A program made the translations under genes and the position numbers. DNA of 64,000 nucleotides. Source: Trichechus inunguis (taxonomy: Eukaryota). Position 1 is the stretch's first letter, and each line of letters opens with the position of its first letter. The notes under the pieces were generated by a model, which was not told the DNA's origin, searched no databases, and worked only from the letters and a program-made list of their open reading frames with translations. Location: positions 28,205,733 to 28,269,732 of the forward strand of contig CM102154.1 in NCBI GenBank assembly GCA_046562895.1. Direction: 5' to 3'. Shown in pieces: positions 1 to 64,000 of this stretch.

Positions 1-210
1 GAAATGGTGTATCTTTGGCTATGTGTATTTTCACCAAAAAAAAAAAGAGGTTGAGAAGTTAGAGGGTTGATACGTTGTGCGGTTGTTAACCAATGTTATA
101 AAACAACATGTGTACTTCTGTTTCATGAGAAGCTATTTGTTCTGTAAGCCTTCACCTGAAGTACAATAAAAAAAAATAAAATTAAAAAAAAAAACAAAAA
201 AAACTCAGCA
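1..210 (+). mobile_element. LINE-1 3'-terminal fragment (3'UTR plus A-rich tail); window begins inside it
   Basis: Bases 1-190 are near-identical to the 3' end of the full-length L1 at 48700-48890 (gaaatggtgtatctttggctatgtgtattttcacc...), followed by an A-rich tail. Confidence 0.75.
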
Positions 211-1376
211 GTAGCAAAATGTAGCCTTTCTAGGTCTCCACCATGATTGTCCAGGCTATATGAATCGTTTCTGTTCCAATTCCTGATTCTCATTCCACTT
301 CCCTTTTAGGGTTGGAATACTACCCTGAGTCTCAGTCTACTTGGATAAATCCATTACCTTGCCTATGTCAGTCCCCTCACATTGAAGAATGGACCATTGG
401 CTGAGGTCTTGCTTCAAATCAAAGACTTTCTCCTCTTGTTGCCAGGAACTCCAGGTACTGCTCGGTGTAACTACATCAGGGCCATAAAGACAGACACTGA
501 GTTGGGGAGAACAAAAGGCAACTTTATTGGTTGACCAAGCAAAGAGACAGACAAGCCTGTGTGCCATCCAAGACAGCCTCCCAGGCAGCTCGTTGAGGCT
601 GGTTTATACAGGCAGGATCTGTTTCAGAATACAAAATGGCGTTCGTGCAGGCATGGATCATTTTAGAATGAGTATTTTCTAAGGCCTGGGTTCAATTCCC
701 CATGCAGAAGGAACTTAGTCATTTTTGTTCATTAGCATGTCAGCTTTCCACACAGGGGCAGAAAATTTACCATGCATGAAGCAGTCAGTGAGCTAAAGGT
801 CATCTGGAATGCCAGGCTACAGGGCAGAACCTGTTTCAGCTGACTCCAGCTACCTGGTGGTTGTTTCTCTCTAAGAAGGTTCTGAGGAAGAAAAGAATGA
901 ACTCTAGGAAACGTGCTGGATGAGGGTCTGTCTTGAGGCTAAGACAAATGGCTCTACAGCTCTATCCCTGTCTTACTCTCTCCTCACTCTAGCCTCAATT
1001 TTAAAACCAGGTAATGAAAGTTAGAGATTTCTTAAGCTAACCACTTCCATTCACATACCTTTGGATCCTTGACTATTAACTCTACCTGGGATGGAGCCAC
1101 ACCTCCTTGGGCATTGTGATTTGGCTTTCCACCACCCCTTTGGATTGAAGAAATAAGAGAAAGCCCAGGAGAATGTTCTATCTCTGGGGCCGAGGGAGGA
1201 GAAGTTTTCAGGGTAAGAGCCAGTTTTCAAGCCAGTGAATTGCTGTAGAAAGATGAAGGAGAATGAGGATGGCCATAAGGTAATTACATTTGGTAAGAGG
1301 TAGATCACAGTGACAATAGAGGGAGCCTGGTTTCAGTAGTGCAGTGGAGAAGGTAAATTTCAGGCAATTTTTACTT

Positions 1377-3060
1377 TTTTTTTTTTTTTAATTGTGCTTT
1401 AGGTGAAAGTTTACAGCTCAAATTAATTTCTCATAGAAAAATTTATACAGATATTGTTTTTTGACATTAGTTGCAATCTCCACAATGTGACAACATACTC
1501 CCCCTTTCCACCCCAGATTCTCTGGGTCTATTTAACCAGTTCCCGTCCCTTCCTGCCTTCTCATCCTACCTCTGGACAGGAGCTGCCCATTTGGTCTCAT
1601 GTATCTGATTGAACTAAGAAGCACACTCCTCACGTGTATTATTTTTTGTTTTATAGTCCAGTCTAATCTTTGTCTGATGAGTTAGCTTTGGGAATGGTTT
1701 TAGTTCTGGGTTAACAGAGCATCTGGGGGCCACAGTTTCGGGGGTTCCTCCAGTCTCTGTCAGACCACTGAGTCTGGTCTTTTTACATGAATTTGAGTTC
1801 TGCTCCGTACTTTTCTCCCACTTTGTCCAGGACTCTCTGTTGTGTTCACTGTCAGGGCAGTCATTGGTGGTAGCCAGATACCATCTAGTTCTTCTTGTCT
1901 TAGGCTAGTGGAGTCTCTGGTTTATGTGGACCTTTAGCCTCTTGGGCTAATATTTTCCTTGTGTCTTTGGTGTTCTTCATTCTCCTTTGCTCCAGGTGGG
2001 TTGGGACCAATTGATGCATCTTAGATGGCCACTCACTAGCTTTTAAGACCCCAGATGCCACTCACCAAAGTGGGATGCAGAACATTCTCTTAATAAAATT
2101 CATTATGCCAATTGACCTAGATGCCCTCCAAAACTATGGTCCCCAGGCCCCAGCCCCAGCTACTCTGTCCCTTAAAGTGTTTGAATGTGTTCTGGAAACT
2201 TCTTAGCTTTTGCTTTGGTCCACTTGTGCTGACTTCCCCTGTATTGTGTGTTGTCCTTCCTTTCACCAAAGATGATCCTTGTCTACTATCTAGTTAGTGA
2301 AATCCCCTCCCTCTCCCTTCCCACCCTCTTAACCATCAAAGAATGATTTTTTCTGTATTTAAACCTTTTCTTGAGTTCTTATAATAGTGGTCTCATACAA
2401 TATTTGTCCTTCTGTGACTGACTAATTTCACTGGGTATAATGCCCTCCATGTTCATCCACATTGTGAGCTATTTCACGGATTAATCATTATTCTTTATTG
2501 TTGTGTGTCTGTACCATAACTGGTTTATCCATTTGTCTGTTGATGGGCACCTAGGTTGTTTCTATCTTTTTGCTACTGTGAACATTGAAAATGGGTGTGC
2601 ACATGTCTATTCATGTGATGGCTCTTATTTCTCTAGGATATATTCCAAGGAGTAGGATTGCTGGATCGTATGATACTTCTATTTCTATCTTTTTAAGGAA
2701 GCAGCAAATTGTTTTCCAAAGTGGTTGTACCATTTTTTATTCCCACCAGCAATGCGTGAGTGTTCCAGTCTCTCCACAGCCTCTCCAACAATTATTATTT
2801 TGTGTTTTAGGGATTAGTGCTAGCCTTCTTGGGGTGAGACGGTATCTCATTGTAGTTTTGATTTGCATTTCTCTAATGGCTAATGATCGTGAGCATTTCC
2901 TGTAGGTATGTTAGCCACTTGAGTGTCTGTTCATATCCTTTGCCCATTTTTTAATTGGGTTATTTGTCTGTTCTTGAGGTGTTGCAGTATCTTGTAGATT
3001 TTAGAGATTAGACCCTTTTTAGATATGTTATAGCCAAAACTTTTTTCCCAGTCTGTAGGT
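1377..3060 (-). mobile_element. LINE-1 3' fragment, antisense (ORF2 C-terminus plus 3'UTR), interrupted by the next L1
   Basis: Poly-T at 1377-1392 is a reversed polyA tail. Antisense 3'UTR motifs (gtttacag..aatttctcat) are present. The 2585-2905 six-frame ORF is the antisense image of the L1 ORF2 C-terminus, as at 4407-4835. Confidence 0.7.
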
Positions 3061-3064
3061 TTTC

Positions 3065-6000
3065 TGTTTACTCTTTTTTCTTTTTTTAATTATTTTTTTA
3101 TTGTACTTTCAGGTGAAGGTTTACAGAACAAATAGTTTCTCATGAAACAGTAGTACACATATTGTTTTATCACATTGGTTAACAACCCCATGACATGTCA
3201 ACACTATCCCTTCTCAACCTTTTTTTTTGGTGAAAATATACATAGCCAAAGATACACCATTTCAAAAATTTCTACATGCACAGTTCAGTGACATCGACTA
3301 CACTCTTCCAATTGTGCTGCTATTCTCGTGTTAGATGAAGGTTTACAGAACAAAATAGTTTCTCATTAAACAGTTAGTACATGTTGCCCTATGACAATAG
3401 TTAACAACCTCACTGCACATCAACACTGTCCTTACTCAACCTTGGGTTCCCTATCACCAGTTTTCCTGTCCCCTTCTGCCTTCTAGCACTTGTCCCTGGA
3501 CTGCTGTGCCTCATTAGTCCCATTTTGTTTCATGGGGCTATCCAATACCCAGCTGAATGGTGAAGCTCAGAACTGATTTCACTGAGCTAAAAGGGTGTCT
3601 GGGGGCCGTACTCTCAGGGTTTCTCCAGTCTCCTTTAGGCCAGTAAATCTGTTCTTTTTTGTGTGAGTTAGAATTTTGTTCTACATCCTTCTCCAGCTCT
3701 GTCCAGAACCCTTTGTTGTGATCCCGGTCAGAGGTGTCAGTGGTGGTGGCCGGGCACCATCTAGTTGTAGTGGACTCAGTCTGGTGGAGGCCTTGGTAGC
3801 TGTGGTCCATTAGTCCTGTGGACTAATCTTTTCCTTGTATCCTGTTCTCTTCATTCTCTCTTGCTCCCGAAGGGATGAGACCAGTGGAGTATCTTTGATG
3901 GCTGCTCACAGGCTTTTAAGACCCCAGATGCTACTCACCAAGGTAGAATGTAGAACATTGTCTTTATAAACTGTGTTATGCCAATTGAGCTAGATGTTCC
4001 CCGAGACCATGGTCCCCATAGCCCTCTGCCCAGCAATTCAGTCCCTCAGGGAGTTTGGATGTGTCTAGGGAGCTTCCATGACCTTTCCTTGTACAAGTTG
4101 TGCTGGTTTCCCCAGTATTGTGTACTGTCTCACCCTTCACCAAAGATACCACTTATCTATTGCCTATTTAGTATTTCCCACCCATCCCTCCCATCCCTTG
4201 TAACCAACAAAGATTGTTACTTTTTTTGTGTAAACTTTTTCATGGGTTTTTACAATAGAGGTCTCATACAATATTTGTCCTTTTGTGATTGACTTATTTC
4301 ACTCAATTGACTTATTTCACTCAGTATAATGTCCTCCAGTTTCATCCATGTTATGAGATGATTCACAGATTCATCATTGTTCTTTCTCGTTGCATAGTAC
4401 TCCATTGTGTGTATGTACCATAGTTTGTTTATCCATTCATCTGTTAATGGGCATCTTGGTTGTTTCCATATTTTTGCTATTGTGAACAATGCTGCCATGA
4501 ACATAGGTGTGCATATGTCTATTCGAGTGACGACTCTTATTTCTCTAGGATATATTCCTAGGAGTGGGATTGTTGGATCGTATGGTATTTCTATTTCTAG
4601 CTTTCTAAGGAAGCACCATATCATTTTCCAAAATGGTTGTATCATTTTGCATTCCCACCAGCAGTGCATAAGAGTTCCGATCTCCCTGCAGCCTCTCCAA
4701 CATTTGTTATTGCCAGTGTTTTTGATTTGTGCCAGTAATGCCGGGATGAGATGGTATCTCATTGTGGTTTTAATTTGCATTTCTCTAATGGCTAGTGATT
4801 GTGAGCATTTCCTCATGTGTCTGTTGGCCGCTTGAATGTCTTCTTTGGTGAAGTGTCTGTTCATTTCCTTTGCCCATTGTTTAATAGGATTATTTGTCTT
4901 TTTGTTGTAGAGGTGTTGGATTTTCTTGTAGATTACGGAGATTAGACCTTTGTCTGACTTGTGTGGTTCTTATCTTTTGTTTTATTTACGTGATGGATTA
5001 CATTGGTTATTTTTCTAATTTTGAACCATCCCTGCATACCTGGTATGAATTCCACTTGGTCATGATGAAATTTTTTTTTTTTAATATGTTGCTGAATTCT
5101 ATTGGCTAGAATTTTGTTGAAGATTTTTGTGTCTATGTTCATGAGAGATATCGGTCTGTAATTTTTTTTTTTTTTTTTTGTATCTTTACTTGGCTTTGAT
5201 ATCGGGGTACTGCTTGCTTCATAGAATGAGTTTGGGAGTATTCCATCCTTTTCTATGCTCTGAAATACCTTTAGTAGTAGTGATGTTAACTCTTCTCTGA
5301 AAGTTTGGTAGAATTCTCCAGTGAAGCCGTCAGGGACAGGGCTTTTTTAAAATTTTTTATTTTGGGGAGTTTTTTTTTATTACCTCTTCGATCTCTTCAT
5401 TTGTTACGGGCTTATTTAGGTTTTCTACCTGTGTTTGTGTTAGTTTAGGTAGTTAGTGTGTTTCTAGAAATTTATCCATTTCCTCTAGGTTTTTTAATTT
5501 GTTGGAGTACAATTTTTCATAGTATTCTTTTATGATCATTGTTTCAGTTGAGTCTATTGTGATATTACCCATCTAATTTCTTCTTCAAGTTATTTGCTTC
5601 CTCTCCTGCTTTTCTTTTGTCAGTTCGGCCAGTGGTTTATCAATTTTGTTGATCTTTTCAAAAAACCAGCTTTTGGTCTTGTTGATGCTTTCAATTGTTT
5701 TTCTATTCTCTATTTCATTTATTTCTGCTCTAATCTTTATTATTTCCTTTCTTCTGGTAACTGTGGGCTACTGTTGCTGCTGTCTTTCTATTTGTTCAAG
5801 TTGTAGGATTAATGTTTTGACTTTGGCCCTTTCTTCTTTTCGAATGTGTGTATTTACTGCTGTAAATGGACCTCTGAGAACTGCTTTTGCTGTGTCCCAA
5901 AGGTTCTGGTAAGGTGTTTTCATTCTCATTTGATTCTGTGAATTTCTTTATTCCATCCTTGATTTCTTCTATAACCCAGTAGTTTTTGAGCAAGGTTTTG

Positions 6001-9000
6001 TTCAGTTTCCAAGTATTTGGTTTTTTTGTTATGGCATTATGGACAGAAAAGATGCTTTGTAATATTTTGGTGTTTTGGATTCTGTTAATGCTTGCTTTGT
6101 GGCCTAAAATGTAGTCTATTCTGGAGAATGTTCCATGTGCATTGGAAAAGAATGTATACTTTGCTGCTGTTGGGTAGAGTATTCTGTATATGTCTATGAG
6201 GTCAAGTTGATTGATTGTAGCATTTACATCTTCCGTGTCTTTGTTGAGCTTCTTTCTGGATGTTCTGTCCTTCACCGAAAGTGGTATGTTGAAGTCTCCT
6301 ACTACTATTGTGGAGCTATCTCTCTTTACAATGCTGTTAGAGTTTGTTTTATGTATTTTGGAGCCCTGTCATTGGGTGTGTATATATGTATTATGGTTAT
6401 GCTCTCCTGGTGTGTTGACCCTTTAATCAATATATAGTGTCCTTCCTTATCCTTTGTGGTGGATTTTGCTTTAAAGTCTAGTTTTCAGAGACTAATATTG
6501 CCATTCCTGCTCTTTTTCAGTTGTTGTTTGCTTGATATATTTTTTTCTATCCTTTGAGTTTTATTTTGTGTCTTTGAGTCTAAGATGTGTCTCTTATAGG
6601 CAGCATATAGACGGATCATATTTTTTATCCATTCTGCCACTCTCTGCCTCTTTATTGGTATATTTAGTCCATTTACATTCAGTACAATTATTGATAGGTA
6701 TGAGTTTACTGCTGTTATTTTGATGTTTTTTTGTGTGTGGTGTTGACAGTTTCTTTGTTCCACTTAATTTTATGGCTGAGTTGTTTTCTTTACGTATTTT
6801 CGGTTTATCTTTTTCATTATTGTTGATTTTGTGTTTGCTGACTCTTTATGTTTTTATTCTTTTTTATTTTCTTGGGTAGATTTGTTAGCTTCCTTTGTGG
6901 TTACCTTAAAATTTACCTTTATTTTCTAAGTTTAAACCAATCTTTTATTTCTTGATATTGCCTTAACTTCCTCTCCATAAGGAAGTTCTATGACTATACT
7001 ATTCCCTTTTTTTTTTGTTTTAACGTTGCCATCATTTACATATTGAAGTCTCTGTTTGTCTATTTTCAGTCTTTTAGCTTTTGTGACTTCCCTGTCTGGC
7101 TTGATATCTAGTTGTTCTGTGCTGTGTTCTGTTCTTGGGTTGTTGTCTGATATTGCTGGTTCTCTAACTGGAGGACTCCTTTGAATATTTCTTGTAACTT
7201 TTGTTTGGTTTTTACAAATTCCATTAACTTCTGTTTATCTGTAAATGCCCTAATTCTACCATCATATTTGAGAGACAGTTTTACTGGATTCTTGGCTGGA
7301 AATTTTTTTTTCCTTCAAGGCTTTCTATATGTCATCTCATTGCCTTCTTGCTTGCTTGGTTTCTGCTGAGTAGTCAGAACTTAGTCTTACTGATTCTCCT
7401 TTGTAGGTGACTTTTCATTTATCCCTAGCCACTCTCAAGAGTCTCTCTTTATCTTTGGTTTTGGCAAATTTGATTATAATATGTCTTGGTGACTTTCTTT
7501 TGGGATCTTCCTTGTGTGGGGTTCATTAACCTTCTTGGATAAATATCTTCTCATCTTTCACGATTTCAGGGAATTTTTTTTCCAGCAAATCTTCAACAAT
7601 TTTCTCTGTATTTTCTGTTATCTCTCCCTGTTCTGGTACTCCAATTACTTGTAGGTTTTTCCTTTTGAAAGTGTCCCACATAATTCTTAGAGTTTCTTCA
7701 TTTTTTAAATTCTTTTTTCAGACTTTTCCTCAAATAAATTGGTGTCTAGGAATTTTTCTTCAATCTCACTAATTCTGACTTCCATTGCCTCAATTCTGCT
7801 TCTGTGACCTTCTTTTGAGTTGTCTAATTCTGAAATGTTACTGTTAATATTTTGGATTTCTGTTTGCTGTCTCTCTATGGTTTCTAGCAACCTGTAAAGT
7901 TTGTCATTCTGTTCTTGCATTGTTTTCCTGAATTCCTCTATTTCTTTGTCTGTGTGTTCCTTGGCTTGGTCTGAGTTTTGCCTGCTCTCCTTCCTGATAT
8001 CTTGAAGAGCTCTGTATATTAATCTCTTGTTTTCCAACTCCAGTAATTCCAAGACGTTATCTTCCTCCTGGTTCTTTATTTTGGTCACTTGGTAGAGCCA
8101 TCTTGACGTGCTTCTTTATGTGATTTGATATTGACTGTTGTCTCCAAGCCATCAATAAGTTACTATATTTATTTATTGTATGTTTCCTTGCTGTGTCCTA
8201 GCTTTTTGTTTTGTTTTGTTTGAATATGCCCAAGTAGGCTGGGCATGTGAGCTACTTTGATTATTGGCATCTTTGACGCTCTCATGTCATGTCTCCAGAT
8301 GGTTAGAGCAGCTACCAGGTGTGTGAGCCCAGGCGTCTGTTTACTTTTCTTGTGTGGATGTAGCTCAGGTTTCCAGGTTGTCGGTCACTGAGTGTGTGCC
8401 CAGACTCTTAACTACAGTCCTAGATGGGTAGGGCTGCATAGGGGTGTTCAGAGTAGGCACAAGTATCTGGCTGCAGTAGGGGTCTATGTGCTGAGCAAGG
8501 CAGGGGGCTGATGCTGTTCTGAGTGCTTGGGTGGATGGTGTGTCCCTGTCCCCTAGAGCACGTAGGGGGGTGGGTTTGCATCTGGTCCTTTGACACCCAA
8601 TGCTGTAGGGATTGGGAGGCATCACTTTTTCTCAGACCCTGTTGTGGGTGGCTAGATGGAGTGGGTGATACCACCAGCCCTCAGACCCCTGATGTGGTCT
8701 GGGTGGGTGAGGTCCCTGCTTAATGGGCAGGGTGGTGTCAAATGTCACGAATCTGCCACTCCCCCTTGGCTGTTGCAGTGGAAAGTAGGCTTCAGGTGTA
8801 TGTCTTGTTGGTTTATGCTAATGAGGTCTAGGAATGGGTAAAGGGTGCTACAAGTCCATGAACCCCTTATGCTAGTGCCTAGGCAAAGGGATAGTGCTTG
8901 CCCTGAGTTCCTGGCTTAGGGAACATGGTGATTCTTTAAAGCCACGAGTCTGGTTTGGGCGTGGATAGCCCTGAGTTCTGGCTTAGGGGGCATGGCAGTT

Positions 9001-9480
9001 GTTGACTACTGCTGGACTGGTATTGGAGCAGAGTGGGGTAGGGGTGGGTGAGGGGAAAGAGGCACTTCTCCACTGTGAAAGTCCCAGTGGGAGGGGTTAT
9101 TTTGACCTCATTGAGTAGGTTAGATGCTTGCACTTAACTTTTGCTGGTTCAGCGCTGCTTCCACCCAGCTCCGGAGGCTTGTGCAGACTCTCCACCACCC
9201 AGCCTCTCCTGATGTGGTGAAACATGTTCCAAACACTACTGCTTGCCTAAGCCTGTGTGTGCCAGCCAACCCAGCCAGCAGGGTGCCAGCAACCTCACAA
9301 CGGCACTTCTTCGCTACTTCTGAACTGTCTCTCCTTCTCCTTGCTGCTCAGTCTGACTCTTCAGCTTCGTCTTTGATGATCCGGGCTGCTAGATTGTCAT
9401 ATATAATCCATTTACTTGTTTTTTTGGGTCTTGGTTATAAGAGGGATGACAGGAAGCATCTGACTATTCCACCATCTTGG
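3065..9480 (-). mobile_element. LINE-1, near full length, antisense, with 5'UTR, degraded ORF1 and degraded ORF2
   Basis: Minus-strand ORFs encode L1 proteins in order. ORF2 C-terminus is at 4250-4864, the RT motif FIPGMQGWF at 4942-5142, endonuclease at 5796-6275 and 6485-6763 (LNVNGLNIPIKRQRVAEW), and ORF1 coiled-coil at 7705-8088. The 5'UTR (8100-9480) has repeated monomers. The 3'UTR block is present twice (3100-3310 and 3330-3460). Confidence 0.8.
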
Positions 9481-11523
9481 GTGAATGTTTTTTTATAGTG
9501 GAGAAACTCCGACAAGATTCAATTACTGTGAAATCTTTATTTAACCCTGTCTTTGGGTACAAATCATAAAGGAGATGTTCTTAGAAGTTCTCCCTAAAAA
9601 CACAACTCTTCATGGTTTCTCATTCCCTCCTACTTCTCCCATTCTTTTTCTCTTCAATCTTCCTTCTCGTCTCTTTTATATCCTCCTTGCCCCTATTCAT
9701 TTTCAGCTATATTCCTAGTCTATCTTAAACGGAGACCTATTTTTTAAAAACCCTAGTAAAATAAGAAAATCTCAACAAAAACAAACAAAAGCATGTCAAG
9801 TACTTCCAGGACCAGAACGAAGAAAGGTGTTAAGGGAGGCTCCTTCATCTCACGATTAGGAGATTGTGCCATAAGCCTGAGTATCTTAATAAACAATGGG
9901 GATGGAAGTCTCTCCTCCACAAAAAAACTGGCCCTTCCTTGCGTTGAGCCACCCAGGGGTCAGACATAGAAATACCACACAGGAAAGATTTAAAAAGTGA
10001 AACCACTGTTATCAGAAAGGCTCTAGAGAAGAGAGTAGGCTGGCAATAGCAGCAGAATTCTCTGAAGGACCTCTGGAAGTGACTACTTCCCCTTTCCTGT
10101 GGAGCAAAGGGCACAATATGCCCCATTAGCTTCTTTTCTCTGACTGGAATGCATTTCTTCTCTAACTGGTTAGTTTCTTGGCAGCCTTCAAAATCCGGCT
10201 CAGACTATACCTATTCGATGATGCTTTCCCTAACAGAAGGCTTCCACGGGCAGAGTTCATTCTTCCATCCTCTGTGCTGTCATAGGACTTTGTCCATACC
10301 TCTAAGTCCACTACAAAACGGGTATTTGTTTATGAGTCTGCCTGCTGCTCAGGAGCTTTCTGAGCTTTATACTGCTAGTACCTCATGCAGGGCCTGGCAC
10401 ATAGCAGGTAATTAATAGTTGTGTGAGGGAGAAAGAAGAGAGGAAGAAGCAAAAAAAGGAAGGAAGGGCAGGATGTAGGGAGGGAGAAAGGAAGCATCTG
10501 AATCAACCCTCCCTGGCCAACAGAAAGGGAAGTGGATTAAAGAAACTCCAGAGGAAAGGGCTGAAGAGGGGGGAGGGGTTTGAACAACTTTGTTGGATCA
10601 GATTTTCTGCTTCCAACTCCTTTCTCTTCCATTTCTCTCAAAACTTGGGATCTCATACCACAATTGTCTTGTTTTCATTCTGGATCCCTCAGTTCATCCC
10701 AAAGGGAAAGAAAGAAGCCAGATGGGCTTCTGACTTCTTCCACTCCATCCCCTCAACCTAGTATCCCTTTCCCACTGTGGGCACCTTCATCCTTCACCTC
10801 TGCCCTTCTCAACTTCCCCACATACAGCACTCCCTCCTCATCACGCTGGAGGGCCCTCAGGCATCTCAGGCCCCTTTTCTGTATCCAGGTCCACACAGGA
10901 ACTTCTGCCTTAGACTGAAAACAGAGGCTCTTTAGGGCAGCCTGTGGTGCCTAGGCTTGGGAAATACTAGACTGAGACTACAAAGTTGCCTGAGAAAGAA
11001 TATTGTCAAGAGGGCTTAGGCATCCTAGGGATTATAGAGTAGAAAGGACTGAACAATTTACAGTCGACTCTTCTCCCAGCAGTTCTCAGACTCTTTCATG
11101 GATAGCCTTTTCTCCTTTACCCATGGGTGAGAATTATTTTTCTGACTGTTCTCTAATGGCCCCTATAACCCCCTTGGTTACTGGAGCTTCTTGACTCTCC
11201 ACCTAGCCAGATACACTTTCCTCCAAGAATTGCATCAAGATCCATAAACCCGAGTATAGTTGCTCATGGGTCCCCTCTTACCCAGATATTCAGCTGCCTC
11301 CTGTTCCCCTACACTTGTTCTCCAGGAGTTCTAGAACCACCTTTTCCTCAGTGGAGATTATATATATAAAAGCAATTTGTGAGCTCTAAATTCTCACCAA
11401 GTGAGAATAAAAAAGCTATCATGAATGAAGCCTCTCTTCCTCTACCGCCCCATAATCTCTGCCCACTTTTCATGATGTTCCTTATCCCTTCCTTACCACC
11501 CCCTACACACCGCTGTTCCCCCT

Positions 11524-12076
11524 TCACCCAGCAGGTTTGGTTTGGTGCAGGACAGGACCCAAAGCTACATGTTGCACGGTGGGCAGTGTCAGGATGCAGG
11601 CAGGCATCTCAGCTCGAGGCCTTGGCAGAGCTCCCAGGCAGAGCCATCTCCCCAGGCCAGGGCAGTAGGCATGAATAAGGTGGGAGAGGGCATAGGTATG
11701 GTGACTGTAGCCCCCAAGAACTAGTAGCTCCCCCTGCAGCACAGCACCAGCAGCCCCCACATGGGGGGAGGGCAGAGGTGCAAGGTGAGTCCAGCTATCA
11801 GTCCTTGGTTCATAGGTCTCGAAGCTCAGTAAGTCCCCAGTCTCCCCAAGCCCACCTGCTACATACAACCGCCCGCCCAGAGCAGCCATGACGTGGCCAG
11901 CCCGAGGTACCCCCATAGGGCTCAGAAATGTTCCTGGATTCTCAAGTTTGGGTTCATAGTGCAGCAGTGAGGCCAGGAATCGACCAGTTTCACCGCAGCC
12001 GCCGCTCACATACAATCGGCCCTCCAAAACAGCAGCTGCATGGGCAAAGCATGCTGCTGGAAGCGCAGGTGCTGGC
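11524..12076 (-). CDS. KLHL33: KLHL33 last coding exon (Kelch repeats, stop at 11524-11526)
   Basis: Acceptor cttag| at 12077-12081. Translation is ...GRLYVSGG...GRLYVAGG...LLVLGGY... (Kelch GG motifs) ending ...HQTKPAG*. The incoming phase closes the codon ag+g. Confidence 0.6.
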
Positions 12077-12175
12077 CTAAGAGAGAACAGGACACAGATC
12101 AGTCAACTATCATCTTCAACTCTTCTTCTATTCTAACTCCCATAATACCTCAGAAACACCCCCTTCCCTGCTCAC

Positions 12176-12343
12176 CTCCAGATATTGAGCTTGGGGTTAT
12201 AGGTCTCCACAGAGTTGAGGGCAATGCCATTGTCTTGACCACCCAGGGCATAAAGTTGGCCATCCAGAGCCACCAAGGGGAAAAGGCTCCGCGCCTGACA
12301 CAAAGGTGCCTTCTCCTCCCAGTCTTCTTGACTGGGATCCCAT
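12176..12343 (-). CDS. KLHL33: KLHL33 coding exon 3 (Kelch repeat)
   Basis: Acceptor gttcag| and donor |gtgagcag. Translation is RWDPSQEDWEEKAPL...LDGQLYALGGQDNGIALNSVETYNPKLNIW. Phase is compatible with the flanking exons. Confidence 0.6.
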
Positions 12344-12469
12344 CTGAACACAGTGGGACAAGAGATTAGATGAGTGATTCTGGGAGCCCACAGTTGGCTG
12401 GGTCAGCAATTTCCCTCACTTGCCCACCTTGGGGCCTGCCACATGCTACCCACTCTCAGGGACCCATAC

Positions 12470-13394
12470 CTGAGAGTTGAAGCCAGGGTGCTGGAGTGGC
12501 TGTAGAAGTCCTGTCCTCCACACACATAGAGTTCACTTCCTGACAGGCTCGAAGCCCCATGACGGAAACGCCCAGGAGCAGGCAGGGTGGGTAACTGCCC
12601 CCACTCCACAGTTCGCACCAGTCCCATGCCACAGCAGAAGGCCTGGGCCCACCACACTCCTCGGGACGGCTGTCTTATGGCCATGTCTGGTCGAAGCCCA
12701 TCCCCACCAATCACCACCAGTGCCCGGTCAGGCTCCCTCCGCCTCTCCTGACCTGGAACCTCAGCCTCCACCATCACCTGGTGCAGTAAGTCCAGGGGAA
12801 GGAATGGGGGTAGCCCAGCCGCCCGCACCCTCCGTAGCTCCCTGGTGGACATGCGACCAAAGCGGACACATTGCAGCAGGGCCTTGGCCTCTGACTCCTG
12901 GGTCTCAGGGTTGGCAGCTAGCCAACACCGTGCAGCCACAAAGGCCTCAAACTCCTCCTGCACATGAAGCTCATCACTATCTAGGAGCTCAGCCAGGCAG
13001 GCAACTGGTAAAGAAGGGAAAGTGGGGCACAGAACCACAGCAGGAAGGTGGGTGAGGAGGTAGTGATGGGCTTTGCTCCAGAGCCTCTCCAATCCAGGGG
13101 CTTCAGCCATGGGGAACAGGGCCAGGCAACGGGCAGGGCTAAGGCCCTGCACCAAGGCTCTCTGACACAGAGCTAGGCAGGAAGAGCTCTGGTACTGCAC
13201 AGCAGCCTGAGCAGCTCTCAGCAGTCCTGGCCACCTTGCCTGCACAACCCCGGAGTAGGCAAAAGAGACAAGGAGACGCAGGTCCTGAGCAGAGATACTG
13301 CGCAGAGACACCTCCGTGCCCTGGGATTCCTTCATCCCACTCAGGAGCATGGCCCTGAAGAACTCACTGCCACAGGCAAGGGCTGCTCGGTGCA
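12470..13394 (-). CDS. KLHL33: KLHL33 coding exon 2 (second half of BTB#2, BACK domain, first Kelch repeats)
   Basis: Strong acceptor (polypyrimidine tract then ctgcag|) and donor |gtatggg. The 925-nt ORF reads ...VHRAALACGSEFFRAMLL...VSFAYSGVV... (BTB), then BACK, then ...VVIGGDG...LYVCGGQ... Confidence 0.65.
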
Positions 13395-14064
13395 CTGCAG
13401 GAGGGGAGAAGAAGCAGAGGGGGACACAGAGTGTTGTAAGGCTGCTGGACACCATCCCTATTCCACAACACCTAATTTGGGAGCCAACCACCCAAGGCTA
13501 CAGGCCAGACTGTAGTGCGCATCAGAAAAGCATGGAGTGCTTGTTAAAATGCAGATTTCAGGGAGCCACCCCCAGAGATTCTGATTCAGTAGGTCTGGAT
13601 GAAGACCCTAAAATTTTGTGTTTTAACATTTTCAGGCACCCTGTTAGTGGCCTGAAGACACTTTGAAAAATATTGCTTTAGTCTCTTTGATCCAGATGAG
13701 TTAGAAAAACAGTCTCAGTAGATCAAGTTGAGAAGGTGCTATAGACAGCATTTGCTACAAGCAGGCACAAAATAAACTAAAGAGACCAATGTACAACTTA
13801 TATAATTCTTTCTGTATCATGCACAGAATAATGTTTTTTTCTTTATTGCAAGAGCCATTGCTATCCACCATTCTGTTAGTCAGATTTGCTGGGAAAGTGG
13901 TACAACAATCAGGAATGGCTGTAACTCAAACTTGTCTGACTGCCATTTCCTCTTGCCCAAGATTTAGCACTTAAGATTTTCCATGAGTCCTAGCTTTCCA
14001 GTGTGCCTGCTCCCACCTTGCCATCGTTTATGGAATCATGAGATTTGAAATGTGAAAGAAATCT

Positions 14065-14500
14065 GTTATGGATTGAATTGCATCCCCCTAAATTATGTGC
14101 TGTAAATCCTAACCCCTATACCTGTGGTTACATTCCCATTTGGGAATGGATTTTCTTTGTTATGTTAAATGAGGCAGTACTAGTGTAGGAGGTGTCTTTT
14201 TTTTGGGGGGGGGGTGTCTTAAATCAACTTCTTTTGAGCTATAAAAGAGCAGATTAAGCAAGCAAGCAAGTAGAGATGGGGGAAGATAGATGCTATGCCA
14301 CACCAAGGAGCCAAGGAACAGAAGATGGAAAGAGACAAGGCCCGTCCTCCAGAGCTGACAGAGAGAGAAAGCCTTCCCTTAGAGCCGGCGCCCTGAATTT
14401 GGACTTCTAGCCTCCTAAACTGTGAGAAAATAAAATTCTGTTTGTTAAAGCCACACACTTGTGGTAATTCTGTTATAGCAGCACTAGATAACTAAGATAG
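14065..14500 (+). mobile_element. MLT1-type MaLR solo LTR
   Basis: Starts tgttatggattgaattgcatccccctaaattatgtgc and ends ...gttaaagccacacacttgtggtaattctgttatagcagcactagataactaa. This matches the MLT1 consensus architecture (ccctgaatttggacttctagcctcc...aactgtgagaaaataaa). Confidence 0.7.
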
Positions 14501-15974
14501 AACCTTCAAAATCATCTAGCTCAAATTACTCCTTTTAAGATAAGGAAACTGAACCCCAAAGAAAGAAAGTGATTCGGTTACTATTTCCATGCAGTGGCAG
14601 CCTGGGCAGATCATCACCATCCAGTCACTGATGTCAGGCTACAACGGACATGCTGCTGTATCTGTAGCTTGGTTATCTACACAATCCTCATGTCACTGAA
14701 ACTGTCCTATTGACAACTAGACCTCATATGCCTCCTGATACAACTCAATTAAAGGCACACATCACCTAAGGAGTATTCTGGCCAAAATATTTGGCCTAAC
14801 TCTAATCTAGCCTTTAAATCTAAATTTCAGTTTATAGGAAATTGAGAAGCTAAAGGAACAAGTTAAACAAAACCATGGGGGAAATTTTCAAATCTAGAAA
14901 ATGGAGCATTCTATAGGATAACCATGTAATCTTGTTTCTTCAATAAGTCATCATAGAAAAGGGAGGTAGGACTGTATTGGATTAAAAGATACTTAAGAGA
15001 CATACAACTGAATATACCATCCTTGATTGGCTCCTGGGTTGAATAAATCAGCTCTAAGAGACATTTTTTTTGACAAATGGAAAAATATAAATGTGGACTA
15101 GGTGATATTAAGGAACTACTGTTAATTTGTTGTGGCTATATGAGAAAATATCCTCTTTTAAAGAGACACATATCCAAGTATTTATGAGTGAAATGTCATG
15201 AATTTACTTTAAACTTCAGCAAAAAATAAATGAAGTAAAGAGATGAAACAAATACAGTAAAAATGTTCATTGTTAAATCTGGGTGATGGGTGTTTGGGCA
15301 TTCATTTTAATATTCTCTTTGCTTTGTGTTTGAAATGCTTCATAACAAAAAGTAAAAAAAAAAAAAAAAGCTGCTAGAGGTCCTCTCAGGCAGGTCACAT
15401 AGAGGCCAAGCTACCAGAGAGTCTTATGAATTCCATACTGCTTTGACCAATTGTGACATGTCTGTGTCTCTCAAAGGGCGGGTGATGTTGCTATGGCTTT
15501 CCGTGCTCTTTTTAAGCAGTAGGTAGTGGCCGAGTGCTTCCCAAGTGGTAAACATCAGTTTTCAAATATATATTGTCTGAGAAAAATCTGTATTCACAGA
15601 AGCAGATGAAGCCATCTCAGCTTCCATATCATCAATCAACCCATAGTGCAGTGACAACTGTGAAAGCGCTCACACCACTTGTATCCTCTTCTTACTCATC
15701 ATTATTCCTGAGGATTTTTAAGTGACAGGTTCCTACCAATAAGTTGGAAAGTTTCTTAAGGAAACGAAAGCAGTGAATTATGTTTACATTCCAAATATGC
15801 TAGTGAGAATTCTATAGTTATAGAATCTTAAATTCATCTACTGCTATCAGAAATGGTAACAAAAACTTTAGGGATTCTTTTCCTTCTAGGAGTCCCAGAA
15901 GCACTCTGGGTCCTCTAATGAGTAGCAGCTAGGTGACTGGGCACATCTTGAAGTGTGATTTCTTTATCAGTATA

Positions 15975-16150
15975 GTGAAACCCTGGTGGTGTAATGGTTA
16001 AGAGCTACGGCTGCTAACTAAAAGTTTGGCAGTTTGAATACACCAGGAGCTCCTTGGAAACCTTATGGAGCAGTTCTACTCTGTCCTTTAGGGTCGGAAT
16101 TGACTGGACGGCAATGGCAACGGGTTTGGTTTTTTTTTTTTTTTTTTTGT
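15975..16150 (+). mobile_element. AfroSINE
   Basis: ccctggtggtgtaatggttaagagctacggctgctaac...ctactctgtcc...caatgg..gggtttggtttttttt. Confidence 0.8.
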
Positions 16151-16519
16151 AGTGTAAGTAGAACTACCCCATACAGTTTCCAAGGAGTGACTGAACATGT
16201 CAGAGCTGATCTAGATAATCTCTAAACTAATCCCTTGTAACTTTAAACCTTTACATGCCCATATTCTGACTCCATTTTCCATGTGTTTTTAGTAGGGCAC
16301 CATAGGAGGCAATGCATGGTCTAGTGGAAGCAGACTGGGCTAGTGGATGTGGCTTGTAGCCGATTCTCACCAGTTAACGTCTCTAAGTTTAATGGTCCTT
16401 ACCTGCACCTAGGGAAAATGGTACCTATCTCATTAGCTTTCAGTGAGAATTAGCAGAGGTGGCATGTGTAAAATTCCTGGCACCCAGTACCTCACTAAAT
16501 GTTGGTAGAATCTGATTAA

Positions 16520-16705
16520 CACTCAGCTTGCCCTGGTGGTGCAGTGGTTCAGAGCTAGGCTGCTAACCAAAAGCTCTGCAGTTGGAATCCACCAGCTGCT
16601 CCTTGGAAACCCTATGAGGCAGTTCTACTCTGTCCTATAAGGTTGCTATGCTATGAATTGGGATCAACACGATGGCAATGGGTTTGGTTTTTTGGGTTTA
16701 GCTAA
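16520..16705 (+). mobile_element. AfroSINE
   Basis: ccctggtggtgcagtggttcagagctaggctgctaaccaaaag...ggatcaacacgatggcaatgggtttgg. Confidence 0.8.
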
Positions 16706-17221
16706 CACTTAGCTTTCCTGGTGCCATGCCTGGTAGCCTTAAGATTCTGGCAAAAGAGTACCAGACCTTGTTCATTAGCTGCAAGACCCACAAGTTTGCC
16801 ATGGTGTTGAGCACACTTAGGCGAAAGGACACACTATGAGTTTCACTGGCTTTTCCTGTGTCCTGAATTGACGATGCCAAGAAACGCCTTTGGTTTCAAT
16901 CACTTTCTGCTTGTTCTGCTGCCATGGATTGCACCCTTATCTCCAGCCAGCTGGCTAGGAAATCCTTGTTACTGTGCGCAGGCAAAGCCAGAGGGTGGTG
17001 GGGGTGGTCAGTTTAAATCTGTCAGTGCTCTGAGGAAAACAACTCAACTGCGCATGCTCCACTCTCAATGGGTCAGGAAGGCACCAAAGGCCACCCCAGG
17101 GAGATTCTGACTGTAGCAGGGATCAAAACCACTACAGTCGGGATCAAACTACCTGCTGTTTCCACACACCATTCCGGTAGCATATGCACCAGCAATAATG
17201 TAATGCCTCACAGGCCCTCAC

Positions 17222-17972
17222 CCCTCAGCCGGCAGCCTCCTGCCTCCAGCTGCAGGTCACACCCGACGCCCTCTCGGAATAGGAGCTCAATACTGCGCAA
17301 GTTCTCCCTCAGCTCCTCCGCCTGGCTGGACTTCTTTTCATCTTGCCGGGTGCTTCCAGCCCTCTCGAGTCTCTGCTGGGCCACATCCTTAACCCGGGGC
17401 GCTCCCAGGGCCTCGGCAGCCGCCAGCACATCCTGCATCGGGACTGGGCCCAGCACCCCCTCATAGGCAAAGTTCAGCACTGCCTCCCAGCCCCGGGGGG
17501 CCACGTCGAGGCTGAGGGGGTGCTGTGGCCCTCCGCTGCCCAGCAGCCTGCGTCGGAAGAGGCTGCTGACTGCAGCCAAGATCACCCGGTGCACTCCGTA
17601 TACTCGCCCCCCAGCCGACACCTCTTCGTCCAGTAACAACCTCTGCTCCCGCAGCCGCTGAGCCTCGGCGAAGAACTGGCTCGGATGCTCCTCGCTGCGC
17701 AGCCCCTCCGGCTGTGCTGCATCTTCATCGTCCTCATCTTCTTCCTCCTCTTCCTCTAGGAACAAGGCTGTAGAGGGAAGCTTCCCCGGGGCCAGGGATC
17801 TGGGGCCAGGCTCTTCCAGAGGAAAGGGGGGCAAGTTGGGATCCTCGTCCGGGGAGGAAGGCCAGGAGGGGGCTCTCCGGGCGGGCAAAGGGAGGCCAAC
17901 GCCGTCCTTCTGGACCGGAAGGAAGGTGCGCCTTGGGTCCAAGGAACTAGGCGCTGTGCCCGAGACGCTCAT
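17222..17972 (-). CDS. KLHL33: KLHL33 coding exon 1 (ATG; proline-rich and acidic N-terminus; complete BTB#1; start of BTB#2)
   Basis: ATG at 17972-17970 in Kozak context (gccATGa). The 250-codon ORF includes an EEEEEEDEDDED run and a BTB fold (VYGVHRVILAAVSSLF...LNFAYEGVL...). Donor g|gtgagg at 17222 joins in phase to the 13394 acceptor (…LEAGGCRLR|VHRAALA), recreating a BTB consensus. CDS total is 2397 nt, 798 aa. Confidence 0.6.
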
Positions 17973-18700
17973 GGCCCTGGCCGGCTGGATTCAGGCAGGT
18001 GAGCAAGTCAAGAAAGGAGGAGGTCAAAGCTGAACACAGAGAGGCCAGAGGAACCCCTGCCTCCAGCTCTGCGAAATGTCCCTCCCGCTGCGACACCCCC
18101 CTACCCATCCTCCCAAGGTGACATCCCAGGTTCCAGCAGCTGGGCTATCTGGGTGCAGCTATGGGGTTCATGAGGTGCAGGGAAGCATGCAAGTAGCGTG
18201 TATAAAGATCCACTGCTCCGAACCTTACCCTGCCGGTCTTGTCCGAATACCGCCAGTCTCCTCCAGAAGGACAAATGTTCCCCCTCGCCCTCTCACTTGC
18301 GCGCCGGCTCTGCTTGGAGCCGTGTGGCAGAGGGTATTCGCTTCGCATCCGGGTTCAGGGCCCCATCTGGCTAATTATAGCCAGCACTGGCAGGCTAGGG
18401 GCTGGCCTCGCGGTGCCCGAACTGACACTCAATCCCTGGGCCGGGTCCTCCCCACCCCCTTCCAAGTGTAGGTCACGCCGTGGTGCTGAGGGAGGCGAAT
18501 TCGGAAGCCAAGGAGGATGCGGGGACGGGTGGTGACCCAGGCCAGAAGGACTGATCATGGGAAGAGGCTGGAGAACAGGGGCTTATCTAAGGCAATGCAG
18601 GAATGGAACCTGCTCTGAGCGCCACTTGAGGGGTGGCGATGGGGGGTGGGGGGAGCACGGAGCAGTTTCTATTAACCATCAGTTTCCATCGCCAGCTGTG
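17973..18700. promoter_or_regulatory. KLHL33: CpG-rich KLHL33 5' region, putative promoter
   Basis: High CpG density lies immediately upstream of the KLHL33 ATG on the minus strand, e.g. gcgcgccggctctgcttggagccgtgtggc. Confidence 0.4.
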
Positions 18701-18964
18701 AGAGATCATTCAATAAGTTAAAGCTAATACAGTACTTTGTGTTTGAGAGCCACCGTGGGTCAAGGCAGACCATATGATCTTGCTCTGCTGAGTGTAAGAA
18801 AAAGAAGAAACTGACGAAAATCAGTTTGAGCACATCATAGACCAATTTTCATCGATGAAAGCAAGAAAGGTGCAGTTGCATTTTTCACGTAGTACCATAA
18901 TGTGTTAAGTAAAAGACTGAGGAGCTTGACTTGTATTTTTGAGCTGATATGGTACAAAACCAAT

Positions 18965-19020
18965 AAATCAAACCCATTGCCATGGAGTCGATTCTGACCC
19001 ATAGCCACCCTATACGATAC
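18965..19020 (-). mobile_element. AfroSINE 3' fragment
   Basis: aatcaaacccattgccatggagtcgattctgacccatagccaccctatac. Confidence 0.55.
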
Positions 19021-21311
19021 AGTTGTCTAAAAGATGGATGTCAGATGTTTAGACAGGGACGCAGAAGTAGATAGCGAGGGCGGGTGGTTAGAGGGGAGCA
19101 GTTGCACTCCCACAAGTCCAAGGGGAGGCCAGTCGAGGTGCAGAATGACACTCCAAGGCACCACAAATATGAGAAGCATCTGACTGAGGCAGCTGGACAA
19201 GAGGGAGGAAGGCATTTCTGCTGAGGCATGGCCACTAACATCTATTCATTTTGAAAGGGGGGGGGGCTGTGTTTTGGGTCAGTCCTGGACTTTTTGCGGA
19301 AGATGAAGTTGGGATCCTGGAGTAAACAATACCACTGTGAAGTGCAAACATAGCCAGGCCCTGTCCATACAGGGCAGAGAGATGAAGGGCTGGGCTGGAG
19401 AGGTGAAGGGACAGGGATCTGGGCTACGAACACCTAGGTGACCCATCCCCAGCATGGGGCTTCCTGTGGGGAGATCCAACCCTGTGTCTTTGATAGAGTC
19501 TGGGGGAATCTAACCCTCGCCTTGGCCTCCTAGTGGAAAGTGGGGGTCGATCTCTGGTGCTAACGGGAGTGGAGTCTTGGACTGGATGGGCTGGGGGTGC
19601 ACAAGTAGTCAGTTTGTGGAGGGGCGCCAGTAGCTATACCCTTGGCCAGGATAATACCCACTTCTGCGTCCTGAGATTGGGTCCTAGGATGAAGCCCCGA
19701 AAGCTGGCATTTGCTCTGTGCCACAGTTCCGTGTGTCTTCTTAAGAAACAGATTTGGGAAGCGGGGGCAGAGACGCCCTTCCTCTCCCCTCTCCCAAGAA
19801 AGTAGGACAGGCCATGGGCTGTTGGGGGTGAACTCCCTGGCTTACAAAAAGACTGGACCAGACTGGATAGACTGAGCAGACAAGCCGACTTCAGGGGAGC
19901 CAGGCATGACTGTCCTGTACAATTCAGATGAGAGGGCTAGGGCTTACGCGAATGAGGGGTGGGAAAGTGGGTTGCCTGGCACAATACCCCCTCTGGCTCC
20001 CAGAGATTCCCCTGCAGCCCAGTTGCTTCCTGGGTACCCCGGCCAACCAAAGGTCGCATTCTGCGGGTTAGCACTACCCTGGCTGTGCTCAGCCCATGGG
20101 CTGCACTCCCCAAAATGGTTTGATGGAGAGAGCAAGCTGGTGGCTGCGATGACCAGCCCAGGAAATGTTCTTTGTTTTTCGCAGCCACAGGTTGTCCTGT
20201 CTGGTGGAATGGGGCAAAGTGACCAGCCTCTGCACCCTCTCTCCCAACCCAGACCATTCAGACACCTGGCATGGCCTCCCTGCAGCAAGACAATGCAACC
20301 AGCACCTTGAGCCCCCACCAGGCAGAGGAGGAACCCCATTAAGAAGTCCTGGCTCTCCACCTCCTCCCCCCACAAGGACAAGGACAGTGGCCCCCATCGT
20401 GAGTTCTATGCCAGCTCTATGGTCCCAGACAGCTCCACTGCAGTCACTAGTCTCAGGAGGCCTTGCGTGGCTCGATCATGGTTAGACCCATGCCTGGCAG
20501 TGAGTCTCCGAAGGATGGATAATACTTGCCGTCCTGGGCCACCACCTACCCTCCATTAAAGCCCTAGGACTGCCCTCCCTCCATTGGACTTCCAGGCCTA
20601 TCAGCTGCTAACTCGTTGGTTGGAGAAGGGTCTTGGCATCTGCCACATCTGTGGAATCTTAGCCAGGGAATAGCGAGGCTTCGCAGAGCTGCACTCCAGA
20701 AAGATGATTCAGAGAATTCAGGGGCGAGGCCGGGCAAGGCCCCAGTGCACTGGCTTTGGCTGGGTCATGGAAATCATGACAACTGGAGCTCGGGGTTCCC
20801 AAAGGTTGGGGATGCAGGCCAGCAAGAGAGAACTTTACTCCAGAGTAGATTCAGAGGGTAAAATCTCAAGAATGGAGGAGGGGACTTGGGAAGAGGGAAA
20901 TGGGTTCCCACTGAAGATCGCTGCTGCTCCCTTACCACTCTGCTCCCCAGATGCATCCTGTTGCATGCTCAACACCTAGGGCGTTAACCTCTACTTGAGG
21001 ATACCTTGGATCACCGACCGCTCAGAGTGGCACAGGTATACGCTGAGGGCTCTCCTGGGCAGTAGAGGAGGGGTGGGAGATGGGCCTAAATGAATTAAAT
21101 GAGCCCCTACTCCCGTCCCCACTCCAGCTCTCACATGGCTCATTATCCTGCTCTCAGCCTCTATCACCACCATCACTGGCCTATTTTGGCCATCCCCACC
21201 TACAGCAGAGTCAAAGCTGGTGAGTCTGTCAGGATCTGATTAGCTCCAAGAATTCCCAGTCCTGTCTGGAATTGCTGACCACATACTAGCTCCTCTTTTC
21301 TCTCCTCTCAG

Positions 21312-21448
21312 ACAGCATGTACTTCCTCATCTCATGCAGCTTGGGTCTGGAGTTCCATGGTTCCCTAGGGATGATATCTGCTGTCACCAGTGCTGCCGTA
21401 GATACGCAGACTGTGAGCTGTGGGGAGACCCTCTCAGACGTGCTCTGG
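21312..21448 (+). pseudogene. SLC12 (NCC/NKCC-like) unprocessed pseudogene, exon a
   Basis: Acceptor ctctcag| and donor |gtaata. Translation MYFLISCSLGLEFHGSLGMISAVTSAAVDTQTVSCGETLSDVLW aligns 1:1 with the SLC12A3 segment [45 protein letters not shown]; the conserved R and P are lost. Confidence 0.6.
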
Positions 21449-21634
21449 GTAATACCCATCGCCTCCTCCTCTGATGCCCTCCTTCTCAAGTCTGCTCGTT
21501 TTCCTGATCACCCCACCCAATCCTTTGTCCTCTGTGACTCCAGCCCAGGAAGTAGTTTTAAGAATCCGACAGACATCAATCTGCCGATAAACACTGACTC
21601 TATAACCTCCTACCTCTGTGTCCTGCCCTTCCAG

Positions 21635-21770
21635 GAGCATGGTGTGCAGCTGTTAAACACGGATCAGGAAAATGGGTTTGAGCGTGGTGGGAGTTGTGGG
21701 GGTGGTCGGTGTGGTGACTGTGACCATCCTTCTGGGCCTGGCGCTGGCCAGCATGGAGTGGGAGTCTAAG
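21635..21770 (+). pseudogene. SLC12-like pseudogene, exon b, with internal frameshift and (GTG/GTC)n expansion
   Basis: Acceptor ccttccag| and donor aag|gtaggc. Frame 0 reads EHGVQLLNTDQEN (cf. EYGAPIVDPINDI), then a +1 shift gives MGLSVVGVVGVVGVVTVTILLGLALASMEWESK (cf. [25 protein letters not shown]). Confidence 0.6.
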
Positions 21771-22927
21771 GTAGGCAGTGGGGAAGGGGGTTGGAGGGAT
21801 GGAGGTGACGATGAGGACACTGAAGGGATGGTGGTGAGAACAGAGAACTGCAGTGTAGGATGATGAGGGATGGTGTGTGCATGTATGCATAAAAGCAGCT
21901 GCCACCTGAGAGAGCCAGGCTAAAAATGGGGGAAGGAGCTAGTGGAGTAGATTCCCAAGGACCAAGAGTTGAGGGGAACCACCTGGAAAAGAGCTGAAAT
22001 TAGAGGGCTTTGTTGGGAGAGACTCCACACCTCAATTCTTCAATGGGAAGGACTTACTCTGAGAACCTATGGGATAAACACTAGAAAAGGTCATGGGGGA
22101 ACACTTTTTTTTCCCAGCAGCCATCTAGTACTCACAGCAATCCCATGTACCAGAGAAGATGCCCTGCTTCTTGCTGCTAGATATTTACAGTCTTGAGATT
22201 CACCTCCTCTGGCATGGGAAGGAACACTTTGCAGTTTGAGGCAAGAAGGAAAAGGACACCCATTTGGCCAAAATTCTTACGGGAAAAGGAAATCAGGAGA
22301 TTGAGGCAAGTTAGGATGGAACAAGGAGAGTTAGAAGGCGCAGTAGTAGTTACTCCTCTGCTTCCACTCATATTTTTCCCTTCATTATCCATGGTATTCC
22401 AGGCCCAAATTATCTTCTTCCAGAGCCTTTCTTTTATCAACTACCTGCTGAGGACACTCCTCCCCACAAACCCCAGCCAACAAGCAACTGGCTTCCTTGG
22501 GTAACAAGGCAAGACAGTGGAAAGCTGGTTGAGAAATGTATTAAAGGGAGGAATGCCTTAGAATATCACCTCCCCTTGGAGCAAGGGACCTACCTCCTTA
22601 GCACAAACCTCCTCAGAAAAGACTCCTTGACTTCTGATTCTGCATGTTCATTTGCAAGTTGACCATAAAACCATTCATAGTTCTGTAAGTCTCTGGACTA
22701 GCTAATTTACAAAACTTCCTTATTCTTCCCAGTGTAACCCAAGCCACTGACACTAAACTGGGCAAACCCGTTGCCAATTCTGACTCACAGTGACCTCAAA
22801 CTGAGTAGTGGGGTAAGGATCCTGGCTGGTTGAAGGAAAGCCTCCTCAAAATCCCATCTCATATGTCTGTTCTTTCACATAGAAAGCATTTTCTTGAAAT
22901 ATATGGTTCTACAATGGCGTGGTACAG

Positions 22928-23011
22928 AGGGCAATCTCTTTGGTATGTTTTCCATCTTCTTGCTGTGGCCACTGGGTCCTTGCTGGGGCCAGTATCTCTG
23001 GGGACTTCAAG
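22928..23011 (+). pseudogene. SLC12-like pseudogene, exon c', with two frameshifts
   Basis: Donor caag|gtgaga. Three frames together read GNLFGMFSIF / ATGSLLG / VLAGASISGDFK, which corresponds to SLC12 [28 protein letters not shown]. Confidence 0.55.
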
Positions 23012-23108
23012 GTGAGAAGAATGTCCAGGCATGGAGAACAAATATACTCTGTCTCCCCTCCCTTTCCCCACTCATAGCCTAACTTTTGTTACCAGCACCC
23101 TCTTACAG

Positions 23109-23180
23109 CTATCCCCAAGGGGACTCTCCTTGCCATCATGTGGACCACACTTTCCTACCTGGGCATCTCTGCCACCACTG
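23109..23180 (+). pseudogene. SLC12-like pseudogene, exon c
   Basis: Acceptor ctcttacag| and donor actg|gtaagg. Translation [24 protein letters not shown] matches SLC12A3 [24 protein letters not shown]. Confidence 0.65.
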
Positions 23181-23934
23181 GTAAGGCCTTCCACTCTTAC
23201 TTTCTGCATACAATGACCTGGAGCCCTGGCTTCTGCCTTCCCAAGGGGCTAGGGTATAGGTGATTAAACGAGCAAGAAGCATTCATCAGTCACACTAATA
23301 GTAGTTAGAAAAAGGCAGCATCCCCGCCCCCCATTCTTTCACCATTTCTCCCCACCCCTCATATCTGTTAATGATGTGGTGTTCTTTGATTATCAAAAGA
23401 CTCAAATGGAGGTATGTGGAGTGGAGGAGGGGCAGTTTTACCCCTGAGTTATAAATTAGTACAAAATTAGACCCGGCTTCAGGCTATTTTGAAGGAAGTC
23501 CTGAGTACCTACTTCAAAAAACTTAAATGACAGAATGAATGTAAAGCTCTTAACACAGGCCCTGAGACTAACAATGGTATGACAATACTATTATTAAAGG
23601 ATTACTAGAGTATCATCTATGATTTCCCTTCAATCTTGTCTCTTGAGCAGCAGCCTCCAAGGCTACCTGCAGTCAGCCAGGGCTCTGCTCTGACCCCTGC
23701 CTTCTTAATCATTCACCCCATCAACAAGAATTTATACAGTTCTATATTGGTCCTGAACAACCCAAGCCAATTACCAACATACAAAACAAAAAATACTTTA
23801 TTATTGAGTCATTTTAAAGTTTGAATGAAGGGAGAGGGAAATCCAGAGCCTTCCTAGGATTCCTACATCAGGATAAAGATTAAGGCCCTTGGGCTCCACT
23901 TAGGGCACTATCTACTCTGATCTTGTTAATCTTG

Positions 23935-23974
23935 TTAGTCCCTCCAGGTCACTTCTACTTCGTCTGTCCGATAC
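23935..23974 (-). CDS. OSGEP: OSGEP exon 11 (...YRTDEVEVTWRD*)
   Basis: Acceptor ccacag|. Minus-strand sequence reads gtatcggacagacgaagtagaagtgacctggagggactaa. The polyA signal AATAAA (tttatt on plus) lies near 23797. Confidence 0.8.
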
Positions 23975-24098
23975 CTGTGGAAGAATAGGAAAACTCTGGT
24001 GATGGGTTTTCCCATTAGCATCATCTATTCTTCTCTGCTCTCATGATCCTGAACCCTCTTCCCTGCTGATTCTGGCGTATCTCCCATATAATCCCTCA

Positions 24099-24230
<132 letters not shown>

Positions 24231-24295
24231 CTAATAGTAGAAAATCAGAGTGATGGGAAAAGAGAAAATGAAATCAAGTTTGAGAAAAGGCCTTA

Positions 24296-24397
<102 letters not shown>

Positions 24398-24547
24398 TTA
24401 GCTTAGTTTTAGACACTTCTACGTGGCCTAGCTATACACCTCACGTGTAGTTACTTAGAAAAATGAAGTACGGGCTTGGGGGGCAAGGGTTGGGAAGAAC
24501 AGGACAAGAAATGAAACTACTGATTTCCCCAAGCCCTTAGAGATTTA

Positions 24548-24706
<159 letters not shown>

Positions 24707-24820
24707 CTATGAAGAACAAATATTATGAAAACATCAGAGGGCCATCCCAACTTAGTTCTGCTCTACCATATAAAAACTCCTCCAGTCCTAATCTTCTGTC
24801 CCAACTTTTTACTCCATTAC

Positions 24821-24886
24821 CTGCAAGGAGAAACACAGATCCTCAGGAGTACACTCGCCTGTGGCTAGCATCCGCTGGGCTGCATC
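24821..24886 (-). CDS. OSGEP: OSGEP exon 7
   Basis: DAAQRMLATGECTPEDLCFSLQ; acceptor tatag| and donor |gtaatgg. Confidence 0.8.
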
Positions 24887-25287
24887 CTATAATTAACAGG
24901 GGTGGGAAAATACTGGTGTTGGGGTTACATGAGATGAAAAATTAATACAGAGGATCACCTTGTTTCACCACAATTCAAGTCACCAGTACATCCCATACTA
25001 CATTTTGCCCTTCACTGGCACTGAACTATAGAGAAGGCAGCATTCATTCAAAATTCAATAATTATTTCTTGAGTGCCTGCCCTGACACTCCCCCTTACCC
25101 TGCTTTATTTCTCTCCACAGCAATTATCACCATCTGACACTTCATATTTTTTTTTCTCTCTCTTTTTTGAATTTATTATTTCTTTATCCTCTATGCCTCC
25201 AAGCAGAGAGAAATTTTTGTTTTGCCCCATGCTATATCTCTATTGCCTAGAACAGCGCTTGGCACATAGAAAATGCTCAATAAGTTA

Positions 25288-25518
<231 letters not shown>

Positions 25519-25651
25519 TTATATGAAACACTAAGCCTATAGTCAGCTGGCTGCTCCTCCTCCAAAGCCCCTCCCAATCCTCATTCATACACATACAAAG
25601 AACCTCCTAAAGCCCCACCAGTCAGCCTTCCTCCATCTTATGTTCCCTCAC

Positions 25652-25701
25652 CGCTTTGCCATCTGTTCAATGTTGTAGCCTGGACTTGGGTCATTGGAAA
25701 T
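25652..25701 (-). CDS. OSGEP: OSGEP exon 5
   Basis: ISNDPSPGYNIEQMAK(R); acceptor ctgccag| and donor |gtgaggg. Confidence 0.8.
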
Positions 25702-25816
25702 CTGGCAGAGAGAAAAACAGGAAAGAAGTGAATGAGAGCATGAGGTCAGATATCCAGGAACCATAATATTTACCAGTTCCTCCCTCCATTTCCATGGCTC
25801 CCCAGAAATTCAATCA

Positions 25817-25945
<129 letters not shown>

Positions 25946-27520
25946 CTAAGGGTGGTGAGGATGTCCATGAAACCTCAAGTCTGTAAAGACGAGTATTTGG
26001 CTTTGGGGAAGAACACAGCAGAGGATCAACATGGCCACTGAACTTTCTGATAAGAAATCAAGAAAAGTGTTTTACCAAATCCTGAATGGGTAATTTTCTA
26101 TAGCTCTTATCTGAGAAGCAGCCCATATACCCTGAGGATTCCTAGAACAAATTCCTAACTTACAGAAAATATTCTAGGTTGGGCCAGAAGCAAATTGTCA
26201 CTTTATATACATTTTTCTAGCTTGGAGGCCCCCGATACGTTGCTTAGAAGCAGTTTGACAATGTGGACTAGGGAACAGGTTTTCCTGCTTAGAGGCACGG
26301 AACAAGCGCCCTTCTAGATTATACTAACAAGGTATTTGGAAACACGGGAAGAGGCACAGCTGAAAAAATCAAAATCCTATATTGGGCCAGACTAACGACT
26401 CACTCAACTCAGCAGTGGCAACTGACTTATGTCCATTCTTCGTATGTGACTAGCTTCTAGCACAGAACATATTATCACCCACTGACACATCTGCTCCACC
26501 CTTCCCACAGTGAGGGCTTCCTAGGGACCATAAAAACTCCTCTTCCCTTGCTGAAGTTGCTACGCATTTCCTTCCTTTCTGATGTACATCTTACTCTGCT
26601 GTCAACAGGTTTCAGCTACCAAAAAGCTGGTGACAAAAGAGCAGAAAAAAATCCTGCCTTTCTACTTCTGTTACTCACTCCTCTCCACTCAATCTTGTTT
26701 TTTATAACTAGGCAAGCTTCATAAAGGAAGAAGAGAAAACTCCATCTCTGATTGTCCTCATCAACCCCTGCAGCCTCCACTGTTACTTTCTGTACCCCAA
26801 ACTCCTTTTATGTTATCCTTCCAGCTCCAATTAGCTCCTTGCCCTCTACCTCCTGAAGTTCCCACATCATTTCCATGAATATGTGTTCCTCATCTTTAAT
26901 AATTATTTCACAAAATGAAGTTTTAGAACATAACCCTTTCAAAAGCTGAGGACGACGCTGAACTATCCCTGATAAAAACTCCATCAGGTGTTCTGTGGGA
27001 AAGGAAGACTGGCGTCCTCTGATCCCAGCCTCAAAAGGTCTTGTAAGGTATCTCAAACAACTCTGGTTTCACCTATGAACGTAATACCTTTACCATTTAT
27101 AAACTGCTTTTTAAAGTTTTTATATTTTCACACTTCTGGAGTAACAAATTCTATATGTTTACCACCAATAATAAACATTGAGTAGTGCTCCTTAGTCTTA
27201 GTTATTAAGTTTTATAAAAAAAATAAGCTTCAAGATATTAATAAAAAAAACCTTCCATTGTTTTGAAGGCTTCAATCTTTACCAATCCTTCATTTTCTAA
27301 ACTGGAGATTCCTAATCTTTACGTATATAAAAGTCACCCAATACTACGTCCTGCCCAAGTCTGCAATGTTACCAACTCTGTTGTGGGTTTTCTGATGTCT
27401 AACATTTTAGGCTCAGATGAATCCGGCTTTGTTCTTGCAGTTCCCGCCACCCATGCAGAACACATAAATTGCTGGTATGGCACCTCAGAAATTAAAAAGG
27501 TATGAGTGGTGTATTCTCTA

Positions 27521-27802
<282 letters not shown>

Positions 27803-27815
27803 CTATTTTGACCTA

Positions 27816-28010
<195 letters not shown>

Positions 28011-28151
28011 TCATAGGATTTTTTTTTTGTAGCAATGGTAGGTAGAAGAGAAAAAGTATTGTAGGAAGAATCCTTGTCTCCTGAAATATCCTGTCTTCTA
28101 GGCTTTCACATATTCCCTTTCATAATTTCCAGTCTCCATATAGGCTGTTAA

Positions 28152-28355
28152 GGAGCCCTGGCTGCACAGTGGTTAAAGGGCTCGGCTGCTAACAGAAAGG
28201 TTGACGGTTTGAACCCACCAGCCACTCCGCAGGAGAAAGACGTGGCAGCCTGCTTCTGTAAAGATTACAGATTTGGAAACCCTATGGGGGTAGCTCCTAT
28301 AGAATCACTATAAATCAGAAGCAATCTGATGACAATAAGTTTGGTTGTTTGTTTG
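28152..28355 (+). mobile_element. AfroSINE (variant subfamily) in an OSGEP intron
   Basis: ggagccctggctgcacagtggttaaagggctcggctgctaacagaaaggttgacggtttgaacccacc... Confidence 0.75.
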
Positions 28356-29250
28356 AGATACAGGCTGTTCAGCTCTCAGAAATGTCCTTCTTCATAATCA
28401 ACTTAGTCTCAGGACTCAATTTAAGTCATACCTACCCCATACCCTTTAGTGATATTTATTTGTGACCCTATATAACCCAGTACATGTTTATACACAACAC
28501 TTAACATGTAACAATTATTGCTAAATAACAGAACCTACTAATTATAATTCCATGAGTACCTCAAAGCATTGGCTGTCTTTATTTTTGTACTCCCGGTGTC
28601 CGAGTACCTAGAAAAGTGAATGCTAAATATACATATATAGTTTTTCAGGTACACACGTGTCAGATGCTCTCTCCTGAGTGTGCAGGTGTATTAAGGGAGG
28701 GTAGGTGAAATATAATAGTTTAAAAACAAAATTTGATAAAAGTTGTAATGTGTTTCCTATTTTTATTTAATTTTCAAGAACCAATGATCATCCTCATTTT
28801 AACAGTAAAGAAGTCCAACAACATGGACACTGAATATGAACATTACAAAGCCATCTGACGTCTCAGCTGGGTCTTTCCACTCTGATCTCTCACTCTTATT
28901 CTGATTCTAAACTATTTCGATTGCATCTCTGATACTGTTTATAGTATAAATATATTTACACCCGCCTCCACAACAGGCTTACGACATCTATTTTTGTGTC
29001 CAGCAGCCAGCCAATGCTTGGCAAGTAAAAGACGCTCAACAAAAGCTAAGAGAATCCTGAAGATCCAGGTCTGAGTGCCTGCTGACTCTTCTATCCACCA
29101 GCCTTGTGACCTTAACACTGTCACATAATATCAGTGAGATTCCGATCAAAAACTGTAAAATGGGATAATGCACCTCACTTCACTCATGTTTAGGAAGATA
29201 GAGGGTGACACTGTGGTGAAGCGCGCCGTAAACTGCAAGCCCGCTACTCA

Positions 29251-30350
<1,100 letters not shown>

Positions 30351-30408
30351 ATGCCGAAGCGTGGGAAAAAGGGAGCTGTGGCAGAAGATGGGAAAGAGCC
30401 CAAGACCG
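30351..30408 (+). CDS. APEX1: APEX1 first coding exon (MPKRGKKGAVAEDGKEPKT)
   Basis: Acceptor ttgcag|gg followed by ATG at 30351; donor accg|gtagga. An upstream non-coding exon was not resolved. Confidence 0.85.
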
Positions 30409-30612
30409 GTAGGAAAATAAAATGAGCCCCTTTTCTGGGGGCTGCGGTGGGGGTGCTTCCAATCAATGTTCTCGATGAAGGAAGGGGAAGTATGGACTGA
30501 GTCTTGTTTTTGCAGGTTTTATGTGATGAAGTCGCAGGTTCTCGGGCATATGGTTAACTCCATGTAAAGGGTGGGAAACCACCAGCTTTTATCACTGTGT
30601 ATTATTTTGTAG

Positions 30613-30800
30613 AGCCAGAGGCCAAGAAGAGTAAGGCGGCAGCAAAGAAAAACGAAAAAGAGGCAACAGGAGAGGGTACAGTCTTATATGAGGACCCCCC
30701 AGATCGGACAACCTCACCTAGTGGCAAATCTGCCACACTTAAAATCTGCTCCTGGAACGTGGATGGGCTTCGAGCCTGGATTAAGAAGAAGGGTTTAGAT
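30613..30800 (+). CDS. APEX1: APEX1 coding exon 2
   Basis: Acceptor ttttgtag|. Translation is [63 protein letters not shown], then donor |gtgagt. Confidence 0.85.
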
Positions 30801-31322
30801 GTGAGTGGAATTCAAGGAGGGGAGGTGAAATTACCTTTTCAGTCCGTAGGATGCAGTTTTTATTTTCCCTTGCCTGTAATTATCTTGTGGAAGAGGTACA
30901 AGGGGAACTTCACAAAGACTTGCTAGTTGTGTTTATTAAACAGCCATTCTCTCAGTTCCACTGCCGTTGTCTTATGTCCTCATTTCTTTCCCAGTGTTTC
31001 AAAAATCTCTTTACTGGACTTTTCTTCGTTATATCTCCAATATATCCTTCATTCCAATTAACTACTGTTTAGAAATCTTAACTATCCACTGCGTATTTAA
31101 AAAATTTTTTTTTTCTGGTGGAGCACTCAAGACCCTTCTCATCTTTCTGCTTTACTTATTATTGTTAGAACACTTAACGTTGTTTTATACTTGTTTAAAT
31201 ACTGTTCTGCTAGACTGTTGAACTCCTTGTGCACAAAGGCTCTCCTGTGAATTTCTAGTATTTACCATATAGAGGTTAAACAAATGTCTGAATTGGTAAG
31301 ACTTTCTATTTTTCACTCCCAG

Positions 31323-31515
31323 TGGGTAAAGGAAGAAGCCCCAGATATTCTGTGCCTCCAAGAAACGAAATGTTCAGATAAAAAACTGCCAGCTGAACTT
31401 CAAGATTTGCCTGGACTGTCTCATCAGTACTGGTCAGCTCCTTCCGACAAGGAAGGGTACAGTGGTGTGGGCCTACTCTCCCGCCAGTGCCCACTCAAAG
31501 TCTCTTACGGCATTG
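31323..31515 (+). CDS. APEX1: APEX1 coding exon 3
   Basis: [64 protein letters not shown](G); acceptor ctcccag| and donor |gtgagac. Confidence 0.85.
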
Positions 31516-31657
31516 GTGAGACACTATTGATCCCTCATGCCTGAGCCCTTCCAAACCAATTGCTAATACCCTATTCCTGCCCCAACTCTTGATTCCTTCA
31601 TTCTTTGCTTTTTCTTTTGTAGTTCTTTCTGCTGATAGTCTTTTATCTTTTCTGTAG

Positions 31658-32175
31658 GTGAGGAGGAACACGATCAGGAAGGCCGGGTGATTGTAGCTGA
31701 ATTTGATGCATTTGTGCTGGTAACGGCTTATGTACCTAATGCAGGCCGGGGTCTGGTGCGGCTAGAGTACCGGCAGCGCTGGGACGAAGCCTTTCGCAAA
31801 TTTCTGAAGGATCTGGCTTCGCGCAAGCCTCTTGTGCTATGTGGGGACCTCAATGTGGCTCATGAAGAGATTGACCTTCGCAACCCCAAGGGAAACAAAA
31901 AGAATGCTGGCTTTACTCCACAAGAGCGGCAAGGCTTTGGGGAATTGTTGCAGGCTGTGCCACTGGCTGACAGCTTCCGGCACCTCTATCCCGATACAGC
32001 CTACGCCTATACCTTTTGGACCTACATGATGAATGCTCGATCCAAGAATGTTGGCTGGCGCCTTGATTATTTTTTGTTGTCTCAGTCTCTGTTACCGGTG
32101 TTGTGTGACAGCAAGATCCGTTCCAAGGCCTTAGGCAGTGATCACTGTCCTATCACCCTACTCCTAGCTCTGTGA
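31658..32175 (+). CDS. APEX1: APEX1 last coding exon (exonuclease-III family catalytic core, stop TGA 32173-32175); total CDS 957 nt, 318 aa
   Basis: Acceptor tctgtag|. Translation is [15 protein letters not shown]...[38 protein letters not shown]...[12 protein letters not shown]. The polyA signal AATAAA lies near 32409. Confidence 0.9.
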
Positions 32176-33228
32176 CACCTCCCAAAAATTGCTTTGAGTC
32201 TGGAAAATGAGCCCCCCAAACTAGCCTTTCTTCTTCAAAAATTTCTCTTTTGAGGAATCTGTGCAGTATATGCCTTCTAAAACTATAGTAATTCTCTAAA
32301 CATGCTCCTACTGACAGATTTCGGTTTCTATCTTGAACTTTTAAGCCCAACGTTTTTGTTTTGTGAGTTTTTTGTTTTTACATTAAACAAAAGCTACTGT
32401 ACTTGTGAAAATAAAAATCCATAGTTTCAGCCTTGCTGTCTATGTTTTATCTACTTCTTGGTGGGACTACAAATTCCCTTCTTCCCTGTCTTTTCATACA
32501 TACAAGTTAACAAATGGAAAAAAATAGAGTCATGACCTTATTTATTTACAAGCATAGATGAATCCCTGACCTCCCCTAAGACACAGCAACCCTATCCAGC
32601 CCAGACAAATAACTGCAACTGGGGTTAAGAAGGTTGGAAGGAGGAATTAAGGGAAATACAGGACTAGGGGAACATACCCCCACATTAAATAGTTATATAT
32701 ACATCAGTTCCTGTGAATCTGTACAGAGCAGCGGCTGACCCCACCCCCACAGGACACGGAATGTGGGGAGAGGAGACTGAGGGTACTGAGGCCAGAGCCA
32801 GCCCCTGGTGAAGTGCAATAGCAGCGGCAAGGTCCTAATGGTGCACAAAAGGGAGGGAAACCCCCAGGGCTACCCTGCCCCACCCCTGCCCTGGAATGTT
32901 TAAAGGACAGGAATGGCTCTCAGGGAACATATGGGAAGGCCAAGGCTAGAACCGTCTTTTAGAGCCCAGGTTTAGGGGCAACACTGTGCCTACTTCACCC
33001 TTAAACACAGCAACCCCTGGAGAAGAGCAGATGGCCACCGGTGGTCTTATTTACCCCTCCAAACCTATGTGAGGGCCTCGTTCCTTCCTACCTCTCCCCT
33101 GGGAAAAGGAAGGCAGCTGCTTGGCTTCTCTTATGAAAGCCCAGGGAGCCCTTTACCCCAACTCCCTTTGTAGTGTCACTGTCCCCACCAGGGAGGGGCC
33201 AGGCACAGTCTGTGTATCATGGTGGAGC

Positions 33229-33372
33229 TCAGGAGAAGTTCTGGGCAGGGTGGCTGACCTTCATACAGGCCCAATACAGGGCCCGGCCCAAACACAGCAC
33301 AGCCAGCAGGATGACAAATGCCCAGGCTGCATAGATACCTCCATATTGCCGTGCGTGCTTCCATGTGCCAAA
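33229..33372 (-). CDS. PIP4P1: PIP4P1 (TMEM55B) last coding exon (stop at 33229-33231); total CDS 834 nt, 277 aa
   Basis: Acceptor cttcag|. Translation is [47 protein letters not shown]. The 3'UTR runs to a polyA signal near 32540 (tttattta on plus). Confidence 0.8.
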
Positions 33373-33629
33373 CTGAAGAAGGTGAGGAAAAAGCAAAAAA
33401 AGATGGGATTAGTGTTGATCTCCTACCACTTCCCAGGAGCCCTGGTAATAGTGACACAGAACTCAAGCTTCTGTCCCAATTCCCTATCCACCTGTAACTA
33501 CCTTCAGGGACCTCTTTAAAAGTCAAGCTGCTCACTTTCCTTCCCCTAGGCAGGAACATATTCATACCATCCCAGACAGACACCTGTCAGTTTTTCTTTA
33601 TGTCTCACAACTGAGCCAGGCTTCCTAAT

Positions 33630-33795
33630 AAAAAACCCAAACCCATTGCCATCAAGTCAATTCCAATTCATAGTGACCCTACAGGACAAAGTAGAACTGC
33701 CCCATAGGGTTTCCAAGGAGCAGCTGGTAGATTCGAACTGCCAACCTTCCGGTTAGCAGCCATAGCTCTTAACCACTACGCCACCAGGGTTTCCA
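33630..33795 (-). mobile_element. AfroSINE in a PIP4P1 intron
   Basis: aaaaacccaaacccattgccatcaagtcaattccaattcatagtgaccctacaggacaaagtagaactgccccatagggtttccaagg...ccaccagggtttcc. Confidence 0.8.
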
Positions 33796-33982
33796 GCCTT
33801 CTTAATAGCAAATCTTAATTTAAGCCCCTTCTCCACTGTCCTGTCTAAAGAGAGAGAGAATGGCTATTTTTTACTTCTACAGTAACAATGAAGACTGTTT
33901 ATCAGCTACCTTCAATATTAGCTCATCTATGCCTTAAAAGAAAACTTAAGCAAACAGTCCTCAGTTTCTTTCACCTTTCTTT

Positions 33983-34180
33983 AAAACCCAAACCACTGCC
34001 CTTGAGTCAATTCTGACTCACAGCTGACCGTAGGACACAGCAGAACTGCCTCATAGGGTTTCTAAGGCTGTAATCCTTTACAGAAGCTGATTGCCCCATC
34101 CTTCTCCCATGGAGCAGCCAGTGGGTTTGAACCACTGACTTTTCGGTTAGCAGTCAAGCACTTAACCACCGCACTTCACC
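33983..34180 (-). mobile_element. AfroSINE variant in a PIP4P1 intron
   Basis: aaaacccaaaccactgcccttgagtcaattctgactcacagctgaccgtaggacacagcagaactgcctcatagggtttc... Confidence 0.75.
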
Positions 34181-34282
34181 TTTTTTTAGGGCAGGTATTT
34201 CCCAAATCTCCCAGCCTATGGAGATAAGGCTGAGGAGGAGGTAATCAGGAAGAATGAAAAGGGTTGAGTCAAGGTTACTCAC

Positions 34283-34373
34283 AGCAAGGCCAGTGGCAGT
34301 GACTGCCAAAAGCAAGCCAAGCAAGAAACAGCAGATACATCTCTTTCGTGGATATCTGCGCCCAATAGATGAC
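34283..34373 (-). CDS. PIP4P1: PIP4P1 coding exon 6
   Basis: (V)SSIGRRYPRKRCICCFLLGLLLAVTATGLA; acceptor cccacag| and donor |gtgagtaac. Confidence 0.8.
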
Positions 34374-34477
34374 CTGTGGGGAGGCAAACAGGAGTGGATG
34401 CTTGTGATGTTCCTGTAGTTTTTACTCCACACATTACTGTATTACCAGCTAAATGATGCCACTCCCTAATCACTTAC

Positions 34478-34530
34478 ACTTTCCTGCAATGAGGGCAACG
34501 TGCCAAGGTTCGGTCTGTGAACTCTGTCCA
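34478..34530 (-). CDS. PIP4P1: PIP4P1 coding exon 5
   Basis: [17 protein letters not shown]; acceptor ctctgtag| and donor |gtaagtg. Confidence 0.8.
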
Positions 34531-34705
34531 CTACAGAGAAAGAAAAAGAGAGAAGCCAATTAATGATAGAAGCAGGGTCATACTCACTGAGAACCCTGGG
34601 TGGGGGGGAGGGCAGAAAGCACACCTTTTCAGGATTCATATTATTACTCAGAGAAATAGAATTATTCCTAGTTTTTCCCCTGGGCTCCCCAATGCCCCTC
34701 CTCAC

Positions 34706-34811
34706 CAGAAAAGTATTCTTGCAATGTCCACAGATAACCCTGACACCCACAGGTTGTGGTTCTGGACTCAGAGGTCCTGGATGCACAGGCCCCAAGTTTA
34801 TGATTCTTTTG
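34706..34811 (-). CDS. PIP4P1: PIP4P1 coding exon 4
   Basis: (C)[35 protein letters not shown]; acceptor tatacag| and donor |gtgagg. Confidence 0.8.
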
Positions 34812-35237
34812 CTGTATAGGAGAAAAAGACTACATTTAAAACATTTTTAATCCTAAGGATTTTAATTCCTCCTTCACACTCCCCACTCCCTGCCTCTCTT
34901 ATCAAGTTCCTCTACTTCTCTGCAGAGGGGCTCTATCCCTCTTCTCCACCACAGAGAATCCTTGAAGAAACACACTGCTTAAATGTCAGGTCTTCAGTTC
35001 TTTCACCTCAGGAATAATCCTCCCAGTCCCCAAGGCTCTCCATTCTCCTAAAGGACACCATTTCCTCCCAATCTTATCAAGAGATGAGGTAGATGGTTGT
35101 AACATTTTGAGGCACAACAATCCTTAACGTTTTCTCCTAAATAAACTCCAACACACTTATATTCTCTATAAACATTTATCCTTCTTTGGCTTTCCAGTTT
35201 TCCCCACTTATGCCCCTCCCCACCTGATGCCTCTTAC

Positions 35238-35344
35238 CAATAGGGCCGAGGGCAGGCAATCCGCTGGGAAGTCACTTTGCAGATAAGGAGACAATTACAA
35301 GGGCAGCGAACATATTTTTTCCCTGGGGGTGCATTCTTGATAGG
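35238..35344 (-). CDS. PIP4P1: PIP4P1 coding exon 3 (CX2C zinc-ribbon-like region)
   Basis: [35 protein letters not shown]; acceptor ttttatag| and donor |gtaaga. Confidence 0.8.
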
Positions 35345-35712
35345 CTATAAAATAATGAGGATGTCAGCAAGCAAACCTCAGATCCCGGTCCTTTCCAATT
35401 CCCACCCAAAACACCTTCTAAGGAGAACTCAGAGATAAGGTCCTAATCAGGAAGAAGTGAAAGAAAGGCATATATCATGAGATTTGCTAATGAGAACTAG
35501 ATTTAATATCCAGAATAAGTATAAAAGTGACCAATGGTAAACATTAACTTTGGTGTGTGGCTTCTGGGGAAACGGATATCTGAGATTCTTGAACTGAAAC
35601 CTGAGTTTCATGTAGAACACTTGGGGAACACCTGCAAGTCGGCGTTTAAAATCAAGAGATCAAAAAGAGGAGCAGGAAACAGGGCCCATTTTTGAAGATA
35701 AGTAGAACTCAC

Positions 35713-35903
35713 AGTGGCTTCATTGCAGACACCACATTTGACTACATGCTGATGCATCTTGCCCTCCACGTTGATGAGAGACTGACAGACTCGGCAGGTG
35801 ATCATGGGGGCACTTCCACTATCAGGGCTGGTCAGGGGTGAGTAGGGGGGTGGGTCTTCCCCAGGCAACACAGCTGGGTGCCCTTCCGGGAACGGGGGAA
35901 ATG
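35713..35903 (-). CDS. PIP4P1: PIP4P1 coding exon 2
   Basis: (A)[63 protein letters not shown]; acceptor ctctccag| and donor |gtgagttc. Confidence 0.8.
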
Positions 35904-36235
35904 CTGGAGAGGAAGCAGATAAAGAGTAGGGCTGGGATCACTTGCAAACATTCCCACTGATGGTCTATGGTGCCAGGGAACTCCTTCTGGTCCTTAGTCT
36001 TTCTGACCAAGAAAGATTGTTCGGCGCTTCCCTTTGCTTTCCGAGAACCCCCGGCAGTTCCTGAGCGCTGCCCGCGATGGCGGAGAGACAGCCCACCCCG
36101 TCACAGGTGCAGCAGCCTTGCACCTGACGCTTGGGTCCCGCCTCCGCCCTTGGCCCCGCCCCCTCCTGCCCAGCAGAGCACCCGCGGGAACACCTCGGAC
36201 CCTCCCGGGCTTACCCTGGGGCGGGGCATGTTTAC

Positions 36236-36377
36236 CGGCTCCGTACGGTGGTGCGGAGGGGGTCAGGCCTCCCCCAGGCCCAGCCCCACTCCCGCCCGGC
36301 CCCACTAAACCGTTGCCGCCGGCGCCACCGTCGATGGGCTCGGAGAGCAGCGGGGAACGCTCTCCATCTGCCGCCAT
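36236..36377 (-). CDS. PIP4P1: PIP4P1 coding exon 1 (ATG chosen at 36377-36375; an in-frame upstream ATG at 36392 would add MAVAA)
   Basis: Translation MAADGERSPLLSEPIDGGAGGNGLVGPGGSGAGPGGGLTPSAPPYGA then donor |gtaaac. The sequence is GC-rich. Confidence 0.75.
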
Positions 36378-37060
36378 GGCCGCCACCGCCACCTCCCGCT
36401 CCGGCCAGGGATGGGACCGCTGCCGTCACCGCAGCCACCGCCGCCGCCGCTACCTGGTCCCCAGGGCGCCTGCGCGCCGCACGCCCGTCTCACCCCGCAA
36501 CCAGCAGCCCGCCCCGTTCCGTCCCGCAGCACGTGATAGGCTGCCCCCGCCCCCGCCATGCTATTATTAGTGGGGATAAACCAATTCCTGGTCCTGTGAA
36601 GACAGCTCTTCTTTTCCATTGGGGAACGGAGCGCCAACGTCAAGTGTCACATGACCTGCCGGATGCCGCTGGGCCTGCAAAAACTGCACGTGACTAGAGG
36701 TTCTACGAGCCATTGGAAGCGTAGCCCATCGCGCTACCTCCAAGCCAGAAGGTGGGGTTAGCCTGCTTCTGCTCACTGGTCATGTGTTTCCGGAAGCTGG
36801 ACTCTGTTCCGCGCTTAGGCACTTAATCTGCTCCTCATTGGTCCAAAGGAACCACTAAAAGACTCCCCCCCACCCTATGCGGTTATAACTGGCCTGTCAT
36901 TGGCTCGTAGCTTCCTTTCCCTCCTGTGGTCCTTGGAGGGCAATTTTATTGGCCCGAACTTAGCGCCAGAACTGCGGGGCGCGGCTTAAGCAGCTCAAGG
37001 GGCGGGCAATAAAAGACTGCAGATTTCGCTGGTTGTCAAGATCCCGAGTTATGAGCAGCA
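36378..37060. promoter_or_regulatory. PIP4P1: PIP4P1 CpG-island promoter with several inverted CCAAT (ATTGG) boxes and a GC box
   Basis: ctcattggtcc, gtcattggctcg, tttattggccc and gagccattggaagc occur within about 350 bp, together with ggggcgggc, upstream of the minus-strand ATG. Confidence 0.5.
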
Positions 37061-37480
37061 AAAGGGGGAGCGCTAGGCCACAGGTGGCCACTCTACCCAA
37101 ATAAGTATCTTTTAAAAATCAGAGTAAAGATATAGCAGGAGGAAATGGATTCAAACAGTAAAATTATCAGCCTCAGCCTCCCTTGCTGGAGTCAGTCTGG
37201 AACAAGACAGGCTTCTCCGGGAACCTGTCCCTGCAGACACCACACCCCTTCTCCGCCACCCCAAGATTAAATTGTAAATTTTTTTAGGAATCTGTCTCCA
37301 CCCTTACAAGGAAATCTCGCCCTTAACCACCCCCCCCCCCGCCCCCGTCCCCAAACACATATGCATAAGTGTCTGTTGAATGTACTAATAAAGCCTAAGG
37401 ATATTTTAGTTATCTTGTTCAGCAGTTGGGACAGTCTTAAGGTTAGTCTCCCTTTTGCTCTCCTCATGATACTACTAATA

Positions 37481-37672
37481 AACCCGTCCTTTTGATTCCG
37501 ACTCATAGTGACCCTGTAGGAAGAGTAAAACTGCTCCATAGGGTTATCCTAGGTTGTAATCTTTACCGGAGCGGATCTCTAGGTCTTTTCTATCCAGAAC
37601 GCCTGGTAGGTTTGAACTACTGACCTTTTGGTTAGCAGCCGAATGCTTAACCACTGTGCTGTCAGGGCTCCT
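37481..37672 (-). mobile_element. AfroSINE
   Basis: aaacccgtccttttgattccgactcatagtgaccctgtaggaagagtaaaactgctccatagggtt...ggttagcagccgaatgcttaaccactgtgctgtcagggctcc. Confidence 0.8.
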
Positions 37673-38502
37673 CATACTGGTAATAGAGAAGGTTATTCTG
37701 ACAATTGTTGAAAAAGACCTTAAGCAGCTCAGACATTTAAACACACAGCCAACCCACGTACTTATCCATATTCATCCGTACTCAACTTGCATGGCACCAT
37801 AGATAAGATACTCCTTTTCAAATCTATCAGGATGATCCACTAAATGAGTACCCAGGCAGAGATAAAATGTGTAGCATTTCCCCTTAGCTGCTGAACTTTT
37901 TTTTCTTTGTTTCAACTTTATGTATCAGGGTAGAGAAAGGACAGGCAGTTAAGGTGGACAGTTCCTAGTTCTGGGAAGAATGATAAACTGGTCTTCCTTA
38001 ATTATGTAAATATAGGGTGAGTAGATTATTATTCTGAGATTGATGGTGGATGATAGAGTAAAGATGAATCATCTTAAAGAGGCCTTGTTTCACAGTGTTA
38101 ACTGAAGTAGTCTTCCTTAGTTAAGCGAGTACAGGTTGGGAAGGGCCCCACTGTCATAGAAGAGGGAAGTACAAAATTTCTGTTTGGTGTGTCTTAAAGA
38201 GTTGCCTCATCCTAGTTACCTGGGAGGTCAAAGGGAGATGGTTCCTAGGTCATGCTCTTGGGAAGTATTTGATTGCTAAGAATGATAAAATTTTTTTTTC
38301 AGTTCAGATGTAGCTTGGAGGCTCCTTGACTGAGAATAATACTGAGAAAGTTGCCTTTTCTTGAAAAAACTCCTTAGATGAGGGCTCTGTCTTCTGCCTT
38401 CCCAGGAACCAAAGCAGAACCCTGAGGTTCTGTGAACTGTGAACCCAACCCTTGAGGACAGTGCCTCCCGTCCACTCTCCCACCAGCCTTATGTGGCCTT
38501 TA

Positions 38503-38705
38503 TGGGAGTGCAGTGGTTAACGGGCGTGGCTGCTAACCCAAAGGTCGGTGGTTCGAACCCACCAACTGCTCTGTGGGAAGAAGATGTGGCAGTTTGGCTT
38601 CCAGAAAGATTGACAGCCTTGGAAACCCTATGGGGAAGTTCTACGCTGTCCTAAAGGGTTGGAAACAACTTGATGGCAGTGGGTTTGGTTTAGTTTGGTT
38701 TGGAA
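38503..38705 (+). mobile_element. AfroSINE
   Basis: gggagtgcagtggttaacgggcgtggctgctaacccaaaggtcggtggttcgaacccacc...ggtttggtttagtttggtttgg. Confidence 0.8.
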
Positions 38706-40564
38706 CTGCAGCTGAGTTTTTCCCAAGTCATAACCCAATTTAAATAATGGAAAGCTAAGGCATTAACAAAAATAAGTCTGAGGACCATGACCAGTTTGGT
38801 TAGAAGCCTCTCCACTGATCCTATCAACGAGAAATGGGCAAATCACCCAAAATATTCAATAATGGAGGAACTGCTGCTGACCCAGCACTGTGACTGCTGC
38901 AGGGGCTGGAGACTTCACTTGGGTTTTAATTTTTAGACACAGCTTTTCCAGGCCAACTCCCTGAAGCTAGTGTCCTTCCACCAGTTAGGTTTCCCAGTTA
39001 AGAGCCCTTTGTAGACACTTCAAGAACTAGGGAATCTCCAAATACAAAATGGGGAGGGGGTTGTATCCCTACAGGGGAACAGGCCAATCTCCTGCTCTTT
39101 CTGCAGTTACTGGCACACAGATGTTCAAGCATTAACTCTGGGGTGGAGTAGGGTTCATTATTTGCCCTCTGGTTATACGTACATTCCAAAAAGTCCTTTT
39201 GTGACCTCTACTACCTTTACCAAAGCTGTATTTCATGTTCATTTTAATCTGATATCTGTATAAAAATGTGGGGACAGATGGAGAATTGGATACTGAAGGT
39301 CCTACAGGGATGGATGAATAGAATGGCTCATTTTTTTAGTAGTCTGGGCTCTCAGTGATGTTTTTGTTATAGGGCAAATACAGGGCCCATAGGGAATGTG
39401 GTTGGAATTGACTAGATGGCAACTAACAACAACAGAAACAGAGAATGTGGCTAGAAAACTAAATGTTAACCAATAAGAAGAATGCATTTTATGACAGGTA
39501 TGTTAGGCACTGGAGGAAAGGTGTGATGGAGTAATCCCTGAATATGTCCCTTTTAATCCGAGACTAACCTCTACCTACGCAGGTATGGGAAAGGGTTTAG
39601 AGGTTATGGGACATATACTGGCTCTCTAAGTGCTCTCACAATGAAACTGCCTTATAATAAATCCCTTTGGGACTTGAGTTCCAAGACTTCCTTGGCAGGA
39701 GCCATTGTTCATTCTGCAAATGGACTAATCACTTACTCCATACAGTGCTCTGGTTAGGGTACTTAGGGGAAATCTAAGATCTATAAATTCTGTCTCGCCC
39801 TCAGTGACACAACAGTCTAGTGGTAATCAGAAAATATATGCCCAGAAAACAAGGTGATTTGTGACATCAGCCATAAAAGGGCTACAAAAAAACCTTACCA
39901 GGTTGGAGGAGAGGATTACCTCTTCTGATCTTTGATTATGTATTCCTGTTTAATGAACAAACCCCAAACATAATGGCTTAAAACATTCTTTCTAATGATT
40001 CTGTGGGTTGACTGGGTAGTTCTTTAACTAGTCTCACTTGGGCTCATTCATGAGAGTGCAGTCAGAAGGTGACTGGAAACAACTGAATGGCCCAAGATGG
40101 CCTCACTGAATGGCCTAAGATGGCCTCCCTCTAGAGTTGTATGTGCTGATTTGGCTGGGCTTTTTTAGAGCATGGCAGTCCTTAGGGCAGTGGTCCAAGA
40201 GTGTGAAAGGAGATGCTGCAAGGCATCTTTAGGCCTGGTCTCCACCATTAGCACAACTTCATTTCTACCACATTCTACTAGTCATAGCAAGTCATAAGAC
40301 CTGCCCAGATTCAAGGTGTGCAGAAATAGACTTCATCTCTTGATGGTGGGAACTGTGAAATATTGTGGCCATGTTTTTCAACTCACTGCAAATGAATAGC
40401 ATTTCAGCAGTCAATACCTCTACAAATATTTATTAAATATTTTACTGTATGTGAAAGACACTCCTTAAGATGTCTTCTAAGAAAACTTAATCTGGATAGA
40501 GAGACATAATCATGTAAAAAATAGACATTACAAAATATCAACAGTAGTTATCTTTTAGTGCATT

Positions 40565-40582
40565 AAAAAATATCAATAGTAG
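40565..40582. repeat. Left target-site duplication of the 40.6-48.9 kb L1
   Basis: aaaaaatatcaatagtag recurs at 48893-48910 immediately after the L1 polyA tail. Confidence 0.7.
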
Positions 40583-43500
40583 GAGGAGTTCTGGCAAAAT
40601 GGCGCTCTAGGCAGAAGAACCACACTGTCCCTCCACAGCAAAGATCTGAAAAACTAAGCTGAACAGAGAATACAACAATCCTGAAACCCTAAAACATCAA
40701 ATGAAGAGATAAAGAACTCAGCCAAGCACCAAATGGAGTGAGAAAACTGACAGAGAATGGAGAGCGAGGAGAGATTCACGCAGAGGTCCCCTACCAGCTA
40801 ACACAGTGCGGATCTCCCATCTTGGACTCCTATTGGAGACCAGCAAACGGGGTACGAGTAAGCAGCCTCATGGAGCGTCCAGCAGGAGACAAAACAAGCA
40901 GTAATTTGCCATATACGCTTTCCCACCCCCACTCTTCTTCACCCCAACTCAGCCTTCTCTGCTTCCCGCGGCCACAATCTCTTGACCGGGAAACACCGGC
41001 TGCTTGGATTCCACACACTCGAACAGGCGGCTCTCTCAGTGCCATTTATTGGCTGCTGGTGTTGCTTTTTTCTGCTTCTTTTGATTTCTTCCTTGCCTCT
41101 TGCCACCTCCCCCTCCTTTCATTCAAGTACCTCACTCCGTGCACCATCTTTGCTTCTTCCTGAGGGGCTGGAGAGCTCCGCTAATTTGTGATATATGCTT
41201 TCCCACTCTCTACCCTTCTTCACCCACACTCGGCCCCCTCTGCTTCCTGCGGACACAGTCTCTTGTCCAGAAACACCAGCCATTTGTTGGCTGCTAGTGT
41301 CGCTTTTTTTTTCTGCTTCTTTGGGTTTTTTACTTGCCTCTCGCCACCTCCCCCTCCTTTTGCTCGAGTATCTGGCTCCGTGTGCCATCTTTGCTTCTTC
41401 CTGAGGGGCTGCAGAGCTCCGTTTGAGTGTGGAGCTGCTTCCTGGGCAGCCCAGAAAGCAGCTGGCGGGATCCTGGGGCTTTTGTTTGTTTGTTTGTTTT
41501 CAATTGTTTGTTTGTTTTCTTTACCTTTTCTTGAGTTGGGAGCCCTTTCTGGCCAGGCGGAGCTGCGTGGCAAGGAGACTCCCCCTCAGCTTCCACAGAC
41601 GTGCGGGGAGATCCCTGAGGACATTTCTTTTTTTGTTTTTCTGTTTTTTGGGGGGCCTTTCTTGTTCTTTTTTTTTTTTTAATTTGTTTTGTTTTCTTTT
41701 CCCTCGTTTTCCCTTTTTGTCTTTCTAAATTGCTCAGTTTATCGTCTCTCTATATCTTCCTTCTCTTTCTGTTCCTTGAATACCTGGCATTGTATACCTC
41801 TACGCCTTCTAGCCAGGCTGTACTGCAACACCTGAGAGCGACTTCCCCAGACCGCATAGCTGCATTGGTGGGATCCCTGGGAACTCTGCGGTTCTTTAAA
41901 CTTTCTGATTTTTATTTATTCATTCTTTTCTTTTCTTCCTTTTCCTCTTCCTGTTTTTTCTCCATTTCATAGTCTCTCATCTCTCCACTCCAATGGCAAG
42001 CTCCTCTAGCATTCTTTTTTGTTTGTTTGTATGTTTTTGGTTCCTGTTCCTCTCTCCTCTCTCCCATATCCATCTTAGCTTCACACATAACAATCTCCCT
42101 GCTGCATCCTGCCACCTGCACTGTGCGCTTGGCATCACACCACCAAGCAGCACAGGCATGGCCTACTGAAACCTGCCCTGAACTGATTACCAATCCACTC
42201 TGGTGGCTGTAGTAAGTGCCACAAACAACCTGACCCAGTAACTCCTCTTCAGCTAGACCTGCCCTGCCGTACCATATCTGAGTGACTGACCCTGCCAGTT
42301 GGAGAAGGAGGCGAAAAGTATTGTGCCCACAGATGAGCAAACAACAAAGAACACACAGTCCGCCTGCTCAGACATAGCCAAATTAAAAAAAAAAAAAAAA
42401 AGGGACGAAACAAACAACTCTACAATCAATAAACAAGAAAAATAACTACTGAATGCCCTGAAGACAGCAGACAATATCAAAACATTTACAAAAACAGGAA
42501 AGGATGGTTCCAGTAGGCATACAAAATAAAACACCAGATGACTTTCCTGTGGAAGAAAATGCACTAGAACTACCTGATAGGGATTTCAAATCTCTAATAC
42601 TCAGAATTCTCCAAGAACTGTGGCAAAAATCTGACAAACATGAGGAAAAAATAGACAAATTCATGGAAAATACAGACAAACAATTGGAAGAATTCAGGAA
42701 AATAATGCAGGAATAAAATGCCAAAAGAAATTCACATCTGGAAATTATACAAAGACAACAATTAGAAATACAAAAGATAAAAAACAAGATTTCAGAAATG
42801 GATGGGGTCTTAGAAGGGCTGAGAAGCAGATTTGAAACGGTGGAAGACAGGATCAGTGGAATTGAAGACAAACACTTGGATACAACACTTTCAGGAAAAT
42901 TCAGAAAAAAAGAACAAAGAAAAATGAAGAGACCCTGAGAGTTATGTGGGACACAATCAAAAGCAAAAATTTGCAAGTGATTGGAATTCCAGAACAAGGG
43001 GAGAAAACAGAAAACACAGAGAGGATCATTGAGGAACTGCTGACAGAAAACTACCCCAATATCATGAAAGATGAAAAGCTGGCCATCCAAGAAGCTCAAC
43101 AAACCCCATATAGAAGAGACCCCAAAAGAAAATCACCAAGGCATATCATATTCACACTCACCAAAACCACAGACAAAGAATCCTGAGAGCAGCTCGTGAA
43201 AAACAAGAAGTCACATACAGAGAAGAAACAATAAGACTAAGCTCAGATTATTTTGCAGAAACCATGCAGGCAAGAAGGCAATGGGATGACATATATAAAA
43301 TCTTGAAAGAAAAAAAAAAATCCCAGCCAAGAATAATATATCCTGCAAAACTCTTGTTCAAATTTGGTGGTGAAATTAGGTCATTTCCAGATAAACAGAA
43401 ATTAAGGGAATATGTAAAAGTCAAACCAAACTTACAAGAATTATTAAAGGGAGTTCTTCAATCTGACGACAAACAGCTTCAGCTCACAGGCAGAACCTAG

Positions 43501-46500
43501 GATGCAGGATCGTACCAGCCAGATACCAATCTAGGAAATGAACTTTCAAGGAATATCCAAAACCAAAAGAAATACAACAGGGAATCAGAGCAGTTAATCA
43601 GTAAATGACAACAACATCAAAACAAAAGAGGGAATAAACGGCATAGGTATAGAACTTCTAATGGAGAGGAAGTCAAGGCGATACCAAGTAATAATAGACT
43701 GCTTCAAACTTAGAAAGATAAGGGTAAATTTCATGGTAACCACAAAGAAAGTTAACAAACATACTCATAAAAAAAGAGGAAAAACATAGTCTCAGCAAAA
43801 ACAAAACCTACAAAAATAAAAGAAATAAAAAAATCCACAGACAAAAGTAACTCAGCACAAGAGAGTAAGAAGAACAAAGAAAACTTCAGCACCACAAAAA
43901 AAAAAAAAAAAAAAACACTACAAAATGACAGCAACAAACTCAAATCTATCAATAATTACACTGAATGTAAATGGACTCAATGCACCCATAAAGAGAAGGA
44001 GAGTGACAGAATGGATAAGAAAACAGGATCCATCAATATGCTGTCTACAAGAGACACACCTTAGAAACAAAGATGTGAATTTATTAAAAGTCAAAGGTTG
44101 GAAAAAAATATATCAAGCTAACAACTACCAAAAAAGAGCAGGAGTGTCAATTCTAATCTCAGATAAAACAGACTTTAAAACAAAATACATCATAAAAGAC
44201 AAAGAAGGACACTATATAATGATTAAGGGGATGATCCATCATGAAGACATAACCATAATAAAGATCTACGCACCCAATGACAGGGCTCCAAAATACATAA
44301 AACAAATTCTAACAATGCTGAAAAGAGAAACTGACAGTTCCACAATAATAGTAGGAGACTTCAACACACCACTCTCAGTAAAGGACAGAACAACTAAGAA
44401 GAAACTCAGCAAAGATACAGAAGACCTAAAGGGCACAATCAGCCAACTTGACCTCATAGACATATATAGAACACTCCATCCAACAGCTGCAAAGTACACA
44501 TTTTTTTCCAATGCACATGGAACATTCTCCAGAATAGACCACATCTTAGACGACAGAGCAATCCTTAAAAAGATCCAAAACGTTGAGATAATACAAAGTG
44601 TCTTTGATGACCACAATGCCATCAAGGTAGAAATTAACACTAGAAAGAGCAAGGAAAAAAAATCAATTACATGGAAACTGAATAATAACCTGCTTACACA
44701 TCAGTGGGTAATAGAAGAAATCAGAGATGGAATCAAAAAATTCCTAGAATCAAATGAGAATGAAAACACATCATACCAAAACCTTTGGAACACAGCAAAG
44801 GCAGTCCTCAGAGGACAATTTATAGCAATAGATGCACATATCAAAAAAGAAGAAAGGGACAAAACCAGAAGATTAACTACAGAACTCAAACAAATCAAAA
44901 GAGAACAGCAAAAAAAGCCCACAACCACCAGAAGAAAGGAAATAGTAAAGATCAGAGCAGAAATAAATGAAATAGAGAACAGAAAAACAATGGAAACAAT
45001 CAACAAAACCAAAAGTGGTTCTTTGAAAGACTCAACAAAATCGACAAACCACTGGCCAGACTGACAAAAGAAAACCAGGAGAGGACACAAATAACCCAAA
45101 TAAGAAATGAAATGGGGGACATTACAACAGACCCAACTGAAATAAAAAGGATTATAACAGAATATTATGAAAAACTATACTCCAACAAATTTGAAAACCT
45201 AGAGGAAATGAATAAATTTATAGAAACACACGACCTACCCAAACTGCAACAAAGTGATGTTGAAACTCTGAACAGACCCATAACAAGAGAAGAGATTGAA
45301 AAGGTAATAAAAAAAATTGCAACCAAAAAAAGCCTTGGCCCAGATGGCTTCACTGGAGAATTCTACAAAACATTTACAGAAGAGCTTGTACCAGTACTAC
45401 TCAAGCTATTTCAGAGCATAGAAGAGGAAGCAACACTTCTAAATTCATTCTATGAAGCCAGCATAACGCTGATACCAAAACCGGGCAAAGACGTCACAAA
45501 AAAAGAAAATTACAGACCAATATCTCTCATGAATATAGATGCAAAAATTCTCAAAAAAATTCTAGCCAATAGAATTCAGCATCATATCAAAAAAATAATA
45601 CACCACGACCAAGTAGGATTCATACCAGGTATGCAAGGATGGTTCAACATTAGAAAATCAATCAACGTAATCCACCACATAAATAAAAGGAAAGAAAAGA
45701 ATCACATGATCATCTCAATTGACACAGAAAAGGCATTTGACAAAGTCCAACACCCATTCCTGATAAAAACTCTCAATAAAATAGGTATAGAAGGGAAATT
45801 TCTCAACATAATAAAGGGCATCTATGCAAAACCAACGGCCAACATCATTCTTAATGGAGAGAGGCTGAAAACATTCCCCTTGAAAACAGGAACAAGACAA
45901 GGATGCCCTTTATCACTACTCCTATTTAACATTGTGCTGGAAGTTCTAGCTAGAGCAATAGGGCAAGAAAAAGAAATAAAGGGCATCCAAACTGGTAATG
46001 AAGAAGTTAAACTGTCCCTGTTTGCAGATGATATGATACTATACACAGAAAACCCTAAAGACTCCACGAGAAATCTACTGGAACTGATAGAAAGATTCAG
46101 CAGAGTAGCAGGATACAAGATAAACATTCAAAAATCAGTTGGATTCCTATACATCAATAAGGAGAACGATGAAAAGGAAATCAGGAAAACAATACCATTT
46201 TCAATAGCCCCTAAAAAGATAAAATACTTAGGAATAAATCTGACCAGGGATGTAAAAGACCTATACAAAGAAAACTACAAAACACTACTGCATGAAACCC
46301 AAAGGGATCTACATAAATGGAAAAACATACCATGCTCATGCATAGGCAGACTCAACATTGTGAAAATGACAATTCTACCCAAAGCAATTTACAAATACAA
46401 CGCAATCCCGATCCAAATACCAACAACATTCTTCAAAGACATGGAAAAACTAATCATTAACTTTATATGGAAAGGGAAGAAGCCCCAAATAAGTAAAGCA

Positions 46501-48892
46501 CTACTGAAGAAGAGGAATAAAGCTGGAGGACTCACACTACCTGACTTCAGAACCTCCTATACAGCCACAGTAGTCCAAACAGCCTGGTACTGGTACAACG
46601 ACAGATACATTGACCAATGGAACAGAATTGAGAACCCAGATGCAAATCCATCCACCTACAGTCACCTGATCTGCGACAAGGGCCCAAAGTCCATCAAATG
46701 GGGAAAAGACAGTCTTTTTAACAAATGGTGCTGGCAAAACTGGATATCCATCTGCAAAAAAATGAAACAGGACCCGTACCTCACACCGTATACAAAACCT
46801 ACCTCAAAATGGATCAAAGACCTGAATATAAAGCCTAATACTATAACGTTCGTAGAATTAAAAATAGGACCAACACTTCAGGCCTTAATACATGGCATTA
46901 ACAGGATACAAACCATAACCATCAACGCACAAACCCCAATAGATAAGCTAGATAACTGGGATCTTCTAAAAATCAAACACCTATGCTCTTCGAAAGACTT
47001 CACCAAAAGAGTAAAAAGAGAACCTACAGACTGGGAAAAAATTTTTGGACAGTACAAGTCAGACAAAGGTCTAATCTCCAAAATCTACAAGAAAATCCAA
47101 CACCTCTACAACAAAAAGACAAATAATCCTAAAAAAATGGGCAAAGGAAATGAACAGACACTTCACCAGAGAAGACATTCAAATGGCCAAAAGACACTTG
47201 AGGAAATGCTCGCGATCACTAGCCATTAGAGAAATGCAAATTAAAACCACAATGAGATACCATCTCACCCCGGCATTACTGGCACGAATCAGAAACACTG
47301 GAAATAACAAATGTTGGAGGGGCTGCGGGGAGATCGGAACTCTTATGCATTGCTGGTGGGAATGAAAAATGATACAACCATTTTGGAAAATGATATGGTG
47401 CTTCCTCAGAAAGCTAGAAATAGACATACCATTCGATCCAGCAATCCCACTCTGAGGAATATATCCTAGAGAAATAAGAGTCGTCACTCGAATAGACATA
47501 TGCACACCTATGTTCATGGCAGCATTGTTCACAATAGCAAAACGATGGCAACAACCTAGATGCCCATCAACAGATGAATGGATAAACAAACTATGGTACA
47601 TACACACAATGGAGTACTATTCAACGAGAAAGAACAACGATGAATCTGTGAACCATCTCATAACACGGATGAAACTGGAGGACATTATGCTGAGTGAAAT
47701 AAGTCAATCACAAAAGGACAAATATTGTATGAGACCTGTATTGTAAAAACCCATGAAAAAGTTACACATAAAATGTAACAATCTTTGTTGGTTACCAGGG
47801 ATGGGAGTGGTGGTGGGGTATCTTGGGTGAAGGGTGAGACAGTACACAATACAGGGGAAACTAGCTCAACTTGTACAAGGAAAGGTCATGGAAGCCCCAG
47901 ACACATCCAAACTCCCTGTGGGACTGAATTGCTGGGTGGAGGGCTGTGGGGACCATGTTCTCGGGGAACATCTAGCTCAATTGGCATGACACAGTTTATA
48001 AAGACAATGCTCTACATTCTACCTTGGTGAGTAGTGTCTGGGGTCTTAAAAGCCTGTGAGCGGCCATCTAAGATACTCCACTGGTCTCATCTCTTCGGGA
48101 GCAAGGGAGAATGAAGAGAACAGGACACAAGGAAAAGATTAGTCTGAAGGACTAATTGTCCACAGCTACCAAGGCCTCCACTGGACTGAGTCCAGTACAG
48201 CTAGATGGTGCCCGGCTACCACCACTGACTGCTCTGACCAGGATCACAACAGAGGGTTCTGGACAGAGCTGGAGAAGGATGTAGAGCATAATTCTAACTC
48301 AGAAAAAAAAAAAAAAAAAAGACCAGATTTACTGGTCTAAAGGAGACTGGAGAAACCCCGAGAGTATGGCCCCAGACACCCTTTTAGCTCAGTGGTGAAG
48401 TTACCTCCGAGGTTCACGGTTCAGCCTGGGAGTGGACAGCCCCGTAAAACCAAATGAGACTAACGAGGTACAGGAGTCCAGTGACAAGGCCAGAAAGCAG
48501 AAGGGAACAAGGAAGCTGGTGATAGGGAACCCAAGGCTGAGTAAGGATATTGTTGATGTGTTGTGAGATTGTTAACCATTGTCATAGGGCAACATTTGTA
48601 GTAACTGTTAAATGAGAAACTATTTTGTTCTGTAAGCCTTCGTCTTAAGTGAGAATAACAGCACAATTGTAAGAGCATAGTCAATGTCACTGAACTGTAC
48701 ATGTAGAAATTTTTGAAATGGTGTATCTTTGGCTATGTGTATTTTCACCAAAAAAAAAGGTCGAGAAGTTAGAGGGTTGATATGTTGTGGGGTCGTTAAC
48801 CAGTGTAATAAAACAACATGTGTACTACTGTTTCCTGAGAAACTATTTGTTTTGTAAGCCTTCACCTGAAGAACAATAAAAAAAAATTTAAA
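40583..48892 (+). mobile_element. Full-length LINE-1 (about 8.3 kb) with TSDs: monomeric 5'UTR, ORF1 (disrupted), ORF2 (one frameshift plus C-terminal damage), long 3'UTR
   Basis: The 5'UTR has two tandem monomers of about 250 bp (40895-41165 and 41165-41410). ORF1 pieces lie at 42504-43500 (RRM/CTD motifs IIEELL..NYPNIMKD, YPAKL). ORF2 endonuclease is at 43925-45064 ([27 protein letters not shown]). RT is at 45112-47229 (705 aa, [19 protein letters not shown]). C-terminal pieces lie at 47150-47746. Confidence 0.9.
43925..47229 (+). CDS. L1 ORF2p (endonuclease plus reverse transcriptase), split into 379-aa and 705-aa ORFs by a frameshift near 45064-45112
   Basis: Six-frame ORFs 43925-45064 and 45112-47229 carry canonical APE-like endonuclease and RT motifs. 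Confidence 0.85.
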
Positions 48893-48910
48893 AAAAAATA
48901 TCAATAGTAG
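48893..48910. repeat. Right target-site duplication of the L1
   Basis: aaaaaaaatatcaatagtag matches 40565-40582. Confidence 0.7.
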
Positions 48911-49174
48911 AAATTCAGTATACAGCACATGCTTCATAACAAATGAATTAAGCAGTGTAAAACAAGTTCGAGGAAAGAAGAGGTCACCTCTAGCTAGAGT
49001 AGCTAGGGAAGACATTTTAAATGTAAGAAAAGATTATTATATATTATATATATGTTATCTATACAGTATATATTATATTATTGTGCATAAATGACTTAGA
49101 ATTGAGCTCTGTCTGATTTCAATAGGCAGAGAAAGGCAGAAAGTAATAATACATAATATTTTATCTTCTCACAG

Positions 49175-51167
49175 TGTGTTAGTCATCTAGTGCTACTCTA
49201 ACAGGTAACTCATTTACTCTAACAAGTAAATGGCTTTACAAGGAGAAGTTTATTGTCTCACTGTCCAAATTCAGGGCATCAGCTCCAGGGGAATACTTTC
49301 TCTGTCGGCTCTGGAGGAAAGTCTGTGTCATCAATCTTCCCTTGGTCTGGGAGCTTCTCTGCACAGGAACCTCAGGTCAAAGGACACGCTCTGCTCCCGG
49401 CACTGTTCTTTTGGTGATATGAGGTTCCCAATTCTCTGCTTCCCTTTCCTTTTCCCTCTTGTAAGGTAAAAGGTGGTGCAGGCCGCACCCTAGGCAAACT
49501 CCCTTCACATTGGATCAGGGATGTGACCTGGGTAAGGGTGGTGTTACAATCCCACCCTAATCCTCTTTAAGATAAAATTATAATCACAAAATGGACGCCA
49601 ACTACGCAATTCTGGGAATCATGGCCCAGCCAAATTGATACACATATTTTTTGGGGGACATAATTCAAACCATGACATTCCACCCTTTGGCCCCAAAAAA
49701 TCAAATCCTTGCAACATGGAGAACATATTCTCCCCATCATATCATAGCAAAAGTCTTAACTCCAAGTCCAAAATCCAAAAATGCCTCTTCATCTGTGAAA
49801 TCTAGAATACAAGTTATCTGTTTCCAAAGGTACAATGGCAGAATGGGCATAAGCTAAACATTTCCATTACAAATGGGAGAAACTGGAGGGAAAGAAGGGG
49901 TAACAGGCACCAAGCAAGTCAGCAGAACACATTACATTAGCCCTCCAGGCTTTGAAAATAAACCTCTGTTCTCTGAGACAGTTTACACAATGGCCCTGCC
50001 CTCCAGGATCTAGGTATTGCCCACAGTCTCCAGATTCTGAGTGGAAGCCCCTCGGCCCTGGGGCCCACTGGGACAGCAACTCTGCTCCGTTGGCTTTAGG
50101 TGCACTATTCTCCCATTCCATCTGAGTGGCGACTCCACCCTTAGAAGCACCAGAGGCCATGGCTCCACCCCTTGAAACCCCAGAGGTCATGGCCATACCT
50201 TTTGAGACTGAGGCAGCTTGGCTTCTTGTGTTCCTTGTATCTTCAGCTTCTGCTCTGTTTCCTGTGGCCTCTCAGCCCTCGGGCCTCAATGCCTGCATCT
50301 GCCCTGCTGAGGCAAGTGTTCCAAAGCTCTGTAGCTACACTGGTAAGTGCCTGGAGGCACCCCACTCTGCCAGGAAGCCCCCTGCACAGAGGCACTCAGC
50401 TCCCTTACTCCGTGGGTCTGCAAGCCTAGCTCCACAGATAAGTGCCCAGAGGCACACCACTCCACCAGGAAGCCTGCTGTGCACAGGCACTCAGCTCTCT
50501 CACTCCGTGGGTCAGCTCCAGCACCATGAAGTGCTGGTCTCCTGGTTCTGCTGCTGTTGGTTCTCTACCGCTGCCGCTTCTCTATCCATTCACAGTTTCA
50601 AAACTGCTTTCACATTTTAGGTATCTGTTAGAGCGGCACCCCACTCCTGGTACCAAATTCTGTCTTAGTCATCTAGTGCTACTTTAACAGGAATACCACA
50701 AGTGGATGGCTTTACAAAGAGAAGTTTATTCTCTCACAGTAGGCTACAAGTCCAAATTCAGGGCTTCAGCTCCAGGGGAATACCTTCTCTGTCGGCTCTG
50801 GAGGAAGGTCCGTGTCATCAATTTTCCCGTGGTCTGGGAGCTTCTCTGCACAGGAACCTCAGGTCAAAGGACACGCTCTGCTCCCGGCACTGTTCTCTTG
50901 AGGTATGAGGTTCCCAATTCTCTGTTTGCTTCCCTTTCCTTTTACCTCTTGTAAGGTAAAAGGTGGTGCAGGCCACACCCTAGGGAAACTCCCTTTACAT
51001 TGGATCAGGGATGTGACCTGGGTAAGGGTGGTGTTACAATCCCACCCTAATCCTCTTTAAGATAAAATTACAATCACAAAATGGAGGCCAACTACACAAT
51101 TCTGGGAATCATGGCCCTGCCAAATTGATACACATATTTTTGGGGGGACATAATTCAAACCATGACA
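49175..51167 (-). mobile_element. Complete MaLR (MLT1-like) LTR retroelement: LTR (49175-49677), internal region (49678-50660), LTR (50661-51167), flanked by a 5-bp TSD CACAG
   Basis: Two direct repeats of about 505 bp, more than 90% identical. On the minus strand they read TGtcatggtttgaattatgtcccccaaaaaatatgtgtatcaatttgg...ctaaCA (MLT1/MST-like). CACAG occurs at 49170-49174 and 51168-51172. The internal region has no ORF and contains an internal duplication of about 100 bp (50300-50520). Confidence 0.7.
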
Positions 51168-52750
51168 CACAGTTAATAAAGTGCTTTCATATACATAATC
51201 TCTTGATTTCTAAACCCACTGTGAGGTGGACAGGGAAGGCAGGACTATATTTTATAGATGTGGTACTGGAGGCCCTATGAGCTAGAGTTGCTTAAGCTAA
51301 GCAAGAGATTGTAACAGGACTAAAAGTCAGGCCTTCTGATGTAGGGTTTAGTGATTTTATACCCACGTGATCTGCTCAGCAGACTGACAAGGGCAGAAGC
51401 ACAGAGCGGGCAAAGTGCAAGGTGTTTGGAATGAAGTCCTGTTTATGCTCAATGCCTGGCACATAGAAGTTGCTTGATAAATGGCTATTATATGATTAAT
51501 TAACTAACTTAAGCTCCCACCTTGAGGTGAATTTGCTGCAGTCCCAGGTGGGGTGGATAGTCAACTGGGGCACTCCAGTGTGGTTGGCATTTGTTGTTTA
51601 AGGCTGACATTAGTTCTGACTGGTTGACGCCTAAACTATATACACAAGTAAATATTTTCAGTATTACCCTTGGTACTAGGTATCTTAAATTTTGCCTTGG
51701 GTTTTACTAATGGGATGGGGTCTTCCCTCCAGCAAAAATATGGATTCATTTTTTTCTTCAAACTTCATACAACCAGTAACTAGTATGCTGTGTGGATGGG
51801 CAGAGAATGGGAATGGGGTGGGAAACAGATCTACCTATCTTCTGTGGCCCACAGTGTCCTAGTTTGATTTCTCTTTTCCCTTATATTCCACTTACCTATT
51901 TCTTCTTTCCTTTTTACCAAGGTGGGACTTTACCATTATCTGGTAATGCGTAGAGTGAGATAACCAACATGAGGGGTAGTACAGTGGGGGTTAGGTGGGG
52001 GGAAGGAGGGTGGGATGGCTAGTGTGTGGTCTCATTTTAAGGGATTAGTTTATGTTATTACATTGAGCCTTTGCTCCCTTGGCTTCAGTACTTTGTGTTC
52101 CAGGCCGTTCTGTGCCCCTGTTCTTTGCCCTTTCCTTTGGGGTGTAGCCTGTCTGGGTGTGGTCTCCTGGAGTGAAGGTCTTTGAAATTGAGAATGTTAG
52201 GCCAGTCACTTATCTTCAATATGTTCTTCCTGTCACTGGATGAAGCACAGATAGGACTCTCACTATCATAAAAGAGAAGTGAAAGTGATACCTTTAACAG
52301 GGACAAAAAAAGAAAGAAAAACAACTAAAATAAATTTCAATGCCAGGAATGGGAGGAAATGGAAGGTCAAAGATTATTGGCAGTGGAGGTGGGTATTTAA
52401 TGAGGAGAACATCAATCTTGTGGTCTAGGGAGAATGAGATCTCAGTTGAGAGGGCAGGAATAGAATAGGCTCCACACTTGAAAAATGCTGAGAGGCCAGC
52501 TTGCTTCTATAAATGTTGACAATGGAAGTCACTATCTGGGGACATCTCCCCAGCTCCACATGACAATAAATACTAAGAGACTTAGTACCTGTCCCAGCCC
52601 CTCGTTTTGAAGTTTTCTTGCCCTTGAGGGTGGAGAATGGGTGTGTGCCTGGACATAAGAAGTCCTCCAAAGAGAGAAGAAAGGGTGGTAAGGCAGTAAT
52701 GAGCTATAATCAAGGTAAAGTAGGAGATTATTTGGTTCCTGGGTAGAATG

Positions 52751-52920
52751 AGGAAACCCTGGTGGCACAGTGGTTAAGAGCTATGGCTGCTAACCAAAAG
52801 TTGGTGGTTTGAATCCAAAAGGCACTCCTTGGAAACTCTATGGGGCAGTTCTACTCTATCCTATAGGGTCGCTATAGTCGACTATGAGTCAGAATTGACT
52901 CGATGGCAATGGGTTTTGGG
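52751..52920 (+). mobile_element. AfroSINE
   Basis: gaaaccctggtggcacagtggttaagagctatggctgctaaccaaaag...tcgactatgagtcagaattgactcgatggcaatgggttttgg. Confidence 0.85.
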
Positions 52921-53030
52921 GTACAATGATGAACATAACCTAAAAGTAAAAAGTAAAACACAGTCCCAGCTTCTTTTATGTGGATATAGGTGCAGCACTG
53001 ACTAGAAAAGATTACAACAGTGCTGTGCAA

Positions 53031-53237
53031 TAGAGGAGTCCCTGGGTAGTGCAACAGTTAACACACTCAACAGCTAACTGAAAGTTTGGAGGTTCAAGTC
53101 CACCCAGAGCCTCCTTGGAAGAAAGGCCTGGCGATCTACTTCTGAAAAAACAGCCATTGAAAACCCTATGAAGCACAGTTCTACTCTGACACACATGGGA
53201 TCAATATGAGTCAGAACTGACTTGACAGCCACTGGTG
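53031..53237 (+). mobile_element. AfroSINE variant
   Basis: ggagtccctgggtagtgcaacagttaacacactcaacagctaactgaaagtttggaggttcaagtccaccc... Confidence 0.7.
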
Positions 53238-53259
53238 CAATAGAACTTTCTGCGATGGT

Positions 53260-53440
53260 GGAAATGTTTCTGTGCTATGAAATATGGTAGCCACTGGCCA
53301 CATGTGGCTGTTCAGCACTTGAAATGTGGCTAATATGACTGTGGATCTGAATTTTTATTTAATTTTGGTTCATTTAATTTTAAATTTAAATAGCCACATG
53401 TGGCCAGTGGCTACTCTTTTAGACAGTGCAAGATTAGAAT
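53260..53440. mobile_element. MER53-like palindromic non-autonomous DNA transposon (MITE)
   Basis: The about 180-bp element has terminal inverted repeats of about 23-40 bp (gtagccactggccacatgtggct at the left end, agccacatgtggccagtggctac at the right) flanking an AT-rich core (aatttttatttaattttggttcatttaattttaaatttaaat). Confidence 0.55.
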
Positions 53441-53602
53441 CAGTGTTGATGGGCTGGATATACCTCCAGTTTTTCTTCAGATTCAATTCATAGTTAAATG
53501 AGTCTAGAAAAGATGAAAAAGAAAGAGACAATGGGGAATAATAATAACCAACATTTCGTGTGTACTTACTATAATCTTAGATACTTATCTAAACACTTAA
53601 TG

Positions 53603-53762
53603 AAAACCAAACCCATTGCTGTTCAGTCAATTCTGACTCCTGGTGACCCCATAGGACAGAGTAGAACTGCCCTGTAGGGTTTTCAAGGAGCAGCTGGTAG
53701 ATTCGAACTGCTCACCTTTTGGTTAGCAGCTGAACTCTTAGCCACTGCACCACCAGGGCTCC
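53603..53762 (-). mobile_element. AfroSINE
   Basis: aaaaccaaacccattgctgttcagtcaattctgactcctggtgaccccataggacagagtagaactgccctgtagggttttcaaggagcagctggtagattcgaactgc...ccaccagggctcc. Confidence 0.85.
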
Positions 53763-55049
53763 AAACACTTACTAGGTAGTTTATATAATTCTTGCAACAA
53801 TAATAGCTATTATTACTATCATTCTTGTGTCCCTAGCACTAGAACATTGTTGGTGCTCAATAAATATTTGTTAAATGAATGAGACAGAAACAGGGTTGGA
53901 AAACAGTGATTTGAACCATGGTGGTGGGTAAAACAGCAAGCAGGAAAGATTAGAGTTCAAGAGATGGGGTGGTGGGGGGTGGCAATTCCAATACCTAAGG
54001 AACGGCCATTGGTTTGTGATCTGACGTGGTATAAAAATGGCCTGGGGGCGGCGTCTGACCTCCTCTAACCTCACAAGGAAGAAGAAGAATCAAGATCAAC
54101 AGCCCAAGGCTGATTCCTGTGAGGTGGAGGTTAGACATGCCTCCTCTCTCCACCATCTTTACCAATTCTAACACCAACCATCCCTCCTTCCTCAGCACTC
54201 TCTACTTCTCTGCTGAGTTTGATAATTCGTTGCAATGGCCACACAGAACTCACAGACCATACTCACAGTTGTGGGGTTTATTAGGGAAGAAAGAGGTTAC
54301 AGTTCAGGTTCAGGAATGCTCGGTATACAATACTTCCATCAGGACAACCTCTTCTCAACTGTGCCCATAGGCACACCTCTGTCTGGCCCCTTGGCCTCTG
54401 CCCTGCTCAGACATGTGTTACAAAACTCTTTTTAGCTCTGCCAGTAAATGCCCAGAGGCACCCAACTCCGCTAGCAAGCCTCTTGCCCGAAGCATTCAGC
54501 TTTCTCGCTCTGTGGGCTGGGTGTCTCCTGCCAGTCTCCTGGTTCTGCTGCTGCTGTTTCTCTGCTGCTGCTTCTCACCTTCTTCCAGGTTAAAGCTCTC
54601 TCTCTGTCTCCTGGGGATCCCAGGTCCAAAGGACATGCTCTGCTCCTGGCTCTTCTTCCTTCCTGCCTCTGGGATGGCTCATTGTAAGTCTAGCAGGATG
54701 GCAAAACTGACTAATCCCTTCCTTAGGGTTCCATAGACTTATTTGCATGGCCCCACCCCCACATTGGTGCCATGAACTTTATTTGCATTATTAGCAAGCT
54801 ATCCAATCCCTTTGGTGGGCCATAATTGCCTTATTAGAATAGTCCCACCCAGTCACTTGAGTGGCAGTTACAAGACCATGGTGAGAAAGGCCAGGTAAAA
54901 CTGATCCATCACAGCACATGTGGGATTAAGCTTGTAAAAGTGGGGAGAGAAAATAGCTGAATTCTTACAAAGACAGTGCGTTGTGTGGTTTTGTTACAGA
55001 AATTTCACCTTTTGAGGAGTCCTTCTCTAGTTCTAGGGGTTGCTTAGAT

Positions 55050-55126
55050 CCAAACCAAAACCAAACCAAACCTGTTGCTGTAGAGTCAATTCCAACTCAT
55101 AGTGACCCTATAGAACAGAGTAGAAC
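55050..55126 (-). mobile_element. AfroSINE left half, split by the ERV insertion (continues at 62531-62625)
   Basis: ccaaaccaaacctgttgctgtagagtcaattccaactcatagtgaccctatagaacagagtagaac runs into the LTR. The SINE resumes after the 3' LTR: ...tgctccacagggtttccaagaatgccggtggatttgatttttggttagctcagctgctgagctcttaaccattgcatcaccagggctcc. Confidence 0.7.
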
Positions 55127-58100
55127 TGTTAGGGGGCCTTAAAAAACACCTAATTAATTGGTACTCCACCAGTTATCAGGCCACTCCCAGTCACCTCCCT
55201 GCCACGTGACTCACTTCCTCTTAGTTGTTTTGCAGATTCTCTGGAGAATTCCTGTTGGATCTGGGTCTAACCATCTTAAGGAGCTCAGACATGCGCAGAA
55301 CAGGCAAGGGTGACAGACGACTTCGAAACCCCACGCATGCTCAGTAGAATGGGAAAACTCAGGTCAAGGAATGAAAAAGACTCATGTCAAAAAACCAAAT
55401 TCACCGAACATACATGATCTGCAGTAGGCGAGCCCATTTCAAAAGCGAAGAGTCCCCCTGCCGCTTCTCTTCCAAGTCTTAGCCTCGCCCTGTAATAAAT
55501 AATCAGTAAAAACTATGAATATGTAGAAATTCCTGATCCTGTGCACCTGCCTTCCTCCACCCCTATTTGAGTATGTATAGTTCCCCAAACCTATAAAATG
55601 TAAATGCTTCCTCAAATCAAGGTCCTCAATCTGAGGTCTATACTCCTGAGTTCTCGCTTGCTAGCTTGTGAAATAAACTTTCTTCCTCTCAAAACCAGCA
55701 TCTGAGAGATTGGAGCCTTGCACGCTGGGCATGGACCCATTGGTCTGGTTTCAATTTTGGCACCCCAGTTGGGACCTTAAACAGTTCTATCTACTGTTTG
55801 CCCAGTTTCCTTGGAGCTCCACCGGCTGCGGCCGGACTTTTCGGCGCCCTCAGGCTGCGACTGGATCTCTTTCGACTCAGAGGACGCCGGTAAGTTTGAG
55901 CCCAGTTGGCGGCGTTCCCGGTTATGATGTAAACCCAACTCTGAGAGGATGAAACAGATTAGTCTGGTCTGGAGGTGCCAGATGGGTAACTCCGTTGCCT
56001 GGATTTGGTCGGGAGGGGACTGAGAGGTTGAAACGGAACCAGTTAAGAAACCCCTGGAGTTGAGTTCTGCTCCAAGGCTCACAATCTGAGGGGTGGAAGA
56101 AGCCGCCTAGACACCTCCACCATTAATTCCCATTAACCGTGGGGTCCTGAGACTCTGTCCTCTGGTCTGGTGTGAGCTCACTCTGTCTGTCTCTGTGTGT
56201 GTGTCTGGAAAATGAGGAACGTTCAAGAGATCCTAAAATGTAGCCCACTAAGATGCATCTTTAAGAACTGGGAATATTTTGGGTCAGACCCTGTGAGAAA
56301 AAAAAGATTTTCTTTTGTAACACTGCATGGCCTCAATATGAACTGGCAGATAAGGAAAAGTAGGCAGCAAATTGGTCTCTAAATTATACTGTCCTCCAAC
56401 TTGATCTTTTCTGTTCTCGAAAGGGTAAATGAGATAAAAAGTATTATGTGAAAGCTTTCATGACTCTGTACCAAAACAAAGAGTTACAGAAAAAAGTAAA
56501 ATCTTAGTTCAGAAAGGGACTGATAAATCACACCTGCCACACCTCCCTCTTGATCTTGAGGAGGATCTTCCAGCTCCTGCCACCTTGGCACCTGCGCCGC
56601 CCGCTCCCTACGCCCTGCCTCCACCCAACGGAGCCGGACCACCAGTGACAGCCCCTACTGTTAAGTCTCTCAACCTCTGTATGCACCCTTCCTGGGTCTT
56701 CTGTCCCACCAGTGGGTCCACTGCCCCCATACACAGAGCGGAACAATTTTTGGGCGCCCTGATTTAGCCATTAGGGAAAATGAAAATACCCTGGGTGAGA
56801 CTGATTCTCGAGACAGCTATAGTATCTTAAAACCATGTTCACAAGTTCACTGATCTGGATCCTGAGAGCCCTGAAAATGCCAGAAAGGTCAATATAATCT
56901 TTACAGGACAAAGTGCCCATGTTATTAAAAGAAAGCTTCAGAAAGAAGGAGGTACAGGGTTAAAAATCTCTTGGCTAGCAGAACTGGCCTGCCAAGTTTA
57001 CTCTGAGCCAGATAAGGAGCAAGCAAGCAAGAAAGTTTGCAGACCGGAAGCGCCAGGCAGCCTTCCTAGCTGCAGCCTTGCAGGCTGAAGGCCATCCCCC
57101 AAGAAAACAAAGAAAAGGTGGGTGATCAAGGCCACAGGAGCAGAGAAGCCCCCACACCCATTTGAAAAGAGACCAGTGCAGCTGGTGTAGTAAAAAAAAA
57201 AAAAAAAAAAAAAAAAGGCACTGAAAGTGAGAGTGTACAAAATACCAAACAAAGGAACTGAAAAAGAAAGAGGCAACTCAGTTCCCGGTCATGCCACTGA
57301 AAGATGAGTCAGACTGAGAGGGAACTGGAGGCCAGTCCTCCACCCGAGCCTCTAGTTTATAATGAAGGTGAAAAGAAAACCTGTAAAGTTTCTGGTAGAT
57401 CCTGGAGCGATACATTCATTTCTGATCCGAAGAGAGAAAAAAAGCTACCCAGATGAGGCAGACAGTGTCCGTTGTGAGAATATGAAAAAAGAAGAGCACC
57501 CTCCCTTCCTGCAACCCCTAACTTGTTCTATACAAGAAAAATCTTTAACATAGTCTTTTCTTTACAAAAACAGGTGACGTTTACAAATGACCCTGAATAT
57601 GGGGCCACCAACTTAACCATGAAAAAAGAACATTACAGAGGGTTAGCTGATCCAGATATTGGAGAAACAGTAGTGCCATGAGTGTGTGGCACTGGGGCGG
57701 TCTGGGAGGTTGAGGTTGCCAAGATTATCTCCATCACCGCAGGTCCTAGTCTGGTCTCTGTGTGGGTGTGTGTGTGGCGCTGGTGGGAAAAGAGCTTTAA
57801 CGGAGGGCAAATGTGGTGTGCCTGCGTGTGCGTGTTGTGTAGAGACTTGGAGGAGTGCCGTCGATCCCTAAGTGTTCACCATTGGGTTGTATTTTAAAGA
57901 ACTGAAAACAGTTCAGCTATGGGGATATGAAAAAAAGAAAGTCATGATCAAGTTCTGTAACCAGGATTGGGTATAATATTCCCTGGGGTCGAGTGAGAAA
58001 TGGCCAACTTCAGGTTCTTTATCTCATGATACCATCTTGCAGCTAATGTTCTGCAAAAGGGAGGAGAAATGGGATGAAATCCCTTATGTACAGGCTTTCA

Positions 58101-61100
58101 TGGCATTATATCAAAACAGAAATTTACAGAAACAATGTAAATTAATGGTTTAGAGGGCAGAAAAGCCACAAGACCAGAAAGACAAAGAGGAAGAGATTTT
58201 AGAAGAAAGTGAGCCTTAGGAACCCGTCCCTTTCCCAATGGCACCCCCTGCCCCCTTATGCCCCTTATGTGGCTACTCCCCCGCAGCCATGACTCTGAGA
58301 CCCAGCAAGGGTCAGAAACCAGAAAGAGAAGCTAAGAAAACAGCAGAAAGCCTATATCCCCGATTACAGGATGTGGCCTCTCCTTCTCACACACGCAGTG
58401 GTATTCAATTTGGCCAAGAGCCTCCCTCTTGTGATACAGGGCAAGGGCAGTTTCCTCTTTGCCAGGTTCTGGCAGGAATAGATGATCAAGGGGTGCCCCG
58501 TGGCTTTGTGTGGGTGCACGCTCCTTTCACTTCTACTGAGTAACTGAACTGGAAGAGATCAACGCCCAGTTACTGAGAAGACCCCAGCCAGATGGTAGAG
58601 TTCCTTCAGACTACCTTTGATATTCATCAGCCGACATGGGCAGATGTGCAAGCCCTTCTCTGAGGCCTGCTGACTCAGAAGCAAAGAAGGATGGTTTTAG
58701 AAAAGGTTAGACAAGAGGCAGAAAGTATTCATGAGGCAGGGGCAGGTCTGGCTAGATGACCAGTAGATGTGGCTGTGCCCCTTCAAGACCCCAAGTGGGA
58801 TCCAAACCAGGCGAATGATGTGGTTTTCTTGCACCATTATTTAGAATGCATTCTAGACAGGCTCTGGCAGAGAGCACCCAAACCTAAAAACCTTAACAAA
58901 ATTCAAGAGGTTCACCAAAAGCCAGACGAGAATCCCTCTGCCTTCCTTGAGCGGGTCCTAGAAGCTTACAGAAAACATGCTGATGTGAATCCTGATGATC
59001 CTACTTTCCAGAAGGTTATGAACCTGAATTTTATCTCTCAGAGCACACCCAATATAAGGCGCAAGTGACGGAAAATAGAGAACGGGCTAGATATGACCAC
59101 CTCACGATTAGCTGAGGCAGCCTTTAAAGTCTACAACAACCAGGACCAAGAACAGGAGAAGAAGAAGCACCAGGAAATGAAGCAACAAGCTAGTCTGCTA
59201 GCTGTTGCCCTGGGCCGGCTGAGGGGTCCCCTGGCACACAGAAACACCAAATCTTCAAGATACTCTGCTGCTAACCTGGACCTTGAAGTTTTTCAGGTGG
59301 CAGCAGTTTCATGGTTCAAGGGACATAATGCGCTGGATATGCTGTAGTGTCCCTTCACAAGACCTTGATGAGACATTAAGAGTCAAAAGCCCTTCCTCCC
59401 GGAACTTCGGCCCAGAAGGCCGAACTGATCGCACTGACCAGACTTTAGAGTTGGGAAGAGGTAAAAGAATTAACGTTTTCACGGATTTGAGGTATGCTTT
59501 TTCTATTGTGCATACACATGGGGCCGTGTGGAAAGAGAGGGGATTACTAACATCAGCCAGGAAAGAAGTTAAATATGGGACTGAAATTTTAAAGTTGCTA
59601 AGGCAGTCCTCCTCCTGACCAAGGTGGCTGTTATACACTGTCCAGGCCATCAAGCCGGGGATAACACCTTAGCCAAAGGGAATCGCCTGGCCGATCAGGC
59701 AGCTAAGGATGCTGGAAAAGCCCAAACCCCGGCACAGGTTTTGGCCCTCTTGCCTGATACAGACCTACAGGACTTCACTCCAGGATATTCTCAACAAGAT
59801 AAAGAAAAGGGAGGACAATTGGGTTTCTCAGGGGTAAAACAAAAAACGGGTGGATGTATAACGACAATGGACAAATATTAGTACCAGTACATCTTATGTA
59901 AGATGTAGTACAAGCTGCACACCTCACCACCTATTATGGAAGTGATGTCATGGCCTGCTGGCTACAAAAGCTGATTGTGGGGACTGACATATATAAAAAT
60001 CTTCAGCTTGTTGCCCAGCAATGCATGCTCTGTGCTAAAAAATAATCCCAAGACAGGACAGCCCCCACCTATAGTAGAAGTGCAAGCCAGAGGTATGGGA
60101 CCCAGGGAAGATTGACAGATAGACTTCACTGTCATGCCACCAATGACTGAAGGGATTAAATTCTTACTTGTTTTTGTAGATACTTTCACTAACCAGATAG
60201 AGGCATTCCCTTGCAGAACGGAGAAGGCTGCTGAAGTAAGTAAAGCCTTAATGACAGAAATCATCCCAAGGTTTGGTTTACCTGTCTCCAGTCAGAGTGA
60301 CAATGGAGGAGCCTTTGTGGCCCAAGTGGTTCAACAGGCTTCAGGACTTTTAGGAATTAAATGGAGGCTGCCTGCCTCCTGGAGACCACAGTCGACAAGA
60401 AAGACTGAAAAGATGAATCATACCTTAAAGAAAACAATGGCCAAAATCTGTCAGGAAACCAGCCTTACATGGCTTCAGGTTCTTCCCATTGCCCTACTCA
60501 GAATTAGGGTAGCCCCTAGAAGCAGACTCCAATTGAGTCGGTATGAAATGTTATATGGGAGACCCTTCCTCAAACCCTGGGACCCTGGGCATTGGAGTCA
60601 CACAGACTTGCCTGTGACCAGGGAACTAGATAAAGTCAGGTATGTACAAATTCTTTCTATTACTTTAAAGGCTATTAACCATTATGCAGACAGCAGACTT
60701 ATGTTTCCCACAGATACCCCACTCCACAACCTGAGCCCCGGAGACTGGGCGCTGCTCAAGAGCTGGAATGACTGGACCCCCAGTCAACAACTATGGGCTC
60801 GATGGGAAGAACTTTATGAAGTTCTCCTGGTCACACACTCCTCGGCCAAACTGAAGGGGGTCCGACCTTGGATACATCACTCCAGACTCAAGCTTGTGCC
60901 CCAGTACGAGACTGATCCTCCTCAAATCAACCAGACCGCTCATCCCTGTGACACCGGGAATGGATTGACAGGGGACAGTGAGTAGAGAGGAGCCCACTAC
61001 CCTGATCTTCGCTGGTTACATCAACCTGTAAAGATAGAATATGATATTGAACCTGTTGATGGACTAAAAGTCCTGTTTAAAAAGAAGAAAGTTCCTAGCA

Positions 61101-62530
61101 GCTAAGTAGCCCCAGCTTTTATTTACTGATGTTTTCCGTACATTAGACCCAGTGTGCCCTAAAGGCACAGACTGTTGTCTTGGCATGATTATATTTGCTA
61201 TACTGGTTGTCATTTTCTGGGCTTCTATACTTTACTGTGTCCTGCCTGCTGGACTTAACCATTTTCTCTGCTCCAACTAAAAGCCAGAGTACTTCTATCC
61301 TCTCTGTGCCCAAGAGATGAGGTATCAAATGGGCCTCCGCCATGGTGCATGCTGAAAACCTCACCTCTTGTTAGATACGTCAGCTGGAGTAATGCTGTGC
61401 CACCTTTGTGAACAACTTCACTGGCATAGCCCTACCACTCCACTTTATCTGTCTACCCCCTTGGTCCCTTTTTCCTACCTATGGCCTGCGAATCTTAGCC
61501 CAATTGTCTCCTAGTACCCCCGCCTTTTGTTTTCCTCTCACTTCCAGTGTTTCCTTAACAATTAATTACAGCTTTTACTCTTAGTGCCTTCAAGGGTCCA
61601 ATGATTCTGTCCCCAGACCCGGGTAAGACCTGGGGAGTGTTCTGACTAGTGAGTGTAAATGGGTGACAGACATTTGGAACTTCAGTGTCGGCTGTGTCTC
61701 CTTGCTCTTACCCGTTTTACTGGAAATAGGTTAAAGGCTACTGGCCTTTTGGTCCTCTGTACTACTCCCCCGAGGGAAGGGCACATGCCTCCCCAGCCTC
61801 TGGACCAGAAATCTCAAATCCAGACTTAGGCCAAGGCTTTTGTCCAACAGTGCCCCCCTTCAGCAGGAAACAACCGTGAGCAGTTGTCACCCCCATTCCC
61901 ATGATTGGCAATGGTACAAACCACATGGGCGAGTTGTTAGGGGGCCTTAAAAAACACCTAATTAATTAGTCCTCCACCAGTTATCAGGCCTTTCCCAATC
62001 ACTTCCCTGCCAAGCCACTCACTTCCTCCTGGTTGTTTTGCAGGCTCTCTGGAGAATTCCTGACAGATCTGGATCTAACTGGCTTAAGGAGGTCAGACAT
62101 GCGCAGAACAGATGAGGGTAACAGAAGACTTTGGACCCCCCACACATACTCAATAGTATGGGAAAACTCAGGTCAAGGAATGAAAAGATTCATGTCAAGG
62201 AACCAAAATCACTGGACATACATCATCTGGAGTAGCCGAGCCCATTTCAAAAGCGAAGAGTCCCTTGGCTGCTTCCCTGCCAAGTCTTAGCCCCGCCCTG
62301 CAATAAATAATCAGTAAAATCTATGAATATGCAGGACTTCCTGATCCTGCCCACCTGCTTTCCTCCACCCCATATAAATATGTATAGTTCCCCAAACCTA
62401 TAAAATGTAAATGCTTCCTCAAATCAAGGACCTCAATCTGAGGTCTATACCTCTGAGTTCTCGCTTGCTAGCCTGTGAAATCAACTCCTTGTTCCTCTCA
62501 AAACCAACCTCTGAGATTGGTCCAGTTTCA
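55127..62530 (+). mobile_element. Defective gamma-retrovirus-like (class I) ERV provirus with LTRs, 4-bp TSD GAAC, and rearranged or deleted internal region
   Basis: 5' LTR is at 55127 to about 55713 and 3' LTR at 61935-62530 (about 590 bp, TG...CA, about 90% identical). GAAC occurs at 55123-55126 and 62531-62534. Internal ORFs are MLV-like: gag MA/p12 57917-58543 (PLCGYSPAAMTLRPSKG, a possible reading of the p12-to-CA junction), CA 58769-59068 (PSAFLERVLEAYRKH...FISQSTPNIRRK), RNase H 59283-59881, integrase 60134-60985. PR/RT and most of env are missing. An out-of-place protease-like motif (VKFLVDPGAIHSFL) lies at 57362-57440. Confidence 0.75.
60134..60985 (+). CDS. ERV pol integrase domain remnant (283-aa ORF)
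   Basis: The gamma-retroviral IN-like sequence (…FVDTFTNQIEAFPC…SDNGGAFVAQV…) lies between the RNase H remnant and the 3' LTR. Confidence 0.6.
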   Translation: MPPMTEGIKFLLVFVDTFTNQIEAFPCRTEKAAEVSKALMTEIIPRFGLPVSSQSDNGGAFVAQVVQQASGLLGIKWRLPASWRPQSTRKTEKMNHTLKKTMAKICQETSLTWLQVLPIALLRIRVAPRSRLQLSRYEMLYGRPFLKPWDPGHWSHTDLPVTRELDKVRYVQILSITLKAINHYADSRLMFPTDTPLHNLSPGDWALLKSWNDWTPSQQLWARWEELYEVLLVTHSSAKLKGVRPWIHHSRLKLVPQYETDPPQINQTAHPCDTGNGLTGDSE

Positions 62531-62899
62531 GAACTGCTCCACAGGGTTTCCAAGAATGCCGGTGGATTTGATTTTTGGTTAGCTCAGCTGCTGAGCTCTT
62601 AACCATTGCATCACCAGGGCTCCTGCTTAGACCCATTACTGCTTAAATCATGGGATTACTTTGCCCCTACCCAGGCTCCGCCCAACCCTGCCCTTTCTCT
62701 GTGTCTAGGACCCAGGGATTCTTGCCCCTAAAACTTTCTCTTCTCCTGTTCTGGGCCTCCATTTAGACTCCTGATGTATTCTCTCAAACCTTGTAACCTT
62801 CAAGTCAGCACTGTTGCTAAGGTCTACCCTGCTTTCCTTGTCCAGGAAGCGCCTCAGTCACAGGCTTACAGAATTTTATTTTGGGGTTGCACCATCTAA

Positions 62900-63964
62900 G
62901 GTTGGACACTTTTCTTTTCAAATTTCTCACGGTTTGCTGTAGACACAACCCGGAATGGGGCTGCAGATAGACGGCGCGGGGCTCTTCTCCTGCCTTCCAG
63001 CCCAATGTCCACATAGGCCTCCTGCTGAAAACCGTAGCTCCTGAGCAGGAATAGGTGCCAATGCTGCAACGCTCGGTGCCCCTAGGGGAAAACGGAGGAA
63101 GCTGGGAGAAGGAATTTAGATTAGGTTTGCAGCCCAGCTAATGATGATTGAATCAGGGTGTGTCATCATGGAGAAGGGCCAGCCCACGAGCTCAGCTGCC
63201 GTTGGCTGGTGACTCCAGGACTGGGGACATAAGCCAGCGCCGGGTGAACACTGCACTTACTGTGTCGACGAGACTCAGCGACATCGGCTCTGCGGGGAGG
63301 AGGGCGGGCTCCTCCCTAGGGTGCCGGCGGGACCTTGGAGAATCTGGAGAACCCATGAGTTGGGCATCAGGCGCGTGGGACCCCGGAGGCTCCTGGGGAG
63401 GGGAATGGTTGTCACCGAGACCTGGGAACCCCGCACTCTGGGCCCCAAGGGGGGCGGGAGAGGGAGCAAGTGCCTTGGAGATGTGGAGAGCCCTGACCCG
63501 GAGCCCGGTGCCAGGGGCTAGGCCGCTGAGCGGGGTGAGTGGTGAGGGGTGGGGGGCAGCAGGCGCGGGCAGGGACGCACGCGGGAATCAAGCAGGGTGG
63601 CGCCACTGGAGCAGGAAGGGGACAAGTTAGTGCAGTGTTATCTACACGTAAAAGGAACCGGTGCGTGTGTCTGGGTCTGAGCAACAGATTTCGCCCCCTT
63701 CCCTCACTCCACACGTTACAAAACACTTCTCTCTGCTTTGGTCCTGGAATTCCCAGTGCAAGTCTCCAGCACTAGCGGTCACAGTGGCTTTTGGATGCCC
63801 AGGAATCCAGGGTGCTCTTGGGGGACTGATGGTCGATGTGGAAGTCCTAATAGCTGTGTGGCTCCATTTACCAGGTGGCCAGAGCTTCACACTTCTTTCA
63901 TTTCCTCTGCACCTCTTGGGGATGCTGTTTTACTGTGTTCCCGCCAGACGGCCCTATCTTAACG
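62900..63964. promoter_or_regulatory. CpG island at the window edge (candidate promoter of a gene outside the window)
   Basis: Very high CpG density (e.g. gacggcgcggggctc, gctgcaacgctcgg, ggtgccggcgggacc, gcaggcgcgggcagggacgcacgcggg). No convincing host exon was found in it. Confidence 0.35.
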
Positions 63965-64000
63965 CTTTATTGCTTCTCTTCTCCATTGCGTGGCTCCAGC

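Follow-up and report, generated by a model that had tools for sequence, protein, structure and literature searches.

A second Na-Cl cotransporter gene of ancient vertebrate origin, SLC12A10 is the tenth paralogue of the SLC12 family and a paralogue of the thiazide-sensitive SLC12A3. It is still present in horses and most non-mammals, and the nine SLC12 genes usually listed for human and mouse do not include it; SLC12A3 maps to another chromosome. Two articles state, citing Motoshima et al. 2023, that SLC12A10 is pseudogenised or deleted in most mammals and that slc12a10 pseudogenes occur at the locus considered here in various mammals; they also mention a report of the gene in horse and platypus (PMC11145369, PMC11381001). 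The loss of SLC12A10 in mammals is already published, and the manatee relic described here is real but ordinary. In the literature that we searched, no paper paired slc12a10 with OSGEP, KLHL33 or APEX1, or with manatee.

We analysed a window of 64 kb, the whole stretch of DNA examined, from the manatee Trichechus inunguis. Positions 20700-23180 very probably represent a unitary, unprocessed SLC12A10 (NCC2/NCCbeta, also 'ncc3') pseudogene at its ancestral locus in the manatee genome, with only the front third of the gene left. The relic resembles horse SLC12A10 and the reported mammalian slc12a10 pseudogenes in exon order and in its KLHL33-OSGEP-APEX1 neighbourhood (seen in rhinoceros), and pseudogenisation is a fate it has in common with the copies described for most mammals. 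Unlike horse SLC12A10, it keeps exons 1/2 to 9 only, the 3' two-thirds being gone. SLC12A3 (NCC) belongs to the same subfamily, sharing the APC/LeuT-type AA_permease fold and the TM1-TM7 motifs, including AIPKGTL. A unitary pseudogene of another gene family, AQP10 in Cetartiodactyla (bioRxiv 10.64898/2026.09.20.752922), likewise reflects the in-situ loss of an ancestral single-copy gene with introns retained, a mixture of frameshifts, nonsense mutations and exon deletions, and losses repeated independently in several lineages.

Chromosomal setting

The anchor genes of the locus in the window are as follows.

11527..17972, minus strand: KLHL33, upstream anchor (533-aa CDS at 11527-13350; BTB-domain ORF at 17208-17972)
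24099..29370, minus strand: OSGEP, downstream anchor, located by a tblastn search in which human OSGEP was the query (the rhinoceros neighbour carries Pfam TsaD)
30351..32172, plus strand: APEX1, anchor, with the reconstructed protein compared across species

The APEX1 reconstructed from the window matches T. inunguis KAM9646387.1 in every residue, and differs by one amino acid from that of T. manatus and by several from that of dugong. The KLHL33 of the window shares only 93% identity with that of elephant, and on this ground elephant was rejected as the source.

The relic lies between KLHL33 and OSGEP, both on the minus strand, which is where an earlier, sequence-only reading had put it. White rhinoceros contig JH767728.1 has the same order and orientation: KLHL33 (minus), an SLC12-like gene (plus) and OSGEP (minus). 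This rhinoceros gene is near-complete, with AA_permease and SLC12 C-terminal fragments; its DNA is colinear with the window, and its exons share 76-100% identity with horse SLC12A10 in most tblastn matches. In Xenopus laevis, a gene annotated as 'slc12a3-like' lies about 3 kb from apex1. The SLC12A10 group therefore has a conserved chromosomal position (rhinoceros, X. laevis), and the rhinoceros synteny, together with the horse SLC12A10 protein records (BDR accessions) and the literature on horse and platypus, shows that a gene still functional elsewhere has its ancestral position here. The flanks examined at the snake and Poecilia loci contained no neighbouring genes. In golden mole, no SLC12 relic was seen in the KLHL33-OSGEP interval, but this interval contains two assembly gaps.

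Exon relics

Relics of eight or nine SLC12 exons follow one another in the expected order on the plus strand of 20700-23180. These are listed below, together with a tentative remnant of exon 1, a repeat and the junction of a deletion.

20383..20427, plus strand: possible exon 1 remnant (N-terminal cytoplasmic domain), DSGPHREFYASSMVP compared with ..PRYEFYALSAPP..; tentative
20700..20778, plus strand: exon 2 relic, ..KAPV[+4 bp]FGWVMEIM, from DNA alignment to the rhinoceros locus (L001)
20951..21035, plus strand: exon 3 relic, TM1, CMLNT, a stop and then GVNLYLRIPWIT; AG and GT both present
21128..21219, plus strand: exon 4 relic, TM2, LTWLIILLSASITTITGL / AIPTYSRVKAG, translation also given as LTWLIILLSASITTITG
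21312..21448, plus strand: exon 5 relic, TM3, MYFLISCSLGLEFHG...; frame kept, net -3 bp
21635..21770, plus strand: exon 6 relic, TM4, EHGVQLLNTDQE / ..TILLGLALASMEWESK, from alignment to rhinoceros
21684..21716, plus strand: tandem repeat inside exon 6, GTGGTGGGA (TRF, period 9, 3.7 copies)
22403..22508, plus strand: exon 7 relic, TM5, AQIIFFQSLSFINYLLRTLLPTNPSQQATGFLG and a stop (AQIIFF..SFINYLL..ATGFLG, stop)
22883..23011, plus strand: exon 8 relic, TM6, SIFLKYMVLQWRGTEGNLFGMFSIF...ISGDFK, frameshifted
23096..23180, plus strand: exon 9 relic, intact and in frame, AG/GT kept; the final SLC12 exon left
23397..23423, no strand: junction of the deletion of about 10 kb, from blastn colinearity; its two sides align with rhinoceros L001 10960 and 21003

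The exon 1 candidate gives a weak tblastn match to a snake NCC2-like N-terminus (E=0.22), and its position corresponds to the rhinoceros segment DTGPRSGFYANSM (L001 8099-8206). Introns of roughly 80-630 bp, colinear with those of rhinoceros, lie between the eight relics from exon 2 onward. AG acceptors are kept in all eight and GT donors in six; the donors of exon 2 (AC, after ATCATG) and exon 7 (GC) are lost, both being GT in rhinoceros. Introns are retained, the exon structure matches that of the parent and there is no poly-A or other signature of retroposition, as expected of a unitary (unprocessed) pseudogene and in agreement with the earlier proposal of an unprocessed, intron-retaining one. 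A processed pseudogene was rejected because of the retained introns.

The concatenated translation (249 aa) matches Pfam AA_permease (PF00324) at 2.7e-14 and is colinear with residues 145-394 of human NCC/SLC12A3, which it matches with E=5e-64 and 219 bits, compared with 1e-40 for NKCC1 and about 1e-9 for the KCCs. With an AA_permease core and branch-specific TM1-TM7 motifs in order, the relic belongs to the Na-dependent (NCC/NKCC) branch of SLC12, the clade to which the sequence-only reading had assigned it. The plus-strand motifs on which that reading relied (MYFLISCSLGLEFHG, LALASMEWESK and FGMFSIF...ISGDFK) are all present and ordered as in the family, although the residue before MEWESK is S, not G as it had stated. 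Its "at least four" exon segments are real but an undercount, since exons 3, 4 and 7 were missed, and the FGWV piece that it had offered as a possible earlier exon is genuine: this is exon 2, orthologous to a rhinoceros exon.

Coding capacity and the 3' deletion

Frameshifts affect exons 2, 3, 4, 6 and 8, and there are two in-frame premature stops; these lesions are polarised against the rhinoceros copy, itself decayed, with the horse protein guiding the frame, and a few of the small indels could be alignment choices. In exon 2, ACTG is inserted at about 20749-20752 (4 bp), and PVRFGWV returns once it is removed. Exon 3 has insertions of 5 and 4 bp and a TGG>TAG change at 20977-20979, and a 4-bp deletion shifts the frame of exon 4. 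Exon 7 has two 3-bp deletions and a TAC>TAA change at 22502-22504. The frameshifts noted earlier in two exons correspond to the 19-bp insertion of exon 6 relative to rhinoceros and to the indels of exon 8 (+1, -2 and -1 bp; net -2). Likewise, LISRSLGPE has indeed had its invariant Arg and Pro substituted in exon 5, which reads LISCSLGLE. The GTG/GTC microsatellite expansion described for exon 6 is a real repeat, to which the GVVGVVGVV run of that exon is due, but amounts to a modest duplication. Both in-frame stops, both donor losses and the absence of everything 3' of exon 9 had been overlooked.

The rhinoceros segment that is missing at 23397-23423 holds all of the approximately 15 tblastn exon matches of rhinoceros past exon 9, which cover TM7-12 and the complete C-terminal domain. 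Neither the DNA of rhinoceros L001 10961-21002 nor donkey SLC12A10 residues beyond about 235 left a trace anywhere in the 64-kb window, and queries with the NCC protein, the SLC12A10 proteins of horse and donkey, and the rhinoceros DNA of the missing segment uncovered no 3' exons across the entire window. A functional member of the family needs an open reading frame for the complete 12-TM core and the cytoplasmic C-terminal SLC12 domain; here nothing is left past TM6/7. The relic is unable to encode a transporter, and the manatee genome presumably holds no intact SLC12A10 copy elsewhere.

Exon identity to rhinoceros (81.3%) is close to that of the introns (80.1%); therefore, there is no excess conservation of exons, and the relic appears to evolve neutrally. 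These values also bear on the idea that the remnant was exapted as a non-coding RNA, as regulatory sequence for KLHL33/OSGEP, or as a short N-terminal fragment, to which we give a very small probability. Exon 9 is intact and, at 90% DNA identity with rhinoceros across its 85 bp, the best conserved piece; AG/GT boundaries survive in most exons, and horse SLC12A10 is reported by Motoshima et al. 2023 to yield many truncated splice variants. However, exons and introns are equally conserved overall, a single 85-bp exon at 90% is within sampling noise, stops and frameshifts from exons 2-3 onward leave no meaningful peptide, and an Rfam scan of the whole window returned no match. A broader proposal is that the relic, with its TAG in exon 3, TAA in exon 7 and 3' deletion of about 10 kb, records a loss confined to sirenians or paenungulates and linked to altered salt and water handling during the return to water, or else that the exon 9 region was exapted as a regulatory or non-coding element beside OSGEP; in our view this is very unlikely. 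The pseudogene is most likely without function.

Affinity to SLC12A10 and course of decay

The decayed translation alone matched two database entries, and an alignment-based query reached the named SLC12A10 and SLC12A3 sequences. The nearest relative is horse 'solute carrier family 12 member 10' (P0018/P0019, BDR32795.1), with 63% BLASTP identity over 100% of the query, as opposed to 43-53% for proteins named SLC12A3. In the trimmed alignment, the relic shares 66% identity with horse and rhinoceros and 52-59% with SLC12A3, which is a paralogue and not the parent. SLC12A3 also lacks residues common to the relic and horse SLC12A10, namely LSAS.TTITG, VKAG, H.VQLLN.D.E, AQIIFF and LSFINYLL.TLLPTNPS.QATGF. 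A phylogeny of the recovered exons, as had been suggested, joined the relic with horse and rhinoceros SLC12A10 in 100% of 500 neighbor-joining bootstraps, and with mammalian SLC12A3 in about 1%. Annotated SLC12A10 is thus nearer to the relic than SLC12A3 and other paralogues are, and the relic is orthologous to the horse and rhinoceros genes. Deeper relationships were less stable: in a neighbor-joining tree of 456 columns, equid, frog and reptile sequences grouped with 48% bootstrap, the SLC12A3 clade with 65%, and equid plus SLC12A3 with 10%, and in simple neighbor-joining trees the fish slc12a10 sequences were pulled towards the NKCC outgroup. The basis for the name SLC12A10 is therefore threefold: how DDBJ/NCBI annotate the horse protein, the synteny, and the literature cited.

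The sequence-only reading had argued that true SLC12 paralogues map elsewhere, and had offered a segmental-duplication relic as one explanation. The premise fails, as SLC12A10 is a genuine paralogue whose home locus is here; that no known paralogue maps to a locus can mean that one's mental list of genes is incomplete. A segmental (DNA-level) duplicate of SLC12A3 or SLC12A1/2 that entered the KLHL33-OSGEP interval in this lineage and later decayed would account for the retained introns and for SLC12A3 being the best match among solved structures, although that set is without SLC12A10. Such a duplicate is highly improbable. It is contradicted by the tree, by the low identity to mammalian SLC12A3 (52-55%), by a far more complete homologue in the same position and orientation in white rhinoceros, a member of another placental superorder, by the frog paralogue adjoining apex1, and by the same-locus pseudogenes in many mammals that the literature describes. 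Rather than being absent from the outgroup locus and nested in the clade of a parent, the relic has a counterpart at that locus and does not nest with mammalian SLC12A3. The other suggestion, a lineage-specific gene death, was right about the death but not about its being peculiar to the lineage, as PMC11145369 and PMC11381001 have most mammals losing the gene.

That the manatee itself carries an intact gene, with the lesions and the missing 3' part being assembly or sequencing artefacts, is scarcely credible: draft assemblies can hold indel errors and collapsed regions, and nothing more specific favours it, whereas we count more than 10 independent lesions of various kinds, including substitutions that make TAG and TAA and destroy two donors. 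There are also amino-acid replacements at invariant positions, the deletion junction is clean and contiguous without an N run, and amino-acid identity to horse is only 66%, against 76-100% for most rhinoceros exons.

A decayed SLC12A10 at its own locus suggests the following course. Selective constraint was probably lost in the manatee lineage, after which the first nine exons gathered frameshifting indels, two nonsense codons, two donor losses and substitutions at invariant transport-site residues, and a single deletion of about 10 kb took the remaining exons (TM7-12 and the entire cytoplasmic C-terminal domain). The manatee copy is one data point on mammalian SLC12A10 decay, combining many small lesions with a large 3' deletion, and could help to date the loss in Afrotheria, but opens no new question. 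Its importance beyond correct annotation is small. The sequence-only reading did recognise a real dead gene. The lesions in rhinoceros are different ones: its stops fall at positions that read CAG or have no counterpart in the window, and TGG and TAC stand at the TAG and TAA of the window. This difference indicates independent decay, and the manatee gene probably decayed independently of those of other mammals.

SLC12 homology and position of the relic

The DNA of the window is mammalian, and translation of the plus strand between 20600 and 23400 in three frames, searched for SLC12 motifs, contained every motif that the sequence-only reading had quoted. The SLC12 homology claimed there for 20700-23200 was not only borne out but extended by three further pieces, namely CMLNT*GVNLYLRIPWIT, LTWLIILLSASITTITGL...AIPTYSRVKAG, and AQIIFFQSLSFINYLLRTLLPTNPSQQATGFLG*. 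When the translated pieces of the relic were concatenated, the resulting 249-aa conceptual protein matched AA_permease in Pfam (2.7e-14) and, among solved structures, human NCC (SLC12A3; 5e-64, 219 bits, residues 145-394), followed by NKCC1 (1e-40) and the K-Cl cotransporters (~1e-9). These E-values are well beyond chance and show that the SLC12 observation is real, and their order places the relic, as judged by similarity, within the NCC/NKCC branch and closer there to NCC than to NKCC.

The first database match was a 329-aa "SLC12A3-like" protein of the white rhinoceros, encoded on JH767728.1, where its gene is flanked by KLHL33 (-) and OSGEP/TsaD (-) and followed by a second predicted fragment with the SLC12 C-terminal domain. 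The genes of the window have the same arrangement:

Genes around the relic (window coordinates)
KLHL33: 11527-13350, plus a BTB piece at 17208-17972, minus strand
SLC12 relic: ~20700-23180, plus strand
OSGEP: 24099-29370, minus strand
APEX1: 30351-32172, plus strand

The two loci are also colinear at the DNA level, and the rhinoceros exon matches are mostly 76-100% identical to horse SLC12A10, indicating that a laurasiatherian and the window genome carry the same gene at this position. The sequence-only reading was right to recognize here an SLC12 pseudogene of the unprocessed kind, flanked by KLHL33 and OSGEP. One of the two origins proposed for it, as a segmental-duplication relic, is wrong, since a colinear SLC12 gene at the same KLHL33-OSGEP position in the rhinoceros rules out a lineage-specific segmental duplication. 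The assumption that this locus has no SLC12 paralogue of its own is wrong as well.

In Xenopus laevis, an "slc12a3-like" gene lies ~3 kb from apex1. On CM030340.1 (L003, 10001-25475), apex1 directly follows it on the opposite strand, and no OSGEP lies between the two in the fetched flank, so that the local gene order is unlike that of mammals. In the golden mole (L006, JH823273.1, reverse-complement 16968-21536), blastn and tblastn detected no SLC12 relic in the interval from KLHL33 to the OSGEP 3' region, which contains two assembly gaps (374 and 1085 N) that make gene loss and missing sequence indistinguishable there.

Assignment to SLC12A10

When the alignment was used as the query for a database search, many named vertebrate SLC12 proteins were among the matches. 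Two of them, both entered as "solute carrier family 12 member 10 [Equus caballus]" (P0018 and P0019; BDR32795.1), were closest in identity to the window translation, at 63% with 100% of the query covered, whereas SLC12A3-named proteins in the same search reached 43-53%. Once the alignment was trimmed to 249 columns, the translated relic showed 66% identity both to horse SLC12A10 and to the conceptual rhinoceros sequence, compared with 52-59% to the SLC12A3 proteins, whichever the vertebrate, and 41-45% to NKCC1/2. A phylogeny of the recovered exons had been proposed as a check in the sequence-only reading: by neighbour-joining with 500 bootstraps, the relic formed a clade with rhinoceros and horse SLC12A10 in 100% of replicates, and it grouped with mammalian SLC12A3 in ~1%. 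By eye, the window and horse SLC12A10 also share several stretches that are absent from NCC, including LSAS.TTITG, VKAG, H.VQLLN.D.E, AQIIFF, LSFINYLL.TLLPTNPS.QATGF, and one 22-letter stretch.

At greater depth, frog and reptile sequences join equid SLC12A10 rather than SLC12A3 in a 456-column tree, with a bootstrap of only 48%, and fish slc12a10 sequences are pulled towards the outgroup. Deep orthology to fish slc12a10 is therefore at most moderately supported by these trees. Overall, the comparisons identify the relic as a unitary pseudogene of SLC12A10 (NCC2), unitary as judged from the 64-kb window.

Lesions and loss of the gene

Lesions were called from the DNA alignment of window and rhinoceros, with the horse protein as the guide to reading frame.

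Exons of the SLC12A10 relic (window coordinates)
Exon 2: 20700-20778, plus strand; 4-bp insertion within PVRFGWV; AC donor, not GT
Exon 3: 20951-21035, plus strand; 5-bp insertion, TGG>TAG at 20977-20979, and 4-bp insertion
Exon 4: 21128-21219, plus strand; 4-bp deletion
Exon 5: 21312-21448, plus strand; net loss of 3 bp, in frame; LISRSLGPE changed to LISCSLGLE
Exon 6: 21635-21770, plus strand; 19-bp insertion at a short period-9 tandem repeat
Exon 7: 22403-22508, plus strand; two 3-bp deletions, TAC>TAA at 22502-22504; GC donor
Exon 8: 22883-23011, plus strand; net loss of 2 bp
Exon 9: 23096-23180, plus strand; intact

A weak trace near 20383-20427 is a possible exon 1. Downstream, window position 23397 corresponds to 10960 of the rhinoceros segment (L001, from JH767728.1) and 23423 to 21003. 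The 10-kb rhinoceros sequence between these flanks holds all remaining SLC12A10 exons, and neither DNA nor protein comparison found a counterpart of it in the entire 64-kb window; the relic has accordingly lost TM7-12 together with the C-terminal domain. Judged by these lesions, SLC12A10 in the window is a dead gene. The product of the ancestral gene was a second Na-Cl cotransporter, and the relic could make no product longer than a few dozen residues. Signs of exaptation, sought as an Rfam match or excess exon conservation, were not found; identity to rhinoceros is 81.3% in exons and 80.1% in introns, near-equal values as expected from long neutral decay.

The rhinoceros orthologue (L001 ~8100-16900) is also disrupted: it has in-frame stops near 9370 (HEV*LL) and 14006 (HVN*VN), and its exon 5 has lost 1 bp. 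The annotation nonetheless splits it into two protein-coding fragments, one of 329 and one of 253 aa. The lesion sites of the rhinoceros copy differ from those of the manatee, which fits independent losses in the two lineages.

SLC12A10 was studied by Motoshima et al. 2023 (Physiol Genomics 55:113), as summarised in two open papers. According to one summary (PMC11381001), expression of the gene is found in teleosts, coelacanths, amphibians, reptiles, platypus, horse, and zebra, whereas birds and most mammals have lost it by deletion or pseudogenisation. Since loss across most mammals is already reported, the window relic is an instance of a known phenomenon.

Neighbouring genes and mobile elements

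Window KLHL33 is closest to that of elephant among named species (93% identity, differences scattered along the protein). The 254-aa ORF at 17208-17972 (-) has its own BTB domain; the 533-aa KLHL33 CDS follows ~4 kb downstream in the same orientation, and the ORF is a candidate 5' exon of a long KLHL33 isoform. The rhinoceros KLHL33 product is annotated at 824 aa, with BTB and BTB_KLHL33 among its Pfam domains. The APEX1 protein, as reconstructed here, matches Trichechus inunguis KAM9646387.1 at every residue and differs from T. manatus by one residue and from dugong by several, which identifies the source of the window as a manatee. At 35994-36392 (-), a GC-rich ORF starting MAVAAMAADGERSPLLSEPIDGG... 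and without a Pfam match may be the first exon of PIP4P1/TMEM55B, which it resembles; going by the order of genes at human 14q11.2, this gene should come next after APEX1.

LINE-1 copies lie at 43925-47229 (+) and, as older fragments near the window start, at 4250-8088 (-), both overlapping low-GC, strongly AT-skewed blocks of the composition profile. The plus-strand copy may be relatively young, as it retains long ORF2 reading frames for the endonuclease (379 aa, Exo_endo_phos) and reverse transcriptase (705 aa, RVT_1). A 283-aa ORF at 60134-60985 (+) contains a retroviral integrase core (rve, 1.2e-9) and weakly matches the C-terminal domain of MLV integrase; it probably represents part of an endogenous retrovirus of the gammaretrovirus-like type.
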